A DNA stretch of 64,000 bases from a virus (lineage: Duplodnaviria; Caudoviricetes). The DNA lies in the IMG/VR virus record IMGVR_UViG_3300021411_000006, positions 9,241 through 73,240 of that record; one strand, written 5' to 3'. Of this stretch, positions 1-64,000 are shown piece after piece. Position numbers and translations under genes: made by a program. Positions within the stretch are counted from its first letter, which is position 1. Each line of letters begins with the position of its first letter. The notes below the pieces were generated by a model that was given only the letters and a program-made list of their open reading frames with translations, searched no databases and had not been told where the DNA came from.

Positions 1-652
1 GTTAAACCAGCCAGTACAAATTTCTATGGAAGGAGATATTCACACAATAAAGTCTTTCCTGGAAAAACGCACAGGTAAAAGAAAAGGCGGCGGCCAACAA
101 CTTGTAAATCCGGAGACGGCTATAGTTAGCGTCAATGAACAAAAAATGACTATACTGCTTGCGCTCAACCCTGAAGATGTTAATGGAGCAGAGATATCGG
201 GTAAGCTTGAAGTTGCACCGGAGTTGTCACAGTTTTATATCAACACAACTAAACAGTTCACCAGGGAAGAGCTTATCCGCTTGTTCCGTTTTAGTAAGCG
301 GTTTTTTGATTCTGCCGAGAACCACGAAAAAATAATGATCGCTTACCAGAAGCTCAATCTTTCTACCACCTCTGAGCTAAAGAAAGATACCGACACCCGT
401 GGCAATAAAGATCTCTCTTTTAAAAAGAATATTACCAGCGATATCCCGGAAGACTTTATCCTGAACCTGCCGGTTTTTAAGGGTGAAGATAAAGAGCGGT
501 TCCGCGTGGAGATCTGTATGGACGCTACAGATACTTCGGTAAGGTTCTGGTTTGAAAGCGTGGAGCTGGTTGAAAGGATGGAGCTTAGGCGCGATGAAAT
601 ATTTGCCGAAGAACTGGAGTCCTGCAAAGACCTGGTAGTGATCTATACCTAG
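1..652 (+). CDS. DUF2303/YfdQ-like phage protein, 5'-truncated by the window edge
   Basis: Frame is open from base 2 into ORF 26..652; the C-terminal IPEDFILNLPVFKG...VRFWFES pattern recalls DUF2303 (from memory). Confidence 0.5.
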   Translation, partial: LNQPVQISMEGDIHTIKSFLEKRTGKRKGGGQQLVNPETAIVSVNEQKMTILLALNPEDVNGAEISGKLEVAPELSQFYINTTKQFTREELIRLFRFSKRFFDSAENHEKIMIAYQKLNLSTTSELKKDTDTRGNKDLSFKKNITSDIPEDFILNLPVFKGEDKERFRVEICMDATDTSVRFWFESVELVERMELRRDEIFAEELESCKDLVVIYT

Positions 653-679
653 TTTATTAACCCCTTAAAATAAAAAACC

Positions 680-943
680 ATGTCTGTTATCGTAAGAATG
701 AAAGTCGAAAAAAAGAGTTTCCAAAAACACTACTCTTTAAAAGAAGACGGTGTAACGCCAAACATCCAAACGGAGATCCTGTTATCCGTCCCGTATTGTA
801 ATGATAAGAATGACCCGAACTATGTTTACGCGCAGCTGAGTAGCGGATCGCACTTCCCGCTAACTACCATAAACCAGGATGCCGCGGACCAGTTTAAGTT
901 AGGCGAAGTGTACGAGATTGTTATTACCAAAGTCGGCGCATAA
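680..943 (+). CDS. Small conserved phage hypothetical protein (87 aa)
   Basis: A-rich translation start; ends TINQDAADQFKLGEVYEIVIT, a common small phage protein pattern. Confidence 0.6.
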   Translation: MSVIVRMKVEKKSFQKHYSLKEDGVTPNIQTEILLSVPYCNDKNDPNYVYAQLSSGSHFPLTTINQDAADQFKLGEVYEIVITKVGA

Positions 944-1169
944 ATTTTGTATTCTCAATTTTCATCCTCTCCCCGGCTGGTTTCTACCAGCTGGGTTTTA
1001 AATCCGTTCAATTACCCTACAATGAAAGCGCTAATAGCGAAGTACAAAAAGTATCACGAAGCTGGGTACGGTAAGGAACAGGTGAGAGAAATGCTCACCC
1101 ACGAAAACTTGTCCATAATCCAACAGCTTTTTATACTGGAGACCGTGTTCCAAAAGAAAAAAACATCCA

Positions 1170-1940
1170 ATGGCAAGGCCAGCTAAAAATTACTGCGAAT
1201 ATTTTTCCCATGACAGCGGGATGAGAAACCACCGGAAAATTAAATCCCTCCGGGTAAAGTTTGGGATTTCGGGGTATGCAATTTACTGCATGCTGCTGGA
1301 GCATCTTACCGGCAGCGAAGGCAACCATTTCCATAATAGCGATATTGAGTACGAGCTATTAAGCGGCGACTTCGGTATTTCTGCTACAGAAATACGGGAG
1401 GTGGTCGATTACTGTGTCAGCCTGCTGCTATTATACCGTGACAACGGTACAATAAATTCTCCAGGGCTTGACGAAAGACTACAGCCGGTGTATGAAAAGC
1501 GCCAGGCAAGTAAGGCGATCAGTAAGAGTCTTCCCCGTGTTAACGGTCGTTTCTGTAACAGAAACTCCGCGAGTACGGAAGTTACTGTTACAGAAATACC
1601 GCAAAGTAAAGTAAAGGAAAGTAAATTAAATTATAAGAGAGAGAGCGCCGGTGAAAATGATGACTCTATCGAGATGGCCAGGGTCGCCAGAGTACTCGAT
1701 CAGCAAGATGGCGCTACAACCATCTTCACAATCGAACACTGCCTCACTGTGGCGATGAAGGACGAAAGGTGGATGAAAGCCAACCAGGCGACAGAAGCCG
1801 ACCTACAGCGCTTTAATTCGCACCTGGAGAAGCAGGCGCTTTTTCATAAAAATCCGGCAGAGTATAAAAAGCATTTTGGTAACTGGCGCTCAAAAGAAGC
1901 GCCGGAAACTGTACCGATAAAAAAGAAGATGGTGTTATGA
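1170..1940 (+). CDS. Replication initiator, DUF4373/Lin1244-type N-terminus
   Basis: YFSHDSGMRNHRKIKSLRVKFGISGYAIYCMLLEHL N-terminus; overlaps the primase-helicase start by ATGA. Confidence 0.8.
   Translation: MARPAKNYCEYFSHDSGMRNHRKIKSLRVKFGISGYAIYCMLLEHLTGSEGNHFHNSDIEYELLSGDFGISATEIREVVDYCVSLLLLYRDNGTINSPGLDERLQPVYEKRQASKAISKSLPRVNGRFCNRNSASTEVTVTEIPQSKVKESKLNYKRESAGENDDSIEMARVARVLDQQDGATTIFTIEHCLTVAMKDERWMKANQATEADLQRFNSHLEKQALFHKNPAEYKKHFGNWRSKEAPETVPIKKKMVL
1375..1599. repeat. Three palindromic TTTCTG-nnA-CAGAAA motifs inside the initiator gene (iteron-like, candidate origin)
   Basis: GTATTTCTG-CTA-CAGAAATAC 1375-1395; GTTTCTG-TAA-CAGAAAC 1549-1565; degenerate GTTACTG-TTA-CAGAAATAC 1581-1599. 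Confidence 0.55.
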
Positions 1941-3622
1941 GTAACGGCGTTTTTAACTGGGAGAAACACGGGATCGATATCTCCAGGGTCCGTGGTGGCA
2001 AAATGCAGTGCCCAAAATGTAGCTCTACCAGGAAGGATAAAAGAGATCCCTGCCTATCCGTCGATAAAGACAAAGGCGTTTTTAACTGCCATAACTGTGG
2101 GTTCCACGGCACTGCTTACGAGTACCCTAAAAAAAGGGAGTATATAAAACCGCTCCCCAGGCTGGAGAAGGTCAGTAAAAAAACAATCGACTTTTTTGAG
2201 GGCCGCGGGATCTCTAATAACACCCTACTCAGGTTTAAGATCACAGAAGCCCGTGAATGGATGCCGCCGCCCATCGATACGGAGTGTCAGGTTATTTGTT
2301 TCAACTACTACCGCGGGCAGGAGCTAGTAAATATAAAGTTCCGGGGACCACAGAAGACTTTTAAGATGTCAAAAGACTCTGAGCTGATCGTTTATAACAT
2401 AAACGATATCGCTGGAGAGGCAGAAGCTATTTTCGTGGAAGGTGAGATGGATTGCCTGTCATGGCACGAGGCTGGTATTTTTAATTCCGTATCCGTTCCC
2501 AACGGAGCTAGCAAGGGTAATCAAAGACTGGAGTACCTGGATAATTGCTGGAAAGCTTTTGAGGGAATTAAAAAAATTATCCTAGCCACCGATAACGACG
2601 AAGCTGGCCTGGCTCTCCGGGAAGAGCTTGCCCGTCGTTTGGGCAAAGAACGCTGCTGGCAGGTGATATACCCTGAAGGATGTAAGGACACCAACGAGGT
2701 CCTGATGAAGTATGGCAAAGAGTCCGTAGCTGCGATGAGAACCAACGCTACACCCTGGCCGATTGAGGGGATCGCATCGATGGACGAGATGTTTGAAACT
2801 ATCGGCGACTTTTATATCAACGGATATCCGAAAGGATCAAAAGCGGGTATAACAAGTACGAGCCCCGGAAGAGGATTTGACGATCACTTATCTTTCCTGC
2901 CTGGCCAGCTCACCATTATTACCGGCATTCCTGGAAGTGGCAAGGATGAGTTTGCTAACTGGCTTATGGCGCGCCTGGCAATGTTGGCCAGCTGGAGCTG
3001 GGGAGTTATTCAGTTTGAGGAGCCCAATGAATTTACTGTTACCAAGTTGATGGAAAAAATGACGGATAAGAGTTTTGATTTTCGGAAGGATGAGAGTCAC
3101 CGGATAAACCTAACCGACTTCGACCGCAGTATTGCCCTGGTCGATAAATATTTTCACTTTGTAAAGACCGACGAGGTAGATGTAACGGTCGACGGGCTGA
3201 TAGAAAAGATTGAGCAGATGGTACGACGCTTTGGAATAAACGGGGTACTTATAAACCCCTGGAACTACCTGGAGCATAAAAAGAAAGACGGCCAATCCGA
3301 AACAGAGTACGTCAGCGAAAGCCTGACGAAGATTATTTCCTGTCTAAAAAGGAATAACCTGCACGGGTTCCTAATGGCACACCCGACGAAAATAAAAAAA
3401 GATGATAAAACTGGTAAGTATAAGATAGCAACCTTATATGACTGCTCCGGGTCAGCGCATTTTTTTAACAAGACGCATAACGGTATTAGTGTTTATCGTG
3501 ATTTTGAAACTAATCTGGTGGACGTATATATACAAAAAGTAAAGCATAGCTGGCTAGGTAAGCTTGGTTTCTGCACGTTCCACTTTGATCCGTTCACCCG
3601 CAAGTACACCCCAGCAGCGTAG
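1937..3622 (+). CDS. Bifunctional DNA primase-helicase (Zn finger + Toprim + DnaB/RecA fold)
   Basis: CPKC...CHNC Zn finger; Toprim VEGEMD and ATDND; Walker A TGIPGSGKD; helicase motifs INPWN and AHPTK. Confidence 0.92.
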   Translation: MSNGVFNWEKHGIDISRVRGGKMQCPKCSSTRKDKRDPCLSVDKDKGVFNCHNCGFHGTAYEYPKKREYIKPLPRLEKVSKKTIDFFEGRGISNNTLLRFKITEAREWMPPPIDTECQVICFNYYRGQELVNIKFRGPQKTFKMSKDSELIVYNINDIAGEAEAIFVEGEMDCLSWHEAGIFNSVSVPNGASKGNQRLEYLDNCWKAFEGIKKIILATDNDEAGLALREELARRLGKERCWQVIYPEGCKDTNEVLMKYGKESVAAMRTNATPWPIEGIASMDEMFETIGDFYINGYPKGSKAGITSTSPGRGFDDHLSFLPGQLTIITGIPGSGKDEFANWLMARLAMLASWSWGVIQFEEPNEFTVTKLMEKMTDKSFDFRKDESHRINLTDFDRSIALVDKYFHFVKTDEVDVTVDGLIEKIEQMVRRFGINGVLINPWNYLEHKKKDGQSETEYVSESLTKIISCLKRNNLHGFLMAHPTKIKKDDKTGKYKIATLYDCSGSAHFFNKTHNGISVYRDFETNLVDVYIQKVKHSWLGKLGFCTFHFDPFTRKYTPAA

Positions 3623-3773
3623 TGTATCAAATAATAGTAGAGCAATAATTCTTAAAAACCAAAAAAATCGCTATTTTGCTCCTAATTATTTCCGAATATC
3701 CCCCAAACCGCCTTTTTAGCCACAGAGTAAACCACGGTCAGAATGCTTTTGAACCATTTTAATAGCAAAGCGA

Positions 3774-5809
3774 ATGATTTCAGGTAAACAAGTTGCAGCC
3801 ATGCTTTTGATCCGGCATACCCATGTCGGGCTTTTAAACCGCTCCCCGGACATGATAGTATATAAAGAAGAGGTAGTTATAGACCTTCTGACCAAGTTGG
3901 GACTCCCCGATCCGGATTTTGACTCGGTAACCCAGGAGGAAATAGACTGGGCCAACCGTTCGACCGGTCCAGGAGCGCGAATTTTTAGGGTAAGATCCCC
4001 CATGCAGCAGTTTAAGGAATTTATCCAAAAAGAGATTATCTTCCATTCGTCAAGACACACAGTCTCAGATGAGAACCGTGAAAAAAAATTAGGGATGGTC
4101 CATGTTTGTAAACAAATGGTCCGAGCGATAGATAATACTTATCTACCAATGGAGCGAAAATTTCTTGAAGATCACAATATGTTCCGAGCTTAGTAAGCTT
4201 GGGACTTTTTATTTAACCTAACAAAAAAACACTATCATGGGAACGACCGGAAAGCGTAAATACACTAGGAGCGGTAATTTTTCTAAAGCGAGTCATTCTA
4301 AAATGCACGGTGAACATGGGTCTCCGATTATTATGAATGGTAACACGCCGATGAAAAAAGATGCGAGAGAATTAAATCTACCGGTGGACACAATGCTTAT
4401 GCTGATAACGAACGCTGAAAAGGCTATCGCTAATAACGTTGTTTTAAAGGCCGCTATCCAGCCTGTTTGGGATGAGAAGAAAGGCTTTTTAGACTTAGCA
4501 AAGGCCGACTTTGATGAAGTTGATACAAAAGTTAAAGCTATTGACAAGGATAGTGAGGACCAGGAAAAAGTTATAAACGGGTTTAGGGATTTCCTGGGCA
4601 TTAAGAAAAAGAAAGTTGTTACGGGTACTACCATTTCGGATGAGAAGAAAGATAAAAAACAACGTAAGGCAGCTGGGAAAAGAGTTGATTGGCTGGCATC
4701 GTTTACAGAGACCCTGGAGGTAGCTGATAAGTTTTTAACCTTTGAGGAAATGTTTCGCAGACGGCTTGCTGATAAAGTTTGGGTAGAAGAAAGCGGAAAG
4801 ACCGAGGCTCGTTTATGGGCATTAAAAACCGCGGTAGAGATCAATATGCACACCCATGCTGACCGCTTTGGTAAAAACACATCGGGTAACTGGAAACAGT
4901 ACCTGGTGGTTTATAACGGGAAGTTCGGCCTTGCTGAGTGGGTAGACAAGAAAGGAAATTTAATAAACCCCAAACACCTAAAGGAGGTCATGGGCGTATA
5001 CACCAAGAAGGCGGAAGTAGCAAACTAAAAATCTATTATATGGACATTCAAGATCAAGTATGTACTTTGGAACAAGCACTACGCTTGAAGTGCTTAGGAG
5101 TCGTACAGGAAAGCCTGTTTTACCACAGGCCGTTACAGGGACCGGGTAACTCAAAACTGTGGCAAGTCTTTTATAAAAACGAGTTGCCGATACAGGGGAA
5201 GGATCTGGCTGCTGAATGCCTCTCCGCTTTTACTCTCGCCGAGATTGGTAAAGCCCTTGACTGGGAGAAGGTCACTACCTCCCCTCCATACAAGAAGGAG
5301 CGCGAGTGGCGAATGTTTACTAATGGTGACGATAAGGAGCTACACGATTATAATGAAGTAGTCGCCAGAGCAGAGGCGCTGATCTATCAGCTGGAGAAGA
5401 GCCATACCACGCCAGCGGAAGTAAATAATAGGTTAACGCCTTTCTGTATATTAAAGACAACCGGTTGAGCGATATTGTCACAACGCACGATCTGGCTTTT
5501 GAGATAGCGAAGTGGTTGCCGCTGGGGAAAGCGAACCCGATTAGCGATGGATTTTTGCGCTTCCGGGTCGGCACGGTTACCGGGGTTTGGACAGCGACTC
5601 ACGACGCTTACGAGATACTGGGTATCACAAACGAGATGTCTGGTAATGGTCATCTGGACGATGTTTTTGAATGGTTTGAATTTTCATGTAAGCGGGATAA
5701 TAAAAAATTACGGGTGCTGGAGACGACAAATAAACGGTTCCGCCACCACCTTATAGATAAGCGGGGCTTTGTCGAAGACGGCCCGGACAATGTAGTGAAG
5801 ACCTTTTAA
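3774..5809 (+). other. Four accessory CDS: 3774-4193, 4237-5028 (very Lys-rich), 5040-5468, 5465-5809
   Basis: Contiguous same-strand ORFs; 5040-5468 starts DQVCTLEQALRLKCLGVVQESLFY, a recurrent Bacteroidota phage N-terminus. Confidence 0.6.
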
Positions 5810-5811
5810 CT

Positions 5812-6246
5812 TTGCAGGTACTCGACCCGGTTTATACACTGTATAACCCGATGAAACGTTACACTGTACCACCCCCTAAAGAAAACGATGTCAGGAAAAG
5901 TATCGCGACCTATGTAAAGCTCCAGTACCCGAGAGTTATTTTTAGAATTGATTTTGCAGCGGGGATAAACTTAGGGACGCTTGCCGGGATACACAGCGGC
6001 TTACAATCCGGATCTGGATATCCCGATATGTTTGTCGCCGAGGCGCGACATGGGCATCATGGGTTATTCCTGGAGATCAAAAGAGATCGGGATTCGGTAT
6101 ATCGTAAGGATGGATCGCTGAGAGAAAATAAGCATGTCGCTGAACAGGCGGCAATACTAAAGCGCCTGAGCGACCTGGGATATAAAGCATTATTTGTTTG
6201 CGGGTTTGATGATGCACGAAAAGAACTTGATAAATATTTATTATGA
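5812..6246 (+). CDS. VRR-NUC (PD-(D/E)xK) nuclease, Holliday-junction-resolvase-like
   Basis: SGYPDMFV...LFLEIK motif and QAAILKRLSDLGYKALFVCGFDDA C-terminus. Confidence 0.85.
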   Translation: MQVLDPVYTLYNPMKRYTVPPPKENDVRKSIATYVKLQYPRVIFRIDFAAGINLGTLAGIHSGLQSGSGYPDMFVAEARHGHHGLFLEIKRDRDSVYRKDGSLRENKHVAEQAAILKRLSDLGYKALFVCGFDDARKELDKYLL

Positions 6247-6827
6247 GCTGGAATTATCGCATAGTTACAAAACTTGAACCTTCGCCACTGAAAGGAAAGC
6301 CACCAAGCAGGCTGTTTTCTATTGCGGAGGTTTATTATGCCGACGATAAAAGCACTAATGCTGATAGCTACGCGGACGGTAAAAATATACTGAGCAACTG
6401 GGAGACCATTGATGAGTTAAAATGGACAGCGGAGAAAGTATTGCTTGCTTTCGAGAAACCGATACTTGATTTAGATAACTGGCCAAACGAGTATAAGGAA
6501 GATGATAAATAATTTATTATGAAAGGAATGATAATAGCAGTCAGCGAAGAAGAGCTTAACACAATGCTGGAGAATAACGATCCAACTTTAATACAGCGCG
6601 GCTCCAGGGTAGAGAAAATAGACGAAGATCCTGGAGGCGATGTTACTCCGTTGGGCACGAGAGGCACAGTGCTAGGCGGTAAACGTATTTCAGATACGGA
6701 TCACATGATAGGAAAGGTCCCCGAAAAGTTTAAGGACGCGAAAGCTATTTATATAATTCGGTGGGATGGATCTGCTTTCCCTATGACAGCATCGATGGAT
6801 ATGAAAATAAAGGAAGTTAATGAGTGA
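6243..6827 (+). other. Two small hypothetical CDS (6243-6512, 6519-6827)
   Basis: Tightly packed ORFs; the first starts MSWNYRIV, a common phage N-terminus. Confidence 0.6.
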
Positions 6828-7444
6828 AGCAAAAATTATATGCTGTCCTGTTTGCAAAAAGAATATGAAGCCGGTAACGGTTTTCGGGTCAAAAGACGAT
6901 CCGACAGAAGCACTCCCTCAAATGGTAGTGCTTTGTTATGAATGTGCCGCCGTGCTGTTTTACGATGATGACTTATCGGTAATGGCTGTTACTCCGCAGA
7001 TGATGAAAATGTGGGAAGAGGAAGAGCCTGGAGTTTCAAAAGCGATAAATTTTACCCAGTATCTTTTAAAGGGTATGTCAGTAGCCAGAGGGATAAGAAC
7101 GAAGAAAAAAGATTTTTTAAATAACCCGGCAAATAAAAACTGAATTAATGGGGAAAGAGAAAGCAACGTGCCCTATCTGTGGTAAAGTAAGCTCACTTGT
7201 AAAAGGAGTGCCTATGGGAAACCCTGGGAAGCCAAGAACAGGGGAGCTTTTTGTTTGCTGTTTTTGTGCGGATCTTTCAATCTTTGACGGCAACCTGAAA
7301 TTACAGCTGGCGACACCAGAGGATTATGAAAGACTGGAAAAGAGGGCTCCAGGGTTTAAAAAGAAGCTAGAAAAAGTTCAGTGGCATATAAAGGAAATTA
7401 ATAAGCTAGATAATGAACAAGAGCGGTTAAAAATAAATAATTGA
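6820..7444 (+). other. Tandem pair of related Zn-ribbon proteins (6820-7143, 7148-7444)
   Basis: Both have CPxC followed by CxxC...(F/Y)D(D/G)xL: CYECAAVLFYDDDL and CCFCADLSIFDGNL. Confidence 0.6.
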
Positions 7445-7770
7445 GCCACTATACAAACATATCAACCGAGCCTGTCGCCTACCTGAACGACCACCCGGTA
7501 AAGCCCTGCATGAAGAGCGGATTTTGCTGCACAGTAGCACCCTGTGGGTTTGGTGAATGGAATGAAGACAGGTCCGCCTGTAAGCACCTGTTACCCGCAA
7601 ACGATATTGGTCAGCGGGATTGTGGTCGCTACGACTGGATAAAGGCTAATGTTCCTGACTATGATATATACCCAGGGTTCGGCACTGGCTGTTGTATGCC
7701 GATGTTCAACGTGATGAGAAACAATATTATTAAGACCATAAAAGAAAAGAATGTCACAAACGACAGTTGA
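7441..7770 (+). CDS. Cys-rich protein, YkgJ-like Zn/Fe-cluster candidate
   Basis: PCMKSGFCCTVAPC...ACKHL...CGRYD...GCC. Confidence 0.5.
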   Translation: MSHYTNISTEPVAYLNDHPVKPCMKSGFCCTVAPCGFGEWNEDRSACKHLLPANDIGQRDCGRYDWIKANVPDYDIYPGFGTGCCMPMFNVMRNNIIKTIKEKNVTNDS

Positions 7771-8416
7771 AATACAAAAATGTGATCTCAGCAACATTAT
7801 TGCCGGGATCTATACTGACAATGTTTTACAGGTCCGGGATGCCGCTTTTTACGATCAGTTCACCCGTAATGAAATCATGTATTTAATGCTGATAAAAGCG
7901 GTTTATGTCATTCCTACAACGGAGCTGATCGACTGGCTTAGGGATAATATTATCGGAACGGCTATAGAGATCGGTGCCGGGCACGGTGCTATAGGCCGGG
8001 CTTTGGGCATACCGATTACGGATAGCTACATGCAGGCACTGCCAGAAATCCAAGTGCAGTATAAAATGATCGGCCAGGAACCGATTACCTACCTACCTGA
8101 TGTCGAGAAGCTGGAGGCCCTGGAAGCCGTGGAGAAGTATAAGCCGCAAACCGTAATCGGCGCTTTTATTACGCATAGATGGTTACCGGGAATGAACAAC
8201 GGGAATATGTACGGTCCTAATGAAGAGTTAATGATGACCAAGATTAGGCGATATATCAATATCGGTAACCTGGTTACACACAAGGCAAAGCCGCTTTTAG
8301 ATGTACCACACCAGCAGTATCATCCCTCGTGGCTTATTACGAGGGCTATCCACCAAGAGTATAACCGTATTTTTATATTTGAAAACGAACACTATGACGC
8401 AACCTACCAAGATTGA
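7751..8416 (+). CDS. Class I SAM-dependent methyltransferase-like protein
   Basis: Motif I-like AIEIGAGHGAIGRAL. Confidence 0.55.
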   Translation: MSQTTVEIQKCDLSNIIAGIYTDNVLQVRDAAFYDQFTRNEIMYLMLIKAVYVIPTTELIDWLRDNIIGTAIEIGAGHGAIGRALGIPITDSYMQALPEIQVQYKMIGQEPITYLPDVEKLEALEAVEKYKPQTVIGAFITHRWLPGMNNGNMYGPNEELMMTKIRRYINIGNLVTHKAKPLLDVPHQQYHPSWLITRAIHQEYNRIFIFENEHYDATYQD

Positions 8417-8684
8417 TTTTATAAACACCCTCCACCTGCTACGAGTATTAACGAATGAGCGATGCCAAAAGGTCCTACAGATGATATCCGCAAAGCCGAT
8501 GACTGTTACAGAGTTAACAATAAGTATGCGCCTGGATCAATCCGTAGTCTCTCAGTATCTTGCCAGGATGAGAAAGGTAAAACTCGTAAGCACCCGTAGA
8601 GCCGGTAAGAATATTTATTATTCATCTGATAAAGAGGAAGTACCCCGCATTCACAAGTATTGTCTTGATATTTTAAATAAGTAG
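8394..8684 (+). CDS. ArsR/SmtB-family winged-helix regulator (likely ATG at 8394)
   Basis: LRVLTNERCQKVL...MTVTEL...QSVVSQYLARMRKVKLVSTRRAGKNIYY. Confidence 0.85.
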   Translation: MTQPTKIDFINTLHLLRVLTNERCQKVLQMISAKPMTVTELTISMRLDQSVVSQYLARMRKVKLVSTRRAGKNIYYSSDKEEVPRIHKYCLDILNK

Positions 8685-8685
8685 T

Positions 8686-9226
8686 ATGGAAGACCCCAAA
8701 CCTGTGTTTTTTATAATGATCTTCGGCAAAGATCAGGAGCCGTTGATCGATCAATATTTAGTAGAGCTGCAAGACGAGGTTATATCCGTCGTAAAGGATG
8801 ATGGCTTACTCAGTGAGGGCAAAGGCGGCATGGACGTAATCCAGTACCGCATAAAATTCCGAACCTGTTTTGGGCCGTATTTGCTTGGACACAAACAAGG
8901 TTCAGCGAGTGCAGAAAAACTCTTTAATATACTTGCAAATAATACACCGAATGGCAAACGAACAAAATAATACGAAAGTAGACGCTGCGACATTTATCGT
9001 GCAAAAACTGACCAAGCTACAAGACGCTTCTAGGGGTAAAGAACCGTACCCGGAATTTCACCAGGATCTTGGACATCTTGGCTTTGTTATGGGTAATGTT
9101 TTTAGAAAGGCAGAGTTACTCCGCGAGGCCATTGAGCTGATGAGAAGAATTACAACAGACACCAACCCGGTTCAGGTAATGGAGACATATAATAAAGTCA
9201 GCAGCTTTGTCGCTGAACACGGCTAA
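8686..9226 (+). other. Two hypothetical CDS (8686-8970, 8951-9226)
   Basis: Same-strand overlapping ORFs that end the rightward block. Confidence 0.5.
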
Positions 9227-9483
9227 CCAAACAGGCTGAACTTGGCCCGCAGATCTTCCGTAACATCTTCCCGAGTCGCAAACCGCAGTATCTTATATGG
9301 TACACCGCTTTTGGAAGTGATTTCATCCGCCAGCTTTATATAGTCCCGGATTCGCTTCTCATCCGCGGCAACTAGCGGCATCCAGGTGTCACCAAGAAGG
9401 GCACCGATTACCCCTTCATCCCCGTCTTTTGGGTCAATAGCGACAAAGGCAAATACCTCTTTAATTATAAACGGTCCTGGCAT
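9223..9483 (-). CDS. Small hypothetical protein coupled to the integrase
   Basis: TGATG overlap with the integrase stop at 9483. Confidence 0.65.
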   Translation of the reverse strand: MPGPFIIKEVFAFVAIDPKDGDEGVIGALLGDTWMPLVAADEKRIRDYIKLADEITSKSGVPYKILRFATREDVTEDLRAKFSLFG

Positions 9484-10694
9484 CACGATACTTTTGATTG
9501 TTGAAAGAATGGCAAATTTTGAGCGAAGTCGGCAGCGTCTTCCGGGGTGACCTTATTATACTTGGCCAGGGTGCCCGCCACTTTGATCCCGGTCAGCTTC
9601 ATAACGATGGCATCGGCTACCCCGTTTTTCAGCAGGTTGGTAATAAAGCTCCGGCGCGCGGTATGGTTGGTAATCATCTCCCACTTTTGTTTGTCTGTAT
9701 GGACCTTCTTGCCGCCTTTAGTAATACTGTGTATAATCCGTTTGGTGAGGCCAGCGTTTTTGGCGACTACCTTTATCTCCCGGTTAATTTCAGTGTCGGT
9801 GATCTTTGGCGGGAACCCGGCGTACTGTGCAAGAATCTCTTTTACTAGTGGATGAGCTGGGATAACGGCTTTTGTTTTAGTCTTCTTGCTGACAATAGTA
9901 ATACGCTCTTCGTCGTAATGTTTGCTCGCCAGTACCAGCAGATCGCTTACGCGGAGACCGGTATAGCAATCCAGAATAAACCAGTCTCTCGCGACTGCTT
10001 CCCGAGGGGTCGCCTTTTGCATGCGGAGCAGTTTTATTTCCATCTCCGACAGCGCGATGGTTGTCGCCTCTTCAGTAAGCCGCTTAAATTCCTTTGGTAA
10101 AGAAAGGCCGCAATGGTGGCAAAGGGTCTTCCAGTTCTTAATGATAGATCCGATATAGTTGGTCGAAAGCTTTTTGGCCTGGCACCAGAGGATAAATTTT
10201 TTGTAGCTGTCCATGTTCACATCCTGAAGGCGCATTTTTGGCATAAACTCTTCCAGCACCGTTACCTGGAATTTGATACCGCGGATTGTACCAGGAGAAT
10301 ACCTTTCTTCTTTTGGGGTTAATACAATTCCTGCCGTCATTCCTTGTACGATAGTGCGCCAGCGATCAAACAAGTTTTCTCTCTTTTGTTCCCCAGTCGG
10401 TTCGTTTTTTTTTTCAAATAAACGATCCAGCATCTCTTTAAGCCCAGCTTTTGTAACCTCTTGGTCGGAGGTAGCACATTTATCGGCATAAGCGTCGACG
10501 GCCTTAATAACTTTATTCACCCGGCTATTTACGCCCTGTTTGTTACTAACCTGATCCTTTTTATTCCAGTCTACTGGACGTATGGATATATCGGTATAAT
10601 ATTTTAACTTTCCGTCAATGCACTGGAATAGCAACCATATAGAAGTCTCTGTAGTCGCATCGGGCCTTTTAAGGAAGAAAGATACTTTTGCCAT
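9483..10694 (-). CDS. int: Tyrosine integrase (likely start ATG 10694, 403 aa)
   Basis: Catalytic R in YTGLRVSDL, HxxR in HTARRSF, Y in LAKYNKV; arm-binding-like N-terminus MAKVSFFLKRP. Confidence 0.95.
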   Translation of the reverse strand: MAKVSFFLKRPDATTETSIWLLFQCIDGKLKYYTDISIRPVDWNKKDQVSNKQGVNSRVNKVIKAVDAYADKCATSDQEVTKAGLKEMLDRLFEKKNEPTGEQKRENLFDRWRTIVQGMTAGIVLTPKEERYSPGTIRGIKFQVTVLEEFMPKMRLQDVNMDSYKKFILWCQAKKLSTNYIGSIIKNWKTLCHHCGLSLPKEFKRLTEEATTIALSEMEIKLLRMQKATPREAVARDWFILDCYTGLRVSDLLVLASKHYDEERITIVSKKTKTKAVIPAHPLVKEILAQYAGFPPKITDTEINREIKVVAKNAGLTKRIIHSITKGGKKVHTDKQKWEMITNHTARRSFITNLLKNGVADAIVMKLTGIKVAGTLAKYNKVTPEDAADFAQNLPFFQQSKVS

Positions 10695-10875
10695 AGTGGG
10701 TAATTTAAAGTGTTTCGTTTGGGGTAACTGCTGGGGTAACAAATATAGTCGACATTTCTGTATAAAAATCGCTTCTACGTTGATTTATTTTTGTTTAAAA
10801 GGCTTTGCTGTGGTAGGTTTCGGGCAATAAAAGCGACGAGAAAGCAACTAATTAAAGGTGGACATTAGCGCTATT

Positions 10876-10909
10876 CCATTAAGCTCAAGATGATCCAATC
10901 CGGGCTACT
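10876..10909 (+). ncRNA. Fragment resembling the 3' end of Bacteroidota 6S RNA (6S-Flavo-like); candidate att core
   Basis: CCATTAAGCTCAAGATGATCCAATCCGGGCTACT resembles my recollection of 6S-Flavo 3' ends; no 5' half is present; a strong hairpin follows. Confidence 0.45.
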
Positions 10910-10912
10910 TAG

Positions 10913-10953
10913 CAGAAGCGTATGTAACTGATTTACATACGCTTCTGTCTTTT
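10913..10953 (+). terminator. 15-bp perfect hairpin followed by TCTTTT
   Basis: CAGAAGCGTATGTAA-CTGAT-TTACATACGCTTCTG. Confidence 0.75.
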
Positions 10954-11020
10954 AAAATAGGCTGGGGTAGCTATTGGGGTAACTTGATTGGTTTTGTATT
11001 ATATATAAGGTATCTTTAGA

Positions 11021-11100
11021 ACGGCTGGTCTCAGCCGGACTCCAATGCTTCAAGGTCGCGAAGTGATATTGGGCCTCTCGGGTTAACGGGAGGCTTTTTT
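11021..11100 (+). ncRNA. Candidate ~80-nt three-hairpin small RNA ending in an intrinsic terminator
   Basis: CGGCTG/CAGCCG stem; CCAAT-GCTTC/GAAGT-ATTGG stem; GCCTCTCG/CGGGAGGC + T6; promoter-like TATCTTTA at 11011. Confidence 0.4.
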
Positions 11101-11149
11101 CCTAAGGACGGTCAGGTTCTTTCTAGCATATTGTTTTTTCCTGGGAAGC

Positions 11150-11182
11150 AAAAAACCTCTCTTTTATCAGGGAGGTTTTTTT
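11150..11182. terminator. Bidirectional intrinsic terminator
   Basis: AAAAAACCTCTC-TTTTATCA-GGGAGGTTTTTTT. Confidence 0.7.
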
Positions 11183-11197
11183 ATGTAAATTTATTCC

Positions 11198-11611
11198 ATG
11201 AAAAAAGAAAATCCCCTCGCCAACAAAATGGCTGAAAATGTTTCCTGGGAGTGTATAGCTAACCACCTGCCGAAATGGAGCGATGATCTGCGTATAGAGA
11301 CATTAATGGAAGCAAAGAAAGACAACCGTGTAAGCGACCTGGTAGATAGGTATAATGACTTGAGCGAACGGGAAAAGAAAGCTGGTACGGATGCTCATTC
11401 CATCTACGGAGTCGAAACAGAGAAGACGGAAATTATCGACGAGGTTATGAAGATTCTTGAACGGTACAAAGCGGTAGTAAAATCAGGGCCTAAACCCATT
11501 TCTATATTCCTTTTCCCGGACTCAATAGAAAAACAGGATCTCTGGTTAGACGGATACAATTACGCCTGCGAAGTTTTTTCAGACCTTGCAGAACCACACC
11601 GGAAACTGTAA
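11198..11611 (+). CDS. Hypothetical protein beside attP (moron-like position)
   Basis: 137-aa ORF oriented against the late operon. Confidence 0.6.
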   Translation: MKKENPLANKMAENVSWECIANHLPKWSDDLRIETLMEAKKDNRVSDLVDRYNDLSEREKKAGTDAHSIYGVETEKTEIIDEVMKILERYKAVVKSGPKPISIFLFPDSIEKQDLWLDGYNYACEVFSDLAEPHRKL

Positions 11612-11782
11612 TTACTTCTTCGCCCGGATCTCCCCCTCCAGCCGGTCAATCTCCTTACGATCTTCCACCATCTTTTTTTTAAGATGCTTTGCCCGGCGAT
11701 GCAGGTCGTTGAAAAGTGTAATATCGGCAAGGAGTCGCGCTTCTCTTTTCGCCAGCTCCGACCGTAGATCGGGGAGCGTCAT
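11612..11782 (-). CDS. 56-aa coiled-coil protein (absent from ORF track)
   Basis: Hand translation: MTLPDLRSELAKREARLLADITLFNDLHRRAKHLKKKMVEDRKEIDRLEGEIRAKK. Confidence 0.5.
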   Translation of the reverse strand: MTLPDLRSELAKREARLLADITLFNDLHRRAKHLKKKMVEDRKEIDRLEGEIRAKK

Positions 11783-11872
11783 ACTACAGAAATTTATCCC
11801 ATATAGAAATTAACCGCCTTATAAGCCGGTCCCGCCAGTCGGGTTTTAAAGCCTCCCAATCGTGGCGGCGGA

Positions 11873-12454
11873 TCATGCCTCGTTTGTTGTTACCGGAGTC
11901 CCGGCGTTACTGAGGAAATATTTTTTTACCGATACCGGCATCGCGTTATATTTTGGCCTGCGGACGGCAAAGAGTCTTTCCTTTGCGATCCTGGTTATTG
12001 AATACATATTTGACTGGTTGCCGCCCATTACTATAAAGTGGGTCGGACTCTCTCCAATATACATGCCGACATGGTAGCCACCTGGCCTGACAAATACGAG
12101 CGTATCTCCAAGCATTGCCTCCTTTCTATCGATTACTCTCCAGGTGTCAGCATTCACGCTGCTACCTAACTGAGCGAAGGATTTAGCCCGGAGCTTGTCA
12201 TACTTATCTTTCTTCCCGATATCGATGGCTTTACCTGCCCGCAGGCATACTGCATAATGCGCCACGGCGCACCAGCTCGTATCATCGTTCTTATAAATAT
12301 CCCTGACACCGATCTCGTCGGCAAACTTTAGTATCTCCGGATTACTGTGTGCGCCTGGGATCTCTTTTATTCCCAGCAGCTTAATTCCTTCAGTTACCAT
12401 TTTCGGCAGTTCGCCGATAGTGTCGATCCATTTAAAGTTTTCGGGTAAAGGCAT
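11873..12454 (-). CDS. Endolysin, TIGR02594 / NlpC-P60-like peptidase
   Basis: DDTSWCAVA (catalytic Cys), GGYHVGMYIG (His), MGGNQSN; located in the lysis cluster. Confidence 0.85.
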   Translation of the reverse strand: MPLPENFKWIDTIGELPKMVTEGIKLLGIKEIPGAHSNPEILKFADEIGVRDIYKNDDTSWCAVAHYAVCLRAGKAIDIGKKDKYDKLRAKSFAQLGSSVNADTWRVIDRKEAMLGDTLVFVRPGGYHVGMYIGESPTHFIVMGGNQSNMYSITRIAKERLFAVRRPKYNAMPVSVKKYFLSNAGTPVTTNEA

Positions 12455-12508
12455 GTTGTACGGATTAAGGTATAAATAGAAGATTTTTACTTCAACCTCC
12501 GGAAGTTT

Positions 12509-12778
12509 TCATACCGGTTTTTTGCGCTTCTTTTTCTTGACCGAGACGACCGGAGTTACTTTTATAAACTGTTCAACCTTTAACGGGTATTTATCCCAGC
12601 GCTTTGGTGTCCGTAGCTTTTTGCTTGTAGTGGTGACATGGAAATGATGGCACTCAGGGCATTTGTAAAGGCCATACTCCTGGTGCTTTTTTCTATTACC
12701 CAAGCTGGCGATACTCTTTTTCCCGTCCTTGTAGGTCAGGTGCGCGATCTTACCGGTATCGCAGAAGATCTGCTCCAC
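12509..12778 (-). CDS. Small basic Zn-finger protein
   Basis: LYKCPECHHFHVTT motif; Lys-rich tail. Confidence 0.6.
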   Translation of the reverse strand: MEQIFCDTGKIAHLTYKDGKKSIASLGNRKKHQEYGLYKCPECHHFHVTTTSKKLRTPKRWDKYPLKVEQFIKVTPVVSVKKKKRKKPV

Positions 12779-12779
12779 G

Positions 12780-13298
12780 TTAAACCAGTCCTGTTTTCTT
12801 TGCCACTTTCTTACGGATCATAACGAAGATTCCCAGGGCTATCCCGGCACCCATGCCTATGATGATCCAAAGGCGGCGCTGTGCGATCCGCCTCCATTTA
12901 TCCGACTCTATAGTTTTCTGTTCCAGCATACCGATGGCTTTGCCTCGTTCAATACTGCACAGGGATAGTTTCGCCTGGTCCTCCTGGATTACCGTATCGA
13001 CCCGCAGGATTGTGCGGTTAATAACCTGGCCGGGCATCTGCTGGATCGTTTTGATCCAAACTGTGTCACGGGACCGCAGGGTATCACGGATTATGGTGGT
13101 CGTGCTGGAGTCGGCCCAAAGAGTGTCGATCACAATGCTGTCTTTGCCTGCCAAAACCCGCTCTTTTACCGGGTAGGTAATGGCACAGTAAAGAGCGCCG
13201 ATCTCCGGGAACGCGGTTACTGCCCTCCCGTGCTGTACAGCCGCCTTGCGCTGGTTGTAACAGCCGGTAAAGAGTAGTAGGATAAGGAGGTATTTCAT
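12780..13298 (-). CDS. Unimolecular-spanin-like protein
   Basis: N-terminal lipobox LFTG-C plus C-terminal TM helix LWIIIGMGAGIALGIFVMI followed by RKK; next to holin. Confidence 0.75.
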   Translation of the reverse strand: MKYLLILLLFTGCYNQRKAAVQHGRAVTAFPEIGALYCAITYPVKERVLAGKDSIVIDTLWADSSTTTIIRDTLRSRDTVWIKTIQQMPGQVINRTILRVDTVIQEDQAKLSLCSIERGKAIGMLEQKTIESDKWRRIAQRRLWIIIGMGAGIALGIFVMIRKKVAKKTGLV

Positions 13299-13702
13299 AT
13301 AGTGGTATCTGGTTTGGGAGCAAGCGGAGTAGGAGTAATAATTTCTCCCTCTCTTTTAGCTTCTGTTATCACTGGGGATTTTTCGTATCCTTCAGACTTA
13401 GCCGGAGCGGCCAATACGGCAAGCAGCCCAATTACCATCTGTAGTATCAACTGTGCAAGCTGTACGTTTCCGGTTTGTAGCTGGGTAAGATAAGCGGCCA
13501 GAGCATTACCAACTAATCCGGCTATTGAAGCCCATTGACCGCGAAGGTTACGGGCTGCAAAAGATGCCGCGGCAATGATACCTGAAAATACCAGCACCTT
13601 TGTACTGCTTTGTCCGCCCTTAATAAGTTCACTGATAGCAAGGGCAATAGCTGATACCAGGCCAAATATCAACACCTTGTTTTTATTAAAAAACTCTTTC
13701 AT
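13295..13702 (-). CDS. Putative holin
   Basis: Several hydrophobic helices, hydrophilic C-terminus, lysis-cluster position, ATGA overlap. Confidence 0.6.
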   Translation of the reverse strand: MKEFFNKNKVLIFGLVSAIALAISELIKGGQSSTKVLVFSGIIAAASFAARNLRGQWASIAGLVGNALAAYLTQLQTGNVQLAQLILQMVIGLLAVLAAPAKSEGYEKSPVITEAKREGEIITPTPLAPKPDTTI

Positions 13703-13705
13703 AAT

Positions 13706-14005
13706 TTATGGTTTATTGGTTATTAATTGTATTATATCCCTTAGACCAAACCCTCCGAGTATCGACGCTCCGATAAGAAACCAGATCATTCTGTCCCTGA
13801 GTTTTTCAAGGTCGCTTATCCGTTTTTCGTGATTAGCAAACTTTTTTATCATACCACCACTTTCCGGGTCAAGTTCATTACCGGTTAGCAGTGTCAATAT
13901 CTCGTCAACCTTGTCACCAATCGTTATTACCTGATTTTGGATCTGATGTATATCCTGGGACTGAGCAGTTGCCTGTTCCTGTACCTGTTTTTGAGTTTGT
14001 TCCAT
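13706..14005 (-). CDS. Coiled-coil protein with C-terminal TM helix (holin/antiholin or XhlA-like)
   Basis: RISDLEKLRDRMIWFLIGASILGGFGL. Confidence 0.55.
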   Translation of the reverse strand: MEQTQKQVQEQATAQSQDIHQIQNQVITIGDKVDEILTLLTGNELDPESGGMIKKFANHEKRISDLEKLRDRMIWFLIGASILGGFGLRDIIQLITNKP

Positions 14006-14118
14006 TATAGAAAGCCTTTAAATTTTATTTCCTTACGCTGCTTTTCCGGTTTGCACCAGTATTTTGGCGAACAGGAGGTAAGCAGGAAAATTGCCAGAAT
14101 GAAAACCAATTTTATCAT
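14005..14118 (-). CDS. 37-aa lipoprotein (absent from ORF track)
   Basis: MIKLVFILAIFLLTS-CSPKYWCKPEKQRKEIKFKGFL; ATGA overlap upstream and TAATG overlap downstream. Confidence 0.75.
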   Translation of the reverse strand: MIKLVFILAIFLLTSCSPKYWCKPEKQRKEIKFKGFL

Positions 14119-14324
14119 TTCTTCTTCGTTGTGTCCAGCTGCCTGTTTGCTTCAAACGCTATCTTAGCCCGCAACCCCTCCACTTTTTTAGCCGGTAACT
14201 CACCGAGCGCATCATATACTAATTGCATTTCTTCTAAGGAAAAAGTGATTGTTATCTTTTTTTCGTCCTGTAGTCTAAAAGAGAACAGAGAGAACGCAAA
14301 TAGCGCGATGATTACTTTTTTCAT
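14115..14324 (-). CDS. Small fibre-associated protein with a signal-peptide-like leader
   Basis: MKKVIIALFAFSLFSF leader, then ITFSLEEMQLVYDALGELPAKKVEGLRAKI. Confidence 0.65.
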   Translation of the reverse strand: MKKVIIALFAFSLFSFRLQDEKKITITFSLEEMQLVYDALGELPAKKVEGLRAKIAFEANRQLDTTKKK

Positions 14325-14349
14325 ATACTTTGTTTGTTTAGTTTAAAAA

Positions 14350-14793
14350 TTATTGACCTTCCTTGTTCATCAATCTGCCCAGCCTCCGGCGGGCTAGATA
14401 TGTTACTGAGTAAGCCGCCTCAACCGCTGCGATCCTGGATGCTACTATTGGATGAGTAATCGCCTGCAAAACATTTTTGGGGTTACCTCCTAAAGCGTCA
14501 GCTTCTCCAGCATGCACCTGCCGGATGATCGTGTACCACCTCACCAACATGCCGCCAGGTATAGAGTCAAGCGTCACGTTGTCGCTGTTTTGTTTGCCTG
14601 CACTTTTTAGCCGGATAAAGCGTAGGTATTTCATCTCTATACTGTCAGTTGAACCAATGTAATAGCTGGTCATATAGTCAAGATCCCCCGACTTGAATGT
14701 AATATTCCGGACGATGGAGGTGTCCAGATTATTTTGCGACTTCGCCAGGGTGTAAGCCAGTATAAAAGGAATAAAGAGAAATAGCTTTTTCAT
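14350..14793 (-). CDS. Exported protein, possible fibre chaperone
   Basis: Signal peptide MKKLFLFIPFILAYTLAKS|Q. Confidence 0.65.
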   Translation of the reverse strand: MKKLFLFIPFILAYTLAKSQNNLDTSIVRNITFKSGDLDYMTSYYIGSTDSIEMKYLRFIRLKSAGKQNSDNVTLDSIPGGMLVRWYTIIRQVHAGEADALGGNPKNVLQAITHPIVASRIAAVEAAYSVTYLARRRLGRLMNKEGQ

Positions 14794-14806
14794 TATTGTT
14801 ATTTTA

Positions 14807-16036
14807 TTAGTTTGCTAATCTTATTTTCATTTTTGAGCCGATCAATACGGTTGATGTTCCAGACGTTACTTTCAGGTGCTGAATAGAAATTGTAGCCGTT
14901 CCTGAACCTCGCGTAGTTACCCAGCCGTGTATATACATCATCCCGCTTTGCCCGGAGGTTAATAGCCTGGCGGCAGTACCTGTAGCAGAGGCGACAATAT
15001 TTTCTGTAGTGATCGTCGTTCCGGTTGAATTACCTATTAATAGCGCCTGAACAACAGCAGCGCCTCCAGTGCCTCCGCCTGTTATTGCGTATTGGCAACC
15101 AGTTGTTACCGCAGAGGTGGTTACGTTTAACCAAGCCTCAACTTCGTAGAGCGTGGAGTTTGACAGCGTTCCGGAGGTAAGGCCAGTGATATCCGTCAGT
15201 GCCTGGCCGGTTGTTGTTGCGTTAGATCCGGTTACAGCGAATGTTGTCCAGTTCTCCCGTGTGTTTTGAGAAACCCAGTTTGTGCCATCGGAAATAAGTG
15301 TATTGCCGGTGCCGGTGCCTACTGGCCAGAGTTCTGTCGAGGCTATCCAGTTTGTGCCATCGGATACGATTATTTTTCTGGTCGTAGCACTGGCATTCGG
15401 AAATGTCGGAGTTGATAATACATAGTTTGTGCCATCGCTAAGTAGCACCTTATTCGCCGTCGCTCCAGCGGATGTTGGGATCGTCGATGTCGATGGGATG
15501 TAATTTGTGCCATTACCAACGATGAACTTTCCTGTAGCCGCTGCCGTACCTATTGTAAAGCCTGTTGTAAAGTCTGGAGTGGTCGCGCCATTGAATAGTA
15601 ATACGCCGGTTCCATTCTCGTCCGTTACCGCCGAACGTAAGTTAGCCGATGATGGTGTAGCTATCCATGTGCCAACATTCGAACCAGGGGTAATCCCTGA
15701 CCATGTGGTTAAATCACCATCAAAAGCCTGAACATCGGTGCCAATAGTGAGACCGAGATCCGTTTTGACATTCGTATAACTTCTGTGGGTGACACTGTTG
15801 TCAGCGTTCGCCCTTATAAATCCAAGTGCGGACGGATTGGAAATGGTAAAGATCGCAGAACCAAGCGTAGTGCCGCCCAGGTTTGCCCGTGCGGTTGCAG
15901 GCGTGCCGACATCGGATAAATTATTTGCCACCTGCAAACCCTCTGACTTTACCATTACAGAGTTTGCAGTAGTAACCCTTTGCGAAAAGGCAAACACTGG
16001 AAACAATATTAGGAGGTGGACGAATATTTTTTTCAT
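14807..16036 (-). CDS. Tail-fibre-like protein with signal peptide (409 aa)
   Basis: MKKIFVHLLILFPVFAFS|Q; fibre motifs ANNLSDV...ARANLG and IGTDVQAFDGDL; four (S/G)(D/N)GTN repeats; Thr/Gly-rich. Confidence 0.75.
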   Translation of the reverse strand: MKKIFVHLLILFPVFAFSQRVTTANSVMVKSEGLQVANNLSDVGTPATARANLGGTTLGSAIFTISNPSALGFIRANADNSVTHRSYTNVKTDLGLTIGTDVQAFDGDLTTWSGITPGSNVGTWIATPSSANLRSAVTDENGTGVLLFNGATTPDFTTGFTIGTAAATGKFIVGNGTNYIPSTSTIPTSAGATANKVLLSDGTNYVLSTPTFPNASATTRKIIVSDGTNWIASTELWPVGTGTGNTLISDGTNWVSQNTRENWTTFAVTGSNATTTGQALTDITGLTSGTLSNSTLYEVEAWLNVTTSAVTTGCQYAITGGGTGGAAVVQALLIGNSTGTTITTENIVASATGTAARLLTSGQSGMMYIHGWVTTRGSGTATISIQHLKVTSGTSTVLIGSKMKIRLAN

Positions 16037-19000
16037 AAACTGTATGCATTATATTTTAATTGATATTGTGCGTTCCAATCAGTAGAACTAACACTGTCAG
16101 CAGTAACTCTTATCCTTAAATCTCCTCCGCTGGCATCGACAGTCCATGTTGCTGTTGTCCAAGTCTCTCTATAATCGGGTTGTTCGTCTACAATCTGTAA
16201 TACCGTTACCGTTCCGCTATCATTCTTCCAGTGAACAAACTTCTTCCCGGTCAAGCCTTTAGAATTATTACCCGTCTCTATACCTATAAGTGTCACTACC
16301 AAAACGCCTCTTGTTCCCGAAGGGGTAGATATGGTTCCTAGTGTAGTAACTGAAGTTGTAGTAGTATTTGTCGTAAAATTATCCCAAGCATCCCACCCCT
16401 TAATACTTACAACCTCGCTGGTTATATCTATACCAATACCGCCAGTATAAACAGTTCCGGTAGGGACTACCCAAGTCCCATCTTTACGCAAAAATTGTGT
16501 AGTTGTGCTTCCCCCGCTTGCTACTGGCACCAATCCTTTAGCTGAAGTTGAAAACACATCAAGTAAAGACGTTGCTTGCGTACCCGTCAACTCTTCCATA
16601 TCCCCCGAACCGCCTGTAATTCTTCCCATAACCCTATTTGTAGCAGAAATGTTTTGCATTTTAGCATAAGTAACTACATCGTTATCTATTGTCCATACTG
16701 CCCCGCTACTGCTTACCGTTATATCTCCTTTGTCTCCATCGCTAACCCCACCAGACAGGCTTTCTATCTTATCCCGGACGGCGTTTTTGGTAGGAACCTC
16801 TAAAGAGCCGTTCCAGGCGGTTGCGTCATAAACCTCATCCGGGACTATAACATCAGATAAAAATGTAGCAACACCCGTAGAACCGTTTATTGTAAGGGAT
16901 GCTGTCGAAGTGTTATCAATAGAAAAAATCAAATCTTTTGAATTTGTAAATACAAAGAACTTATTAGGAAGTGATGATGCACTTGGATTGGCATAACCCA
17001 TTCCGCCTGCTCTTACACTACTATTATCTAAAAAATCAAATGAAACAAATCCAGATGCGTGTAAATTTTGGAATTGCCCAATAGCTCTGGATACCTGGTT
17101 TGACTGATATAAAAATTCATACTTAGTTGAAGAGGAACCAGAAACTTGTAAGAGAAAGTCCCCAGCATCTGAAGAAGTTCCTATACGAATCTCGTCCTCG
17201 CTTGCATCTGAAAACAATATTGTTTTTGTAGCTGTGTTAATAGTTACATCGCCTGCTGAAGTGCTAAATGTATTAAAGATAGCCCCACCGTCTACCTCAA
17301 TGGTTGCGCTTGCGGTTTGCCCTCCTATATATGGTGTATTGCTGAAAAAAGTTCCTGTAGCACTAATTTGTTGTGGATAATATACTCCAGCAACAGATAA
17401 TAGGGTATTAGCAGTTGACGATATTACCAATGTTCCGCAACAAGCGGCAGAGATAGTCCCGATACCATTTACATTGATTGAAGTTGTTGAAAGCTCCCCT
17501 GTGGGGGGGTCATATTTAAAAGCAGCATTATTACTCAATATCCCAGCTGAATCGTAAAGCACTCTATAAGTAGCACTACTTGAAATAGTTGTAACACCTT
17601 TGGTAAGGCTGGCTGCCGGGATATCCTGCCATGTTGGTACTGACGTTGTTCCCGTCGAAGTCCAAACCTTGCCGGAAGTTCCAAAAGCTTGCTCCTGGAC
17701 ATCTCCAGATCCGTCGGAGTAAAATGCTCTCCATGCTGTTTGCGAAACAAATTGGGTCAAGTTTGTAAAGCCTCCGCCACCAGTGGCAGTAAGAACCCCA
17801 GCTGTTAAATCCAGGCCTGACCCAATAGTTATATAAGCTACCTTTCCCTGGTCAGTACCGCCTTGCTTCCAGGCCAGCAAAGTGTTTTCATTCGTGCCAG
17901 TCCTTACAGAGTCTATCCATAATTTACCCAAGAAAGGCTTTATTCCTAACGAGTCCCCCCAAATTTCAATAGACGATGTAGGCGCGCCGGAAGCGGTAGC
18001 GTGTTGGTTTCCTAAATGCAAAACGCCACTTCCGAACTGAATTATTTGATTATAATTACTATCAACGTTCTGGAAGTATGGGTTTAGTGCTGCCCACCAA
18101 ATTTCTGAAAAAAGGAACCCACCATTTGATTCTTGATACGAATTAAAATTAGTCGGGCGAATCCTCACGTAACTATTCGTTGCAGAGTTTGTAACGTCAA
18201 GGTTAAAACCAGCCTGGGCAATAGTTGTATTTACTGTAAGTGTACCGCCGAGTTTTATGCCGATCTGGTTTGTAGTCGCGCTATCTGGGGTAAGACCGTT
18301 GGTTGCGGTAAATGTTTTAATGTTATTGGTGTTCGGTATAACCCACCTGTATCCTGAACCTACGTTGGAGTTATAGTAAGATCCCAGCGTTTCTATTTTA
18401 TCCCTTATGGCATCTTTTGTGGGCACTTCATTATTTCCATTCCAGGTGGTTGCGTTATAGGCATCAGCCGGTACAGTTACATCACCGGTAAATAATCCTT
18501 CGCCTACAACATCGAGTGCAACGGTAGGGGTTTGGTTATTGATTCCAAACTTCATTGTTAATGCTCCGTTCTTGATATAGGAAAGGTTTGAACCGTCTTC
18601 TATTGTAAGTGCAGTACCATTATTTGAACCCGATATGTCCCCTATTGCGTACTGGTTACTTGGTTTATCTATAGAAAAATAAGTGTCCCCTCCGTTTTTT
18701 AACCTGAAATAATACGAGCCTAAGCCAAAAATAGTTGTGTTCTGTAAAAATGTTCCGCCCAAAGCGATGTCGTTTACGGTCTTGGTAAGACCATTTGATG
18801 CGGTCACCGCGCTTCCGCCACTGACATAAGTCATCGTCGGGATAGCATACCTTATTAATGCCCCATGAAGGTTAGCTGATCCACCTGGGCTAAGTGTATC
18901 GTAATAGTTATTGATAAAGAGCCTGGACCCGTCCGTAACGATTTCATTAGGCTGGTCAAAAAGAGTGTCTAATAGGAATTTATACTGCTCGTTTGTCTCC

Positions 19001-20211
19001 GGGTTTAACCGAAGGATAGTCCCCTGGGGATGACTATTGAAACACGCCCATATATAGCTGCCATAAAAAAAAGTCCCAAAAGAGCCGGTTGCTGTTATGC
19101 CGGTCGTTATAATCGTTTCTGACAAGTCGGCTTTTTTGACTTTTGCTAGTGTAGTATTTGACTCATTCGCTATCCACAAATAATCTCCGGCAATGGCAAA
19201 ATCGTCCGTAGTTGTACTGTTGGTTAAAGTTGCTGAGACGACAACAGTTAAAGTCGCGGGGTCGATTTTATAAACCTTTTTCGTGCCTGACCGGGCTGTT
19301 ACATATAGATACGTACCATCATACCTTATCGCGTGCATGAAGTTACTCCCGGAAATATAGGCGGATGTTCTTACATAGGTCGTTAGATTAATCTTGTGAA
19401 CTCGTCCGGGGTTCCCCCCGTCGACCAAGTACAAAGTATTTATACCATCGGTACACAGGCTTTGAATTTCGTTGTAATCGGTCTGTATAGTATCAATGAT
19501 GGTTTGCGCCATTGTCACCGGGTCTATCTCTATCACATAGCTTTCACCAAGACCGTTACCCTCGTTATTCGCGACTGTGTAGACCTTATCCTTACCGTTT
19601 ACATATACAATATCACGAGCATCCTGATAGTCGGAAGAGTCGGGGTCGTAAGCAGAGGCATCTAGTGTTATTGTATCAATATCAGCTAAGTCATCCGGGT
19701 TATTGAACCTGTAAACGTGAGGGGGACTCCACATATCAGAACCCCATATCTTTCCTTTTGCATAAATCAAACCGTGTATTGTAGCATACGGACGAGGTGT
19801 TCTAATAATCTGTTTGTTGTCATCATGGTAAACCAACCCCAAAGATTGAGCTTGGGCATTATTATTCCTTCTCCAATCGCTTATCCAGGATTGGCTAACC
19901 GAATCGGCGGAGCTTGCACTTCCCAGCGATAATTCGGACCAGTCACTGTTTGTTATTCCACCAGCCAGGCTGTAGATCTTCAAACTGTCAGTAACATATA
20001 CCCACATGCCGACCTTTCTCCGAAGGCTGGTGATCGCGTTCCTTTCCACGATTGTCGATACAACCCGGAAACCACCGCGCTGCAAACTGTCGAGATGAGT
20101 CGGGTATGATGCAACCCCGATAGTATTCAGGTGGTCAGCTATTACCACCCCTGGCTGCGAAAAAGCAACTCCAGAAACAAGTAAAAATATAGCGAGAAGT
20201 ATCTTTTTCAT
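16033..20211 (-). CDS. Large tail-fibre/receptor-binding-like protein with signal peptide (1392 aa)
   Basis: MKKILLAIFLLVSGVAFS|Q; N-terminal GGFRVV...ERNAI...RRKVGMWVYV module, propeller-like region, fibre module DGDKGDITVSSSGAVWTIDNDVVTYAKMQN. Confidence 0.8.
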   Translation of the reverse strand: MKKILLAIFLLVSGVAFSQPGVVIADHLNTIGVASYPTHLDSLQRGGFRVVSTIVERNAITSLRRKVGMWVYVTDSLKIYSLAGGITNSDWSELSLGSASSADSVSQSWISDWRRNNNAQAQSLGLVYHDDNKQIIRTPRPYATIHGLIYAKGKIWGSDMWSPPHVYRFNNPDDLADIDTITLDASAYDPDSSDYQDARDIVYVNGKDKVYTVANNEGNGLGESYVIEIDPVTMAQTIIDTIQTDYNEIQSLCTDGINTLYLVDGGNPGRVHKINLTTYVRTSAYISGSNFMHAIRYDGTYLYVTARSGTKKVYKIDPATLTVVVSATLTNSTTTDDFAIAGDYLWIANESNTTLAKVKKADLSETIITTGITATGSFGTFFYGSYIWACFNSHPQGTILRLNPETNEQYKFLLDTLFDQPNEIVTDGSRLFINNYYDTLSPGGSANLHGALIRYAIPTMTYVSGGSAVTASNGLTKTVNDIALGGTFLQNTTIFGLGSYYFRLKNGGDTYFSIDKPSNQYAIGDISGSNNGTALTIEDGSNLSYIKNGALTMKFGINNQTPTVALDVVGEGLFTGDVTVPADAYNATTWNGNNEVPTKDAIRDKIETLGSYYNSNVGSGYRWVIPNTNNIKTFTATNGLTPDSATTNQIGIKLGGTLTVNTTIAQAGFNLDVTNSATNSYVRIRPTNFNSYQESNGGFLFSEIWWAALNPYFQNVDSNYNQIIQFGSGVLHLGNQHATASGAPTSSIEIWGDSLGIKPFLGKLWIDSVRTGTNENTLLAWKQGGTDQGKVAYITIGSGLDLTAGVLTATGGGGFTNLTQFVSQTAWRAFYSDGSGDVQEQAFGTSGKVWTSTGTTSVPTWQDIPAASLTKGVTTISSSATYRVLYDSAGILSNNAAFKYDPPTGELSTTSINVNGIGTISAACCGTLVISSTANTLLSVAGVYYPQQISATGTFFSNTPYIGGQTASATIEVDGGAIFNTFSTSAGDVTINTATKTILFSDASEDEIRIGTSSDAGDFLLQVSGSSSTKYEFLYQSNQVSRAIGQFQNLHASGFVSFDFLDNSSVRAGGMGYANPSASSLPNKFFVFTNSKDLIFSIDNTSTASLTINGSTGVATFLSDVIVPDEVYDATAWNGSLEVPTKNAVRDKIESLSGGVSDGDKGDITVSSSGAVWTIDNDVVTYAKMQNISATNRVMGRITGGSGDMEELTGTQATSLLDVFSTSAKGLVPVASGGSTTTQFLRKDGTWVVPTGTVYTGGIGIDITSEVVSIKGWDAWDNFTTNTTTTSVTTLGTISTPSGTRGVLVVTLIGIETGNNSKGLTGKKFVHWKNDSGTVTVLQIVDEQPDYRETWTTATWTVDASGGDLRIRVTADSVSSTDWNAQYQLKYNAYSL

Positions 20212-21275
20212 TAGTTGACAGAATTACAGTTGACTGTAACGCTTGCGAACACATTATTAGAAGTGTAGATAAGATAGTTTTGGACATACCCCGAAGCATT
20301 CGTAACGGATACGGTCGATGATGTAAACGCCCCTATGCTTTCAATTCCAGAGATTACAATACTGGTCAATGCCCCGTAAGAGCTGGGGTAAGCATAAAAA
20401 ATATATTTATCTGATCCTGACACTACAATACTGAATGTTGACTTTGCTTTTGAGGTAGTCAGCTCCCCACCTCCACCAGCGGCGGAAACGATGTCAGCGC
20501 TTACAGGTGGGTTAGTTGTTGTATATCCCCAGTACCGCTTAGGATAAAAGGTGAAGGCAACCGAGGAAGATGCTGTCTTTGCGTCGCTCGTCGTTACCAG
20601 GTTTGTAAAAGAAGTATTAGTATTCCTGGTAACGCTGGTAGATTTTGTTCCCGATACGGTGCCAGGGGCAGCGGGCTGAGAGAACGACTGGTTTACGCCA
20701 TCGACATTAATAGTTGATAGCGTGGCGGTCGATGCCTGTCTCCCGCCAGTCCAGTTTAAAGTAACGGATAACGCAGCGCCCGCACTCATAAGCTCTAAAT
20801 CAAAAGCCGTGGCAGTCGATGCACTATAGGTTGCGGTAAGCGCCGAGGTTGGTACCTGACTGGGATAAAGAAGCGCTTCTATTGTCGAGTTTAACGTAAT
20901 GGTCCCCAGGTTTACTCCAGTTACAGCAGTGAAATCTCTCGTTATGGGTCTATTACCGTCGAATGATGTAGATCCTGAACCTGACCATCTTGTTTTTTGT
21001 CGAACATATATTGCGCTGTCTTTAATCTGATAAACAAACATCCCTTGCCTGGGAGCAACCACATTCGCCGTATCCTGTACGCGTGGCAACCACAAAGCCT
21101 TTGTAGTCGCACTATCTCCAAGCTGGAGATGGACTGAAGTATTGGGGACCGTTGCAGCGGGTATGCCGATACCCATCCGACCGACCCAGGTGGAATAACC
21201 ATCACGGTTAATGTACTGGGCCTGCGATCCTATCGCAGCAAACAACACTAAAAGTAATATGAGTATCTTTTTCAT
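20211..21275 (-). CDS. Fibre-like virion protein with signal peptide (start ATG 21275, 354 aa)
   Basis: MKKILILLLVLFAAIGSQA|Q; TTKALWLPRV...PRQGMFVY motif; C-terminal YIFYAYPSSYGALTSI domain; TAATG overlaps at both ends. Confidence 0.75.
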   Translation of the reverse strand: MKKILILLLVLFAAIGSQAQYINRDGYSTWVGRMGIGIPAATVPNTSVHLQLGDSATTKALWLPRVQDTANVVAPRQGMFVYQIKDSAIYVRQKTRWSGSGSTSFDGNRPITRDFTAVTGVNLGTITLNSTIEALLYPSQVPTSALTATYSASTATAFDLELMSAGAALSVTLNWTGGRQASTATLSTINVDGVNQSFSQPAAPGTVSGTKSTSVTRNTNTSFTNLVTTSDAKTASSSVAFTFYPKRYWGYTTTNPPVSADIVSAAGGGGELTTSKAKSTFSIVVSGSDKYIFYAYPSSYGALTSIVISGIESIGAFTSSTVSVTNASGYVQNYLIYTSNNVFASVTVNCNSVN

Positions 21276-22453
21276 TATACTGTATATTCTATTCGTAACC
21301 ATTGGTCGGTAAACATTGTGCCTCCGTACTTGAACTTCCTGGGAGCGCTGCCGGTAACCACGATAAATTTTCCTGTCGCTGGTGTGTCACCATCAGCGCC
21401 ACTTGAAAACTGCCGGAGTATTCCGTCCATCCATATATTTGAAATGACCGCACCGTTAAGCGCGACCAGTGTTACTTCGGTAACATCAGCAGAAAGGGTA
21501 TAATTATAAAATAGGCTCGTCCCGCCGCCGCCAGTATAAGCACTGAGATCGTATGGGCTTATAACAGCGCCGCGGTCAACATCGTGAGCGCAGTGGGTAA
21601 TGTTTAAGATCTCTTCCAGCAAATCTTCAGCGTCATCAGCATCGCCGATTCGAAGTTTATGTATAAGGTGGTCATACCTGGCAGTCGCTTTCTGATATTC
21701 GCATTCCAGTGGTCCGCAGGGAGTGCAAACCTGGGCAGCGTCGAGAGCCGCTTTTTGATCGTTCAGACAGTGGATGATATCATTAACAGTCGGCGGGGTG
21801 TCGGCAGTTGTTGCTATTGAGTCGCTGTAGCGGTCAACCAGGGTAAGGAAAGTATAAGTTGGATGGCTGTAGGAAACGTCACGCTGGTAAGTGATCGCGT
21901 ACTCGCTATCGTAGTAATTCCCTAAATGTACCAGGTCAAAATCGTCAGCGCTTCCATTCAGTGTCACCGGAGTACCCATACCGGCACCGATACCAAAATC
22001 TGCCTGCCATGCCACAGTATTACTATTCAGCGTCCACCCAGCTTGGGCAAAATTGGTGTTGTCCCGGTAAAAGAGCGAAGGCGTGAATACGTCAAAATCT
22101 TCCTCCAGGTCCAGCGTCTTCCGGGTATAAGACAGAGTGAAAGTTTTTGTTATTGTTGTAGGCGTGTAATCGGGATGATCGATCTCGTAAGTAATTACAT
22201 AGTCCCCGCACTGTGGATTACCAACGCTGTTGAGCCGCAAGGCCTGGCTATGTGGCTGTAATGCTCCGGAGCTATAAACGATGTCAGTAAAATCTCCGGC
22301 GATCTGTACGCCGTCAGGTTGTAGCACAGTAATCTTTCCCACCAGTGAGGCACTAACTCCGACTGGGTAGTTATCGGGATCAGTGAGAATTATCTGGTTG
22401 GTTACATAATTTAATGCAACGTTTAATGCCTGGTATGCTGAAAGATCTGCCAT
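21275..22453 (-). CDS. Virion protein without signal peptide (possible fibre hub/adaptor)
   Basis: First gene of the coupled fibre run; Cys cluster HCL...VCTPCGPLEC. Confidence 0.55.
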   Translation of the reverse strand: MADLSAYQALNVALNYVTNQIILTDPDNYPVGVSASLVGKITVLQPDGVQIAGDFTDIVYSSGALQPHSQALRLNSVGNPQCGDYVITYEIDHPDYTPTTITKTFTLSYTRKTLDLEEDFDVFTPSLFYRDNTNFAQAGWTLNSNTVAWQADFGIGAGMGTPVTLNGSADDFDLVHLGNYYDSEYAITYQRDVSYSHPTYTFLTLVDRYSDSIATTADTPPTVNDIIHCLNDQKAALDAAQVCTPCGPLECEYQKATARYDHLIHKLRIGDADDAEDLLEEILNITHCAHDVDRGAVISPYDLSAYTGGGGTSLFYNYTLSADVTEVTLVALNGAVISNIWMDGILRQFSSGADGDTPATGKFIVVTGSAPRKFKYGGTMFTDQWLRIEYTV

Positions 22454-22527
22454 CTGCTTTTGGTATTAAAGAGGGGTGGCGCATAAACGCCTCCCCGTTC
22501 TGATTAACCTAAACAAACAGGTTGTGC

Positions 22528-23415
22528 TTATTCGGGCGTGTCAGACTTTCCTTTTGTAGCAGTAACAATCGCCGCTGATACCTTTTTTCGTATCGCAGTC
22601 ACGATAGTCCCGCCGTTTTTACTCGTTGCCAAATATTCGTTAAGCGTTTCCAGGTAATCTTTTCCTTCCACCCGGTCCAGTGACGCGATGACCGTTCCAC
22701 TTTCTCCCCACTTTACCTGGTGTTTTGCAGGGTCGTAGGCTATTACACCTTTATCAAAGGCAAGCCTCAACTCAGCCTTATTTTTGGTTTCCGCATTACT
22801 GATCCGTTCAATAAATTCAGCCGGGCTCTTCATTGCGTAATCCCCGATCTTATCTCTTAAAACCTGGATATCGTCAGCGCTGTCCCAGTTAAGGGAGGCA
22901 GCTACCATCCGGATATCTTCGGCCTTCATGTCTTCATGTAATACAAGTGCGTCGCGCAGAACGGATCTCTTTTTGGTTCTTTCCTTTGCCTCGGCTCCGG
23001 GATCGACCAGGCGGATCAGTTTTGTAGTATTAACATCCGCGTTTGGATTGGAGGTGTTGTAGTTGCAAATAGAAAAAAACTGGTGCCATTGCATCTCTTC
23101 AATACTGTCGCCGTGTAAGTCAAAGCGGGCTCCTACAGAACCATTAGCGCCGCCGCCATCGACAACAAATTTTTGGCACTTCTTTACCTTGTCGCCTTCG
23201 ACAATCTTGGGTAGACCGATATCGATAAAGTTTTTACCATCTTTGATCCTGTCTCTTCCGCGCAGGCTGCGGGCAGCGCCATAAAGAGGCCTGTCAGTTA
23301 AATGATCCTTATCAAAAATTAACCATTCGTAGGTAACAACCTGTCCCGGTTCAAGTACCGGCAGTTTTGATTTAAGACCTTCAGAGAGGTCATTGAATTT
23401 TCCAATCTTTTCCAT
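22528..23415 (-). CDS. Conserved morphogenesis-region protein (295 aa)
   Basis: Directly downstream of the capsid gene; function not recognised. Confidence 0.55.
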   Translation of the reverse strand: MEKIGKFNDLSEGLKSKLPVLEPGQVVTYEWLIFDKDHLTDRPLYGAARSLRGRDRIKDGKNFIDIGLPKIVEGDKVKKCQKFVVDGGGANGSVGARFDLHGDSIEEMQWHQFFSICNYNTSNPNADVNTTKLIRLVDPGAEAKERTKKRSVLRDALVLHEDMKAEDIRMVAASLNWDSADDIQVLRDKIGDYAMKSPAEFIERISNAETKNKAELRLAFDKGVIAYDPAKHQVKWGESGTVIASLDRVEGKDYLETLNEYLATSKNGGTIVTAIRKKVSAAIVTATKGKSDTPE

Positions 23416-23441
23416 GTTGTTTAAGTTTATTAGTTAATCAG

Positions 23442-23473
23442 AAAAAGAGTGATCGTTTCCGATCACTCTTTTA
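23442..23473 (-). terminator. Terminator after the capsid gene
   Basis: AAAAAGAGTGATCG-TTTC-CGATCACTCTTTTT, 14-bp stem with a GAAA loop on the minus strand. Confidence 0.85.
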
Positions 23474-23487
23474 TTTTGCTTGGAAGC

Positions 23488-24822
23488 TTAGGAATTGACT
23501 TTCAGCCTGCCGAACTGCTCGGCACCCAGGACCTCGGGGGCCTGGTAGGTAAGCCAGTTGCACACCCAGTTTGCGGTTTCTCCACTTGGAGTAACCGGGG
23601 AGGCAGCGCCGCTATGGAACTCAGCCCATATATCGTTGCCCTGGTTGGTTTGGCTATTGGCAATCGGGTGCTTCATGTAACGCATGCCGATACGGTTTTC
23701 AAACCCGGCAGCGCTATCAGTAGCGGATTGCGCTTTTACCTTACCTGTAGGAATGAAGTACAGGTACTTCTTAATATCGGCTGCGATCAGCTCAGGATGA
23801 TCCAGGATAGGCAAACGCATTTTCTGGAACGTACCGTTACTGTATTCGACCTTTTGGACGTTAAAGTTTAACTCCTTACCGTCTACGTTCAGCATTGCTG
23901 AAGTAACGCCGGAGCTGTTAACGCCTTTCCAGTAGTCGTCCCACCGGCGAGAAGCAGCGGTTGAACCGGCAACCATGAAATCAAGATCTGACTTCTTAGC
24001 TACCATTAGGTCAACAAACTGGCCCAGGTCATCGGCATCAAATACGCCGAGTACGTCAACCGCATCGTCAACACCGAGTGAAGAGATGTATTGGTCGAGG
24101 CCACGGCAAAACTGCATGTTACCGCCGCCCTGGGGATCAAGGATCGCAGAAGTGGCGGAAGTAAATACGCTCACGGAAATCTTGCCCTGAATACAGGCGG
24201 CGTTAACTTCCGCTTTGTGTTTCAGATATTTTTCAATAAGATCCTTCTGGTAGAAATAATTCTTACCATCCCAAGAAACTTCGGTCGTGGTCATCCTATT
24301 CAGGTCTGACTCGATGTTTGTTTCGCGGAAAATCTGGATCAGGTTATATTGCTTGGTGAGATCCCGGCGCTGGTTGCTCCTGCTGATTGAGCTTTCACCA
24401 ACGGCATTGGCAAAGAATACGATGTTTTGGCCAGTGGTGTGTACCAGGTTACCGCCGTCCACCGATTTAAAGGTTACGTTGTCGCTTGATCCGGGTGTAA
24501 TTGCGGATACATAGCCTACGCTACCATCGGTAAAGCGTACCTCGTCGTTAAGCCTGGCATTACCGGATGTACCGGTCGTCAGGTCAACTACAACAGTTGC
24601 TGTTCCTGAGCCGGTAACTGAACCGGTTGAAACACCAACTACCCACAGGGGTTTGTTTACATAGTTATGGAATATTGTTTGGGTGGAAGGACGGTAACGC
24701 CCGAAAGCGCCCATAAGATCGGTCAGGCCGATTGTGTTTTGGATGTCAACCACTTTTGGGAGGATCTCCCTTGTGTCGAGTAAAGCAATGGCGGACACAT
24801 ACGCCTTATTATTTTCAGCCAT
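23488..24822 (-). CDS. Major capsid protein
   Basis: 444 aa; portal-scaffold-capsid order; followed by a strong terminator. Confidence 0.8.
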   Translation of the reverse strand: MAENNKAYVSAIALLDTREILPKVVDIQNTIGLTDLMGAFGRYRPSTQTIFHNYVNKPLWVVGVSTGSVTGSGTATVVVDLTTGTSGNARLNDEVRFTDGSVGYVSAITPGSSDNVTFKSVDGGNLVHTTGQNIVFFANAVGESSISRSNQRRDLTKQYNLIQIFRETNIESDLNRMTTTEVSWDGKNYFYQKDLIEKYLKHKAEVNAACIQGKISVSVFTSATSAILDPQGGGNMQFCRGLDQYISSLGVDDAVDVLGVFDADDLGQFVDLMVAKKSDLDFMVAGSTAASRRWDDYWKGVNSSGVTSAMLNVDGKELNFNVQKVEYSNGTFQKMRLPILDHPELIAADIKKYLYFIPTGKVKAQSATDSAAGFENRIGMRYMKHPIANSQTNQGNDIWAEFHSGAASPVTPSGETANWVCNWLTYQAPEVLGAEQFGRLKVNS

Positions 24823-24878
24823 GTTGGGTACGGATTAAAAACGGGTAATGAGAATAGGGTTACTAAGTAACCAGGGGA

Positions 24879-25979
24879 TTAAACGGGTCTATCTTTTCCG
24901 CGATTCGTAAAAGCTTCAAGTAGGCTTTCCTTTTTCTCTCCTGGTACTGGAGTCTTCTCTTTGGGTATATTGTGTAAGTCGTCAACTTCGGCTTTTATTC
25001 CTAAGCTCTTACCTCTGTCGGTTAATGTTTTCTCGACCGCCTTACGGTTCAAACCGTAATTAATGGTCGCATATAAAAGGTCAAGATCTAACTCGCCTTT
25101 TTCATCCACAAACATGGTAAAGAACTTGTTGTCGGTTTTTACAAAATTCAGGATTGTTTCCGGGTCTATATCCACAAGGGTTGCGGCATCGCCTTCGCCC
25201 AGTGTAATTTTTTTATCAGTGCGTAATTTTTGGGTTACAGCACTTTCATCGACCGTGGAAATAAAATCCTGTTTTGCCCTTGTAGCTTCTTCCAGCTTCG
25301 TTGCTTGTTCGGTATCAGCTTTCCGATCTGCGATGGTAAATTTTTCGTCCGCTTCTTTGTACTTCTTGCGAAGTGCATCGGCTTCCAGCTTTCGTTCCAG
25401 TAGAGAAACTTTCTTTTCTTTCTCATCTGAAAACTCTTCCTCTGCCGGGAATCGGCTTTGGATACGCTTTTCAGCCAGGATCTCAAAACTTTCAGCATCC
25501 AGATCGGGGAATTGCTGCCGGAGGTCATATCGCAAAACGTCCATGTCGGGCACTTTGCTCCAATCCCTTCCTTTCGCCTCCAGGTATTTGGCAGTATCAC
25601 CGCCTCCTTTCCTGTAGTCGAGTAGACCGATCTCGAACTCGTCTAAACCAAGTTCTTTCAGGGCCTCGTTCCGGTCAGCTTTTTTAAGAGCGTCTTTCCA
25701 GTCAAATTTCTCAGGCTTGACTTCTACCGTTTTCTCCACTTTTGCAACCGTCTCGGTTGGCTTCGTGGCTTCTGCTGGGGGAGCGGGAGCTTCTGTTTTT
25801 TCCGCTGGGATCACCGTCTCGGTTTTCTCCAGGGGAGGCGCAGGCGCTTCCACTTTTGTTATTTCAACAGGCTTTACAGCCGTATCTTTTATTTGCCCTG
25901 TGGTGGCATCAAAGGCCTTCAAAAAATCCGCTTTGCCTTCTACTCGTGGCGCTTCTTCTACTACTACCTCGTCAGCCAT
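24879..25979 (-). CDS. Capsid scaffolding protein
   Basis: Glu/Lys-rich helical protein with a P/A/E/T low-complexity N-terminus, between portal and capsid. Confidence 0.7.
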   Translation of the reverse strand: MADEVVVEEAPRVEGKADFLKAFDATTGQIKDTAVKPVEITKVEAPAPPLEKTETVIPAEKTEAPAPPAEATKPTETVAKVEKTVEVKPEKFDWKDALKKADRNEALKELGLDEFEIGLLDYRKGGGDTAKYLEAKGRDWSKVPDMDVLRYDLRQQFPDLDAESFEILAEKRIQSRFPAEEEFSDEKEKKVSLLERKLEADALRKKYKEADEKFTIADRKADTEQATKLEEATRAKQDFISTVDESAVTQKLRTDKKITLGEGDAATLVDIDPETILNFVKTDNKFFTMFVDEKGELDLDLLYATINYGLNRKAVEKTLTDRGKSLGIKAEVDDLHNIPKEKTPVPGEKKESLLEAFTNRGKDRPV

Positions 25980-26006
25980 AGGGTGTTGTTGGTTAGATTA
26001 ATTAAC

Positions 26007-26035
26007 CAAAATTATACAAGGTTTGGAATAACAAA
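26007..26035 (-). promoter_or_regulatory. Bacteroidota sigmaA-type promoter upstream of scaffold/capsid
   Basis: Minus-strand TAATTTTG (26014-26007) and TTTG (26035-26032); 17-nt spacer, slightly short. Confidence 0.5.
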
Positions 26036-26048
26036 ATAGTTTTCATAC

Positions 26049-28307
26049 CTATTTTTTATAAGAATCGTTTATGGTCTGCGTTTCTTTCTTGTCCTCTCCT
26101 TCCATGTGCTTGGTCAAAAGCTTCACGTTAGCACCGGTATCGGTGGCGTGATCCATTGAGGCTAGTTTCATTTGCAATAATTCTTTCTCTCCCGCGATCT
26201 TCGTTACCTCCAGTTCAGTTTTTAGCTTATATTCCAGGGCAAGGGTAGCTTGCTTCGCTGCCTCGACTGCCTGGCCACTCTGGACCTGTATTTTACCATT
26301 CTCCTGCATCTTCTGTAGCTCGTACTGTTGCATCTCTTTCTTTTTCTTCTCTATGCTGTACGCAAGCTGCACCCTGGCCTGTTTTAGGTTGTTGGTCTCG
26401 GTAATCATTATTACATCGTCAGGGGAAATCAAGCCCTGGTTGTCTTTAATGTTCATTTGCTGTAACAGTAATTCCTTTTGCGCCTCTGTCGGTTTGTCTT
26501 CTAGTTTCACATCCCAAACCCGGTCAGCGATATCCTTTGTCACCCGGATAAACCGGACAGTCTCATCGCCTAAGGTCCTGGTGACACCTTCAATATCGCC
26601 TTGTAGCACTGTAAGTACCAGGCGCTGTATTACACCTTTCGAAAGGTTCTCGGTCAGTTGCTTATCAGCAAAAGTTATTGGGTAAAGCGCATTGTTTGTC
26701 GCTTCGTTGCCCAGGCTGGCTACATAGTTCAGCGTCCGCTCTCCGGGTGTGCTGCCATCGGTAAGGTCGTTCAGCCCGGTTACGTCTCTCATCTCGGAAA
26801 GTATGCGGGCCAGGTCGTTTACCAGTACTGTATATTCCTGGTGCATGCCGGTCGGTTCAATATCGACCATTTTATAATTTTGCAGCTGACCGCTTACATC
26901 CATCCTTCGGCCCATCGCCACAAAGTTTTGAAACACCAGCTCCAGGATCTCTTTTGGTTTCATTGGATCACCGGAAGCGCCAAGCGCCACGTTTTCCATT
27001 GCCTGTATGTCCAGGTTGATAATGTATGGCACCCATTTATTTTTAAAATTCTGGACCTTATAAATAGTGTTGTGATATTCGTCGATAATAGGAATAAGCC
27101 TTTCCATCATTCCCAGCGCGCGCATGCGGTCGAAGTTGTAAGCAAAGACGTGGTAGCTTAAAGTCGTAGTCGCCTTGTTCGGTTTCGTTCTTTTAAGGTA
27201 TGTTCCCAGGCCGTCATCATAGACGTAATCGGTGCCAACTATCCACTTGCCTTTGTAAACTACCTGCAATGGCTTTGCAACATATTTTTGCACTTCCTTG
27301 CCAGCGACAGTTACCATCGACCCCTTTTTCTTGTTGTTATAGTCGGTGCGGCGGAAAAGTTCGTTCCCGGATTTATTTTCCCTTCTCTCATATACACGGT
27401 CATTGTAACTGAAAAATTCCATATCCAATACCTGCACGGTCTGGCTATCGATTGCCGTCATAGAGGATACGGTACTGGTCCAGGTTTGATTTCCTGACCT
27501 TGCTGCCTGGTAGATATCCTTACGGGTCTCCTCGTCAAAAGGGAGTTCGCATACATTTACTTCAGTCAGCTCTCCAATATACTTCGCGTCGGAAAAGTCT
27601 GCTTTCCGGCAAGCACTTACCACAAGGCTTGCGATATCTACATCCCGGACCCTAACTTCGTTATTTTCGTCGACGTACTCTTTGTAGGAACCGGCTCCAT
27701 AATCAAAAAGACTTTCCAGATCAGCGCGGCGAAGATTTTTAAAGCCGTTTCGGTATAGTACATAATCGATGCCCATTTCTGCCTCCATTGCCACCTTTAG
27801 CTTTACTCCGAGGTCCTTCATCATTTCCAGCTCCTGTATGTTTTCGGGATCTCCATGCTCTTTTGCAAAAGCAGGTAACTGGGCAAGCGCCGGGTTAACC
27901 TTTAACATCTCGTCACGCATGCGGATTTTTGCCTTATGCTTTATGTAATAGGTCTCCGTTTCATCCCTGGCCAGCAAGTCGATTGGAGTAGCTACGATAT
28001 TGTAACCTTTCTGCACAAGCTTTGACAAAGCGATATCCCTGAGCTTTGCAGCTATCGCCCGGATCGACCAATCAATGTTTACCCAGCTGGAGTCACTGGC
28101 TTCATCGATAAGCACGTTCTTTTTATATTTCTCTACGCTTTGCCTGGCCAGTACATAGTCCTTTATCTCTTTGTACCGAAACCGGGCACCGTAAAACATT
28201 TTTACGTTACTCCGCTCAAATTCACCCCATGCAGCTTTTATATACTGCATGATCCATTTGGAGCCTTTTTCTGAGGGGTTTATGTCGTGGGACGGAAAAT
28301 TATTCAT
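26049..28307 (-). CDS. Portal protein (crAss-like size and position)
   Basis: 752 aa directly after TerL; FPSHDINPSEKGSKW start and Gln/Glu-rich coiled C-terminus. Confidence 0.85.
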   Translation of the reverse strand: MNNFPSHDINPSEKGSKWIMQYIKAAWGEFERSNVKMFYGARFRYKEIKDYVLARQSVEKYKKNVLIDEASDSSWVNIDWSIRAIAAKLRDIALSKLVQKGYNIVATPIDLLARDETETYYIKHKAKIRMRDEMLKVNPALAQLPAFAKEHGDPENIQELEMMKDLGVKLKVAMEAEMGIDYVLYRNGFKNLRRADLESLFDYGAGSYKEYVDENNEVRVRDVDIASLVVSACRKADFSDAKYIGELTEVNVCELPFDEETRKDIYQAARSGNQTWTSTVSSMTAIDSQTVQVLDMEFFSYNDRVYERRENKSGNELFRRTDYNNKKKGSMVTVAGKEVQKYVAKPLQVVYKGKWIVGTDYVYDDGLGTYLKRTKPNKATTTLSYHVFAYNFDRMRALGMMERLIPIIDEYHNTIYKVQNFKNKWVPYIINLDIQAMENVALGASGDPMKPKEILELVFQNFVAMGRRMDVSGQLQNYKMVDIEPTGMHQEYTVLVNDLARILSEMRDVTGLNDLTDGSTPGERTLNYVASLGNEATNNALYPITFADKQLTENLSKGVIQRLVLTVLQGDIEGVTRTLGDETVRFIRVTKDIADRVWDVKLEDKPTEAQKELLLQQMNIKDNQGLISPDDVIMITETNNLKQARVQLAYSIEKKKKEMQQYELQKMQENGKIQVQSGQAVEAAKQATLALEYKLKTELEVTKIAGEKELLQMKLASMDHATDTGANVKLLTKHMEGEDKKETQTINDSYKK

Positions 28308-28309
28308 TG

Positions 28310-30340
28310 CTATGCGATTTTAGATAGTTGTTGTTTTAGTTTAAACCTGGGGAAGTAGTCGGTTATTTTTTTCAAGCCCGTACCTTCCGTGCGGAGGCCG
28401 CGGCTACGACACGCCATCTCAACCCACAAACAGGCCATGCCGATATCAAATTTTTGGGTTTTGGTTACATCAAATTTTATCAGGTCATTCAGCAGATCGA
28501 TAAAGAAAATTTTATCGGAGTTGTTCTCTACCTGCTCTTCCACAAAAAACAGGGCTGTGTGCTTATTGTCTTCCGTCGCCGGTATGCCAGCTTCTTTGTA
28601 ACCAGGCAGGCGCTGGAGAAAAGGGCCATATCCACGATCTTCAAAGTATCGGATAATACCGCGCTTGTTATTTTCTACCAGGATCTGACAGCCGAAGTAA
28701 ACGGACTGTTTTATCATATCCTCCCAAAGGATGTCGGCAGTCAGTGGCCGGGCCAGGTACTTTACGACGTAAGCATTAATGAAGGGATCAGCATGGTTGT
28801 TTATATTGCTTATTTGCTTCACCAGGCTGGCACCATTGCTTCGCCTGTTGTCTTCGGTCATGTTGTGATCGTAAGGATCGCAGCTGGACCCGAAGCGATG
28901 ATTATTTTTAGGGAAATAAAGCGTACCCCTTTTTTCCAATAGGTTTGTCTCTTCAGCTTTTAGCATGAACGAGCGCAGAATCTCCCAGCGGCCCTGGGGA
29001 TCTTTTTGCCAAAGGACCTTTGTATCTCTTTCTCCATTAGCCCAAACGAAATTGCCGCGCTCAGTAAGCGAGTCTTTATAAGGCATGATCCCGGAGAGGC
29101 GGTCGTTTAGTTTTAACAGGTTAAAGTGACAGGCATCGTTTGCGGTTTTAAATGCCTCTTCCGCGTATAGCGGTTCTTTCCTTATCAGGTCGATAAGATC
29201 GGAAGGGTTATCTTTTTGCGATGCCCGGTCCGCCATGATGGAAGCAAGCGTTTCGGCTTCTTGTGGTTCGCCGTAAATATCAAAGTCTCCGCTACGGGCA
29301 GCGCTCATAAAAAAATGGTACAGGCCGCTTTTGGTTTGCCCGTTTACTTCTCTTTCTGCCGGGTTGCTCTGATACCAAAGCTCATCAAAGCGGAAGCGGA
29401 CCCCGATCTCTTCAACTGTTGAAGTCACGATCATCTTACCGACAATGCGACGCTTATTATCAAGACAGCAGTGCTTTAAAACCAGGTGCCGCTTAATTAC
29501 ATCGTGTTCTACTTTGCCACTCTCATCCAACAGTAAACGGTACGTTTTTGTACCGTCATAAGCTTTTGGTTTTGCATCGCGGTAATCCAGCTGGCTTTTA
29601 AGTTCTTCGCTTTTTAAATTTCTGGTGGCTTCCTTACCTTTTTTGGATGTCTTATAAAAACGCAGCTTGCCTTTTGGTGTGCTACCTAAACTGTCATCCC
29701 ATATTGGCCGGAAAAAAGAAGGGAGTGATTGAAACTGTGGTACGATGGCTTTATCAAAAACATCCTGAGCATCGCCCTGGTTTTTGGATTGAATACCACC
29801 CAGTGCCCGCTTTGTTCTTGACACGGCTTCGTAAACAATACATGCCCCGCGGTATGACTTACCGTTACGGCGCTTACACACTTCCAGTAATCCAAAACAA
29901 TTCGGATCTTCTACACAGTATTGCCAGAACATAAAATACTCCAGGTCGATTCTACGGAAATCGGGGAGACCGGTGTCGAGTGGCCAGTAGTTCAGGAAAA
30001 AATAAAAGATGCCTGGGAGATAAACTGGATCGCCATTGATGTACACCCATACGCCGTACATGCGCCTGCGCCATTCGCGCTGCCGGATCGACTCCAGTAT
30101 ATTGTTGACGTAAAGGGGTTCTGTTTTACAGCGTTCAGCTTCCAGGTCGGCAGCTTCCTCGTAGTCGTCCGGGATCGTCTGCGGCTCCCAGTATTGATTT
30201 TTTGCAATGTTACTCCGCTTAATGATATCAACCGGGCCGATTTCACCGGTGACTGAATGAGTGCCAAAGCCAACAGGGGGTATCCAGCAAGTTAATTGCT
30301 GTACAGTCATGCAGCTCCCGCCTGGGATCTTTTTATACAT
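28310..30340 (-). CDS. terL: Terminase large subunit
   Basis: Walker A KRRNGKS, Walker B LLLDESGK, nuclease CDPYD and FDIGMA. Confidence 0.9.
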   Translation of the reverse strand: MYKKIPGGSCMTVQQLTCWIPPVGFGTHSVTGEIGPVDIIKRSNIAKNQYWEPQTIPDDYEEAADLEAERCKTEPLYVNNILESIRQREWRRRMYGVWVYINGDPVYLPGIFYFFLNYWPLDTGLPDFRRIDLEYFMFWQYCVEDPNCFGLLEVCKRRNGKSYRGACIVYEAVSRTKRALGGIQSKNQGDAQDVFDKAIVPQFQSLPSFFRPIWDDSLGSTPKGKLRFYKTSKKGKEATRNLKSEELKSQLDYRDAKPKAYDGTKTYRLLLDESGKVEHDVIKRHLVLKHCCLDNKRRIVGKMIVTSTVEEIGVRFRFDELWYQSNPAEREVNGQTKSGLYHFFMSAARSGDFDIYGEPQEAETLASIMADRASQKDNPSDLIDLIRKEPLYAEEAFKTANDACHFNLLKLNDRLSGIMPYKDSLTERGNFVWANGERDTKVLWQKDPQGRWEILRSFMLKAEETNLLEKRGTLYFPKNNHRFGSSCDPYDHNMTEDNRRSNGASLVKQISNINNHADPFINAYVVKYLARPLTADILWEDMIKQSVYFGCQILVENNKRGIIRYFEDRGYGPFLQRLPGYKEAGIPATEDNKHTALFFVEEQVENNSDKIFFIDLLNDLIKFDVTKTQKFDIGMACLWVEMACRSRGLRTEGTGLKKITDYFPRFKLKQQLSKIA

Positions 30341-30368
30341 TGGTACGGTACGGATTAAAAACTTTCAA

Positions 30369-30944
30369 CTATACACCTCCAGCCATGCTCTCAGCAGAAG
30401 TTCTGCCGGTCACGCCTGGGATATCGATCTCGCTGTCATCGCCAAACATTCTTTTATAACCTTTCTCTATTCGTTCGTTAATTATTTCCATGTCCTGACT
30501 AAGCTTACTTTTCACCGCGATGGCACCCATCTCGTCCTTATCCCCTTTCAAACTCTTACCTATCGGTTCCATTAGCCTCTCACCATATTCGTAAAAGGTT
30601 TCCTCGTTTGCACAGATCATAAACCACTCGCGGGGAAAGGCGAATTTTTTCAAAAACCTCACTACAACTTCCCTGGTCATATCGTCTTTAAGGGAGTACA
30701 TATCACTGAGCTGGTCGCTCTCCATAACGATGTCAAAGCCAGCGAACTGTGCCGCCATCTGTTTCCGCATCTTTATATCTCGGTGCTGTAGGATAAAGGG
30801 GCTATTCGGATCGTACAATACCAAGACGTATTTCAGGACCCGAATATCCGTGGTCAGGTTCTTCAGGATCGGCGACTGATCCAGCAGGTCCTTTGCCATC
30901 GGATTAAACAGGCAGCGGCTAAAATGTTGTGGTTTATAGTCCAT
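30369..30944 (-). CDS. Putative terminase small subunit
   Basis: 191-aa helical protein immediately upstream of terL; call based on position only. Confidence 0.5.
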   Translation of the reverse strand: MDYKPQHFSRCLFNPMAKDLLDQSPILKNLTTDIRVLKYVLVLYDPNSPFILQHRDIKMRKQMAAQFAGFDIVMESDQLSDMYSLKDDMTREVVVRFLKKFAFPREWFMICANEETFYEYGERLMEPIGKSLKGDKDEMGAIAVKSKLSQDMEIINERIEKGYKRMFGDDSEIDIPGVTGRTSAESMAGGV

Positions 30945-30976
30945 CGGTACGGTTAGAATATTTAACCAAAGTTAGT

Positions 30977-33900
30977 TTAAGGTCGATACATATAAATCCG
31001 GTTATCTTTCAAAAACTTAACAAAGTCCGAAAACTCCTGTTCTGTTGCGTCTGCCTTGTACAGATCAACGATGGCTTTTTTCGTTTCGTTTGACTGCACG
31101 TTAATGATCTGGTTGGCAAACATTTTCTCTTTTGCCGACTGTGCCAGGTTCTTTACATCATCCTTTTTAAGCAGCACGATTGCCTTTGATGCTATAGTCT
31201 GCATATCACGGCCATCCTGTTCAGTTTGCGGCGCATCCTTGCCCGTGTAAGCCTTGAACGTATCAAAAATCAGTTTCCGCATATCTACCTCTCCGCCTTT
31301 TACTACCGAGTCGGTTTGCGCGTCCAGCGCTTTCTTTAAATCCACATCGATCCCCTGCAACCGGATTGCTGCCTTGCGTTCCTGTTCGCTCTGTACTTTA
31401 TCCAGGGCTTCCCGGTCGCCGCGATCAGTTTCAAAGTAGATACGCCGTAAAGCTGGTATCATCGATATGATCTTTTCTTTTGTGGACATCGTGCCGTCAT
31501 CGTACTGGGGCACCCGGATACCAAGTTTGTTAAGGCTCCACTTGAACATATCACCCAGGGCCTCTTTGCCGCCCATTTTAAAATTGCGGTCACCGATAAC
31601 ATTGCGCTTTTTAAACTTATCATACGGGTTTATATCATTAACAGCATACTCCCACCACTTGCTATACAGATCGACTCCGGATTGGTAGTCTGGTAAGCGG
31701 TTTACTACGCCGTCGAGGACTCCCCGTATCTTTTGTTTAACGCTGGTCTTTTCGGTCAGATTTTGTATGTTATTCCAGGTGAATGTTTCAACGTCGTCTA
31801 AAGGAATTTTTAAACCCTTCGCTTTGCCAGTTTCTGTTACGCCAAGTGGGATGAGCATGTAGTTACTACGGTTATAAGATCCTACTTTTTCAAACCAGTC
31901 CTCCAGGTCCTTGCCGAACAAACCGTTTTTAGCTGCGGCAGTCAGCAGCGCGGGGATACCAATAGTCAGGCCGACATACAACCAATAAGCTCCTTTTCCT
32001 TTCGGAGCGGTTGCGATACCAGCATCTGTACGGAGGCCCTGTAAGATCACGGACGAGAAAGGTATCCAGGAGATGAATTTCTTTGCGCCAAACCTTTCGC
32101 TGTAATTCGGGGTGCCGATATAGTTTCTGGTATAGTAAGCAGCTGCCTCCGGACCCATGTGCTTTTCCAGGATCTTAAACATAGCAACCTTTGTTCTCAT
32201 CTCTATATGAGAACCTGGCTTGGCCAGAAAATATTCGGGGATTATTAATGCCAGGTCACGGATCTTGGTCATCAGCGTCCGTCTTTTACTTATACCCAGG
32301 TGACCAGAAAGGAAATCGTAGTGAGATAAAAAGTTCGCCATGCCGTTATAATTCGCATCAAATCCCGCGAACAAAGCGGACTCCGGATTTACAGCGCCGT
32401 ACTCCAGCATGCGTTTTGCAACACCTGTAGGCTCGTGCTTAAAGAAGCTCTTTGTATCGTAATAAGATGCCCACCAGGACTGAGCATATTCGGCATGTAT
32501 TTTTATGAAGTCTCTTTTTTGCAGCGCTCCGTTTGCCGACAGGATAGCTATTGTGTTTTTTATTGTCCGCTTACTATCTTTTACCGGATTTACAATAAAG
32601 ATAAAGCCAGGGTTGTACTTTGTCCATGCCATCCGGAGCGGAATTGCGGCAGCAGAAAGCATTTCGTTTACCAGTGATACTTTTTCCGGAGGGTGTGCGT
32701 TATAAACTTCCGCTATATACTTTTCGGTAATAAAAATCTTATTCTTCCCCCCTTGCTTATACCGGATATATTCCTGGCCAGGTTTAAGTTTTACGCTTGG
32801 GTTTCCGCGGAAGTCATAAGCGCAAGCTATGACGCTATCCGGATCAACCTTTTGAAGCGACTCTTTACCGATAACAATCGCACGGTTTTTTGATGCCGCC
32901 CGCTGAACCATAACCATTTTTACCATCGTCTCCAGGAAAGGATTGGCAATTTCACCAAGTCCACCCTGTATGCCCAGCATCTGCGCGCTCTGAATCAACT
33001 CGGTAATATATTTTACCGGCTTGTAGGTAGCGTAGTTGAATTTATTTTTTTCTGCCTCGTCCATTTGATCCCGGCTCATTAACCCGGAGTCGTAAGCGTC
33101 TTCTATTGTATTAAAACCAAGTTCATAAAAATTGTCAAGGGCCTCCTGTATAACGTCCTGCTGGGCTGAAGTATATTTATCCAGAACCTTTTGAATCAGA
33201 TCAAGATTTTGTTCGTCGGTCTGCAAACCAAGTGGGTTGCCTTTCCCCTTCCGTGCTGGCGACATATTACGCGTGTACTGCACGATAAGACCTACATCAT
33301 CTAAACTTACTCCAGCATCACGAACCGGTTTTACTGTTTTAGTATTGTAATTATTCAACATCAGCGCCGCAGGTGCCTTCCACATTTCCATTTGCTCAAA
33401 AGCATTCCTGGTTTCTTCGTATTGGCTTAATTTGTTGCCAGTCTTCGTAGTATCCAGTTTGTCTCCAAGCGGGCTAAACACTGAAAACATTTCGCGCTTT
33501 ACCCTGGCCCAAAGTCCTTCGTTGCGCTTCTCAATTTTCAAAAGATCCGCGCGCTTCGCTTCAGCCTTACGGTAACCTTCAATAGTATTTTTTTCTCTTT
33601 CCGCTTTCACTTTCTCCGGATCGGTAAGCAGATCCATCAGGTCCTCGTACACAGCTTTGAAAGCGGGCTTTTGGTCCAGGTAATTCATAAACGCCTGGAA
33701 AAACATGGGAGCTTTTTTCTCCAGCTGGCCAGGGCTGTTAAAGAGCCCGCTTATCATATCGGCGTATATCTCGACGGAAGATTTACGATACTTCCGAAAG
33801 CCTGGGCTTGCGGTCGCTTCATCGTATGGCCTCCAGAGCTTACTAAACCTGTAAGCTTCCTCGTAGATTTTTCTTTCTTCCCACAGCATTCTTTTATTCA

Positions 33901-36900
33901 TCTCGTCACGAATGCGATCTTTTGCCCTGTCTCTCCAGCCTTCACCTTTTGTAATAACTTGTATTTTGTTGCCGGTTGGTATCTTTTCAATCTTGGTAAA
34001 CTTTTTCAACATGTCATCGATGAGCCCTTTCATGGCTGCGACTACGATCCGTTTTTTATCCTTCGTGCTGAGTCGCTGAATAAAGTCAAGTAAGGCAGGG
34101 TTGTTTATACCAGCCTGCACGTCATTCCAAACGGCCAGCACATCATCAGGAGTAAGTCCGGTAACCTTCTCTATATATTCATCTTCCTCGGTAATAATAT
34201 CGTCGTCCGGCTTGGCTTTCTCTTCCGCAGTGATCCGGTCGATATCGGCTTGGGTAAGTGGGCCCGGTCCACCTGGTTCTTTCGGCAAGAATTTTTCCAT
34301 GAAAGCCTTTAACGAGGCGATCCTTCCCAGGATATTACCACGACTCAGGGTTTCGTCAGGAATAAAATCGACAAAGTGGCCAATCTCGTGCGCCATTGTT
34401 TTCATCAGGTCGTCGTAGTGCGCCGGGTTAAATAGCTCCCGGTTAAGCACGATCTTTTTAAGCGCCGGGGAGAAATACCCGAAAGCTGTGGCCAGTTTTT
34501 TTATCTCCGGATATTTGCCTTCCGCAATAGTACGGGCCAGCTGTACCAGCTCCGGGAAGTCTATCGGCATTAAACGGTTATCGGTGGTCGCTTCTTTTGG
34601 TATGTCGGAATAGTGGCCAGTCGCGAACTGATCGACATAATCTTCAGCCTCCTTTTTGGACATCGCTGTACGCTCCTGGAGAATATCTGTTATATCCTTG
34701 TCGGACATACCAGCGGCTTTTTGTTTCTTTACCCACTCTTCCACCTTTGCGGCTTTGTCGCCGTATTCGGCTTGTGGGTCAAACAAACTGGTTTGTCCTT
34801 TCGCCTGCCTGTCTTCATCACGGGATTTCACCTGTAATTTTTCAACAGCAGCTTTTGCTTCATTCACTTTCAACCTGAGAGGATCAAGAATGTTTTTTGC
34901 TTCATCCCTTTTCACACCGAACAAAGACACCTGTTCACTACCGCCAAACATGCCGCCCTGGGCAGCTTGCGTTTTTGCTATTTTATCTTCGGCATCGCGT
35001 AAGTCTTTTTGCGCTTTCGTAAGAAGTGCCTGTGCGGCTTTTAACTCATCCTTTAATCCAGTATTACTTAATTTATTTGTGCCATATTTTTTCTGGACAT
35101 CATCCTTTAATATTCCCTGGTCCGCAGCGCTGATATAATCGTATGCGCCTTGTACATCTGGTCCGCCGCCGACTACATTGATATAATCAAACAGGGCTAT
35201 ATTAGAGACTCCGCAGGTTTCCATCATCGCCCTCAGCTCGCCCGTAACCTCGTTAACTGGCCTGTTACCGTAAAGGAAAATAGTCGTAGCTGCTGCATGG
35301 CCTGCAAAATTTTCCAGCATTTCCTTGCTGTTCATCCCGTCCTTAAAAACATAGTTGCCGATAATAGAACTCTTGGCATCCGCGATCAACATGCCCGCTT
35401 TTGGAATCGCGGAGAAACGGAGACCGTAAATAACCCCGGCAACTTCTTCGGAATTAAATGGAGGCTCCGAAATTGGAGCGGATAAAGCTTTCATACCGTC
35501 GAGCTTATGTACGGCCAGCGGTTCGCCTTCGGCTGGTTTTTCTTCCCGCTTAAAAATGCCTTCCTGGTTTCCGTATTTGTCAAGCAACACGTACTCTTCC
35601 TTATAAGTATCCATTATAAGGTGTTCCATCTCTATACCAAGCTCGTCCATCATCTTACCAGTACCCTTCGTTAAGCCTATATCAGCACTACTGGGGGTCA
35701 TCTGACCGGATGGGTGGTTGTGGATGAGGTATGTTTTTACGGCACTGAACTTTTTAGCACCGGCAAGGATCATTTTGCGATCCATAGGGGTTTCCGTAAC
35801 GGCACCCATAGAAACAAACTGAATGTGGCTGTTACCTTGCTTATCTACATGGACGGCAAAGCCAAACTCTATTGACTTGTCCTCCAGTAAGCGCATGATG
35901 TGCGCTACATCGGCGGCACTTTTTACCGAAGCCGTTCCTGTGAATCGTAGCCCGTGTTCTTCGCTCCAGACTTGTTCGACTGTGCGGATGTTATGCGAAT
36001 CGTTGGAAGGTGTTTCGCCTGGCCGTTGTACTGTACCGGAGATGGTCCCGTACTCAGCTGATCCGTTGATACTTTCGTATTGTACGGCTTCGCTTTTGCC
36101 TTCTTTATTTTTAATGGTTCCTTCATGCTGCGTGGGATTATCAAAATCTAATTTAATCTGCTCTTTGGCAGAAAGGTCGTTGCCAAAAATATTGTTCAGG
36201 TCTTTTCTTGCTTGCTCTTTAAGCGCTTCATCAGCGCCGGGAGCGTTCCCTGCTCTTTGAGCGCCGCCTTCAGTGCCAGGTCGTCCGCCAGCGTCTCCAG
36301 GAATTTCTCCCGGCGCTCCGGTGGTATCGTCTCCAGTGTCTTCGTCGCGGACGGGTTCGCCGCTATGTTCTGGCGTATCTTCTCTATCAATATCGTCTTG
36401 TCCTGGTTCATTTTCTTGGTCATTAAAGTTATCGGAACTTTCGTCATTTTCCAAAACCTCTTGTTCTGCCATCTCTTTTAGCCACTGATCTTTTTCCGCC
36501 TGTGGCATAGCTTCGTAATCAGCGTCTCCGCCTTTATAAGCCTCGTCCGGTGCTACATGCTGAGATGCAGCGAGTTTTGCTATCGCTTCGCGCCCGTTCC
36601 CGGAGCTAAGTGGTATGCCAGTCAGCTCCGCAAACTTGGTTTCTGCCTGGTGGTGTACTTCGGATTTTACAGTGCCGTCCGGATCGATCCCCCAGGGAAA
36701 GCGCATCATAAACTCAGCTACATCATCGGGGGTTACTTCCACACCTTCGCCATGCTGGGAGATAGAATTTGCGATATCATCGAGGGACCGGCCCTTTTTA
36801 CTGAAATAGTTTTTTGCGACAGATCCTGAAATAAGATTTTTATCCTTTACTCTTTCGAAAGACTCCTGCTTTACCTTACCGATCCCTTCAATAGCGATAG

Positions 36901-39900
36901 CTTGTTCAACCGAAGACAATTCCTGCGGTTGTCGTGGAAGCTGTAACCACGTCGATGCAATTTCAGCAGGGTTTGCACTATTATCCACTACCCACTTTGC
37001 AGCGTCCTCGGCACTATTGAAATCTGGTGCCTGGTCCTGCGGAGCAAGTTTGCCGATATTGTAGTTATATTTTTTAGCATGCTGTAGCAGAAAATTATTA
37101 TACCCGGTTTTATTTCTCTTCACCAGCTGGCCGTTGGAGTATCTTATTACCCGCTTGCCGCCGACATTAGTCACCTTGTACTTACCGTGTATTAGAGCTG
37201 GCTGGTTGTATATTCCGGCACCTGGTTCGCTGTTTATCGCATTCACTAAAACTTCCTTATCAGGGAAGGCAATAGTAATAGCGCGGTCGACTTCCGGATT
37301 ACTGATCGGAGCGCCGCCAAACTTATTCGCCTTGCCGTCGTCATCCAACCCGTATTTCTGTTTTGCCAGCCCCAACAATACTTCTTTTGCCTTCGACGGA
37401 TCTTTTTTAAGTTCCGCTCCGTAAGCATCTTTTATATTACCGTTTTCAACTTCGGATAAAAGGATCTCTTCGGGAACCTGGCTTTTTTCTTCTTCTTTCG
37501 TGGCGGGTTCTGTTTTTTGTTCTACGGGTTTTTCCTTCTTTTGCTCTTTCTCCCACTGCCCGTACTGCGCTACCAGCTCATCTTTTTTTACCTGGTCTGT
37601 CTCCGCAAAAATTTTCTCTTCCCACTCCTTATCCGTCTTGGGATCTTGGGGAAGATTATCGACGGGTGGCGGGACCTCGCTATCGATAATCTCTTCTTTT
37701 GTTTTTTGACTGTCGCCAATCAGCTTTTGTATTTCTTTTACTTTTTCTTCAGCCTTTTTCTTCAATACCGGTTCGCCTTCCTGGTCCGCTTTCCCCTGGG
37801 CCTCGGCAGCTTCAGTCTCCAGTCTCATCTCGTTTGCAGTTTGCAGCAAATAAGATTTTTGCTTTGCTTCAGGCATATCCTGCTCGTCCAGGGATCTCTT
37901 TACTTTATTCAGAAACAAAACTTTTTCCAGAACCTTTGCGACCTCTTCTTTTGTCATGCCGCTAAAATTATCGTTCTCGGCAAGTGTACGCGCAAAGCGG
38001 CGCGGACTACTGGCCACATCCCAAACGGCATCTTTTGTGAAGTTTCTATTTTTAAAGTCATGGTAAGCACCGATCAGGGAAGGCGCGAAGCTCGCCACTG
38101 CGAATAATTTTAATACGTCTTCGTCTTCGCTGGCCGGGTGTACCTGTTGATATTTCTGCTCGTTCAGGCCCAGGATTTTATCCATGCCCTGCTTAAACTT
38201 CGTTATAGCCAGGATCTCTCCCAAGCTCTTGCTATATCCTTTCGTAAACAGCCCAGCTGCCTCCAGGGATTTTTTAAACCAGTTGGTAGCAAGTTCTTTC
38301 TTTGCTGCCATTGCGATATTCTCGCTGCTTAAAGCCTCCAATACATCTTTTATACTTTTCTTTCCTACACCCATTACCTCGCTGATCTTATTTGCAGGCA
38401 ACAGGTTCAGCATTGCCACATAAGAGGCAGCAGTCGTGTACCCGCTAAGTATTGCCTTACCTGGTTCGCCTGGATATTTCGCATCGCCCTCTTTCAGTGC
38501 GTCACCCAGGAAAGTAGATGCCGCGACACCTTTACCGATTGCGGCATTTAATGCAGGCGAAGGATTGAACGCTGTACTTGCAGTGAGACCACCTGTAAAC
38601 CCGGCCAGCCCTTTGGCTACATTACCGGTCGCGGCCATCGACATTAGAAAGCCCCCGAAATCAGATATCTCCCCGATGATTTTGTAAGCGCCTTTCTCAC
38701 CAGCGCTCACCTGTGTCGCTTCATCGTTTATCGACTCCCTTATATTTTCGGAGGCTGTTTGGTTTGAGAAAGTGTTTTTTAGTCCTGTCAGCTGCTTTTC
38801 GATACCACCAGACAAGCGATTCAAAAATCCAGGAACATCGATATATTTTTTCAGATCCTTACTTACGATCTCGTCGTATATCTTTTTCTTTGTCGGGTTG
38901 TTCGCGTACAGATCCGCTGCAATCTTATCGGTGATCTCCTGGTTTTTGCCAGAGTCAAAATCGGCGAAGTAACTATTTTTGTGCAGCTCCTGACGCTTCC
39001 GGCTAACCTCATTGGCCACCACGTTTACACCGAAGTCAGGAAACTCCTTTAGCAGGTTATTGGACAGATGGTAATACTCTTCCTGGTACAGGTTCTTTGG
39101 TCCGCCGTAAACATTCGGTGCCCCGGACTCAACAAAGGCTGGGATGTTACGGTCTTGTAAGCCCCTGGAAACTATCTGGCCCATCTTCGCATTACCGATC
39201 AGCTCACGGTAATCGATCATGCCGTTAATAAATTCATTTGGGTGAGCCATCTCCAGGGCTTTTACTTGCTCATCAAAGTGCGGGTTTTCGCGCCGATATT
39301 TTTTCAGGAAATAATCTTCCAAGTTTTTGCTTTGCTCAATCTCGCTGACAGTATTATCGTATTCAGCAATTTTTTGCTTTGCCAGGTCAAAGGTTTCATT
39401 GCCGTCCGGAGCTTTGCCACCATTGGCAGCGATTTTTGCATCGGCATATTTTTTTGCCTCCAGACCATTGTTGAAGGTGTACTCTTTTACATAGTTTTGA
39501 ACGGCGTTACTTTTGGCCAGGCCGTCGTAAAGTTTATTATGTTTAATGGTATAGTCTTCCCAATCGTTCTCTGCCTTTATTTTATTGCCAGGTGTTTTCT
39601 GTGCAGTCGACTCGCCGGTACGGAAAAACTCATTGTTCAGTAGTGGGGTAAAGGCATCGGATGCTTTTTTGTTTTTCTCCCGGATCGGATCAAGTATCGA
39701 CTTTACAGGATCGTCGCTACCAACTTCTTGTTTAAACGTATCGACAGCTGATCCCAGCTCGTCGCTGACATGGCCAGCCTCGGGTATTTTGATCCGGTGT
39801 ACCTGGTTTGCGATATCTCCAGGTGTGCCCAGCTTTTCTGGGTTTAAATATCTTTTTCTGCCGTCCGCTTCATTCAGGTATGGAAATTCCTCTGGCTTCT

Positions 39901-40171
39901 TAACGTTTGGCGATGGGCCAGCGGAAGTAGTAGGCTTTGAAGAAATCTCTGATACGTCCCACCAATTTTTCCCAGCTTCTTTTTTTTTTAATTCCAGGGA
40001 TGATTCAAAATCGGAATAGTCCAGGAAAAGCCCTTTGGTAGTCTTTTCTGTACTGAACAGGTTAAAAACTTCCTTAGAATTTCTGGTAAGCTGATCCCGG
40101 AAATCGCCCTCGTCCAAAAAGATACCGCTGGACTTAATCGCTTCGTAGGCTTCTTTTATTCTATCTGGCAT
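30977..40171 (-). CDS. Giant polyvalent/ejection protein (3064 aa) with JAB/RadC-like and zincin (MPTase-like) domains and an LPD38-like C-terminus
   Basis: LIHNHPSG (~35704-35727); degenerate second JAB-like unit (~35150-35470); HEIGH (34376-34390) with distal VEIYAD; acidic linker ~36230-36450. Confidence 0.8.
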   Translation of the reverse strand: MPDRIKEAYEAIKSSGIFLDEGDFRDQLTRNSKEVFNLFSTEKTTKGLFLDYSDFESSLELKKKEAGKNWWDVSEISSKPTTSAGPSPNVKKPEEFPYLNEADGRKRYLNPEKLGTPGDIANQVHRIKIPEAGHVSDELGSAVDTFKQEVGSDDPVKSILDPIREKNKKASDAFTPLLNNEFFRTGESTAQKTPGNKIKAENDWEDYTIKHNKLYDGLAKSNAVQNYVKEYTFNNGLEAKKYADAKIAANGGKAPDGNETFDLAKQKIAEYDNTVSEIEQSKNLEDYFLKKYRRENPHFDEQVKALEMAHPNEFINGMIDYRELIGNAKMGQIVSRGLQDRNIPAFVESGAPNVYGGPKNLYQEEYYHLSNNLLKEFPDFGVNVVANEVSRKRQELHKNSYFADFDSGKNQEITDKIAADLYANNPTKKKIYDEIVSKDLKKYIDVPGFLNRLSGGIEKQLTGLKNTFSNQTASENIRESINDEATQVSAGEKGAYKIIGEISDFGGFLMSMAATGNVAKGLAGFTGGLTASTAFNPSPALNAAIGKGVAASTFLGDALKEGDAKYPGEPGKAILSGYTTAASYVAMLNLLPANKISEVMGVGKKSIKDVLEALSSENIAMAAKKELATNWFKKSLEAAGLFTKGYSKSLGEILAITKFKQGMDKILGLNEQKYQQVHPASEDEDVLKLFAVASFAPSLIGAYHDFKNRNFTKDAVWDVASSPRRFARTLAENDNFSGMTKEEVAKVLEKVLFLNKVKRSLDEQDMPEAKQKSYLLQTANEMRLETEAAEAQGKADQEGEPVLKKKAEEKVKEIQKLIGDSQKTKEEIIDSEVPPPVDNLPQDPKTDKEWEEKIFAETDQVKKDELVAQYGQWEKEQKKEKPVEQKTEPATKEEEKSQVPEEILLSEVENGNIKDAYGAELKKDPSKAKEVLLGLAKQKYGLDDDGKANKFGGAPISNPEVDRAITIAFPDKEVLVNAINSEPGAGIYNQPALIHGKYKVTNVGGKRVIRYSNGQLVKRNKTGYNNFLLQHAKKYNYNIGKLAPQDQAPDFNSAEDAAKWVVDNSANPAEIASTWLQLPRQPQELSSVEQAIAIEGIGKVKQESFERVKDKNLISGSVAKNYFSKKGRSLDDIANSISQHGEGVEVTPDDVAEFMMRFPWGIDPDGTVKSEVHHQAETKFAELTGIPLSSGNGREAIAKLAASQHVAPDEAYKGGDADYEAMPQAEKDQWLKEMAEQEVLENDESSDNFNDQENEPGQDDIDREDTPEHSGEPVRDEDTGDDTTGAPGEIPGDAGGRPGTEGGAQRAGNAPGADEALKEQARKDLNNIFGNDLSAKEQIKLDFDNPTQHEGTIKNKEGKSEAVQYESINGSAEYGTISGTVQRPGETPSNDSHNIRTVEQVWSEEHGLRFTGTASVKSAADVAHIMRLLEDKSIEFGFAVHVDKQGNSHIQFVSMGAVTETPMDRKMILAGAKKFSAVKTYLIHNHPSGQMTPSSADIGLTKGTGKMMDELGIEMEHLIMDTYKEEYVLLDKYGNQEGIFKREEKPAEGEPLAVHKLDGMKALSAPISEPPFNSEEVAGVIYGLRFSAIPKAGMLIADAKSSIIGNYVFKDGMNSKEMLENFAGHAAATTIFLYGNRPVNEVTGELRAMMETCGVSNIALFDYINVVGGGPDVQGAYDYISAADQGILKDDVQKKYGTNKLSNTGLKDELKAAQALLTKAQKDLRDAEDKIAKTQAAQGGMFGGSEQVSLFGVKRDEAKNILDPLRLKVNEAKAAVEKLQVKSRDEDRQAKGQTSLFDPQAEYGDKAAKVEEWVKKQKAAGMSDKDITDILQERTAMSKKEAEDYVDQFATGHYSDIPKEATTDNRLMPIDFPELVQLARTIAEGKYPEIKKLATAFGYFSPALKKIVLNRELFNPAHYDDLMKTMAHEIGHFVDFIPDETLSRGNILGRIASLKAFMEKFLPKEPGGPGPLTQADIDRITAEEKAKPDDDIITEEDEYIEKVTGLTPDDVLAVWNDVQAGINNPALLDFIQRLSTKDKKRIVVAAMKGLIDDMLKKFTKIEKIPTGNKIQVITKGEGWRDRAKDRIRDEMNKRMLWEERKIYEEAYRFSKLWRPYDEATASPGFRKYRKSSVEIYADMISGLFNSPGQLEKKAPMFFQAFMNYLDQKPAFKAVYEDLMDLLTDPEKVKAEREKNTIEGYRKAEAKRADLLKIEKRNEGLWARVKREMFSVFSPLGDKLDTTKTGNKLSQYEETRNAFEQMEMWKAPAALMLNNYNTKTVKPVRDAGVSLDDVGLIVQYTRNMSPARKGKGNPLGLQTDEQNLDLIQKVLDKYTSAQQDVIQEALDNFYELGFNTIEDAYDSGLMSRDQMDEAEKNKFNYATYKPVKYITELIQSAQMLGIQGGLGEIANPFLETMVKMVMVQRAASKNRAIVIGKESLQKVDPDSVIACAYDFRGNPSVKLKPGQEYIRYKQGGKNKIFITEKYIAEVYNAHPPEKVSLVNEMLSAAAIPLRMAWTKYNPGFIFIVNPVKDSKRTIKNTIAILSANGALQKRDFIKIHAEYAQSWWASYYDTKSFFKHEPTGVAKRMLEYGAVNPESALFAGFDANYNGMANFLSHYDFLSGHLGISKRRTLMTKIRDLALIIPEYFLAKPGSHIEMRTKVAMFKILEKHMGPEAAAYYTRNYIGTPNYSERFGAKKFISWIPFSSVILQGLRTDAGIATAPKGKGAYWLYVGLTIGIPALLTAAAKNGLFGKDLEDWFEKVGSYNRSNYMLIPLGVTETGKAKGLKIPLDDVETFTWNNIQNLTEKTSVKQKIRGVLDGVVNRLPDYQSGVDLYSKWWEYAVNDINPYDKFKKRNVIGDRNFKMGGKEALGDMFKWSLNKLGIRVPQYDDGTMSTKEKIISMIPALRRIYFETDRGDREALDKVQSEQERKAAIRLQGIDVDLKKALDAQTDSVVKGGEVDMRKLIFDTFKAYTGKDAPQTEQDGRDMQTIASKAIVLLKKDDVKNLAQSAKEKMFANQIINVQSNETKKAIVDLYKADATEQEFSDFVKFLKDNRIYMYRP

Positions 40172-40173
40172 AG

Positions 40174-41739
40174 TTATTTATATTGTCCGCCATCAGCAAG
40201 GAACTGTTGCCGCTGTGCGGGTGACATTTTTTTATACTCAGCTGTCGTTATCGTTTTGCCCGCTGCTTTCGGGGGAGGTTTCGGCCCATTGGGATTATCC
40301 TTTATGATCTCCTGTCTTTGCGGTGCCGTATTATTAAAATCTTCATCGATCTGCACCTGTTCCAATGGCGCGATCACCTGGCCGGACTGTTTGTCGTAAA
40401 TATTAACCGTGCCATCAGCTTCCTTTTTCAGTTTCACATCTCCCTGGCGGAAAGACTTATCCCATATCCTGCTACCCGATCCGGGAGCGATGTTGTTCAC
40501 CTTTTTAATAATATACTCCTGTATGCTTCCGTTCAGCGATGACATTGGGATGTTGCCTGTAGCGTCGGCTGCACCGACGATCTTCTGGTAAACCGGGTTG
40601 TACACCTTCGTCTTATCGCCAGTATTGATCGTAGTCCTGTAACTATAGTTCGGGTTGCGCGACTGCTGTGCATTGACCGGTTCTTTTGTTATCCTTTCAT
40701 CTGCCTGGTCGAAAGCAACTTTACGGCGTACCACTTCCTCGTCAGGGACTTCCATTGTAGAAAGGATCTGGTTGGCCAGGTCTTTTTGCATGCTCAGGCG
40801 CTTGGCCACTGGAATTGATTTTAAACTCATCCCATATTTTTGATCCAGTTGGTTACTGGCTTGTCTCAGGGCATCGTATTCGTATTGTTTTTTTATGGTG
40901 CCTAGTTCACGCTTTACACCCTTCTCCAGCTCAACCTTACGCCCAATATTTGAAGTGAAGTCGATGTAAGCGTCTTCAGGTAATACCTTCACTTCCTTTC
41001 CGCCGATTGTCGCGGGCTCTGACTTAGTTACTACTTCAAAAGAATAGTCTGGATTTTGCCGCAGCTCCTGGTATCTCCCGTTGTATTTTGTTTGGATCTG
41101 CCTGAAACCGATTGTTCCATCCGATCCTTTTGCTTTATAGTAATCGGTATTTGGTACGGAGTCTTTTGGAAAGTCGTAAAGTTTTCCAGCATTATTCACG
41201 TTCAGCGCATCCGGATATTTTTTAAGCACGTCTATTAGCAGGTTACCATTATCAGCGCCAGGCTTGCGGCCCAATAACTCCAGCGTCATCAGGTCCCTTA
41301 CTTTATTTTGGTCCACGCCATCCCCCTCTTTTACAGTCGCCAGTTGTTTTTCCAGGTCACTCATCCCGTTCTTAAAAGAGTTTTGCAGGACATCAAGATC
41401 CCGGACAGAAGCGGCGACATACTGATTTATTTCAGAGTCGGATTTCCCTTCCCGGTACATCTTTTCTACAGCCGCCATAGTTTCCTCAGCTTTTTTACCG
41501 ACTACTAAATCAGGTTTTACCTGATCGGTGCCGGTAATGCCAGTGTTGATCTTATATTCCCGCAACGGCTTTGTTAACCGCTCGTGGTTATCGTCGGCAT
41601 CTTTACGAAGCTTCGCCGCCAGTTCCGCTCTTTTAATTCTTACAGCCTGGTCCTTTAACCCCATCTCATCACCCTGCTTCAACACCTCCCAGGGGGAAGG
41701 GGTATTTTGTTCCAGGACTGCGCCATACGGTGTAATCAT
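40174..41739 (-). CDS. Putative ejection/cargo protein (521 aa)
   Basis: Charged helical protein between the pilot-like gene and the giant gene. Confidence 0.55.
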   Translation of the reverse strand: MITPYGAVLEQNTPSPWEVLKQGDEMGLKDQAVRIKRAELAAKLRKDADDNHERLTKPLREYKINTGITGTDQVKPDLVVGKKAEETMAAVEKMYREGKSDSEINQYVAASVRDLDVLQNSFKNGMSDLEKQLATVKEGDGVDQNKVRDLMTLELLGRKPGADNGNLLIDVLKKYPDALNVNNAGKLYDFPKDSVPNTDYYKAKGSDGTIGFRQIQTKYNGRYQELRQNPDYSFEVVTKSEPATIGGKEVKVLPEDAYIDFTSNIGRKVELEKGVKRELGTIKKQYEYDALRQASNQLDQKYGMSLKSIPVAKRLSMQKDLANQILSTMEVPDEEVVRRKVAFDQADERITKEPVNAQQSRNPNYSYRTTINTGDKTKVYNPVYQKIVGAADATGNIPMSSLNGSIQEYIIKKVNNIAPGSGSRIWDKSFRQGDVKLKKEADGTVNIYDKQSGQVIAPLEQVQIDEDFNNTAPQRQEIIKDNPNGPKPPPKAAGKTITTAEYKKMSPAQRQQFLADGGQYK

Positions 41740-41761
41740 TTCTATTATTTTTTTACTCTTG

Positions 41762-42355
41762 TTATAACCCTGCTAAGGCCATTGCACTTGCCGACCCAGC
41801 GCCGCCTCCACCACCGAAAGCGCTGCCTGCCATCGACAGCGATCCGCCGATACCTTGCAGTGCGTTAAAGGTGTTCTGTGTTGCTACCGATCTTATTCCA
41901 AGTCTTTGCTGTAACTGGCGAAGCCTATCGGCCCAAACCTTATCGCCTTCGTTAATCATTGTGTTCTGTGCGCTCATTACTGTACCGGCACGATTCATTT
42001 TATCGGCAGATTCTTTCGCGGCAAGTTGTGCGAAAGCATCGTTACTTCCGCCCTGGAGTCCAGCGATGGTTGCAAGTACCTGCGAAGAGTCGGTCGCGTT
42101 CCTTTCGGTCGCCGCGGTTGCGTTGGCCTGGCCGGTCTCTATATTTTGCTCTTCCTGTGTTGCACCAGCCATCCTGCCCTGGTATAAATTTTGTGCAAGG
42201 GCAAGCTGTTGCTGTGCGTAAGGATCAATGGCTTTTACCCCAAGCTGATTGAGGTCCTTCATGTTCCTTTTATTTTGTTTTGCGCTCACGATCATACCGG
42301 CAATATTTGTCAGTAATGACGCTCCGGCTGCTACAGCTGCTTCTGGTCCTGGCAT
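41762..42355 (-). CDS. Putative DNA-pilot/ejection protein
   Basis: Ala/Gly/Gln-rich with hydrophobic Gly-rich ends; follows the tail nozzle as in podoviruses. Confidence 0.6.
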   Translation of the reverse strand: MPGPEAAVAAGASLLTNIAGMIVSAKQNKRNMKDLNQLGVKAIDPYAQQQLALAQNLYQGRMAGATQEEQNIETGQANATAATERNATDSSQVLATIAGLQGGSNDAFAQLAAKESADKMNRAGTVMSAQNTMINEGDKVWADRLRQLQQRLGIRSVATQNTFNALQGIGGSLSMAGSAFGGGGGAGSASAMALAGL

Positions 42356-42373
42356 ATCTTTAATTTTTTGTTG

Positions 42374-45300
42374 TTATACAAATTGGTGGCCTGCCGCTAC
42401 ACGGTGGCCTATATTTATAAATTTCAGTTGTAACAGTTCGTCGGTATCCCACTCTGCCATTATATACATCCACGGTCCCCGCATTCTATCACCTTTGCGA
42501 AGCTTCTCCAGTGGTCCACCGATAACGTTAGGGCTTAACCGGTCCCGCAGGATCGGTGCGTAATAAATTCCTTCTCTGGTCCTGAAATCAGTATCCTCCA
42601 GGTCGCTGCTTTGTACGTTCGGTGTTTCTGTTCTCAGGTGGACAAAAGTTGGTGGCATATTTGCCTCAACTGCCAGTGCCAGTTCGGTTTTTATTTTACT
42701 TGGCGTGTCAGCGGTCCTGGCAACAAACATTATTCTGCTCTTTCCTGCATCGCCAAAGAAAGTATTATAGGCTGTGTTTTTACCTTGCTCCCATACCTTT
42801 CCATCTTTAAACGCAAGCAGGCTCGACCCAACAGTACAAAACATCTCAGGCTCGTATCCGTGGGGTATTGACCACTTGCTCTCATTGATCCGGAAGACAA
42901 GCACTTTCGGCAGGCCGTCGTATATATCGTATGGGTACGGATACGTGTAATCATTCGCTCCGACGTTCACCTCTTCGCCTGTATCTTCAAGCTCGTGGCT
43001 TTCTTCAGTAGGCACAAGTCCGGAAGCTGGAGTTATCAGCACCATATAAGCCAAAATCGATGCAGCAAAAGCCGCCTCGTTTGCCCCCATGAATTGAAGG
43101 TCACCGAAAGAAACCATTGTCGGTGCAGTACCGAGAGTTGCGTATGCGGGCAAACCGGTGACGATTGCACCCAGTACAGCAGTATTAGTGATCGCGTACC
43201 AGCCAGTAGTTACAACCGAATTAAGAAAGACAGCATAAACAGAGTATGCCTGGTATTGACCGGCACCACGGTTTGCAATGTATTTCATTGTAAAAATAGG
43301 AATGCCTGTCAGCCCAGTACCACCGTAGTCGATATATCCTTTTGGCGGATCTTCTTCGGTTTGCGGCAGCGCCCATAAAAACTCATTGTGATAAGGGTCG
43401 ACACCACCAAAAATAAATCTCCGCGTTCCAACGTCGTCAGCAGCTTCCAAACCCTCCAGTCTTTTACAGAAAGCCTGTATAGCCCGCTTCATCCCCAGGT
43501 CGCTGATCGGAAACAATCCGTTGCCTGCATAGCGGACAGCGCAATAACTTTTCACATCGATCCAGGCGACCTGGCCGTTATGCTGCACTACGCTTTCGGG
43601 ATTGTTGGTACCATAGTCACCTTTCAAAATATTCACTTGCCCGATGAAGCCGGTTGACTTCGCCAGAAAGCTGTTTCCTTTTTGGTCAAAGAGTTCCACT
43701 TCTCCCAGGTAGATACTTGCCGTTTGGTTCTCACCGATTGCAAGCATCACACTACCTTCCGCCTGTACCTTACTGGCAAGGATCAGTTTTCTGATCGTAC
43801 CCATCTCAGTGGCAAGTATCTCTTTGTTCAGCGCTTCAAAGCCACTGAGCCCGTTTGTTTGTGTGCCGGGTATGTAGACGTTACTAAAAGAAATACCTGT
43901 CTTTTTTCTTACCTGGCCGAGCTTTGTAATAACATTTGGCCTGCCCGCATCCGTGAACCACCGCTGATAATAAAGGTCATTAGGATTCATCGCCTCTGCA
44001 TAATATGTCGTTGAATTATAATTCCTGGTAAGCGCCACGACATCTCCGCGGAAAGATCCAAGCAGTACCGAGTAGGTTCTCGCAGGATCTCCGGGAGTGG
44101 TGACTGGGTATAAATCGCCGACCTGGAAAAAGGGCTCTTGCTCACTGGTTTTATACGGCGAATAGATCCTGTAAACAAATTTCACCGTCGTCGCTGGCAC
44201 AGTATTAAGTGTACCTACATCGGTTGCTTTAAGCAGGATATACTTACCATCTTGTCCGATAACCGGCAAATTGTAGGTGGTGCTATCCTGGCGGATCAAT
44301 ATACACTGATCGCCATCCGTCAGGGTGTACCCGAGCCCAGCTCGTAACAGTGCCGACGTGTCGAGGGCAACGGCTACAACAGTATTGCTAAAGGTCAGCG
44401 CAGTATATTCCAGCAATCCGGTAGTAGGATTCCTGGTTGCATATTTTGTCGTCTCATCGTATGCTGATATAAAATTTCTCGTCGTCAGGTTCAAGCTGCG
44501 GTCGACGCTATAATAATAAGCCCAGTCTGGGATTTCAGTTGCGGCAGCTGCATTATTTAAAGTCCAGTCGATAGAAGCATACCCGGTAGTAAAGGCAAAG
44601 TTTCTGGCGGGTACTGATAAAGTCCCACTTCCTTCCACAATTCCACACTTGCGGAGATATCTGTCATAAAAAGTGATACCAGCCTTATATTGTGACTGTG
44701 GAAGCATCAAAGGATAAGTAGATGTACTAATCCCCGTTATTGAGCAAGCGCTTGCGGTATATGTAAGAAAAGGTCCATCCCAGCGCCACGTACCTGCTTC
44801 AGCAGTGGCCAACACAACCGCGGTCATATCAGCGCCGCGGAATGCAAGTCCTGAGAAAGCTACTGTAGAAGGTGCCGCGGCGAGAGTTGGGTAAGTCCCG
44901 CTTGTAGTATCTATAAGCTCAGTTGCTGTAAGAGCGTACCAGCCAACTGGAACAACTTCGGTGAGGTAAACATAATAGCCGATGTAAGCATACGACTCTG
45001 ATCCTACACGACCGTTACGGTGTTTAAGGATAATAAGATTTTTGCTCAGTGTCGTAAAGCCCAGGGTAATAGCGGTCGGTAAGGCAAGTGCCAAAGAGGT
45101 TGTAGCTGGAGTGTCATACCCTTCTGTATTATCTGCCAGTATGTTCCTGTTTTTGCCGGGAGCCATCGTGCCGGAGAACAGTGGCACAGAGTGAAACGGC
45201 CTTACCATATCGGCGGAAGCAAGCGTCTCACCGGTTACGTCCCCGTAAAAATCATAGCTAAGATCCTGCGTATTAATTAATACATTTTCAGCAGTAATGT

Positions 45301-46129
45301 TTCTGTCCCACTGTTTAATAACAGCAGCTTTCTCGGTTGACTCATCCAGGCGGACGAGCTGCACCAGCCTTACTGATTGGGGAACGGTTTCAGTAATGTC
45401 CAGTTTTACTTTTATAAAATTGTAATTATCCGTTGTCAGGTTGAACAGACTGGCACGACTCCAACCGCTAAGGACCGCTTCCTCGCCATCAAAGTAAACA
45501 TAGCGAACAGCAAACTTATAGCTGTTCTTATCGACGAAGTTGTTATTATAGCCGCTGTTGTATGATTTTGTTATCGACGGCGGGTAAGCGCATGGCTTAC
45601 GGATCAGCGTGATCTCAGTTTCATCGATAGGCAAAGTAATCGTATAGTCTTCGTCATACGGCGATCCCCCGGAGGCTTCCATAAATACTCCCAGGTTTAA
45701 GCGGCGAGGTTCATTATTGCCATCGGTAAAGTAAAGCAGCCCGTTTATTACATGCGCGCCGTTAATCAGCTTGTAGCGGTCAAAGTTCAGCCCTTGCGTA
45801 ACATCGCTATCCTCCAGGACCATGTACCTGGTTTGGTTAAGCAGATCGTACAAGTATATGGCATGGTCATCGTTGGAGTTCCAGCCAAAGAAGATGGCAT
45901 ACCGGTCGGTATCATCCGCACAGGCACCTATACAAATGTTATCCCCAGCGGGAACCGCTTGCTCAATCGTCGTATTCCCTTTCACGCTTTCAAAACACCC
46001 GGTTGCCCCTAACTCAGTAGAACCAAAGCGAATGTTTAACCCGTTGATAAAAGCCTTCGCCGAGACCAGGTGAGGGGCCGTTTCAGCATCCAAAAACTCA
46101 TTCCATATTTTTTTTTCACTCAAAGGCAC
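42374..46129 (-). CDS. Tail nozzle/stabilisation protein (P22 gp10 / crAss muzzle-like)
   Basis: 1251 aa beta-rich; ESVKGNT start, LLYFTDGNNEPRRLN, C-terminal REGIYYAPILRD; lies after the ring genes. Confidence 0.75.
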   Translation of the reverse strand: MPLSEKKIWNEFLDAETAPHLVSAKAFINGLNIRFGSTELGATGCFESVKGNTTIEQAVPAGDNICIGACADDTDRYAIFFGWNSNDDHAIYLYDLLNQTRYMVLEDSDVTQGLNFDRYKLINGAHVINGLLYFTDGNNEPRRLNLGVFMEASGGSPYDEDYTITLPIDETEITLIRKPCAYPPSITKSYNSGYNNNFVDKNSYKFAVRYVYFDGEEAVLSGWSRASLFNLTTDNYNFIKVKLDITETVPQSVRLVQLVRLDESTEKAAVIKQWDRNITAENVLINTQDLSYDFYGDVTGETLASADMVRPFHSVPLFSGTMAPGKNRNILADNTEGYDTPATTSLALALPTAITLGFTTLSKNLIILKHRNGRVGSESYAYIGYYVYLTEVVPVGWYALTATELIDTTSGTYPTLAAAPSTVAFSGLAFRGADMTAVVLATAEAGTWRWDGPFLTYTASACSITGISTSTYPLMLPQSQYKAGITFYDRYLRKCGIVEGSGTLSVPARNFAFTTGYASIDWTLNNAAAATEIPDWAYYYSVDRSLNLTTRNFISAYDETTKYATRNPTTGLLEYTALTFSNTVVAVALDTSALLRAGLGYTLTDGDQCILIRQDSTTYNLPVIGQDGKYILLKATDVGTLNTVPATTVKFVYRIYSPYKTSEQEPFFQVGDLYPVTTPGDPARTYSVLLGSFRGDVVALTRNYNSTTYYAEAMNPNDLYYQRWFTDAGRPNVITKLGQVRKKTGISFSNVYIPGTQTNGLSGFEALNKEILATEMGTIRKLILASKVQAEGSVMLAIGENQTASIYLGEVELFDQKGNSFLAKSTGFIGQVNILKGDYGTNNPESVVQHNGQVAWIDVKSYCAVRYAGNGLFPISDLGMKRAIQAFCKRLEGLEAADDVGTRRFIFGGVDPYHNEFLWALPQTEEDPPKGYIDYGGTGLTGIPIFTMKYIANRGAGQYQAYSVYAVFLNSVVTTGWYAITNTAVLGAIVTGLPAYATLGTAPTMVSFGDLQFMGANEAAFAASILAYMVLITPASGLVPTEESHELEDTGEEVNVGANDYTYPYPYDIYDGLPKVLVFRINESKWSIPHGYEPEMFCTVGSSLLAFKDGKVWEQGKNTAYNTFFGDAGKSRIMFVARTADTPSKIKTELALAVEANMPPTFVHLRTETPNVQSSDLEDTDFRTREGIYYAPILRDRLSPNVIGGPLEKLRKGDRMRGPWMYIMAEWDTDELLQLKFINIGHRVAAGHQFV

Positions 46130-46162
46130 GGTTAGATATTTTAACTATGTAATTTTACAGAC

Positions 46163-46630
46163 ATGGGCCTCGATCCGTTTCCGCAACCGAAGTTTTTGAA
46201 GGACTTTGAACCCGTCAACCAGTTCGGCTTACCTCACTCCACTTACTCCGCGATGCTACTCATCGCCCAAAAAGTCGTCGATAATAATCCGGTCTATGTC
46301 GCTTCGTCTCTCGTCGATGCCGCCAATATTGCTACGAACGCTTCCCTCGGTACGGATTATTATGTCACGCTTGGAGGTAATAGAAACATGAGCCTGCCAA
46401 CTAATCCAGTTGCCGGTAAGATCATTCGCTATTGGATCACCCAGGACGCAACCGGTTCCCGGACACTCACCTGGAATGGCGGCTTCCGTTTTTCCACTGG
46501 CCTGGCCTCTCCAACACTCACTACTACCCCTTCCTTCATGGACCTGGTAGAGTTTGAGTACAGCGGATCTTACGCAACCTGGGATTGTATCCGGATCGTC
46601 AAAGGCTTCGACGCTACTACCCCTCCATAA
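46163..46630 (+). CDS. Stand-alone tail-fibre-tip-like domain, inverted relative to the late operon
   Basis: TLGGNRNMSLPTNPVAGKIIRYWITQDATGSRTLTWNGGFRF...PTLTTTP..MDLVEF. Confidence 0.7.
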   Translation: MGLDPFPQPKFLKDFEPVNQFGLPHSTYSAMLLIAQKVVDNNPVYVASSLVDAANIATNASLGTDYYVTLGGNRNMSLPTNPVAGKIIRYWITQDATGSRTLTWNGGFRFSTGLASPTLTTTPSFMDLVEFEYSGSYATWDCIRIVKGFDATTPP

Positions 46631-46637
46631 CAAAGAG

Positions 46638-46778
46638 CTAAAAACTTTTATTAAAAACAGCTTCGTGGTTTTTCCACAAAGCAAACTGGTGCCTGGCAAT
46701 TCTCAGGTTATAGCGCTTACCGATAAGGTTCAGCTCCCATCCGTTCCCAACACCGTGTTTAAAAAATCTTATTTCCAT
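46638..46778 (-). CDS. 46-aa hypothetical (absent from ORF track)
   Basis: MEIRFFKHGVGNGWELNLIGKRYNLRIARHQFALWKNHEAVFNKSF; starts 1 nt after the upstream stop. Confidence 0.45.
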   Translation of the reverse strand: MEIRFFKHGVGNGWELNLIGKRYNLRIARHQFALWKNHEAVFNKSF

Positions 46779-46779
46779 A

Positions 46780-47523
46780 TTACTTAGGCGCTGCCTGTTT
46801 ATTTCTATTCAGGATACGTTTTACATCATCGACAGTTAACCCGTTCAGCCTGGCCCGCAATACCCGATGCTTACGGTTAAACTCTTCGGACTCCGGGCTT
46901 AATGGATTATCCCTGTTAGGACTTCCCTTCCAAAAAACATACGCCTCTATACATTGCTGTGCATAAGGGTGTACTCTCGTTGCCGCATTCGGAAGGCTGG
47001 TGCCATCGCTGATATACTCCAGAATGATGTAATCCGTTTGGATCTGCTCACTCAGCTGGATCTCTCCGCGCTCCCGCAGGATCTTGTAACCATCTCTCAG
47101 GTTTGATCCCCGGTATCCAAAGCCACGTCCAATAAACTCACCGTTATCGTTTACAACAATATCTGCCTGAGTACTGAAAAAGCTGGCCGTGTCACCTTCA
47201 AAAGAAGTGCTGGCGTAAGTAATTACATTGCCATCATCGTCCAAATTACTGAGCCGGTTCAGTCCATTGTTTTGTACCAGTGGCTTTATCATTTGCCCGG
47301 CCACAAGGCCCACTTTCACCTTATCAACAAAATCGCATGGTAGCGGTGCCCGGCCATAAGCATCGACGGGAATTTTCCTTGTCTGCACCGTCAGCAGTGA
47401 TCCGAAGTTTAACTCCCGCAGGCAGTCAGCAGCATACTTTAAGTACTGGAAGTACCAGTGAATGCTATAACCCTTTTGGTTCAGCACTGACTTGACTATA
47501 TGGTTCAGCGATGTGTACTGCAT
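46780..47523 (-). CDS. Tail ring/adaptor protein (crAss ring-like)
   Basis: MQYTSLNHIV...YAADCLREL; position before the nozzle. Confidence 0.6.
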   Translation of the reverse strand: MQYTSLNHIVKSVLNQKGYSIHWYFQYLKYAADCLRELNFGSLLTVQTRKIPVDAYGRAPLPCDFVDKVKVGLVAGQMIKPLVQNNGLNRLSNLDDDGNVITYASTSFEGDTASFFSTQADIVVNDNGEFIGRGFGYRGSNLRDGYKILRERGEIQLSEQIQTDYIILEYISDGTSLPNAATRVHPYAQQCIEAYVFWKGSPNRDNPLSPESEEFNRKHRVLRARLNGLTVDDVKRILNRNKQAAPK

Positions 47524-48176
47524 TACCTGGTTTGTTGGGTTTGAGTTTCTGCTACAGGATCTACTTTATTTTCCGGAGTTGCCTGCACTCCCAAAATTTG
47601 CAGGACACCGGTAATGACACTTGTTTCCATATCTGCCGGTATAGGTAATGGATCGTAATCTGAAAGGGCAGAAACGTCCATTACCACCAACCGGATCATC
47701 ACCTCTTCAATAGCAGGCGACGCCTCAAGCAAATTGGTTTTGAAATACACCTTATTCCCGAAGACCTCGTATGCCACTTGTCCCAATACATCGCTGATAA
47801 GTGGCTCTTCCGATACCATCTGGTAAAGCCCGGAGGGGATCGGAATAAAAGAAGTGAAAGGATCTACTGTCGATCCGATATGAAAGACTCCCATATTTTT
47901 TGGTAACCTGATCGGCACTGCCGGTAAAGTCACCTGGGAGAAATCGTCTTTGTATGCCGTAACCTCTACATTATCATAAGTGGCCAGGACGTAACCGTTA
48001 GGCACGATATCGCCATCACTCATCGCCTGGTAGTGTTCCACCTTCAGCAGTTTGTTAATGACCTGGCCCACTAGCTCCACTACTTCCGGCTGTCTCACTT
48101 TGGAGGCATTCGGCAAGTCGCTGCCTTTAAGGATACGCAGGATCTGCTCTGTTATTTTAAATTTTGTTGTTGGCAT
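47523..48176 (-). CDS. Tail ring/adaptor protein
   Basis: Ends YDPLPIPADME; coupled to both neighbours. Confidence 0.6.
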   Translation of the reverse strand: MPTTKFKITEQILRILKGSDLPNASKVRQPEVVELVGQVINKLLKVEHYQAMSDGDIVPNGYVLATYDNVEVTAYKDDFSQVTLPAVPIRLPKNMGVFHIGSTVDPFTSFIPIPSGLYQMVSEEPLISDVLGQVAYEVFGNKVYFKTNLLEASPAIEEVMIRLVVMDVSALSDYDPLPIPADMETSVITGVLQILGVQATPENKVDPVAETQTQQTR

Positions 48177-48526
48177 CAGGAGACGATAGCGCTGTTAAGC
48201 ATTACATTAGTTTGGAGTGTACCGGCATTGGTAAGCTTTACCCGGTAGTACCTGGTCACGATAAATACTGTAAGTATATTCGGTGTATCTGCAACCAAAG
48301 TGCTGGAGGCTGCGGTACGCCAGGTAGATCCATCGTTACTCATCTCAATTTTAAATCCCGCTGTCGCACTCACATGCGAAGACACACACATGGCTGTAAA
48401 CATCGATCCACCGAAAGGATTGACATTCCCATCGTAAGCATCTGTATCCCTGGTGGTTCCTGTAAACGCAGCGTCACCGGCAAGCGGAGTAACAGTATCG
48501 TTAAAATAAACTCTCTTTGTAGGCAT
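48176..48526 (-). CDS. Small beta-rich virion protein
   Basis: IEMSNDGSTW...TRYYRVKLTN. Confidence 0.5.
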   Translation of the reverse strand: MPTKRVYFNDTVTPLAGDAAFTGTTRDTDAYDGNVNPFGGSMFTAMCVSSHVSATAGFKIEMSNDGSTWRTAASSTLVADTPNILTVFIVTRYYRVKLTNAGTLQTNVMLNSAIVS

Positions 48527-48537
48527 GGTTTAAGGTT

Positions 48538-49200
48538 TTATACGTTCATCGCTGGCAGTTCTACTCCAGCTTTTTGTAACATTTGGTTATCCAGGTTTAT
48601 TCCCATCAGGTTGATCGCGTAAAAGACCACTTTATTCAAGTATGGTTCTGTCCACTCCAGCTGAGTGCTATTGCCGCTGTCGTAAGTGATCGTGCGACCG
48701 GTTTGCGTATATCCAAACACAGGCGCAACCGGGCGGCGGAAAAACCGCAGCGTACCAGCATGTATTTGCTCAGGGTAAAATTTAAAAATTCCAGGCCCTG
48801 TCTCCAGGGCAATCGGCTGTGTGCTGGATGGTGTAAGCAGCTGGGAGTTTCTGCGGGACGGCAACTCGTCTTCTTTTATAATTTCAACCGGCCACCGGCG
48901 CGGCTGACCGGTCCCAGCATCGACTACTGAAACATCGACCCCTATGAGTTGGTTGTAGTTCAGGTTGCTGGCGACCGTGTACACGCCGCTGCCATTGGTA
49001 GCGAAGTCGAGCGCAGTCGCTTTAAAAGGAGCCATCGCTTCATAAGCCTCTATGCTGGTCGCATATTCGGCGCGGTACTTATTGAAAGCCCACATCGATG
49101 CGCGGTCCAAAAAGGTGTCGATGTCGGCAGGCGGGAAGTACCCGGCCTGCTCCTGGTCGACAATTAGGTTTATGAAATTATGTATCTCGCTTATATTCAT
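48538..49200 (-). CDS. Tail ring/head-tail connector protein
   Basis: MNISEIHNFINLIVDQEQAGYFPPADIDTFL...YFRRP, crAss ring-like from memory. Confidence 0.65.
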   Translation of the reverse strand: MNISEIHNFINLIVDQEQAGYFPPADIDTFLDRASMWAFNKYRAEYATSIEAYEAMAPFKATALDFATNGSGVYTVASNLNYNQLIGVDVSVVDAGTGQPRRWPVEIIKEDELPSRRNSQLLTPSSTQPIALETGPGIFKFYPEQIHAGTLRFFRRPVAPVFGYTQTGRTITYDSGNSTQLEWTEPYLNKVVFYAINLMGINLDNQMLQKAGVELPAMNV

Positions 49201-49203
49201 TTC

Positions 49204-49680
49204 TTAAAGTGTTGTCGCCGTTACGCTCGTCCAGTCGCTGTCGGTATAACCAGTGGCCTGCGCTTTTACCCGGAAATAATATATTGTCGCTGTTGTTAAA
49301 CCAGTCTTGTGAAGGTTACCCAGCGCGCCGTTATAAATTTCTACCGCGGTCCCGAACTCTTCGTCGGTATCCATTTCAACTACATAGTTTGTCCCGTGCA
49401 GTACCGCTGTCCAGGACAGATCAATAACTGTAGCGCTGATAACATGCTTATAAAGTGTCGGCGCGGCAAGGGTCGGATCGTCTTCGACAAAATCTGTCAG
49501 GCTCTTCCAATCAGCAGCCAGTTTGTTTGTAGCAGCACGGATATAAAGTGAGCCATCCACGCTATTCACATACAAGGTGCCGACCGGGTAAGCAGCTGTT
49601 TCTTCGCATAGGCGGTCGCCGGTTACAGGTTCGCTGGTTCCGTAAAAAACTTTTTCTGTTTTTGTTATTGCAGTTGCCAT
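49204..49680 (-). CDS. Fibronectin type III domain virion protein
   Basis: IDLSWTAV...TGLTTATIYYFRVKA. Confidence 0.8.
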   Translation of the reverse strand: MATAITKTEKVFYGTSEPVTGDRLCEETAAYPVGTLYVNSVDGSLYIRAATNKLAADWKSLTDFVEDDPTLAAPTLYKHVISATVIDLSWTAVLHGTNYVVEMDTDEEFGTAVEIYNGALGNLHKTGLTTATIYYFRVKAQATGYTDSDWTSVTATTL

Positions 49681-49698
49681 CTTAATTTGTTTTTATTG

Positions 49699-50559
49699 TT
49701 ACGCTACAGCGAGTAGCTGATCTTGTCTAACGAGCAAGTAATCTTTACCCCAAAAGTTATACTCCTGGGTTGTGTTCCGGTTCACGACTACAGTATCGCC
49801 GGGCTTTACACTTAGTGTAGGCTGGCCTTTCAGCGGAGTACCGATAGCTATAAGTTTTGCCTGTAGCTCGGTTTTCACTTTCTCCCGGACATCGCCATAG
49901 ATCTCCAGCATGCCGGAATATTCTTTGTCACGCTCAACGCCTCCCCTGGGAGCCTCCAGCAAAGCATAGCCTCCGATCATTATCATCTCTTCATTACGCT
50001 TTGCGATATACGCCATCTGGTAATCTACTTTCCAGTATTCCTCACCGTCAAGGACAAAAGCATTTCTGTATTGGAAATTCGTCTCGCGGTCTGGCTTATA
50101 CTTGCGGATAAACTCATTGACATGCTTGGCATCGCCTTCGGTATTGTCGAGGATTATCGCCTTCCCGTTCTCTTCCCGGAACAGGGCCGCGTCAAACTTT
50201 CCGTGCTTTCTATTGCGGCGGATCAGCTGTTTACCGTTCTGCGCGGTCCAGCTGGTGATATAGGGATCAAAGGCAGGATCTTCGTAAAATAGTTCTGAAG
50301 CGTTGTCGCTTGCTTCCTGGTTGTAGACCACGCGATATGCAAAAGCCAGCTCGTCGCCGGGCTGCACTTCCATTGGTATTACTATTTTCTGTGGATGATT
50401 GCTGAGTCCTCGTGGGGTTGAAAGGACTGTACCCGTAACGGTCGCGTGGTAACCAGGACGGAATGCGGTATCAATAAAGAGTCCCCCTTCGCTGGTATCC
50501 TTAAATTTTTTATCCAGCTGAATAACTATGAAGTCTTCGGGACATACGGGTACGGACAT
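49699..50559 (-). CDS. Extended GroES-like protein with two GroES-like segments
   Basis: DTSEGGLFID...GTVLS...EVQPGDELAF and LIAIG...VKPGDTVVV...YLLVRQDQLLAV. Confidence 0.7.
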   Translation of the reverse strand: MSVPVCPEDFIVIQLDKKFKDTSEGGLFIDTAFRPGYHATVTGTVLSTPRGLSNHPQKIVIPMEVQPGDELAFAYRVVYNQEASDNASELFYEDPAFDPYITSWTAQNGKQLIRRNRKHGKFDAALFREENGKAIILDNTEGDAKHVNEFIRKYKPDRETNFQYRNAFVLDGEEYWKVDYQMAYIAKRNEEMIMIGGYALLEAPRGGVERDKEYSGMLEIYGDVREKVKTELQAKLIAIGTPLKGQPTLSVKPGDTVVVNRNTTQEYNFWGKDYLLVRQDQLLAVA

Positions 50560-50578
50560 GGGGAAGGGTACGTTTGTA

Positions 50579-50645
50579 CAAAATTAATAGGTAAAAACAT
50601 CGCGAAAATAGTTTTGGGGTTAATATTTCTAACCGTGTACTTTTG
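50579..50645. promoter_or_regulatory. Divergent Bacteroidota sigmaA-type promoters
   Basis: Plus: TTTG 50613-50616, 21-nt spacer, TACTTTTG 50638-50645. Minus: TAATTTTG 50586-50579, reading into the late operon. Confidence 0.65.
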
Positions 50646-50671
50646 CAGGCGTACCCTAACTTGAAAAAAAC

Positions 50672-50923
50672 ATGACACCTATCGGAACAAAAATCCTCGT
50701 AGCTCCAATCGAGGGACCCAAAGAAAAAGTATCAGAAGGCGGAATTATCATTTCAGGCAATGCCCTGAAGGAAAGTTATGACCGCGGAGAAGTATTGGCC
50801 GTATCGCTTGATATCGTTTGCCAGGTAAAAGTTGGAGATAAAATACTGTATGAGCCAGGAGCAGGCGCGCCGGTGGAAGGCGGGCTGTTGATGGATTACC
50901 GATCAGCGGTGGCTATACTTTAG
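50672..50923 (+). CDS. groES: GroES-like co-chaperonin
   Basis: MTPIGTKILV...SEGGIII...GEVLAV...VKVGDKILY. Confidence 0.8.
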   Translation: MTPIGTKILVAPIEGPKEKVSEGGIIISGNALKESYDRGEVLAVSLDIVCQVKVGDKILYEPGAGAPVEGGLLMDYRSAVAIL

Positions 50924-51099
50924 TTTTTTTTCTTCTTCCGAGGCCAGAAGGTCGCATCGATCCCAAGTAGTAAGAAGGTAACACAAAGTGTTATTATCGG
51001 GTAATACCAGCGCAGTTCCCGGCCCGAAAACGAATAAAATAGATAGTTCCCGGTAGACATAGCCAGGAACAAAACAGTTGCTTTGTAGATCTTTTCCAT
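50920..51099 (-). CDS. 59-aa two-TM membrane protein (absent from ORF track)
   Basis: MEKIYKATVLFLAMSTGNYLFYSFSGRELRWYYPIITLCVTFLLLGIDATFWPRKKKKN. Confidence 0.45.
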   Translation of the reverse strand: MEKIYKATVLFLAMSTGNYLFYSFSGRELRWYYPIITLCVTFLLLGIDATFWPRKKKKN

Positions 51100-51105
51100 A
51101 AGTTA

Positions 51106-51294
51106 TTATTTAGGAATAACGAAGCAATACCCGTGAAAAAGAACAATTTCAAAATATTTTGCGTTCCCCTCCCGGAGGAGTTTGTACAGATACGAAGTAG
51201 TCACACCTTCACTCTTTGCGTATTCGCTTACACTGTAAACCACTTCGGGTAGGCTGGTTACTACCCGGTATTTTTTAAGGCTTGCTTTTGGCAT
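51106..51294 (-). CDS. Small HTH protein (Xis/MerR-like)
   Basis: YSVSEYAKSEGVTTSYLYKLLREG. Confidence 0.6.
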   Translation of the reverse strand: MPKASLKKYRVVTSLPEVVYSVSEYAKSEGVTTSYLYKLLREGNAKYFEIVLFHGYCFVIPK

Positions 51295-51523
51295 CCCCTA
51301 AGATAATAAAATAAGCCAGGCAATTTCTCACCTGGCTTATAACTACACTGAGGGAGACTTTGAATCTCGGAAAGTGCGGTTGGCACCACGAATATAATAA
51401 AAAACCCCTTCACTGGGAACAGGAAGGGGTGCTAGTATCAGGCCAGGGCGAACATTGCCCATCGGTGAAGATGTTTAATGTAGAAAAATCTGTCGCCAAA
51501 CAGTCCACTAGCCTGTAGCTTTT

Positions 51524-51940
51524 TTAAGTTCCATATTTTATAATAGTCACTTTTAATTTTTCCGCTCTTGCCTTTTTAATCATATCCGCCGTCCCTATGC
51601 TTTTACCGTCATGGAAGGCTAGTAGCTCATCGCCGACCCTTGCCATCTGTCCGTTTCTTATAGGCCCGGCATTCCTGCCGAACTTATCCCACTCCGCATC
51701 GTACAACTCCAGCTCAAAACCCAGCTCTCCAGCTACTCGCTCTCCCAGCCCGTCCGCTCCGTAGACCTTACGCCCATCGCTGCGGATGTGGGTAAGGGTC
51801 CCGACATCGCAACCGCCGCTGAGAATAATCAGCCAGGTGTCAGGTGGTAGCGCATTTTTCGCCATTTGTATATGTAGCTTTGCAGTCGTATAGTCGGTAT
51901 AGTCCCTGCCGCCTGCGACGATTAATCGGTATTCCTTCAC
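51524..51940 (-). CDS. SLOG-family (DUF2493/YspA-like) protein
   Basis: LIVAGGRDY...GADGLGE...AGPIRNGQMA...SIGTADM. Confidence 0.85.
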   Translation of the reverse strand: MKEYRLIVAGGRDYTDYTTAKLHIQMAKNALPPDTWLIILSGGCDVGTLTHIRSDGRKVYGADGLGERVAGELGFELELYDAEWDKFGRNAGPIRNGQMARVGDELLAFHDGKSIGTADMIKKARAEKLKVTIIKYGT

Positions 51941-54900
51941 GGGCTTGCATTTTTATTCAAAAGTTCAACAATTAATTTTGCGTTAATCTCTGCCTGTTCT
52001 GCTCCCACTACTTCCGCGTCAAGAATGTTTTCGTCACCATAGTACGGACCGCTTTGAATATTCCAAAACCAGGAATATTCAACAGCGAAGTATTGAGGGG
52101 TTTTTTGTTTTAAGAGTCCCTTTTGCTTCGCCCCGGCTCTGCATTCTGTTTCTGACGTTGTAAGACACCGCCACAATCCTTCTGGCCCTGGGGATACTTT
52201 ACTCATAGCTCCATGTGTCTTACATTGCGGATAACCATTCACAAACTCGACCAAATCAAAGTTGCTGTTACCATCGTCAATCGGTATAAAGTCTTCTTTA
52301 TCCTCCATACTGTTTTGCCATTTCAGGGTTTTCGTAAATATTCCCCAGGATCTTCAACCTACCCATAAAGTCAGTACTGTACCATCCTTTCTTCGTCCAG
52401 ATCCCCCAGCACTGGAGATCCAGGGTAGGATCGTTATTCCACTGGACCTCGCCGGTAATCACATCTTCTTTTTTACCGGAGATTTCCGACATGTCCAGCT
52501 CAACGATATCGCCATCATAAACATAAAATCGGCCAGAGCCGTGATCCTGACTTATGCCGGTGTACTGCATCCAAAAGCAGCCGTCGAAAAAAGAAAAAGG
52601 GTAATTAAAGTGTTCCTCGTTCACTGTTACGAGCTGGTTTCTTTCTGAAAGCTCCAGCGCGTCTATTACCATTATGGATCTTCTTACATCCCAGGCCCTG
52701 AATTTTATCTCTCTCATATAAAGCTGCACATTATTTTAGGATCATCGCTTTCATCACGCTCCAGCCTTACCAGGCCCTTCAATGACAGCAGGGTATAAAT
52801 CTCATTCACATCCCTGGAGCGCGCATATAGCTCCGAATCTGGCCGGGTCCCGTTTGCCCCGCTGTAAAACCTGCGGACGACAAACTCATCCGGGAAGTCA
52901 GCCGGGTGGTCGAAGACCGTGTAAATTATTAATTCATCGTCCTGCATTCCGCTGGTGCTTTATATAATAATAAAATTCCCGCGCTAAAATAAAGGTCCAT
53001 CCGGAAGCGCCGATCAACCATAAAGATCCCAACTTTTCATCCGTCCGGAAAAGAGCGCAGCACAATAAAACCAGTGTGGCGCTTTTTACTATATGAACTT
53101 TAGCGCTCATCATACAACAACATCCCTTTTCTGGCTTCTCAGTTTGCGGTATCTTTTAATGAGGAAAACGATCTCCAGCACCCAAGACCCAAACATAACA
53201 GCCCAGGCCCATTTTATCCACAGCAGACCCTTATAATGTAAAACTATAACCATAGCGGCAGCGCAAAGGGTGAGCGTTTTCAATATCGATGAAAAAATCA
53301 TCATTCGTATCGCTCTCAGCATACTCTCTAAAGCTTCAACTGCCATATCAAGATCTTTTACATACTGCCGTTGGGCATACTCGCAGCCGCGAATAAATTC
53401 GGGATGGGCATTCTTTGTTTCTCCGTTCAGGATAGCTGGTCGCGTATTTTTTGAGGTAGGTTCCATTACGATCCTTTTTTATGAATGAGCGGAGCGTTTT
53501 TGGCTTTCCTGTCTGCAACAGGAAGACTTTGTTTTAAAGCGCCTCGCAGGAGTTCCAGCATGTCTTGTTGAATAATGGTAGCGATGCCGACCAGTTCGGT
53601 AACACTAAAGCCATCATTGCGGCGCTTCCAGGTAGCAGTGCCGTCGCTGTAGTTAATAATTTCAAAGGTGTGTGCCTTCCTGGCGACAACAGTCTTTTTC
53701 CCCTCAGCCGTTTTCTTTACCGCAGCGGCGTACTTCTTTTTGCGAGTTTTGCTTAGTGCCATGTTTATTTTAAGTTTAATCGGTGATAAGATACAATATT
53801 TATTTCTACCCTGCAATCTCGTAGACATTAATCGCTGTCCGCTTCGGGCCAAACTCTTCAAAGGAGATCTTACAGTCATGTAGTTCCTTTTCAAAGCCCA
53901 GCATCTTCATTACCTCTTCGACAACCGGAGTATTTGGAACTCTTCCAGGAGAATCCACGGACAAGGACAAATGCCGGACCTTCCCGACTGGTTGTAGCTC
54001 AATAGTAAAAACGACCCTGTATCCAAATGGTAAATCAATATAGCGGTTCGGATCATCTCCGGGCGGCGGCTCTTCACCATTATGCTGATCCAGCAGGTAA
54101 TCCATTGATATCGGATTGGCCTCGGCGTAATCCACGAGCTTTTGAAGCGCTCCCCTTATGCTGTCATCTATTATAAAGGGTCTCATTCGTTTTTTTTATA
54201 TTTTAAGGTGTAATTGTTTTTCGGCTTTTTCGCTGTAAGATCCTTTACACCCATATTACCCTCGGTTAGATTTTGTAACCGGATCAGCATTTTAAATTTA
54301 GCCTTGTCCAGACATTTCCGGCAGTACGGATCACTGGGGATGTCAGGATCTAATACAGGCCAAAATGCTACGGCGGGTTTTCCGCAGCAACAACAGTTTA
54401 GGCTACTTGCTAACACTACTTTTTCCACGGTTTAAAATCATTTATATAATGATTAAGCGCCTGCCGGATAGTTTTCTTCCACTGCGGTTTTTCAACAAAG
54501 ACGGTCATAGCCCCTTCAATTTTTTGTCTGCCGGTAACGACTGGCTGGTATCCATCACAGGTCACTGCAAACAGGCCGTTGTCATCGTAAACCAGGTTCG
54601 GCGCATGGCCAAACTCCGTTAAGGTCTCCAGCATAAAATCAACATCGTAGTCATACGGCTTTTTCCAGAATAGCCAAAGGACATCCTTTTCCACCTTATC
54701 GATGTCCGGGCTCTTTGGCTTTCTACTTTGCAGTAGCTTCCGCTGCTTCACCAGGGCTTTGATCTGTTCTGTCGTCATTTGGTTTTAGTTTTTTCTCAAT
54801 ATAATCAGCAATAGTAACAATAGCATCATCATCGATCCACCAAAGCTCCTTGCCATTTATGGTGACAGAGAAATCGCCATCTGTAGGATCTAACACTGGG

Positions 54901-57770
54901 TCAGTGAAAGAGACTACCGGCTTTTCGTTCTTCTTCCTTTCTGCCAACATCTTGCTGAGAGCGCTATACTCTTTATCTCCCGGTCCAGGTCCCCTCTGTT
55001 TGTAGTAATGCTCGGACCCACCTTTAAAACGTATCAAGACATCCAGCCCGGACCAGTCGGTAACGGCCTGGTAGTTTTTTCTTATGTAGATCTTCGCCGA
55101 CTCCGCGATAAGCTGGTTGGTAACTATATTTTTCCGGTATTTATCATAAAAATCGCTTTCAGTAAAATACCCGGAGGAACGCATAACCTTCTCGTTCTCC
55201 TCTTCGGTCATTGAGCAAGGCCGCATTAAAATTCCAGGGATCTTCATACGTTTATATCGCTTCTTTTACCATGCAGTTGATTATAATCGTAGCCGTTTAA
55301 TGCCATCTCTTTTTCCAACAATTCAGCTTCTTTGTAAGTTAGCTGTATCCAATAAGTACCGGTCTCTGGCCTAGCCTCGTAAACCGACCCATCCATTATT
55401 GTAAAAACTCTGGTTGCCACTTTAACAGGTACCATCTCTTCCTCCACTTGGCTGGCCAGCGGTCGAAGGATCTCCGGGAGCAGGCATGCTGCCAGGCCCA
55501 GCAGTGTGTTCCGTATGAATAATTTCCTTTCCATGCTTGTTTATTTCTTCAACCAATGCCCTATGCTCGTTATAAGCGATCAATAAACTCTCCAACGTCC
55601 GAAACTCTCGGCTATCCCCGTCGATAAAGAAAAACTCCTTTGAGGAGCCTACCCCTGTCCCGCCTTTCACGCGCCGTACAATGACTTCGCGCTGTATGCC
55701 TAATTTGTTATCCCTATAGCCGGTGATATACCTTCCAGTTAATGACCAGTGTATTATTTCCACCAGGCAGATATCCTCGGCAGTGATCGGCTCACTCACA
55801 GATTAATTTTTCTTTTGGTCAAGATAATACTGTTTCGTCGCCTCTACCATCTCCGGGAACTTCGCAGGATCAATCTTCTTATAACAGCTGTCACAAACAA
55901 CCAGCGGGTCCTTTTCGGCCATCGCTACCACCGGACCAAATTTATCAGCAAACTCCTGCATAGCTTCCGCTTCGCTGTTGGCTACCTCAAACTCTTCGCC
56001 ACACATGGCGCATATTTTTATTTCTCCCATCAATTACCCCTTTTTTGTTTTATCTCCTGCTCGACAGCGGAAAGCGAACAGACCAAAGACAATAAATGAA
56101 CAAGTATATCGCGAGGTATCTTTCTGGAATCCAAACAAAGGTCTTTTTTAATAGTTATCAGCCCTCCTGCTTTCGCCCGGATACGTTTATTAAGCATCTC
56201 CAGCATTTCATCAAGATCATCCGGGAGGTTTGTAACCCTTATAGATATGGCGCCCTTCTCATCCATAAAATGCTTTCAGCTAAAATAGTAAAAACCCCGG
56301 AAGGGCACAGAAATCCGCGGATACTTTTATCCCGGCCTGCCAAATAAGCAGTTTACCAGCAAATAAGGGTGACAGCAATAGCAAGATAGATCAGCTTCGG
56401 AGTGATCCCATCCCTGCCAAAGACCTTCCGCTCCCATTTGTCGAGTATAGATTTTGGAGTAATACTCACATAGTCCAGGGGAAGCCGCGGCGTATGGAAG
56501 AAAGCGTAGGAGAGATCAAAGAAGACTTTTGTCAGCAGTAACAGCGCTACAGCCTTACGGATACCGTTATAAGAAACGTGCTGATGAAAAATGATGCAGT
56601 ATGCACCACTTTTATAAATGAAGTAAGCAATCACTGCCGCCGTAAGATGAATGCAGCCGTTTAAGAAGTGGGACAGCTTTTTACCACTGCCCCAATCGAC
56701 CCATGCAAAGACAAGGTAGGCATTCAGCCACCCGAAGAAAATCACAAAAGGTATATACAGCAATACTTTCATTAGTAAGTATAGCTATACCAACCAGCAG
56801 CAGTGAAAAATCCCAGGATCAGCAGCGCCAGCCACGATCCCAGGGTAAGAAGCACTCCCCCAATATTTAACCATCCCGGAGTAGCTTTTACCTCAAAGCC
56901 ATACCAGGAGGTATGAATGATGTTTAACTGGAGAAAGATACAGGCCAGGGTAATGAGCGCGAAGATGCCTAACCAAAGGTTAGTGTTTTTGTTTTCAGAA
57001 GGCATGGTAAAAGGGTTTAGGGTTACGGATTAAAAACGGATTTCAAGTCTTATGCTCTTCAGCAATTCGCTTTCGGGCAAATAGTATGTTGACAAAAAAA
57101 TTATCTGCGGTATGCGGGTCCGGTGCCGTACAGTAAATACAACTATCCTGCATAAGCACCCGCTCTGTGATCCCTTTGCTGCTATAGCTCCGGGAGATAA
57201 TCTCCACCTGGCGGACCATGCTCGTAATTAAATTCAGCTCCCATACCCGGTGCCCGGCCATACGCTTCAGGTCAGGCGGCGGCTCCTGCCCTCCTGCCGG
57301 TACCAGGCGCACGGTGACTTTTTGCGGTATGATCTGTTTACGCCTGGCTTTCATATTACAACCTCCAATTCTCTACGCATGTAAGTGAAATAAATATTTT
57401 GCAGCTGGTCCAAATACTTCAATACACCCAGCGGAATAATATAGCTGTTATATCCCATTGAATAATGAATATGATCGAAGTCAACGAAGAACAATAGCCG
57501 CCGCGGACTGTTTTTATCCGCCTCCATGACCCAAAAGTCCTTACTGTCTATGATCTTTGCTACATTGGTAAAGCCGTTTTTTGCCAGTAGTTCAGTAGTG
57601 ACCGGGATCTGTGCGCGGGTGGTGAGTGGAGAGACGGTGCCGTTCTGGTCCATGATCGTGTAGCCGTTTGGACCAGGAGAGATCCCCAGGACCTTGCAAG
57701 GGTAATCGGTCGTTATACTTTTCAGGTAATTACCGACGCGGATATCTCTTTCGTTGATACAGTCACTCAC
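51937..57770 (-). other. Block of about 18 short accessory CDS, including membrane proteins 56353-56772 and 56772-57005, a Tat-like-leader protein 55244-55534 and 57351-57770
   Basis: Contiguous, frequently overlapping ORFs; several recurrent phage families (YTVFDHPADFP; DIRVGN...LQNIYF). Confidence 0.6.
52298..52717 (-). CDS. YopX-family protein
   Basis: MREIKFRAWD...MQYTG...YDGDIV...ILGNIYENPE. Confidence 0.88.
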   Translation of the reverse strand: MREIKFRAWDVRRSIMVIDALELSERNQLVTVNEEHFNYPFSFFDGCFWMQYTGISQDHGSGRFYVYDGDIVELDMSEISGKKEDVITGEVQWNNDPTLDLQCWGIWTKKGWYSTDFMGRLKILGNIYENPEMAKQYGG

Positions 57771-57779
57771 AGTTAAGAT

Positions 57780-58200
57780 TTTTAACCGTCCGCAATGTAG
57801 TAAATAGCCAGTGACGTTCCACGGGGAAACGCAACATGGTCCTAAAACTATTTTGTTATATAGCCGGGGCCTGTAAATTTGCCATATAGTTTTAGGACCG
57901 GGGTATATGTATTTAGAGCCGGGTGGGTCGCGGCAGGTGGAAAGCGCAAAAGTGAGACCGGGTGGGTGCTGATCCGCATTTTCGGTTTTCGGACGGTTTT
58001 AAGGCTGTACTTAACATAATCTTAATTATATAGACAGTTATTTTTCATAGATGGCTCATTATCAGCTCATAGTTGTAAAGTGCTTTACAAGCTGGTAAAC
58101 AGTCAGGTGGAAAATGCCTGAAAACAGGGAATCGCAGGTAGTTTGCTCATCCTGCAAGGCTGGCTAACCTCATCAAAACCCCGCATAATCCCGCATCCTA
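57780..58200. promoter_or_regulatory. Divergent non-coding control region with inverted and direct repeats
   Basis: GGTCCTAAAACTAT 57838-57851 / ATAGTTTTAGGACC 57886-57899; CCGGGTGGGT at 57919 and 57958; strand switch point. Confidence 0.55.
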
Positions 58201-58213
58201 ATGCGTTAGTACC

Positions 58214-58582
58214 ATGACCCGCTATCTCATGCGTATCTCTGCCATGCGCTCTCTGCTTGAAAGGCTTAATGCCCAGTTCTCCGTCAGGATGACCAGCAGG
58301 CACCTTGTCTTCCTTCAGCTACTTTCTTTCGCTGGCCCTTGTACTTATACCGACCTGTTCAATGCCACTGGATCAAAGCGACAGCATATCCTCTCCCGGA
58401 TGTTCTACCTGCTACAGGTGAAGTACATTGAATACGGCAAGCCAACCAAGCTTGGAGCTGATAGATACTACCTGACACCAGCAGGGATAGAGTATCTGCT
58501 GGCGATAGAACGAGCCCTCCAACATTACCAGCCACCAAACGCATGGCGAACAGTCAGAACCAAGAACCGGCGCAGGTATTAG
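58214..58582 (+). CDS. MarR-like winged-helix regulator (repressor candidate)
   Basis: LVFLQLLSFAGPCTYTDL...YYLTPAGIEYL. Confidence 0.65.
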   Translation: MTRYLMRISAMRSLLERLNAQFSVRMTSRHLVFLQLLSFAGPCTYTDLFNATGSKRQHILSRMFYLLQVKYIEYGKPTKLGADRYYLTPAGIEYLLAIERALQHYQPPNAWRTVRTKNRRRY

Positions 58583-58708
58583 CCGACTGCCAAACATAGT
58601 CCCAGCATAGTTAGGCACGATTTTTGTAAAGTATATTACTTGACAAGCCAACGCATATAACACACAACCCGGAAGCTTTACCGGTTCGCTAAACAAAGCA
58701 TATAACGC

Positions 58709-59650
58709 ATGACCTACACACCAGTTGCAAACAGTTACTTCTCAGGGATCGGAGGGCTCGATATCGGCATGATGCAAGCCGGAGTTAAGATCCAGCAATC
58801 AATAGACCTCGACCCAAAAGCAGGTGCCGTGATGAAGGCCAACCCTCACTACTTCGGTCACAACGTCATAACCGGCGACCTGACACAAACGCTCGTTCTG
58901 ACACAACCTGACAGCGACCTGCATCTATTCACCTACCCTTGCGATAAATACTCGACCGCTGCTGACCTGCACAATGCACGGACAGGAGATGACCTGTTCC
59001 TACATGCGCTCCGCCATGTGGCTTTGAAGCGCCCGCAGATGTTCGTAGTTGAGAACGTCCCCGGCATGCGTAAGTTCAAGATAGTAATGGAGACGCTGAC
59101 CCAGTTACCAGAGTATTACGTTACTGTCTTCTGTCCGGTGGAGGCTACTAACTGGCTCCCCCAGCGCCGGGACAGGCTTATAGTGATCGCTACACGTCGC
59201 CCCTTCACACCAGACCCACCGAAGAAAGCACACAGGCCACGCATAAGCGACTTATTGGAGGCTGAACCCCGCATACACATAACCGAAGGGATCATAAACC
59301 GCATGGCTGGCAAGTATCGTGACCGTCCTATCATTGTTGATCCAAGTGATCCGGGAGCGATAGCGCCCCTGTGTGTGGCTCACTACGAAAAGGATTTATC
59401 TACCCGGCTTGTGATGGATAAGAATAGCCCTATTGGTGTACGTCCTTTCACCGTGAAAGAGTATGCAAGGTTACAGGGCTTCCCGGATGATCTTATCATT
59501 AAAGACGAGGTATGGAGCTATCGTCTTATTGGTAATGCCGTTGCCGTTCCTGTTGGTCGTTGGATTGGTGAGCAGGTGATGAAGTACTTTAACAACCTGC
59601 CCAGGGTGAGGAAACAACTTCCCCAGGGTAAACTATTATTCGCAGCGTAA
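58709..59650 (+). CDS. Orphan C5-cytosine DNA methyltransferase
   Basis: SYFSGIGG (motif I), YPC (IV), VENVPG (VI), QRRDR (VIII), EYARLQGFP and IGNAV (IX/X). Confidence 0.92.
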   Translation: MTYTPVANSYFSGIGGLDIGMMQAGVKIQQSIDLDPKAGAVMKANPHYFGHNVITGDLTQTLVLTQPDSDLHLFTYPCDKYSTAADLHNARTGDDLFLHALRHVALKRPQMFVVENVPGMRKFKIVMETLTQLPEYYVTVFCPVEATNWLPQRRDRLIVIATRRPFTPDPPKKAHRPRISDLLEAEPRIHITEGIINRMAGKYRDRPIIVDPSDPGAIAPLCVAHYEKDLSTRLVMDKNSPIGVRPFTVKEYARLQGFPDDLIIKDEVWSYRLIGNAVAVPVGRWIGEQVMKYFNNLPRVRKQLPQGKLLFAA

Positions 59651-59667
59651 CTAAACACCCCACATAA

Positions 59668-59898
59668 ATGAAACACACAATTCAATTTACCTTCTTAGTC
59701 CTGTGTATCGCTGGGCTATTGAATGCCTGTATCCAGTCTTCGGGTACAAGGTTCCGGCAGGAAACAGGGAGCGACTACCAGTTATACATAGAGAGTGCGG
59801 ATAGCCTTGCTGTGTATGATGGCTCCCGGAGGGTTGGCACCGTCTTCCTAACCGACGATTCGGAGATAGGCCAGCTGATACAGAATGACAACGAATAA
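59668..59898 (+). CDS. Small lipoprotein
   Basis: MKHTIQFTFLVLCIAGLLNA-C lipobox. Confidence 0.7.
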   Translation: MKHTIQFTFLVLCIAGLLNACIQSSGTRFRQETGSDYQLYIESADSLAVYDGSRRVGTVFLTDDSEIGQLIQNDNE

Positions 59899-59941
59899 CC
59901 TTAACCGGTCGCCTACCGGTCATCAAACTGGCATATACTAC

Positions 59942-60199
59942 ATGAATAAAATTATCTTAGCGTTCTGCCTGATCGCCGCCACGTTCACAGCAAGTAGCCA
60001 GACCCCTGCGAAAACTTGCAATGGTATTACCGCAGCTGGTAAGCCCTGTCAAAGTACAATCCTTATGCCCTCCGGTTACTGCCGTGCCCATGATCCTGCT
60101 GGTATCAGGTGCGGAGCTATTAAGAAGGATGGCAAGCCCTGCCGGATGATCGTATCAAAGGCGGGTACACGCTGCCGTTACCACGTTGGCTGGAAGTAA
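59942..60199 (+). CDS. Exported protein with two Cys/His repeats (DUF5763-like)
   Basis: MNKIILAFCLIAATFTASS|Q then CNGITAAGKPC...CRAH and CGAIKKDGKPC...CRYH. Confidence 0.7.
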   Translation: MNKIILAFCLIAATFTASSQTPAKTCNGITAAGKPCQSTILMPSGYCRAHDPAGIRCGAIKKDGKPCRMIVSKAGTRCRYHVGWK

Positions 60200-60299
60200 C
60201 GCACAGGCTGTCGGGTTCATTCGCCGTGGTGATTCAATTCACAGCAGCCACATAACCAAACCCCGGACGCTCGACCGGTTATACAAATGAGCATATACT

Positions 60300-62726
60300 A
60301 TGAGTCAGAAAGAGCAAACCCTTGTTTTGATCCGTGCTAAGTTCGCCTCTCAGTGTGCGGAGACTGGTATGTACATCCCGAAGGGAGTCAATGTCTACTG
60401 GAACCCTGCCGCTAAGAAGGTGTACAGTCAGGAGAGCAACACAGCCAGCAAGTACCGTGACTCCCTGAGTATGGGGCAGCGTGATGCAGCTGGTGACATG
60501 CACACCGCAGGGCTGGAACAAGCGCAAGATAACTGGGCAGCAACTAACCTCTAAAACCTGTAACCATGAGTAATGAAGTACAACACAAGCACGGGTCTTT
60601 AGCCAGCGCAGTTAATGCCGCCATTGAGCTGTCCACAACTAACGGCACCGCATGTATCATTCTCTCCCGTGGCTCTTACTATGTAGAAGAGGAACCCGGT
60701 ATGATACGGGTATGGGAAGAGTTGATAGGCCAGTATGAAAAGGGTGAGTTGATGACTGAGGAGATGAGCGATAAGGAACTCGCGGAGCTGTTGACTGGCC
60801 CGCTCACCAATGAAGAGAAAGAAAGGAGGGCTGCAAGATGAAGTTACTAACCATCTTACTGCGAGTAGCCGGAGGGTTGATCCTTCCGGCACTTGTTGCG
60901 TATTACCTTCTATCCGGGAGCGCAGCACGGTATCAGGATCATTTGTATAAGGCGACACCGTACAGCGAGGATATTAGTATTGAACGTTCAGGAAACGCTA
61001 TACCTTAATCATTAAAACAAAAGCTATGACACACGATCAGGAGACACACCACCCGGACTGCCCAGCTAACAACGAGGGCGCATGCAAATGCTTTGAGATA
61101 GAACATGGGTTTACTACAGGCGACCGCTTTATAATCATCACGCCGACAATATTCACCGGAGACATTCCCGCATATTTTGAGGCCGAGGAAGACGGGCCGG
61201 ATATCCCCTGCACCTATGCCACTGAGCGGGAGGCAGCAATAGAGATGTTGGAGGATAAGATTGCCAGCCTTGAAAGTCAGTTAGTAGAGCTGAAGGCAGG
61301 AAATATTACAGGAGACGAGATAGACTATGGGCAGGAAGATTTTATCGTCCCCTGTACCGTTCACCCGGATGGCACGATCACAACGGAGACGCACAACCCA
61401 TTATATGACCCTAAAACTTATGTAAGATGAAGCACGAAGACAGAACCTTAATTGCAGCGGCCCTGCATGTAGTTAACCACATCCCTAACCGGAAGATCGA
61501 AGGCATGCCCGGAGGGTTTAAAGACACCTATGCGCTGGCTTCAGCATTACACAACCGGAAGAACAACAACCAGCCGGAATTTAATACCTTGATCCAGTTT
61601 AACAGCATGCCGGTGCTGGATTGCCAGATAGATAACATAGAGGTAGAGGCGATACATGATGATGGCGAGAACGCACAGCGTACAGCTCAGAACGGCAGCG
61701 AGTTGGAAATACATTACTGGTCGGTATATGCTCACCGTGTTGATGGTGGCGTTATCTGTTTAGCGGACTGTAAGAATAAGGAGGCAGCCATACAGTTATA
61801 CCAGCTGCTTATTGAGATCATGTTAAAAGGTAGGAAGGATAGCGAATTTATTAACAAAGCGGATAAGGATCATTTGGGATCGTTCTCTGTAAACCACTAA
61901 AAACAAAATCTATGAGTCTTCAACTTACAGTACACACAATCGACGGCAGGACGACACCGGTAAAGTCGCACAATATCAGAGCTGGTTTTGGTAGGCTGTC
62001 CATTCGCAATGGCGGCAAGGGTGTAATTGATATAACTGTTGACACCTTTACGGGTAGCGGCCACGACTTTCAGGAACGCCCCGACGAATTTATTACCGTG
62101 TATTATATCGACGGGAAAGAAGGTAGGACATGGGCAGGAACAGCCGCAGAGCTTGCGGCAATATTAAAGAACCATAAAACCCCGCAGCATCCAAGCGGAT
62201 CAAAAAAGGGATGATAAAAATGAAAAATAAAATAGTAACAATTAACGGGAGGAAAGGAGAATATACCGGCTTCTCAAATGCCACAGTAAAGCATCATTTC
62301 TCTATGTATGACGGGTCAACCGTTGCCCTTTCTGAAATGGAGACTATTAAACTGTTCGGGGTTGATTTTGTTACCCCATCCCATTCATACAACCAATCAG
62401 CCACTGCCCCCAATAGCGGGGAGGCAGCAGCCCCGGAGTTCACGCCCGGAGAATGGATTGTAGATGAAAGGAACGGGGGAGAAACAACCGCAGTAGAAGT
62501 CTGTGTAATGCACGGTAATGAAGATATTGACAGAAAAGATGCAGCCCTTATAGCCAGCGCCCCGGCATTGCTTAAAGAGAATGAAGAACTAAGGGAAGTG
62601 CTTAAGACTTGTAGCTATTTTATAGCTGCGTTTAAATTCGATAAAGACGTATTGTCCACTTGTACGAATAAGGAACTTTTGGAAACCGTGCAAGCAATTC
62701 TTAACCGGGTGGAGCGCAAAGGCTGA
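60300..62726 (+). other. Run of small early-type CDS (60300, 60566, 61026, 61427, 61912, 62211)
   Basis: Separate A-rich translation starts; 62211 carries TPGEW...DAALIASAP, a common phage motif. Confidence 0.6.
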
Positions 62727-62744
62727 CCCACAAAACAAATATCT

Positions 62745-63134
62745 ATGAGCGAAGACATACAAGGCTATTTTGGCAAAGTGATACACAGCTATTCCCGCAG
62801 GGAAGCGATAAATGACGGCATACTGGCCGACGTTTCAAAGTTGGCAGCGGAGGCCGGTTTTAAGTATCATACAGCGATCAGTACAGGTGTATTTAACCTT
62901 GTCGACGAGGCAGTACAGAAAGGTGGTAAGGATTACGAGGGCGTACTATGGGACATCTTTACCATGCTACGGCATGCGATCAAAGCAGGGCAGGGAGGAC
63001 AGCGTACAGACTTTAAGGTTCTTATTTGGAGTAAGTACGTTAATAAGGACAAGCTCTTTGATATGTACGCAGTCGTCGGCCCAGGGGATACAGCCGAGCC
63101 CGTTATTACTATTATGCTGCCGACCGAAGATTAG
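62745..63134 (+). CDS. DUF6573-like protein
   Basis: VIHSYSRREAINDGILADVS...VVGPGDTAEPVITIMLPTED. Confidence 0.7.
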   Translation: MSEDIQGYFGKVIHSYSRREAINDGILADVSKLAAEAGFKYHTAISTGVFNLVDEAVQKGGKDYEGVLWDIFTMLRHAIKAGQGGQRTDFKVLIWSKYVNKDKLFDMYAVVGPGDTAEPVITIMLPTED

Positions 63135-63206
63135 CAGCAACCGACCGGGAACCGCTGAGAGGTTCAAGCAGTTCACGCCTGCACCCGGTCACTAAAATAA
63201 ACGCCA

Positions 63207-63470
63207 ATGAAGAAAAACTATGTAAAGCCCGGTAAGACGGTCAGCATAAAAGTCGCCGATTGCTTCGCTACCCGGAGCATGGGGATTGCCGGGAGTGTGC
63301 AGGCGATTAAGGTCGCACTCCCGGAGGGTGGCGACGATCATTCTTTTTACGGGACGCTGGTCGGTATGATGAAAGGTAATAAGCCTATTACCCTGCTTCT
63401 TACTCAGCTGGGGTTTTATTACGATCCCCAGGGTATCTATTATTTAACCTTCGACAATAAGAAAATTTAA
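63207..63470 (+). CDS. Hypothetical protein
   Basis: 87-aa ORF with a plausible start. Confidence 0.55.
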   Translation: MKKNYVKPGKTVSIKVADCFATRSMGIAGSVQAIKVALPEGGDDHSFYGTLVGMMKGNKPITLLLTQLGFYYDPQGIYYLTFDNKKI

Positions 63471-63511
63471 CCAAAAGACAGGCGCAGTCTATAACAGGGC
63501 GCACACTCATT

Positions 63512-64000
63512 ATGCGAACAGTACGAATAAGGCTTTACAAAATCTACGAACTGAAAGAGCCAGCAAAGAAAAAAGCTATTGAATGGTATCGTAACACCAA
63601 CACTGAAATTTTTTGGGCAGACGAGAACGAAGGAAGTATGAAAGCCTTTGTCGATGTCTTTCCGATCAATGTAACACGCTGGGGCTATGGCGACAGAAAC
63701 GAAGGGGTTATCTATCGTTTTACTTGCGACAACGAGATTATAGAGCTAAAAGGTCAGCGGCTGGCAACGTATATCTGGAACAACTACAGGACAGAAATTT
63801 ACAGCCGGAAGTATTACAGCTACAAAGCAGTCACAACTGAACCAATGAAGCACCCACGCATAAAATCAGTTGTGCTGAAGGGGGGGGGGCCCAATGCAGG
63901 AAAGTATAGTAATAGTTATCATTCAGGAGTCCTGCCGTTGGAGAGCTATAACTGCCCGCTAACGGGTTACACAATGGACAATGAAATACTGGACGAGGTT
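63512..64000 (+). CDS. Conserved phage protein, 3'-truncated (absent from ORF track)
   Basis: Hand translation is open to the edge: MRTVRIRLYKIYELKEPAKKKAIEWYR...NCPLTGYTMD; contains a G10 tract. Confidence 0.75.
   Translation, partial: MRTVRIRLYKIYELKEPAKKKAIEWYRNTNTEIFWADENEGSMKAFVDVFPINVTRWGYGDRNEGVIYRFTCDNEIIELKGQRLATYIWNNYRTEIYSRKYYSYKAVTTEPMKHPRIKSVVLKGGGPNAGKYSNSYHSGVLPLESYNCPLTGYTMDNEILDEV

What the first reader, a model, noticed from the sequence alone, without database searches (positions are those of the whole stretch)
14005..21275. An entire tail-fibre module carries export signals: candidate periplasmic fibre assembly system
Seen: six consecutive genes between the head and lysis genes each start with an export leader: MKKILILLLVLFAAIGSQA|Q (354 aa), MKKILLAIFLLVSGVAFS|Q (1392 aa), MKKIFVHLLILFPVFAFS|Q (409 aa), MKKLFLFIPFILAYTLAKS|Q (147 aa), MKKVIIALFAFSLFSF (69 aa, less canonical) and lipoprotein MIKLVFILAIFLLTS-C (37 aa). 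The starts are supported by TAATG/ATGA overlaps at 21275, 20211, 16036, 14118 and 14005 and by gaps of only 13 and 25 nt elsewhere. The three large products carry phage fibre motifs, and no other long fibre gene is in the window. Capsid, portal, rings, nozzle and the upstream 392-aa gene have no leader. Established: tailed-phage virions assemble in the cytoplasm, and Gln at +1 is the hallmark of Bacteroidota signal peptidase I substrates. Inference: fibres are exported, folded in the periplasm and docked onto fibre-less particles only after holin opening. That could hide them from cytoplasmic tail-sensing defences or give access to periplasmic modification. Alternative: a late-expressed surface adhesin or decoy.
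Basis: partly seen in the sequence, partly recalled or inferred. Interest (0 to 1): 0.93.

Follow-up and report, generated by a model that had tools for sequence, protein, structure and literature searches.

The report
Phage tail-fibre module carrying export signals
A complete soil phage of Bacteroidota puts its host's own secretion signal on every fibre-like protein it encodes; signal-bearing proteins in the same genomic position were detected in purified particles of two cultured marine phages, so part of this tailed virus probably matures outside the cytoplasm where the particles are built.

Summary
Six consecutive minus-strand late genes (14005-21275) begin with export-type leaders. Four (354, 1392, 409 and 147 aa) are canonical Sec leaders with a small residue at -1 and Gln at +1. 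One (69 aa) looks like a signal anchor. One (37 aa) has a lipobox.

The window is most of a complete 73.2-kb temperate podophage from a soil metagenome. It is a distant relative of Cellulophaga phage phi18:3.

The leaders are conserved in homologues of all four larger proteins. Gln(+1) is invariant in the 147-aa family. A high-GC phage has the same layout with AXA-type leaders.

The module recurs as a cassette in otherwise distant phages. Its N-terminal domains are conserved and its distal parts are swapped, as in real fibres. The 409-aa protein ends in a TNF-like lectin knob.

In cultured phi18:3 (gp085-087) and phi10:1 (gp091-094), non-homologous proteins in the same slot also carry Q-rule leaders. 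Their records annotate them from virion MS/MS.

Most likely these are Sec-exported receptor-binding fibres plus helpers that join the particle after the holin opens the membrane. That last step is inferred.

I found no paper describing this. This scan has met the same oddity in many other phages.

The parts
20211..21275 (-). 354-aa protein with a Sec leader (cleavage predicted after residue 19, Gln at +1). Probable proximal or adaptor fibre subunit.
   Evidence: Translation. TAATG overlap with the leaderless 392-aa gene. Homologues in L029 (83% identity) and L028 (61%) keep a leader and Gln(+1). In them the first ~85 mature residues are replaced and the last ~250 conserved. Residues 235-350 resemble a Tunturiibacter phage tail fibre protein.
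16033..20211 (-). 1392-aa long fibre with a Sec leader (cleavage predicted after residue 18, Gln at +1).
   Evidence: Translation. Residues 41-100 hit phrog_24134 'virion structural protein'. The same small domain opens a leaderless 1177-aa protein of Bacteroides phage DAC16. Residues 556-616 match a Maribacter phage Colly_1 tail protein. Residues 1-100 are 80-83% identical, leader included, in three proteins of 907-1564 aa whose remainder differs.
14807..16036 (-). 409-aa fibre with a Sec leader (cleavage predicted after residue 18, Gln at +1), shaft repeats and a C-terminal TNF-like lectin knob.
   Evidence: Translation. It has 549 homologues; 57 of the 119 listed have leaders, and 44 of those have a small residue then Gln. 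AlphaFold model: residues 262-409 form a beta-sandwich, pLDDT 80-90. Foldseek matches are BC2L-C and PLTL lectins, Chlamydia pgp3, Bdellovibrio fibre tips and cyanophage fibres.
14350..14793 (-). 147-aa exported accessory protein of unknown fold. It is a conserved companion of leader-bearing fibres.
   Evidence: Translation. It has 18 representatives among 1.8 billion proteins. All full-length ones have a leader. Gln(+1) is invariant, and three Asp-Ser/Thr-x motifs are conserved. It lies beside leader-bearing fibre genes in L003, L020, L021, L025 and L028. The model has pLDDT 88 with no match in PDB or the Atlas.
14115..14324 (-). 69-aa protein: hydrophobic N-terminus without a good cleavage site, then a ~50-residue helical part with a Lys-rich end. 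Signal-anchored helper or i-spanin-like.
   Evidence: Translations. Proteins of 84-85 aa with the same build (leader, helical part, Lys-rich end) occupy the same position in L003, L023 and L028, without detectable sequence similarity. L025 has a 112-aa leader-bearing protein there that lacks the Lys-rich end.
14005..14118 (-). 37-aa lipoprotein (lipobox L-T-S-C; mature part 22 residues).
   Evidence: Translation. ATGA overlap with the 69-aa gene and TAATG overlap with the first lysis-cassette gene.
21275..22453 (-). Leaderless 392-aa late protein, translationally coupled to the first leader-bearing gene. Function unknown; the Atlas model is weak and its nearest matches are mostly Ig-like or beta-sandwich surface proteins.
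   Evidence: No family hit.
11873..14005 (-). Lysis cassette directly downstream. It holds a 99-aa tail-anchored protein, a 135-aa multi-pass holin candidate, a 172-aa protein with a lipobox plus a C-terminal membrane helix (one-piece spanin-like), an 89-aa basic protein, and a 193-aa TIGR02594/NlpC-P60-like endolysin.
   Evidence: Translations. TIGR02594, E 5e-16. phrog_1259 tail lysozyme, E 6e-18.
23443..23472 (.). 13-bp-stem palindromic hairpin with A and T runs, between the capsid gene and the 295-aa gene. Likely a partial terminator that lowers expression of the genes downstream, including the fibre module.
   Evidence: No comparable minus-strand terminator lies between 22453 and 14005.

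Best explanation
The module encodes the phage's receptor-binding gear. It holds a proximal subunit (354 aa), a long fibre (1392 aa), a short fibre with a sugar-binding TNF-like knob (409 aa), and small helpers (147 aa, perhaps 69 aa). Each is made as a precursor with a host-type Sec signal peptide.

Proposed pathway:
1. Late in infection the precursors are exported across the inner membrane.
2. Signal peptidase I cuts them, exposing Gln. The host glutaminyl cyclase turns Gln into pyroglutamate.
3. They fold and trimerise in the periplasm, possibly receiving host O-glycans.
4. Capsids and short tails are built in the cytoplasm as usual.
5. The two pools meet when the holin, encoded immediately downstream, opens the inner membrane. 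The fibres then dock on the particles before or during lysis.

Shown here:
- the leaders and their conservation;
- the fibre nature of the proteins;
- the cassette-like spread of the module.

Supported by analogy only: presence in virions. This rests on MS/MS-based annotation of leader-bearing proteins in the same slot of Cellulophaga phages phi18:3 and phi10:1.

Inferred: export itself, cleavage, and the time and place of docking.
For: (1) Canonical leaders sit on four consecutive late genes, and there is only one other in the genome.

(2) Selection keeps the leader:
- 44 of 57 leader-bearing homologues of the 409-aa protein have a small residue at -1 and Gln at +1, at positions 15-25.
- Gln(+1) is invariant in the 147-aa family, while the hydrophobic core varies freely.
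- Homologues of the 354-aa and 1392-aa proteins keep the leader.

(3) The leader type tracks the host. A 58% GC phage (L019) has two leader-bearing fibre-like genes just before its holin, with Ala-x-Ala cleavage sites instead of Gln.

(4) The proteins have fibre features:
- They share domains with annotated tail fibre or tail proteins of cultured phages. The 1392-aa N-terminal domain also opens a leaderless, unannotated 1177-aa protein of Bacteroides phage DAC16.
- The 409-aa protein has a TNF-like lectin tip.
- N-terminal domains are conserved and distal parts swapped.
- The first ~85 mature residues of the 354-aa protein change with the phage backbone, while the rest stays 83% identical.

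(5) The genes are translationally coupled to leaderless structural genes, with no terminator between them.

(6) No other fibre candidate exists in the 73-kb genome.

(7) Cultured analogues exist:
- phi18:3 is a podophage of the same broad lineage (TerL 32% identical, E 1e-68; portal, nozzle and ring also match).
- Its gp085-087 carry leaders with Gln(+1) and lie just before the lysis genes.
- The same holds for gp091-094 of siphophage phi10:1.
Against: - No trained signal-peptide predictor was run.
- No data exist for this phage on export, cleavage or virion content.
- The Cellulophaga proteins are not homologous to the window's, so they support the principle only. MS of gradient-purified virions can also pick up co-purifying envelope material.
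- Attachment of fibres after membrane opening has no precedent that I could find, and it would have to be fast.
- Some phages combine leader-bearing small fibres with a leaderless tailspike (L020), so the leader-bearing set need not be the only receptor-binding gear.
- The same knob occurs on a 3364-aa chromosomal secreted protein of Pedobacter (L012), so such fibres can work without a virion.
- The O-glycosylation motif is only about 1.5-fold above expectation in the four proteins and is absent from the 409-aa protein.
- Leader-plus-N-terminal domains are shared between a siphophage and a podophage. A direct tail-docking role for those domains therefore needs an adaptor.
Confidence: 0.5

Rival explanations
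1. The proteins are exported but are not parts of the particle. They act on the infected cell's envelope. Possible roles are lectin-like fibres that mask or bind the receptor glycan (superinfection exclusion, or protecting progeny from debris as T5 Llp does), adhesins, or decoys. The particle would recognise its host with its nozzle or with the 392-aa protein.
For: Leaders imply an extracytoplasmic site of action. Chromosomal secreted proteins carry the same knob (L012, L013). The structural neighbours of the knob include secreted bacterial lectins and Bdellovibrio surface fibres. Published readings of phage Q-rule and T9SS cargo genes go this way (PMC10367356; PMC7468147). L020 has a leaderless tailspike beside leader-bearing proteins.
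Against: It would leave this phage with no recognisable fibre. Three large, costly fibre proteins sit in the virion operon, coupled to structural genes. The conserved-N-terminus, swapped-tip architecture is typical of virion fibres. Same-slot leader-bearing proteins of phi18:3 and phi10:1 are annotated from virion MS/MS.
Confidence: 0.25
2. The leader is not used for export during infection. The hydrophobic N-terminus would stay on the protein, or be removed by another protease, and would serve assembly in the cytoplasm. It could act as a membrane tether that concentrates fibres at the inner face of the membrane, or as a buried helix in the fibre base.
For: All tailed-phage assembly known so far is cytoplasmic (textbook knowledge). 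The 69-aa protein has a leader without a cleavage site. No experiment shows export for any of these proteins.
Against: A docking helix should be conserved in sequence, yet here only the signal-peptide properties are conserved. An invariant Gln at +1 makes sense only if signal peptidase I cuts there and the periplasm-facing cyclase acts (PMC5837995, PMC10653852). The cleavage motif switches to Ala-x-Ala in a high-GC phage.
Confidence: 0.15
3. The 69-aa and 37-aa genes are a small two-part spanin (inner-membrane anchored subunit plus outer-membrane lipoprotein) that belongs to the lysis cassette, not to the fibre module.
For: An N-terminal membrane helix with a helical periplasmic part is followed by a lipobox gene with an ATGA overlap. 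The pair directly abuts the lysis genes.
Against: Both are very short. A one-piece spanin-like protein (lipobox plus C-terminal membrane helix) is already encoded at 12780-13298. Small leader-bearing helical proteins recur directly after leader-bearing fibre genes in other phages, without a lipoprotein partner.
Confidence: 0.3

Closest known systems
Tail-end structural proteins of Cellulophaga phages phi18:3 (gp085-087, NC_021794.1) and phi10:1 (gp091-094, NC_021802.1)
   Same: They are consecutive late genes just before the lysis cassette. Each has a Sec-type leader ending in a small residue followed by Gln. They include fibre and glycan-directed proteins. Leader plus N-terminal domain is conserved while the distal part is swapped between phages. 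phi18:3 has the same podovirus gene set as the window.
   Different: There is no detectable sequence similarity to the window's proteins. They are marine rather than soil phages. Their virion association rests on MS/MS notes in the records. In the papers I could search, nobody comments on the leaders.
Bacteroidota signal peptidase I substrates obeying the Q-rule (PMC5837995, PMC10653852), including five unexplained Q-rule genes in Porphyromonas gingivalis prophages (PMC10367356)
   Same: The leader architecture and the Gln at +1 are the same, and the genes are phage-encoded.
   Different: The published phage cases are genes of unknown function read as host-envelope modifiers. They are not a whole fibre module in the virion operon.
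Bdellovibrio bacteriovorus fibre proteins whose tip domains are solved as 8okw and 8okh
   Same: They include beta-sandwich tips similar in fold to the knob of the 409-aa protein. From my own knowledge, not checked here, they are trimeric, phage-fibre-like mosaic adhesins made by a bacterium.
   Different: They are chromosomal genes of a predator and are not part of a virus. The similarity is in fold only (TM by target about 0.2-0.5).
Classical tail fibre modules of tailed phages (T7 gp17, T4 long fibres with their chaperones)
   Same: They share the position at the end of the structural operon, the conserved proximal and variable distal parts, and small helper genes downstream.
   Different: The classical fibres and chaperones have no signal peptide and assemble in the cytoplasm.
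Phage-encoded T9SS cargo genes ('Cryophage', PMC7468147)
   Same: They are variable, phage-encoded proteins of a Bacteroidota phage addressed to a host secretion route.
   Different: Those carry a C-terminal T9SS sorting domain. None was found here with Pfam or NCBIfam.

Membership tests
Sec / signal peptidase I substrates of Bacteroidota (Q-rule) | Positively charged n-region followed by an uncharged hydrophobic core of about 8-15 residues at the extreme N-terminus | tested here: met
   The 354-, 1392-, 409- and 147-aa proteins meet it under my own rule. No trained predictor was available.
Sec / signal peptidase I substrates of Bacteroidota (Q-rule) | Small residues at -3/-1 and Gln at +1 | tested here: met
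   All four proteins have it. It is present in 44 of 57 leader-bearing homologues. Gln is invariant in the 147-aa family.
Sec / signal peptidase I substrates of Bacteroidota (Q-rule) | Actual export, cleavage and pyroglutamate formation | not testable with these tools
   This needs N-terminal proteomics or reporter fusions.
Phage tail fibres / receptor-binding proteins | Sequence or fold similarity to known fibre proteins | tested here: met
Phage tail fibres / receptor-binding proteins | Conserved proximal domain with exchanged distal domains among relatives | tested here: met
Phage tail fibres / receptor-binding proteins | Trimeric fibrous assembly | tested here: inconclusive
   The monomer model gives a low-confidence shaft and a confident TNF-like knob, a fold that is usually trimeric. 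No trimer model was made.
Phage tail fibres / receptor-binding proteins | Physical presence on the virion | not testable with these tools
   The only evidence is the analogy with MS/MS-annotated leader-bearing proteins of phi18:3 and phi10:1.
Type IX secretion cargo | C-terminal T9SS sorting domain | tested here: not met
   There is no Pfam or NCBIfam hit even at loose thresholds. The C-terminus of the 409-aa protein is a TNF-like knob.
Bacterial lipoproteins (signal peptidase II) | Lipobox with invariant Cys after a hydrophobic core | tested here: met
   The 37-aa protein has L-T-S-C. The 172-aa protein has F-T-G-C.
Two-component spanins (Rz/Rz1 type) | Inner-membrane anchored subunit with a periplasmic coiled coil, plus an adjacent or overlapping outer-membrane lipoprotein gene, in the lysis cassette | tested here: inconclusive
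   The 69/37-aa pair fits the architecture and the overlap. However, both are very short, and a one-piece spanin-like gene is also present.

The most novel reading that the evidence does not exclude
Some tailed phages assemble in two compartments. Heads and tails are built in the cytoplasm. The whole receptor-binding apparatus is exported by Sec, capped with pyroglutamate, perhaps glycosylated by the host, folded in the periplasm with its own exported helpers, and added to the particle only when the holin breaches the inner membrane.
Probability: 0.4. Interest if true: 0.9.

Novelty: new variant of a known kind. Interest (0 to 1): 0.75.

Why it matters
Every textbook pathway for tailed phages finishes the particle in the cytoplasm. 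If fibres are routed through the periplasm, several things follow:
- Lysis timing and particle completion become coupled.
- Virions could carry host-made modifications (pyroglutamate, O-glycans) that affect stability and host range.
- Fibre genes could be exchanged with the host's own secreted adhesins.
- Signal peptides on fibre genes become a host-phylum marker for uncultured phages.

The question is directly testable, because cultured Cellulophaga phages with the same feature and existing virion proteomics are at hand.

Tried and rejected
- Pfam, PHROGs and NCBIfam gave almost nothing for the six proteins.
- The search for related loci with the 392-aa protein and with the capsid protein found no close relatives in viral or genome collections.
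- tblastn of the 409-aa protein against GenBank phages found nothing.
- The cultured phages elemoE, Colly_1 and DAC16 have related domains or fibre-like genes, but without leaders. The trait is therefore not universal in Bacteroidota phages.
- The 392-aa protein is not similar to the protein in the same position in L019. Its Atlas neighbours are uninformative.
- The 147-aa protein's confident model has no match in PDB or the ESM Atlas.
- The 69-aa protein has no detectable similarity to the small proteins in the same position in L003 or L028.
- Complex prediction with residues 120-354 of the 354-aa protein (three copies) and residues 20-98 of the 1392-aa protein (three copies) gave no verdict.
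- O-glycosylation motif count: 17 observed against 11.5 expected in the four proteins. This is too weak to use as evidence. Only the 172-aa lipoprotein is clearly enriched, 5 against 0.5.
- Sequencing runs: two DNA runs of one soil-metagenome sample hold the stretch, and no RNA holder is listed.
- Literature searches for signal peptides on tail fibres found no paper describing it. The paper behind the Cellulophaga proteomics is not held in the library.
- I considered and rejected a wrong start codon, because the homologues start at the same place. I also rejected T9SS cargo, because there is no sorting domain.

Full report
**What the window is.** The genome that holds the window is a single 73,240-bp contig whose ends repeat about 115 bp, so it is a complete phage genome. 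It encodes:
- a large terminase (28310-30340);
- a portal (26049-28307);
- an SU10-type capsid protein (23488-24822);
- ring proteins, a 1251-aa nozzle-like protein, a 3064-aa cargo-like protein and an integrase.

There is no tape measure or sheath gene, so it is a temperate short-tailed phage. Two DNA runs of one soil-metagenome sample hold it.

Its nearest cultured relatives are flavobacterial podophages. Against Cellulophaga phage phi18:3 the terminase is 32% identical (E 1e-68). The portal, the nozzle and one ring protein also match.

Six consecutive minus-strand genes between the capsid genes and the lysis genes start with export-type leaders.
- Four proteins (354, 1392, 409 and 147 aa) have Lys-Lys, a 12-14-residue hydrophobic core, a small residue at -1 and Gln at +1.
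- The 69-aa protein has the hydrophobic core but no good cleavage site.
- The 37-aa protein has a lipobox.

In my ORF set for the whole genome (112 ORFs), only one other gene has a Q-rule leader and only one other has a lipobox. None of the head, ring, nozzle or cargo proteins has a leader. Four of five such leaders on four neighbouring genes has a chance of about 1e-4. I had no trained signal-peptide predictor, so the calls rest on my own rule.

**The leaders are kept by selection.**
- Of the 119 listed homologues of the 409-aa protein, 57 have a charged n-region plus a hydrophobic core. Of these, 44 have a small residue then Gln at positions 15-25.
- The leaderless homologues begin with ordinary fibre N-termini.
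- The 147-aa protein belongs to a small family, 18 representatives among 1.8 billion proteins. Every full-length member has a leader. Gln(+1) is one of only five invariant columns, while the hydrophobic core varies freely.
- Homologues of the 354-aa and 1392-aa proteins keep the leader too.
- In a 58% GC phage contig (L019), two fibre-like genes just before the holin have leaders with Ala-x-Ala cleavage sites instead of Gln. The leader therefore follows the host's peptidase preference.

A conserved docking helix would behave differently: its sequence, not its physical character, would be conserved.

**The proteins are fibres.**
- The 1392-aa protein opens with a small domain found in PHROG families of virion proteins. 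The same domain sits at the leaderless N-terminus of a 1177-aa protein of Bacteroides phage DAC16.
- An internal motif of the 1392-aa protein matches a Maribacter phage tail protein.
- The 354-aa protein resembles a Tunturiibacter phage tail fibre protein.
- A leader-bearing relative of the 409-aa protein (P0067) shares an internal stretch with tail fibre proteins of Pseudomonas and E. coli phages.
- The model of the 409-aa protein has a confident C-terminal beta-sandwich. That knob matches TNF-like lectins, Chlamydia pgp3, Bdellovibrio fibre tips and cyanophage fibre domains.

The first 100 residues of the 1392-aa protein, leader included, are 80-83% identical in proteins of 907, 1178 and 1564 aa that otherwise differ. 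This is the classical fibre pattern.

**The module moves as a cassette.**
- Contigs L028 and L029 have a terminase only 23% identical to the window's. They nevertheless carry the 354-aa protein (61% and 83% identity) followed by the long fibre.
- L028 also carries the 147-aa protein (53%) and a small anchor-like protein. All have leaders and lie just before the lysis genes.
- In the 354-aa protein, the first ~85 mature residues are replaced between backbones while the remaining 250 stay conserved. This is what one expects of an adaptor whose proximal end fits a particular tail.
- Other contigs (L001, L003, L020, L023, L025 and MW202444) show the same habit in phages of different build.

**Are they on the particle?** This cannot be decided for this phage. 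Earlier reports of this scan pointed to Cellulophaga phages, and I checked the records myself.
- In phi10:1, gp091-094 all start with a leader ending in a small residue and Gln.
- In phi18:3, which shares the window's podovirus gene set, gp085-087 do the same and lie directly before the lysis genes.
- These proteins are not homologous to the window's, so the support is by analogy.
- They too share leader-plus-N-terminal domains between a siphophage and a podophage.
- I could not read the source paper.

**How it most likely works.** The proposed steps are:
1. export by Sec;
2. cleavage by signal peptidase I;
3. pyroglutamate capping;
4. folding in the periplasm with exported helpers;
5. docking on cytoplasm-built particles once the holin opens the membrane.

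The lysis cassette follows immediately. It holds a multi-pass holin candidate, a one-piece spanin-like lipoprotein and a TIGR02594-type endolysin. Only the sequence features are shown; export, cleavage and docking are inferred.

Rival explanations remain open:
- The proteins may be exported but act on the host envelope.
- The leader may not be used for export during infection.
- The two smallest genes may be a spanin pair.

The host O-glycosylation motif is only weakly enriched in the four proteins. Three such motifs are, however, conserved in the 147-aa family.

**Novelty.** Published work notes Q-rule leaders on five unexplained prophage genes of Porphyromonas (PMC10367356). It also notes T9SS cargo genes in one phage (PMC7468147). 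I found no paper on signal peptides on tail fibres. This scan has reported the same oddity on many other phage genomes, so this window is one more, unusually complete, example.

Noticed in passing
window 12780-13298 (-): A 172-aa protein has a lipobox at the N-terminus and a membrane helix at the C-terminus, the build of a one-piece spanin. It has five Bacteroidota O-glycosylation motifs against 0.5 expected. A homologue with the same start lies in the lysis region of L025.
   Followed up: partly
window 59942-60199 (+): An 85-aa protein with a Q-rule leader lies outside the late operon, among plus-strand genes. It is a candidate exported moron or exclusion protein.
   Followed up: no
window 42374-46129 (-): The 1251-aa nozzle-like protein matches two separate virion proteins of Cellulophaga phage phi18:3 (gp114 and gp115) end to end. 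It is therefore a fused form.
   Followed up: partly
L012 (Pedobacter hiemivivus contig), 350-10444: A 3364-aa chromosomal protein with a Q-rule leader ends in the same knob domain as the 409-aa phage fibre. It has no phage genes nearby. This suggests domain exchange between phage fibres and host secreted adhesins.
   Followed up: no
L016 (Nitrospirae MAG), 8894-11148: A Mu-like prophage has two leader-bearing proteins (529 and 222 aa), the first with the same knob domain. They are inserted right after the capsid gene.
   Followed up: no
L019, 10001-13180: A 58% GC podophage-like contig has two fibre-like genes with Ala-x-Ala type signal peptides directly before the holin and endolysin. Leader-bearing fibres are therefore not confined to Bacteroidota.
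   Followed up: partly
alignment A2 (147-aa family): Three Asp-Ser/Thr-x motifs are conserved, two of them fitting the Bacteroidota O-glycosylation motif in most members. They occur in a protein whose confident model has no structural neighbour.
   Followed up: partly
window 49699-50559 (-): A 286-aa protein with GroES-like parts lies at the head of the tail module. The cultured relatives elemoE and phi18:3 also encode GroES-like proteins.
   Followed up: no

Follow-up and report, generated by a model that had tools for sequence, protein, structure and literature searches.

A 3064-residue modular protein, probably of the polyvalent class, in a probable ejection-protein cassette of a distant crassvirus cousin

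A virus of metagenomic origin encodes a protein of 3064 amino acids that probably belongs to the LPD38/zincin class of phage-type polyvalent proteins and is probably the last, giant product of an ejection-protein cassette of the podovirus kind. The gene lies at 30977..40171 on the (-) strand of the window, i.e., the whole stretch of 64,000 nucleotides analyzed here, which spans positions 9241-73240 of an IMG/VR virus record of 73,240 bp, rated complete by CheckV. A sequence-only reading of this DNA had noticed the 3064-aa protein; its gene is one intact open reading frame without internal stop, and the product has a mass of 341.6 kDa and a pI of 5.7. The protein opens no new category and belongs to a known class, for which the idea of self-processing was also put forward (Iyer, Burroughs, Anand, de Souza, and Aravind, 2017, PMC5512222). 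Members of this class probably travel inside the virion, to be injected into the host along with its DNA, and from the gene position and the relatives we infer such a delivery, together with an anti-defense role, for the protein described here. Genes for giant polyvalent proteins rank with the largest of phages and with those about which least is understood, and the present one resolves cleanly into modules, with conserved ends, an exchangeable middle and an unusually split zincin.

The gene is part of a tightly spaced block encoded on one strand. This block comprises, in order, a muzzle-protein homolog of 1251 aa (42374..46129, (-) strand), a protein of 197 aa whose N-terminus includes a hydrophobic helix at aa 7-25 (41762..42355, (-) strand), a basic 521-aa protein with a stop codon 2 nt ahead of the start of the giant gene (40174..41739, (-) strand), the giant gene itself, a gene for a 191-aa protein, the large terminase (28310..30340, (-) strand), the portal gene (26049-28307) and an SU10-type capsid protein. 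Outside this block, an integrase and a primase-helicase are encoded; a gene of the tyrosine-integrase type is found at 9483-10742 of the window. The best tblastn matches of the terminase and muzzle designate the podophages of Flavobacteriia as nearest relatives, namely Elemovirus, Cellulophaga phi38:1/phi40:1 (Pervagoviridae), Calle and Gundel, and no classified crassvirus record appears among the tblastn matches of the terminase, portal and muzzle. Judged by these matches, the phage is not a classified crassvirus and its affinities lie with Pervagoviridae and Elemovirus rather than with Crassvirales. Gp97 of phi38:1 harbors a true Pfam crAss_MUZ_C domain (E 1e-18) and the 1251-aa protein of the window is a homolog of gp97, which makes this phage a distant cousin of crassviruses with a common muzzle. 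The earlier proposal that the giant gene occupies the slot where crAss-like phages encode their virion RNA polymerase thus holds for the position, as the gene is found two genes past the muzzle homolog like the crAss001 vRNAP gp47, but not for the phage itself, which falls outside the classified crassviruses. It looks like a temperate phage with a crass-type muzzle morphogenesis and no virion RNA polymerase.

The N-terminal part of the protein consists of four modules, which were drawn from an exhaustive HMMER search with aa 1-1200 that yielded 233 cluster representatives. Module A (aa 1-127; 39791..40171, (-) strand) is a short helical domain that also forms the very N-terminus of other giant proteins. 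It is followed by module B (aa ~150-860; 37592..39724, (-) strand), which is all-helical, has no Pfam model and contains a Gly/Ala-rich hydrophobic stretch at ~500-600, by module C (aa ~890-985; 37217..37504, (-) strand), a small conserved unit, and by module D (aa ~995-1210; 36542..37189, (-) strand), a compact alpha/beta domain modeled with a pLDDT of ~95. An acidic, Gly/Pro-rich and disordered linker (aa 1211-1394; 35990..36541, (-) strand) then leads to a RadC-type JAB/JAMM domain with a complete metal-binding motif (aa 1395-1530; 35582..35989, (-) strand) and, directly after it, to a companion domain (aa 1531-1700; 35072..35581, (-) strand). Linker module L (aa ~1701-1830; 34682..35071, (-) strand), made of two long helices and bearing three Qxx[L/M]F motifs, precedes the zincin peptidase domain (aa 1865-2180; 33632..34579, (-) strand), and the protein ends with a conserved, mainly helical and possibly LPD38-related C-terminal region (aa 2181-3064; 30980..33631, (-) strand). 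The coiled-coil and acidic linkers noticed before are indeed present, with 31 D/E for 6 K/R in aa 1201-1300 and long charged helices at about 770-880 and 1700-1790. Modules A, B, C, and D and linker L correspond to no curated family, and a single-sequence search of viral contigs for related loci gave no match.

The position of these modules is conserved among homologs: in 94 of the collected proteins, module B starts at a median distance of 113 aa from the N-terminus, and the C-terminal module ends at a median of 14 aa before the C-terminus (35 proteins). Between them, the relatives carry varied domains, including RadC, TPR, N6_N4 methylase, ddrB-ParB, helicase C, ART-PolyVal, InPase, SLT, LPD23, and DnaJ. 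According to these sequence comparisons, conserved N-terminal modules and a C-terminal zincin/LPD38-like module of ~1200 aa flank swappable middle domains. Module D is itself common in the middle of giant phage proteins and has no match in Pfam, the PDB (profile search included) or the ESM Atlas.

The class assignment made from the sequence is borne out by these homologs, which are giant phage proteins with hallmark polyvalent domains: ddrB-ParB, LPD38, LPD23, ART-PolyVal, DNA methylases, helicase, SLT, and RadC are all found in proteins sharing the N-terminal or C-terminal modules. As in phage-type polyvalent proteins, the gene is a giant one located in the late or virion block, its product is a single long chain with a zincin HExxH and a downstream Glu, a possibly LPD38-related C-terminus and enzymes of the swappable kind, and its relatives exhibit varied effector domains. 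The structural likeness to this type extends over the whole 1200-aa C-terminal module, for which the model gave 94 matches at E<=0.001 in BFVD; the top ones are C-terminal pieces of proteins annotated as "Large polyvalent protein associated domain" (E 1e-32 to 1e-9), some of them named LPD38. The protein differs from those described by Iyer et al. in that the Pfam models of LPD38 and MPTase-PolyVal both miss it, in the insert of ~200 aa within the zincin and in its RadC payload.

The LPD38-like end announced by the sequence-only reading is supported in part. On the one hand, the profile of the C-terminal module aligns with P0003 (hhalign probability 97.9, E 5.5e-13) over a stretch that reaches no more than ~55 residues into the LPD38 of that protein, sub-threshold LPD38 matches occur in 4 of 15 homologs, and the LPD38-named proteins of BFVD point the same way. 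On the other hand, Pfam LPD38 (PF18857) does not match the protein even at E<=1. Foldseek comparison of the C-terminal module with the PDB returned nothing at E<=0.001. The module occurs in phages and prophages across many phyla. Indeed, genome assemblies from bacteria of many phyla contain 31 loci that carry it; three of these loci (L025, L030, and L034, from Verrucomicrobiota, Vicinamibacterales, and Gammaproteobacteria) lie within contigs of 0.3-4.5 Mb and are probably prophages.

In the zincin of this module, HEIGH at 1928-1932 is the sole HExxH of the protein. To assess its conservation, the C-terminal 1200 aa were aligned once with 27 homologs and once with 14. His1928, Glu1929, His1932, Asp1935, Tyr2128, and Glu2134 are invariant in these alignments (28 aligned sequences); Glu2134 is carried by the motif VEIYAD at 2133, for which the homologs have the consensus S..ELYAD. 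The earlier suggestion that VEIYAD provides the third ligand about 200 aa downstream of HEIGH thereby gains weight, and Glu2134 is, on this pattern of conservation, well supported as a distant third zinc ligand, separated from HEIGH by the ~200-aa insert. The zincin model aligns with peptidases of the anthrax lethal-factor type, and likeness extends to PprI/IrrE, CapP, SprT, and M48, not to the M15 or M23 wall peptidases. Sub-threshold Pfam matches in homologs are to SprT-like (7 of 15) and M48 (6 of 15). The pattern of M48 (HtpX/Ste24), with HEIGH followed by an ELYAD-type motif, is present in the protein and scores 13-15 bits for a gathering cut-off of 20.3; by its motif, the domain is thus gluzincin-like, outside curated M48 membership.

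The RadC-like JAB domain is solidly assigned, being matched at 1417-1522 by Pfam PF04002 (E 1.3e-13, 51.4 bits for a cut-off of 22.1), by PDB 2QLC (E 8e-6) and by a PHROG labeled "DNA repair protein." As in the RadC family, the match covers the full-length domain and the E...HxH...S..D motif is intact. Indeed, the JAMM signature, already reported from the sequence, is complete (E1435, H1484-N-H1486-PSG, S1494-x-x-D1497) and makes the domain active-looking by motif. Unlike the usual RadC, this JAB is embedded in a chain of 3064 aa and has a companion domain of its own behind it. To our knowledge, RadC itself has no known biochemical activity, and a literature search for RadC in phage counter-defense returned no relevant result. 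RadC was placed by Iyer et al. in the polyvalent proteins of conjugative elements rather than in those of the phage type (PMC5512222). The companion domain (1531-1700) is conserved and follows this JAB in four proteins. It had been read as a second, degenerate JAB unit, a likeness that proved not to be significant: BLASTP between the two units gave nothing, and hhalign aligned them with motifs in register but at E 0.17, a score reached by 19 of 150 column shuffles. The ESM Atlas provided for this domain only low-recognition leads to alpha/beta-hydrolases.

Since crassviruses and N4 have a virion RNA polymerase in the equivalent position, the unannotated N-terminal half could hide a diverged polymerase of the crAss type, similar to phi14:2 gp66. 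The post-muzzle position is that of crAss001 gp47, and the vRNAPs of crAss phages have diverged beyond the reach of ordinary sequence searches. However, several observations speak against such a polymerase, which we regard as hardly conceivable. The DxDxD motif, which the sequence-only reading had not found in the protein, is absent both from it and from every open frame of at least 200 aa in the 73,240-bp genome. In the AlphaFold model of aa 1-1200 (pLDDT 75.1), the chain is all-helical up to residue 980 and continues into the alpha/beta domain at 995-1200, with three short strands only up to residue 1200. The C-terminal model (1865-3064) is similarly helical except for the zincin sheet and a few hairpins, and the double-psi beta-barrels of an RNA polymerase, looked for in both models, were not found. 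The remaining 660 residues or so (aa 1201-1864), outside the two models, are filled by the acidic disordered linker, the JAB and its companion, and the helical linker. The PDB includes phi14:2 gp66 and the virion proteins of crAss001, and sequence and profile searches against it returned RadC and noise only; fold searches retrieved only generic helical hairpins. Moreover, a phage that has an integrase can rely on host transcription. Given these predicted helical models devoid of beta-barrels, a double-psi-barrel RNA polymerase of the crAss type appears very unlikely.

The surrounding gene order links the protein to known ejection cassettes. The order muzzle, small protein, ~500-aa protein and giant protein, in which the small protein of this phage has a membrane-type helix, is kept as in phi38:1 (gp97-gp101) and Elemovirus (gp22-gp18), where the giant genes of that slot are annotated as structural proteins. 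These giant proteins exhibit no sequence or HMM similarity to the one described here; likewise, profiles of modules B, D, and L and of the C-terminal module found no significant match in N4 gp50-53, phi38:1 gp100/gp101, or the N-terminal part of Elemovirus gp18. Searched against BFVD, the N-terminal model weakly matched the first segments of giant "structural proteins" from Gundel_1 (E 3e-5) and Elemovirus (elemoC, E 0.02). The size pattern large, ~200, ~500, and giant recurs on the contigs of two homologs of the giant protein, where the synteny is one of size and order only since BLASTP of the muzzle and of the 521-aa neighbor detected no similarity to the equivalent genes; one neighbor beside a homolog has a weak crAss_MUZ_C match (E 0.0013). 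In Pelagibacter phage Baldr, the homolog (HMM E 9e-148), a protein of 2329 aa, is preceded by tail tubular proteins A and B and by three small proteins, i.e., it has the position of T7 gp16.

The same arrangement is found in crAss001, where the muzzle gp44 is followed by gp45, gp46, and the giant gp47, and where the giant proteins are predicted to be helical too; yet no sequence similarity is detectable between crAss001 and the protein reported here, which has neither polymerase motif nor barrel. The cargo set of crAss001, located downstream of gp44, comprises gp45, gp46, and gp47-gp49-gp50, and mass spectrometry of virions identified gp45, gp46, and gp47 (Bayfield et al., 2023, PMC10172136). 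Similarly, N4 presents the same size pattern with gp53-gp52-gp51-vRNAP, and N4 gp50 and T7 gp16 are, like the giant protein, the last and largest products of a small/medium/giant cassette past the tail-tip gene. N4 gp50 also has a zincin (Iyer et al., 2017, PMC5512222). It nevertheless differs from the giant protein, with which it shares no profile similarity and which lacks both polymerase and lytic transglycosylase. The 197-aa neighbor has the position and size of N4 gp52 and T7 gp14. An N-terminal hydrophobic helix is a feature of T7 gp14 too. As a side observation, the trio of 197-aa, 521-aa, and giant proteins mirrors the small/medium/giant cassettes of T7 (gp14-16) and N4 (gp52-51-50), to whose proteins no sequence similarity of the trio was found.

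This likeness to T7 and N4 raises the question of whether the protein is a structural ejectosome or conduit component that stays in the envelope, where its zincin would act on cell-wall or envelope proteins to clear a path for the DNA, with no release of effectors in the cytoplasm. Besides the T7 gp16/N4 gp50 position, the long helical modules with their weak likeness to tape-measure proteins and the membrane-type helix of the 197-aa neighbor would fit such a role, which was also proposed for gp47 by the authors of the phi24B preprint (bioRxiv 10.64898/2026.04.10.717836). This gp47, an LPD38 protein of 2811 aa, is abundant in virions and its ejection was proposed (bioRxiv 10.64898/2026.04.10.717836). 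We nonetheless deem an envelope conduit unlikely, as the zincin is similar to protein-cutting zincins of the cytoplasmic or secreted kind and not to the M15 or M23 wall peptidases, and as the middle domains of the relatives (methylases, ParB, helicase) are DNA-directed and require the cytoplasm. Convincing transmembrane segments are lacking in addition: the hydrophobic segments of the giant protein are weak, with a best Kyte-Doolittle value of 1.49, so that its insertion in a membrane is not evident.

It is also quite improbable that the protein is a late cytoplasmic one that never enters the virion, acting as an assembly or maturation factor or against defenses in the producing cell. Packaging is a prediction for this phage and no biochemical study is known for homologs of the N- and C-terminal modules, which leaves room for such a role; but the gene lies within the stretch from the muzzle to the terminase gene, the analogous giants of crAss001, N4, and phi24B are virion components, and a costly single chain of 342 kDa would be hard to explain unless co-delivery were needed.

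For a virion-delivered polyvalent protein, the reading that we favor, the following sequence of events may be proposed. The protein would be synthesized at the late stage, along with those of the muzzle, terminase, and portal, and stored in the capsid or the tail lumen. From there it would leave in a partly unfolded state by way of the muzzle-gated tail, either before the DNA or at the same time. The helical N-terminal modules and the C-terminal zincin/LPD38-like module would form a delivery chassis for encapsidation, exit and passage of the envelope, carrying in their middle an exchangeable payload, here domain D and the RadC-type JAB metalloenzyme with its companion domain. The zincin would most likely cut the flexible linkers of its own polypeptide, setting this payload free once in the host. 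The vRNAP position of crassviruses and N4 would then hold a polymerase-free toolkit in this apparently temperate relative, which supports regarding that position as a bay in which short-tailed phages generally carry payload.

Linker L deserves separate mention, as it bears QGGMF at 1738, QVSLF at 1747 and QTSLF at 1793, the only Qxx[L/M]F motifs of the 3064 residues (three observed for about 0.5 expected from composition). They are located in Gly-rich flexible stretches, the last two being about 46 residues apart across a helix of ~35 residues. The linker is conserved in 10 diverged giant proteins, with invariant or nearly invariant F, Q, and L positions of the motifs; a search for it in longer proteins, within the range of 161-2000 aa, retrieved none, and it is absent from all 31 genome loci with the C-terminal module. 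The consensus for binding to the beta sliding clamp, QL[S/D]LF or QADMF, is used by polymerases and by TrfA of plasmid RK2, and this resemblance makes linker L a speculative candidate, with a rather low chance of being right, for a tether to the host clamp. If true, a virion-delivered protein would dock RadC and other payload on the DNA-bound clamps of the newly infected cell. Since the linker lies at borders between payload domains, the motifs could equally be cleavage sites of the zincin.

Finally, domain D is also present in small proteins of 230-420 aa (P0134, P0135, P0141, P0161, and P0171), which may be standalone genes or fragments of giant genes, the single contig viewed being 1.4 kb long. 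Several of these small proteins stop at the same aligned position, at Cys(-Pro-Thr).
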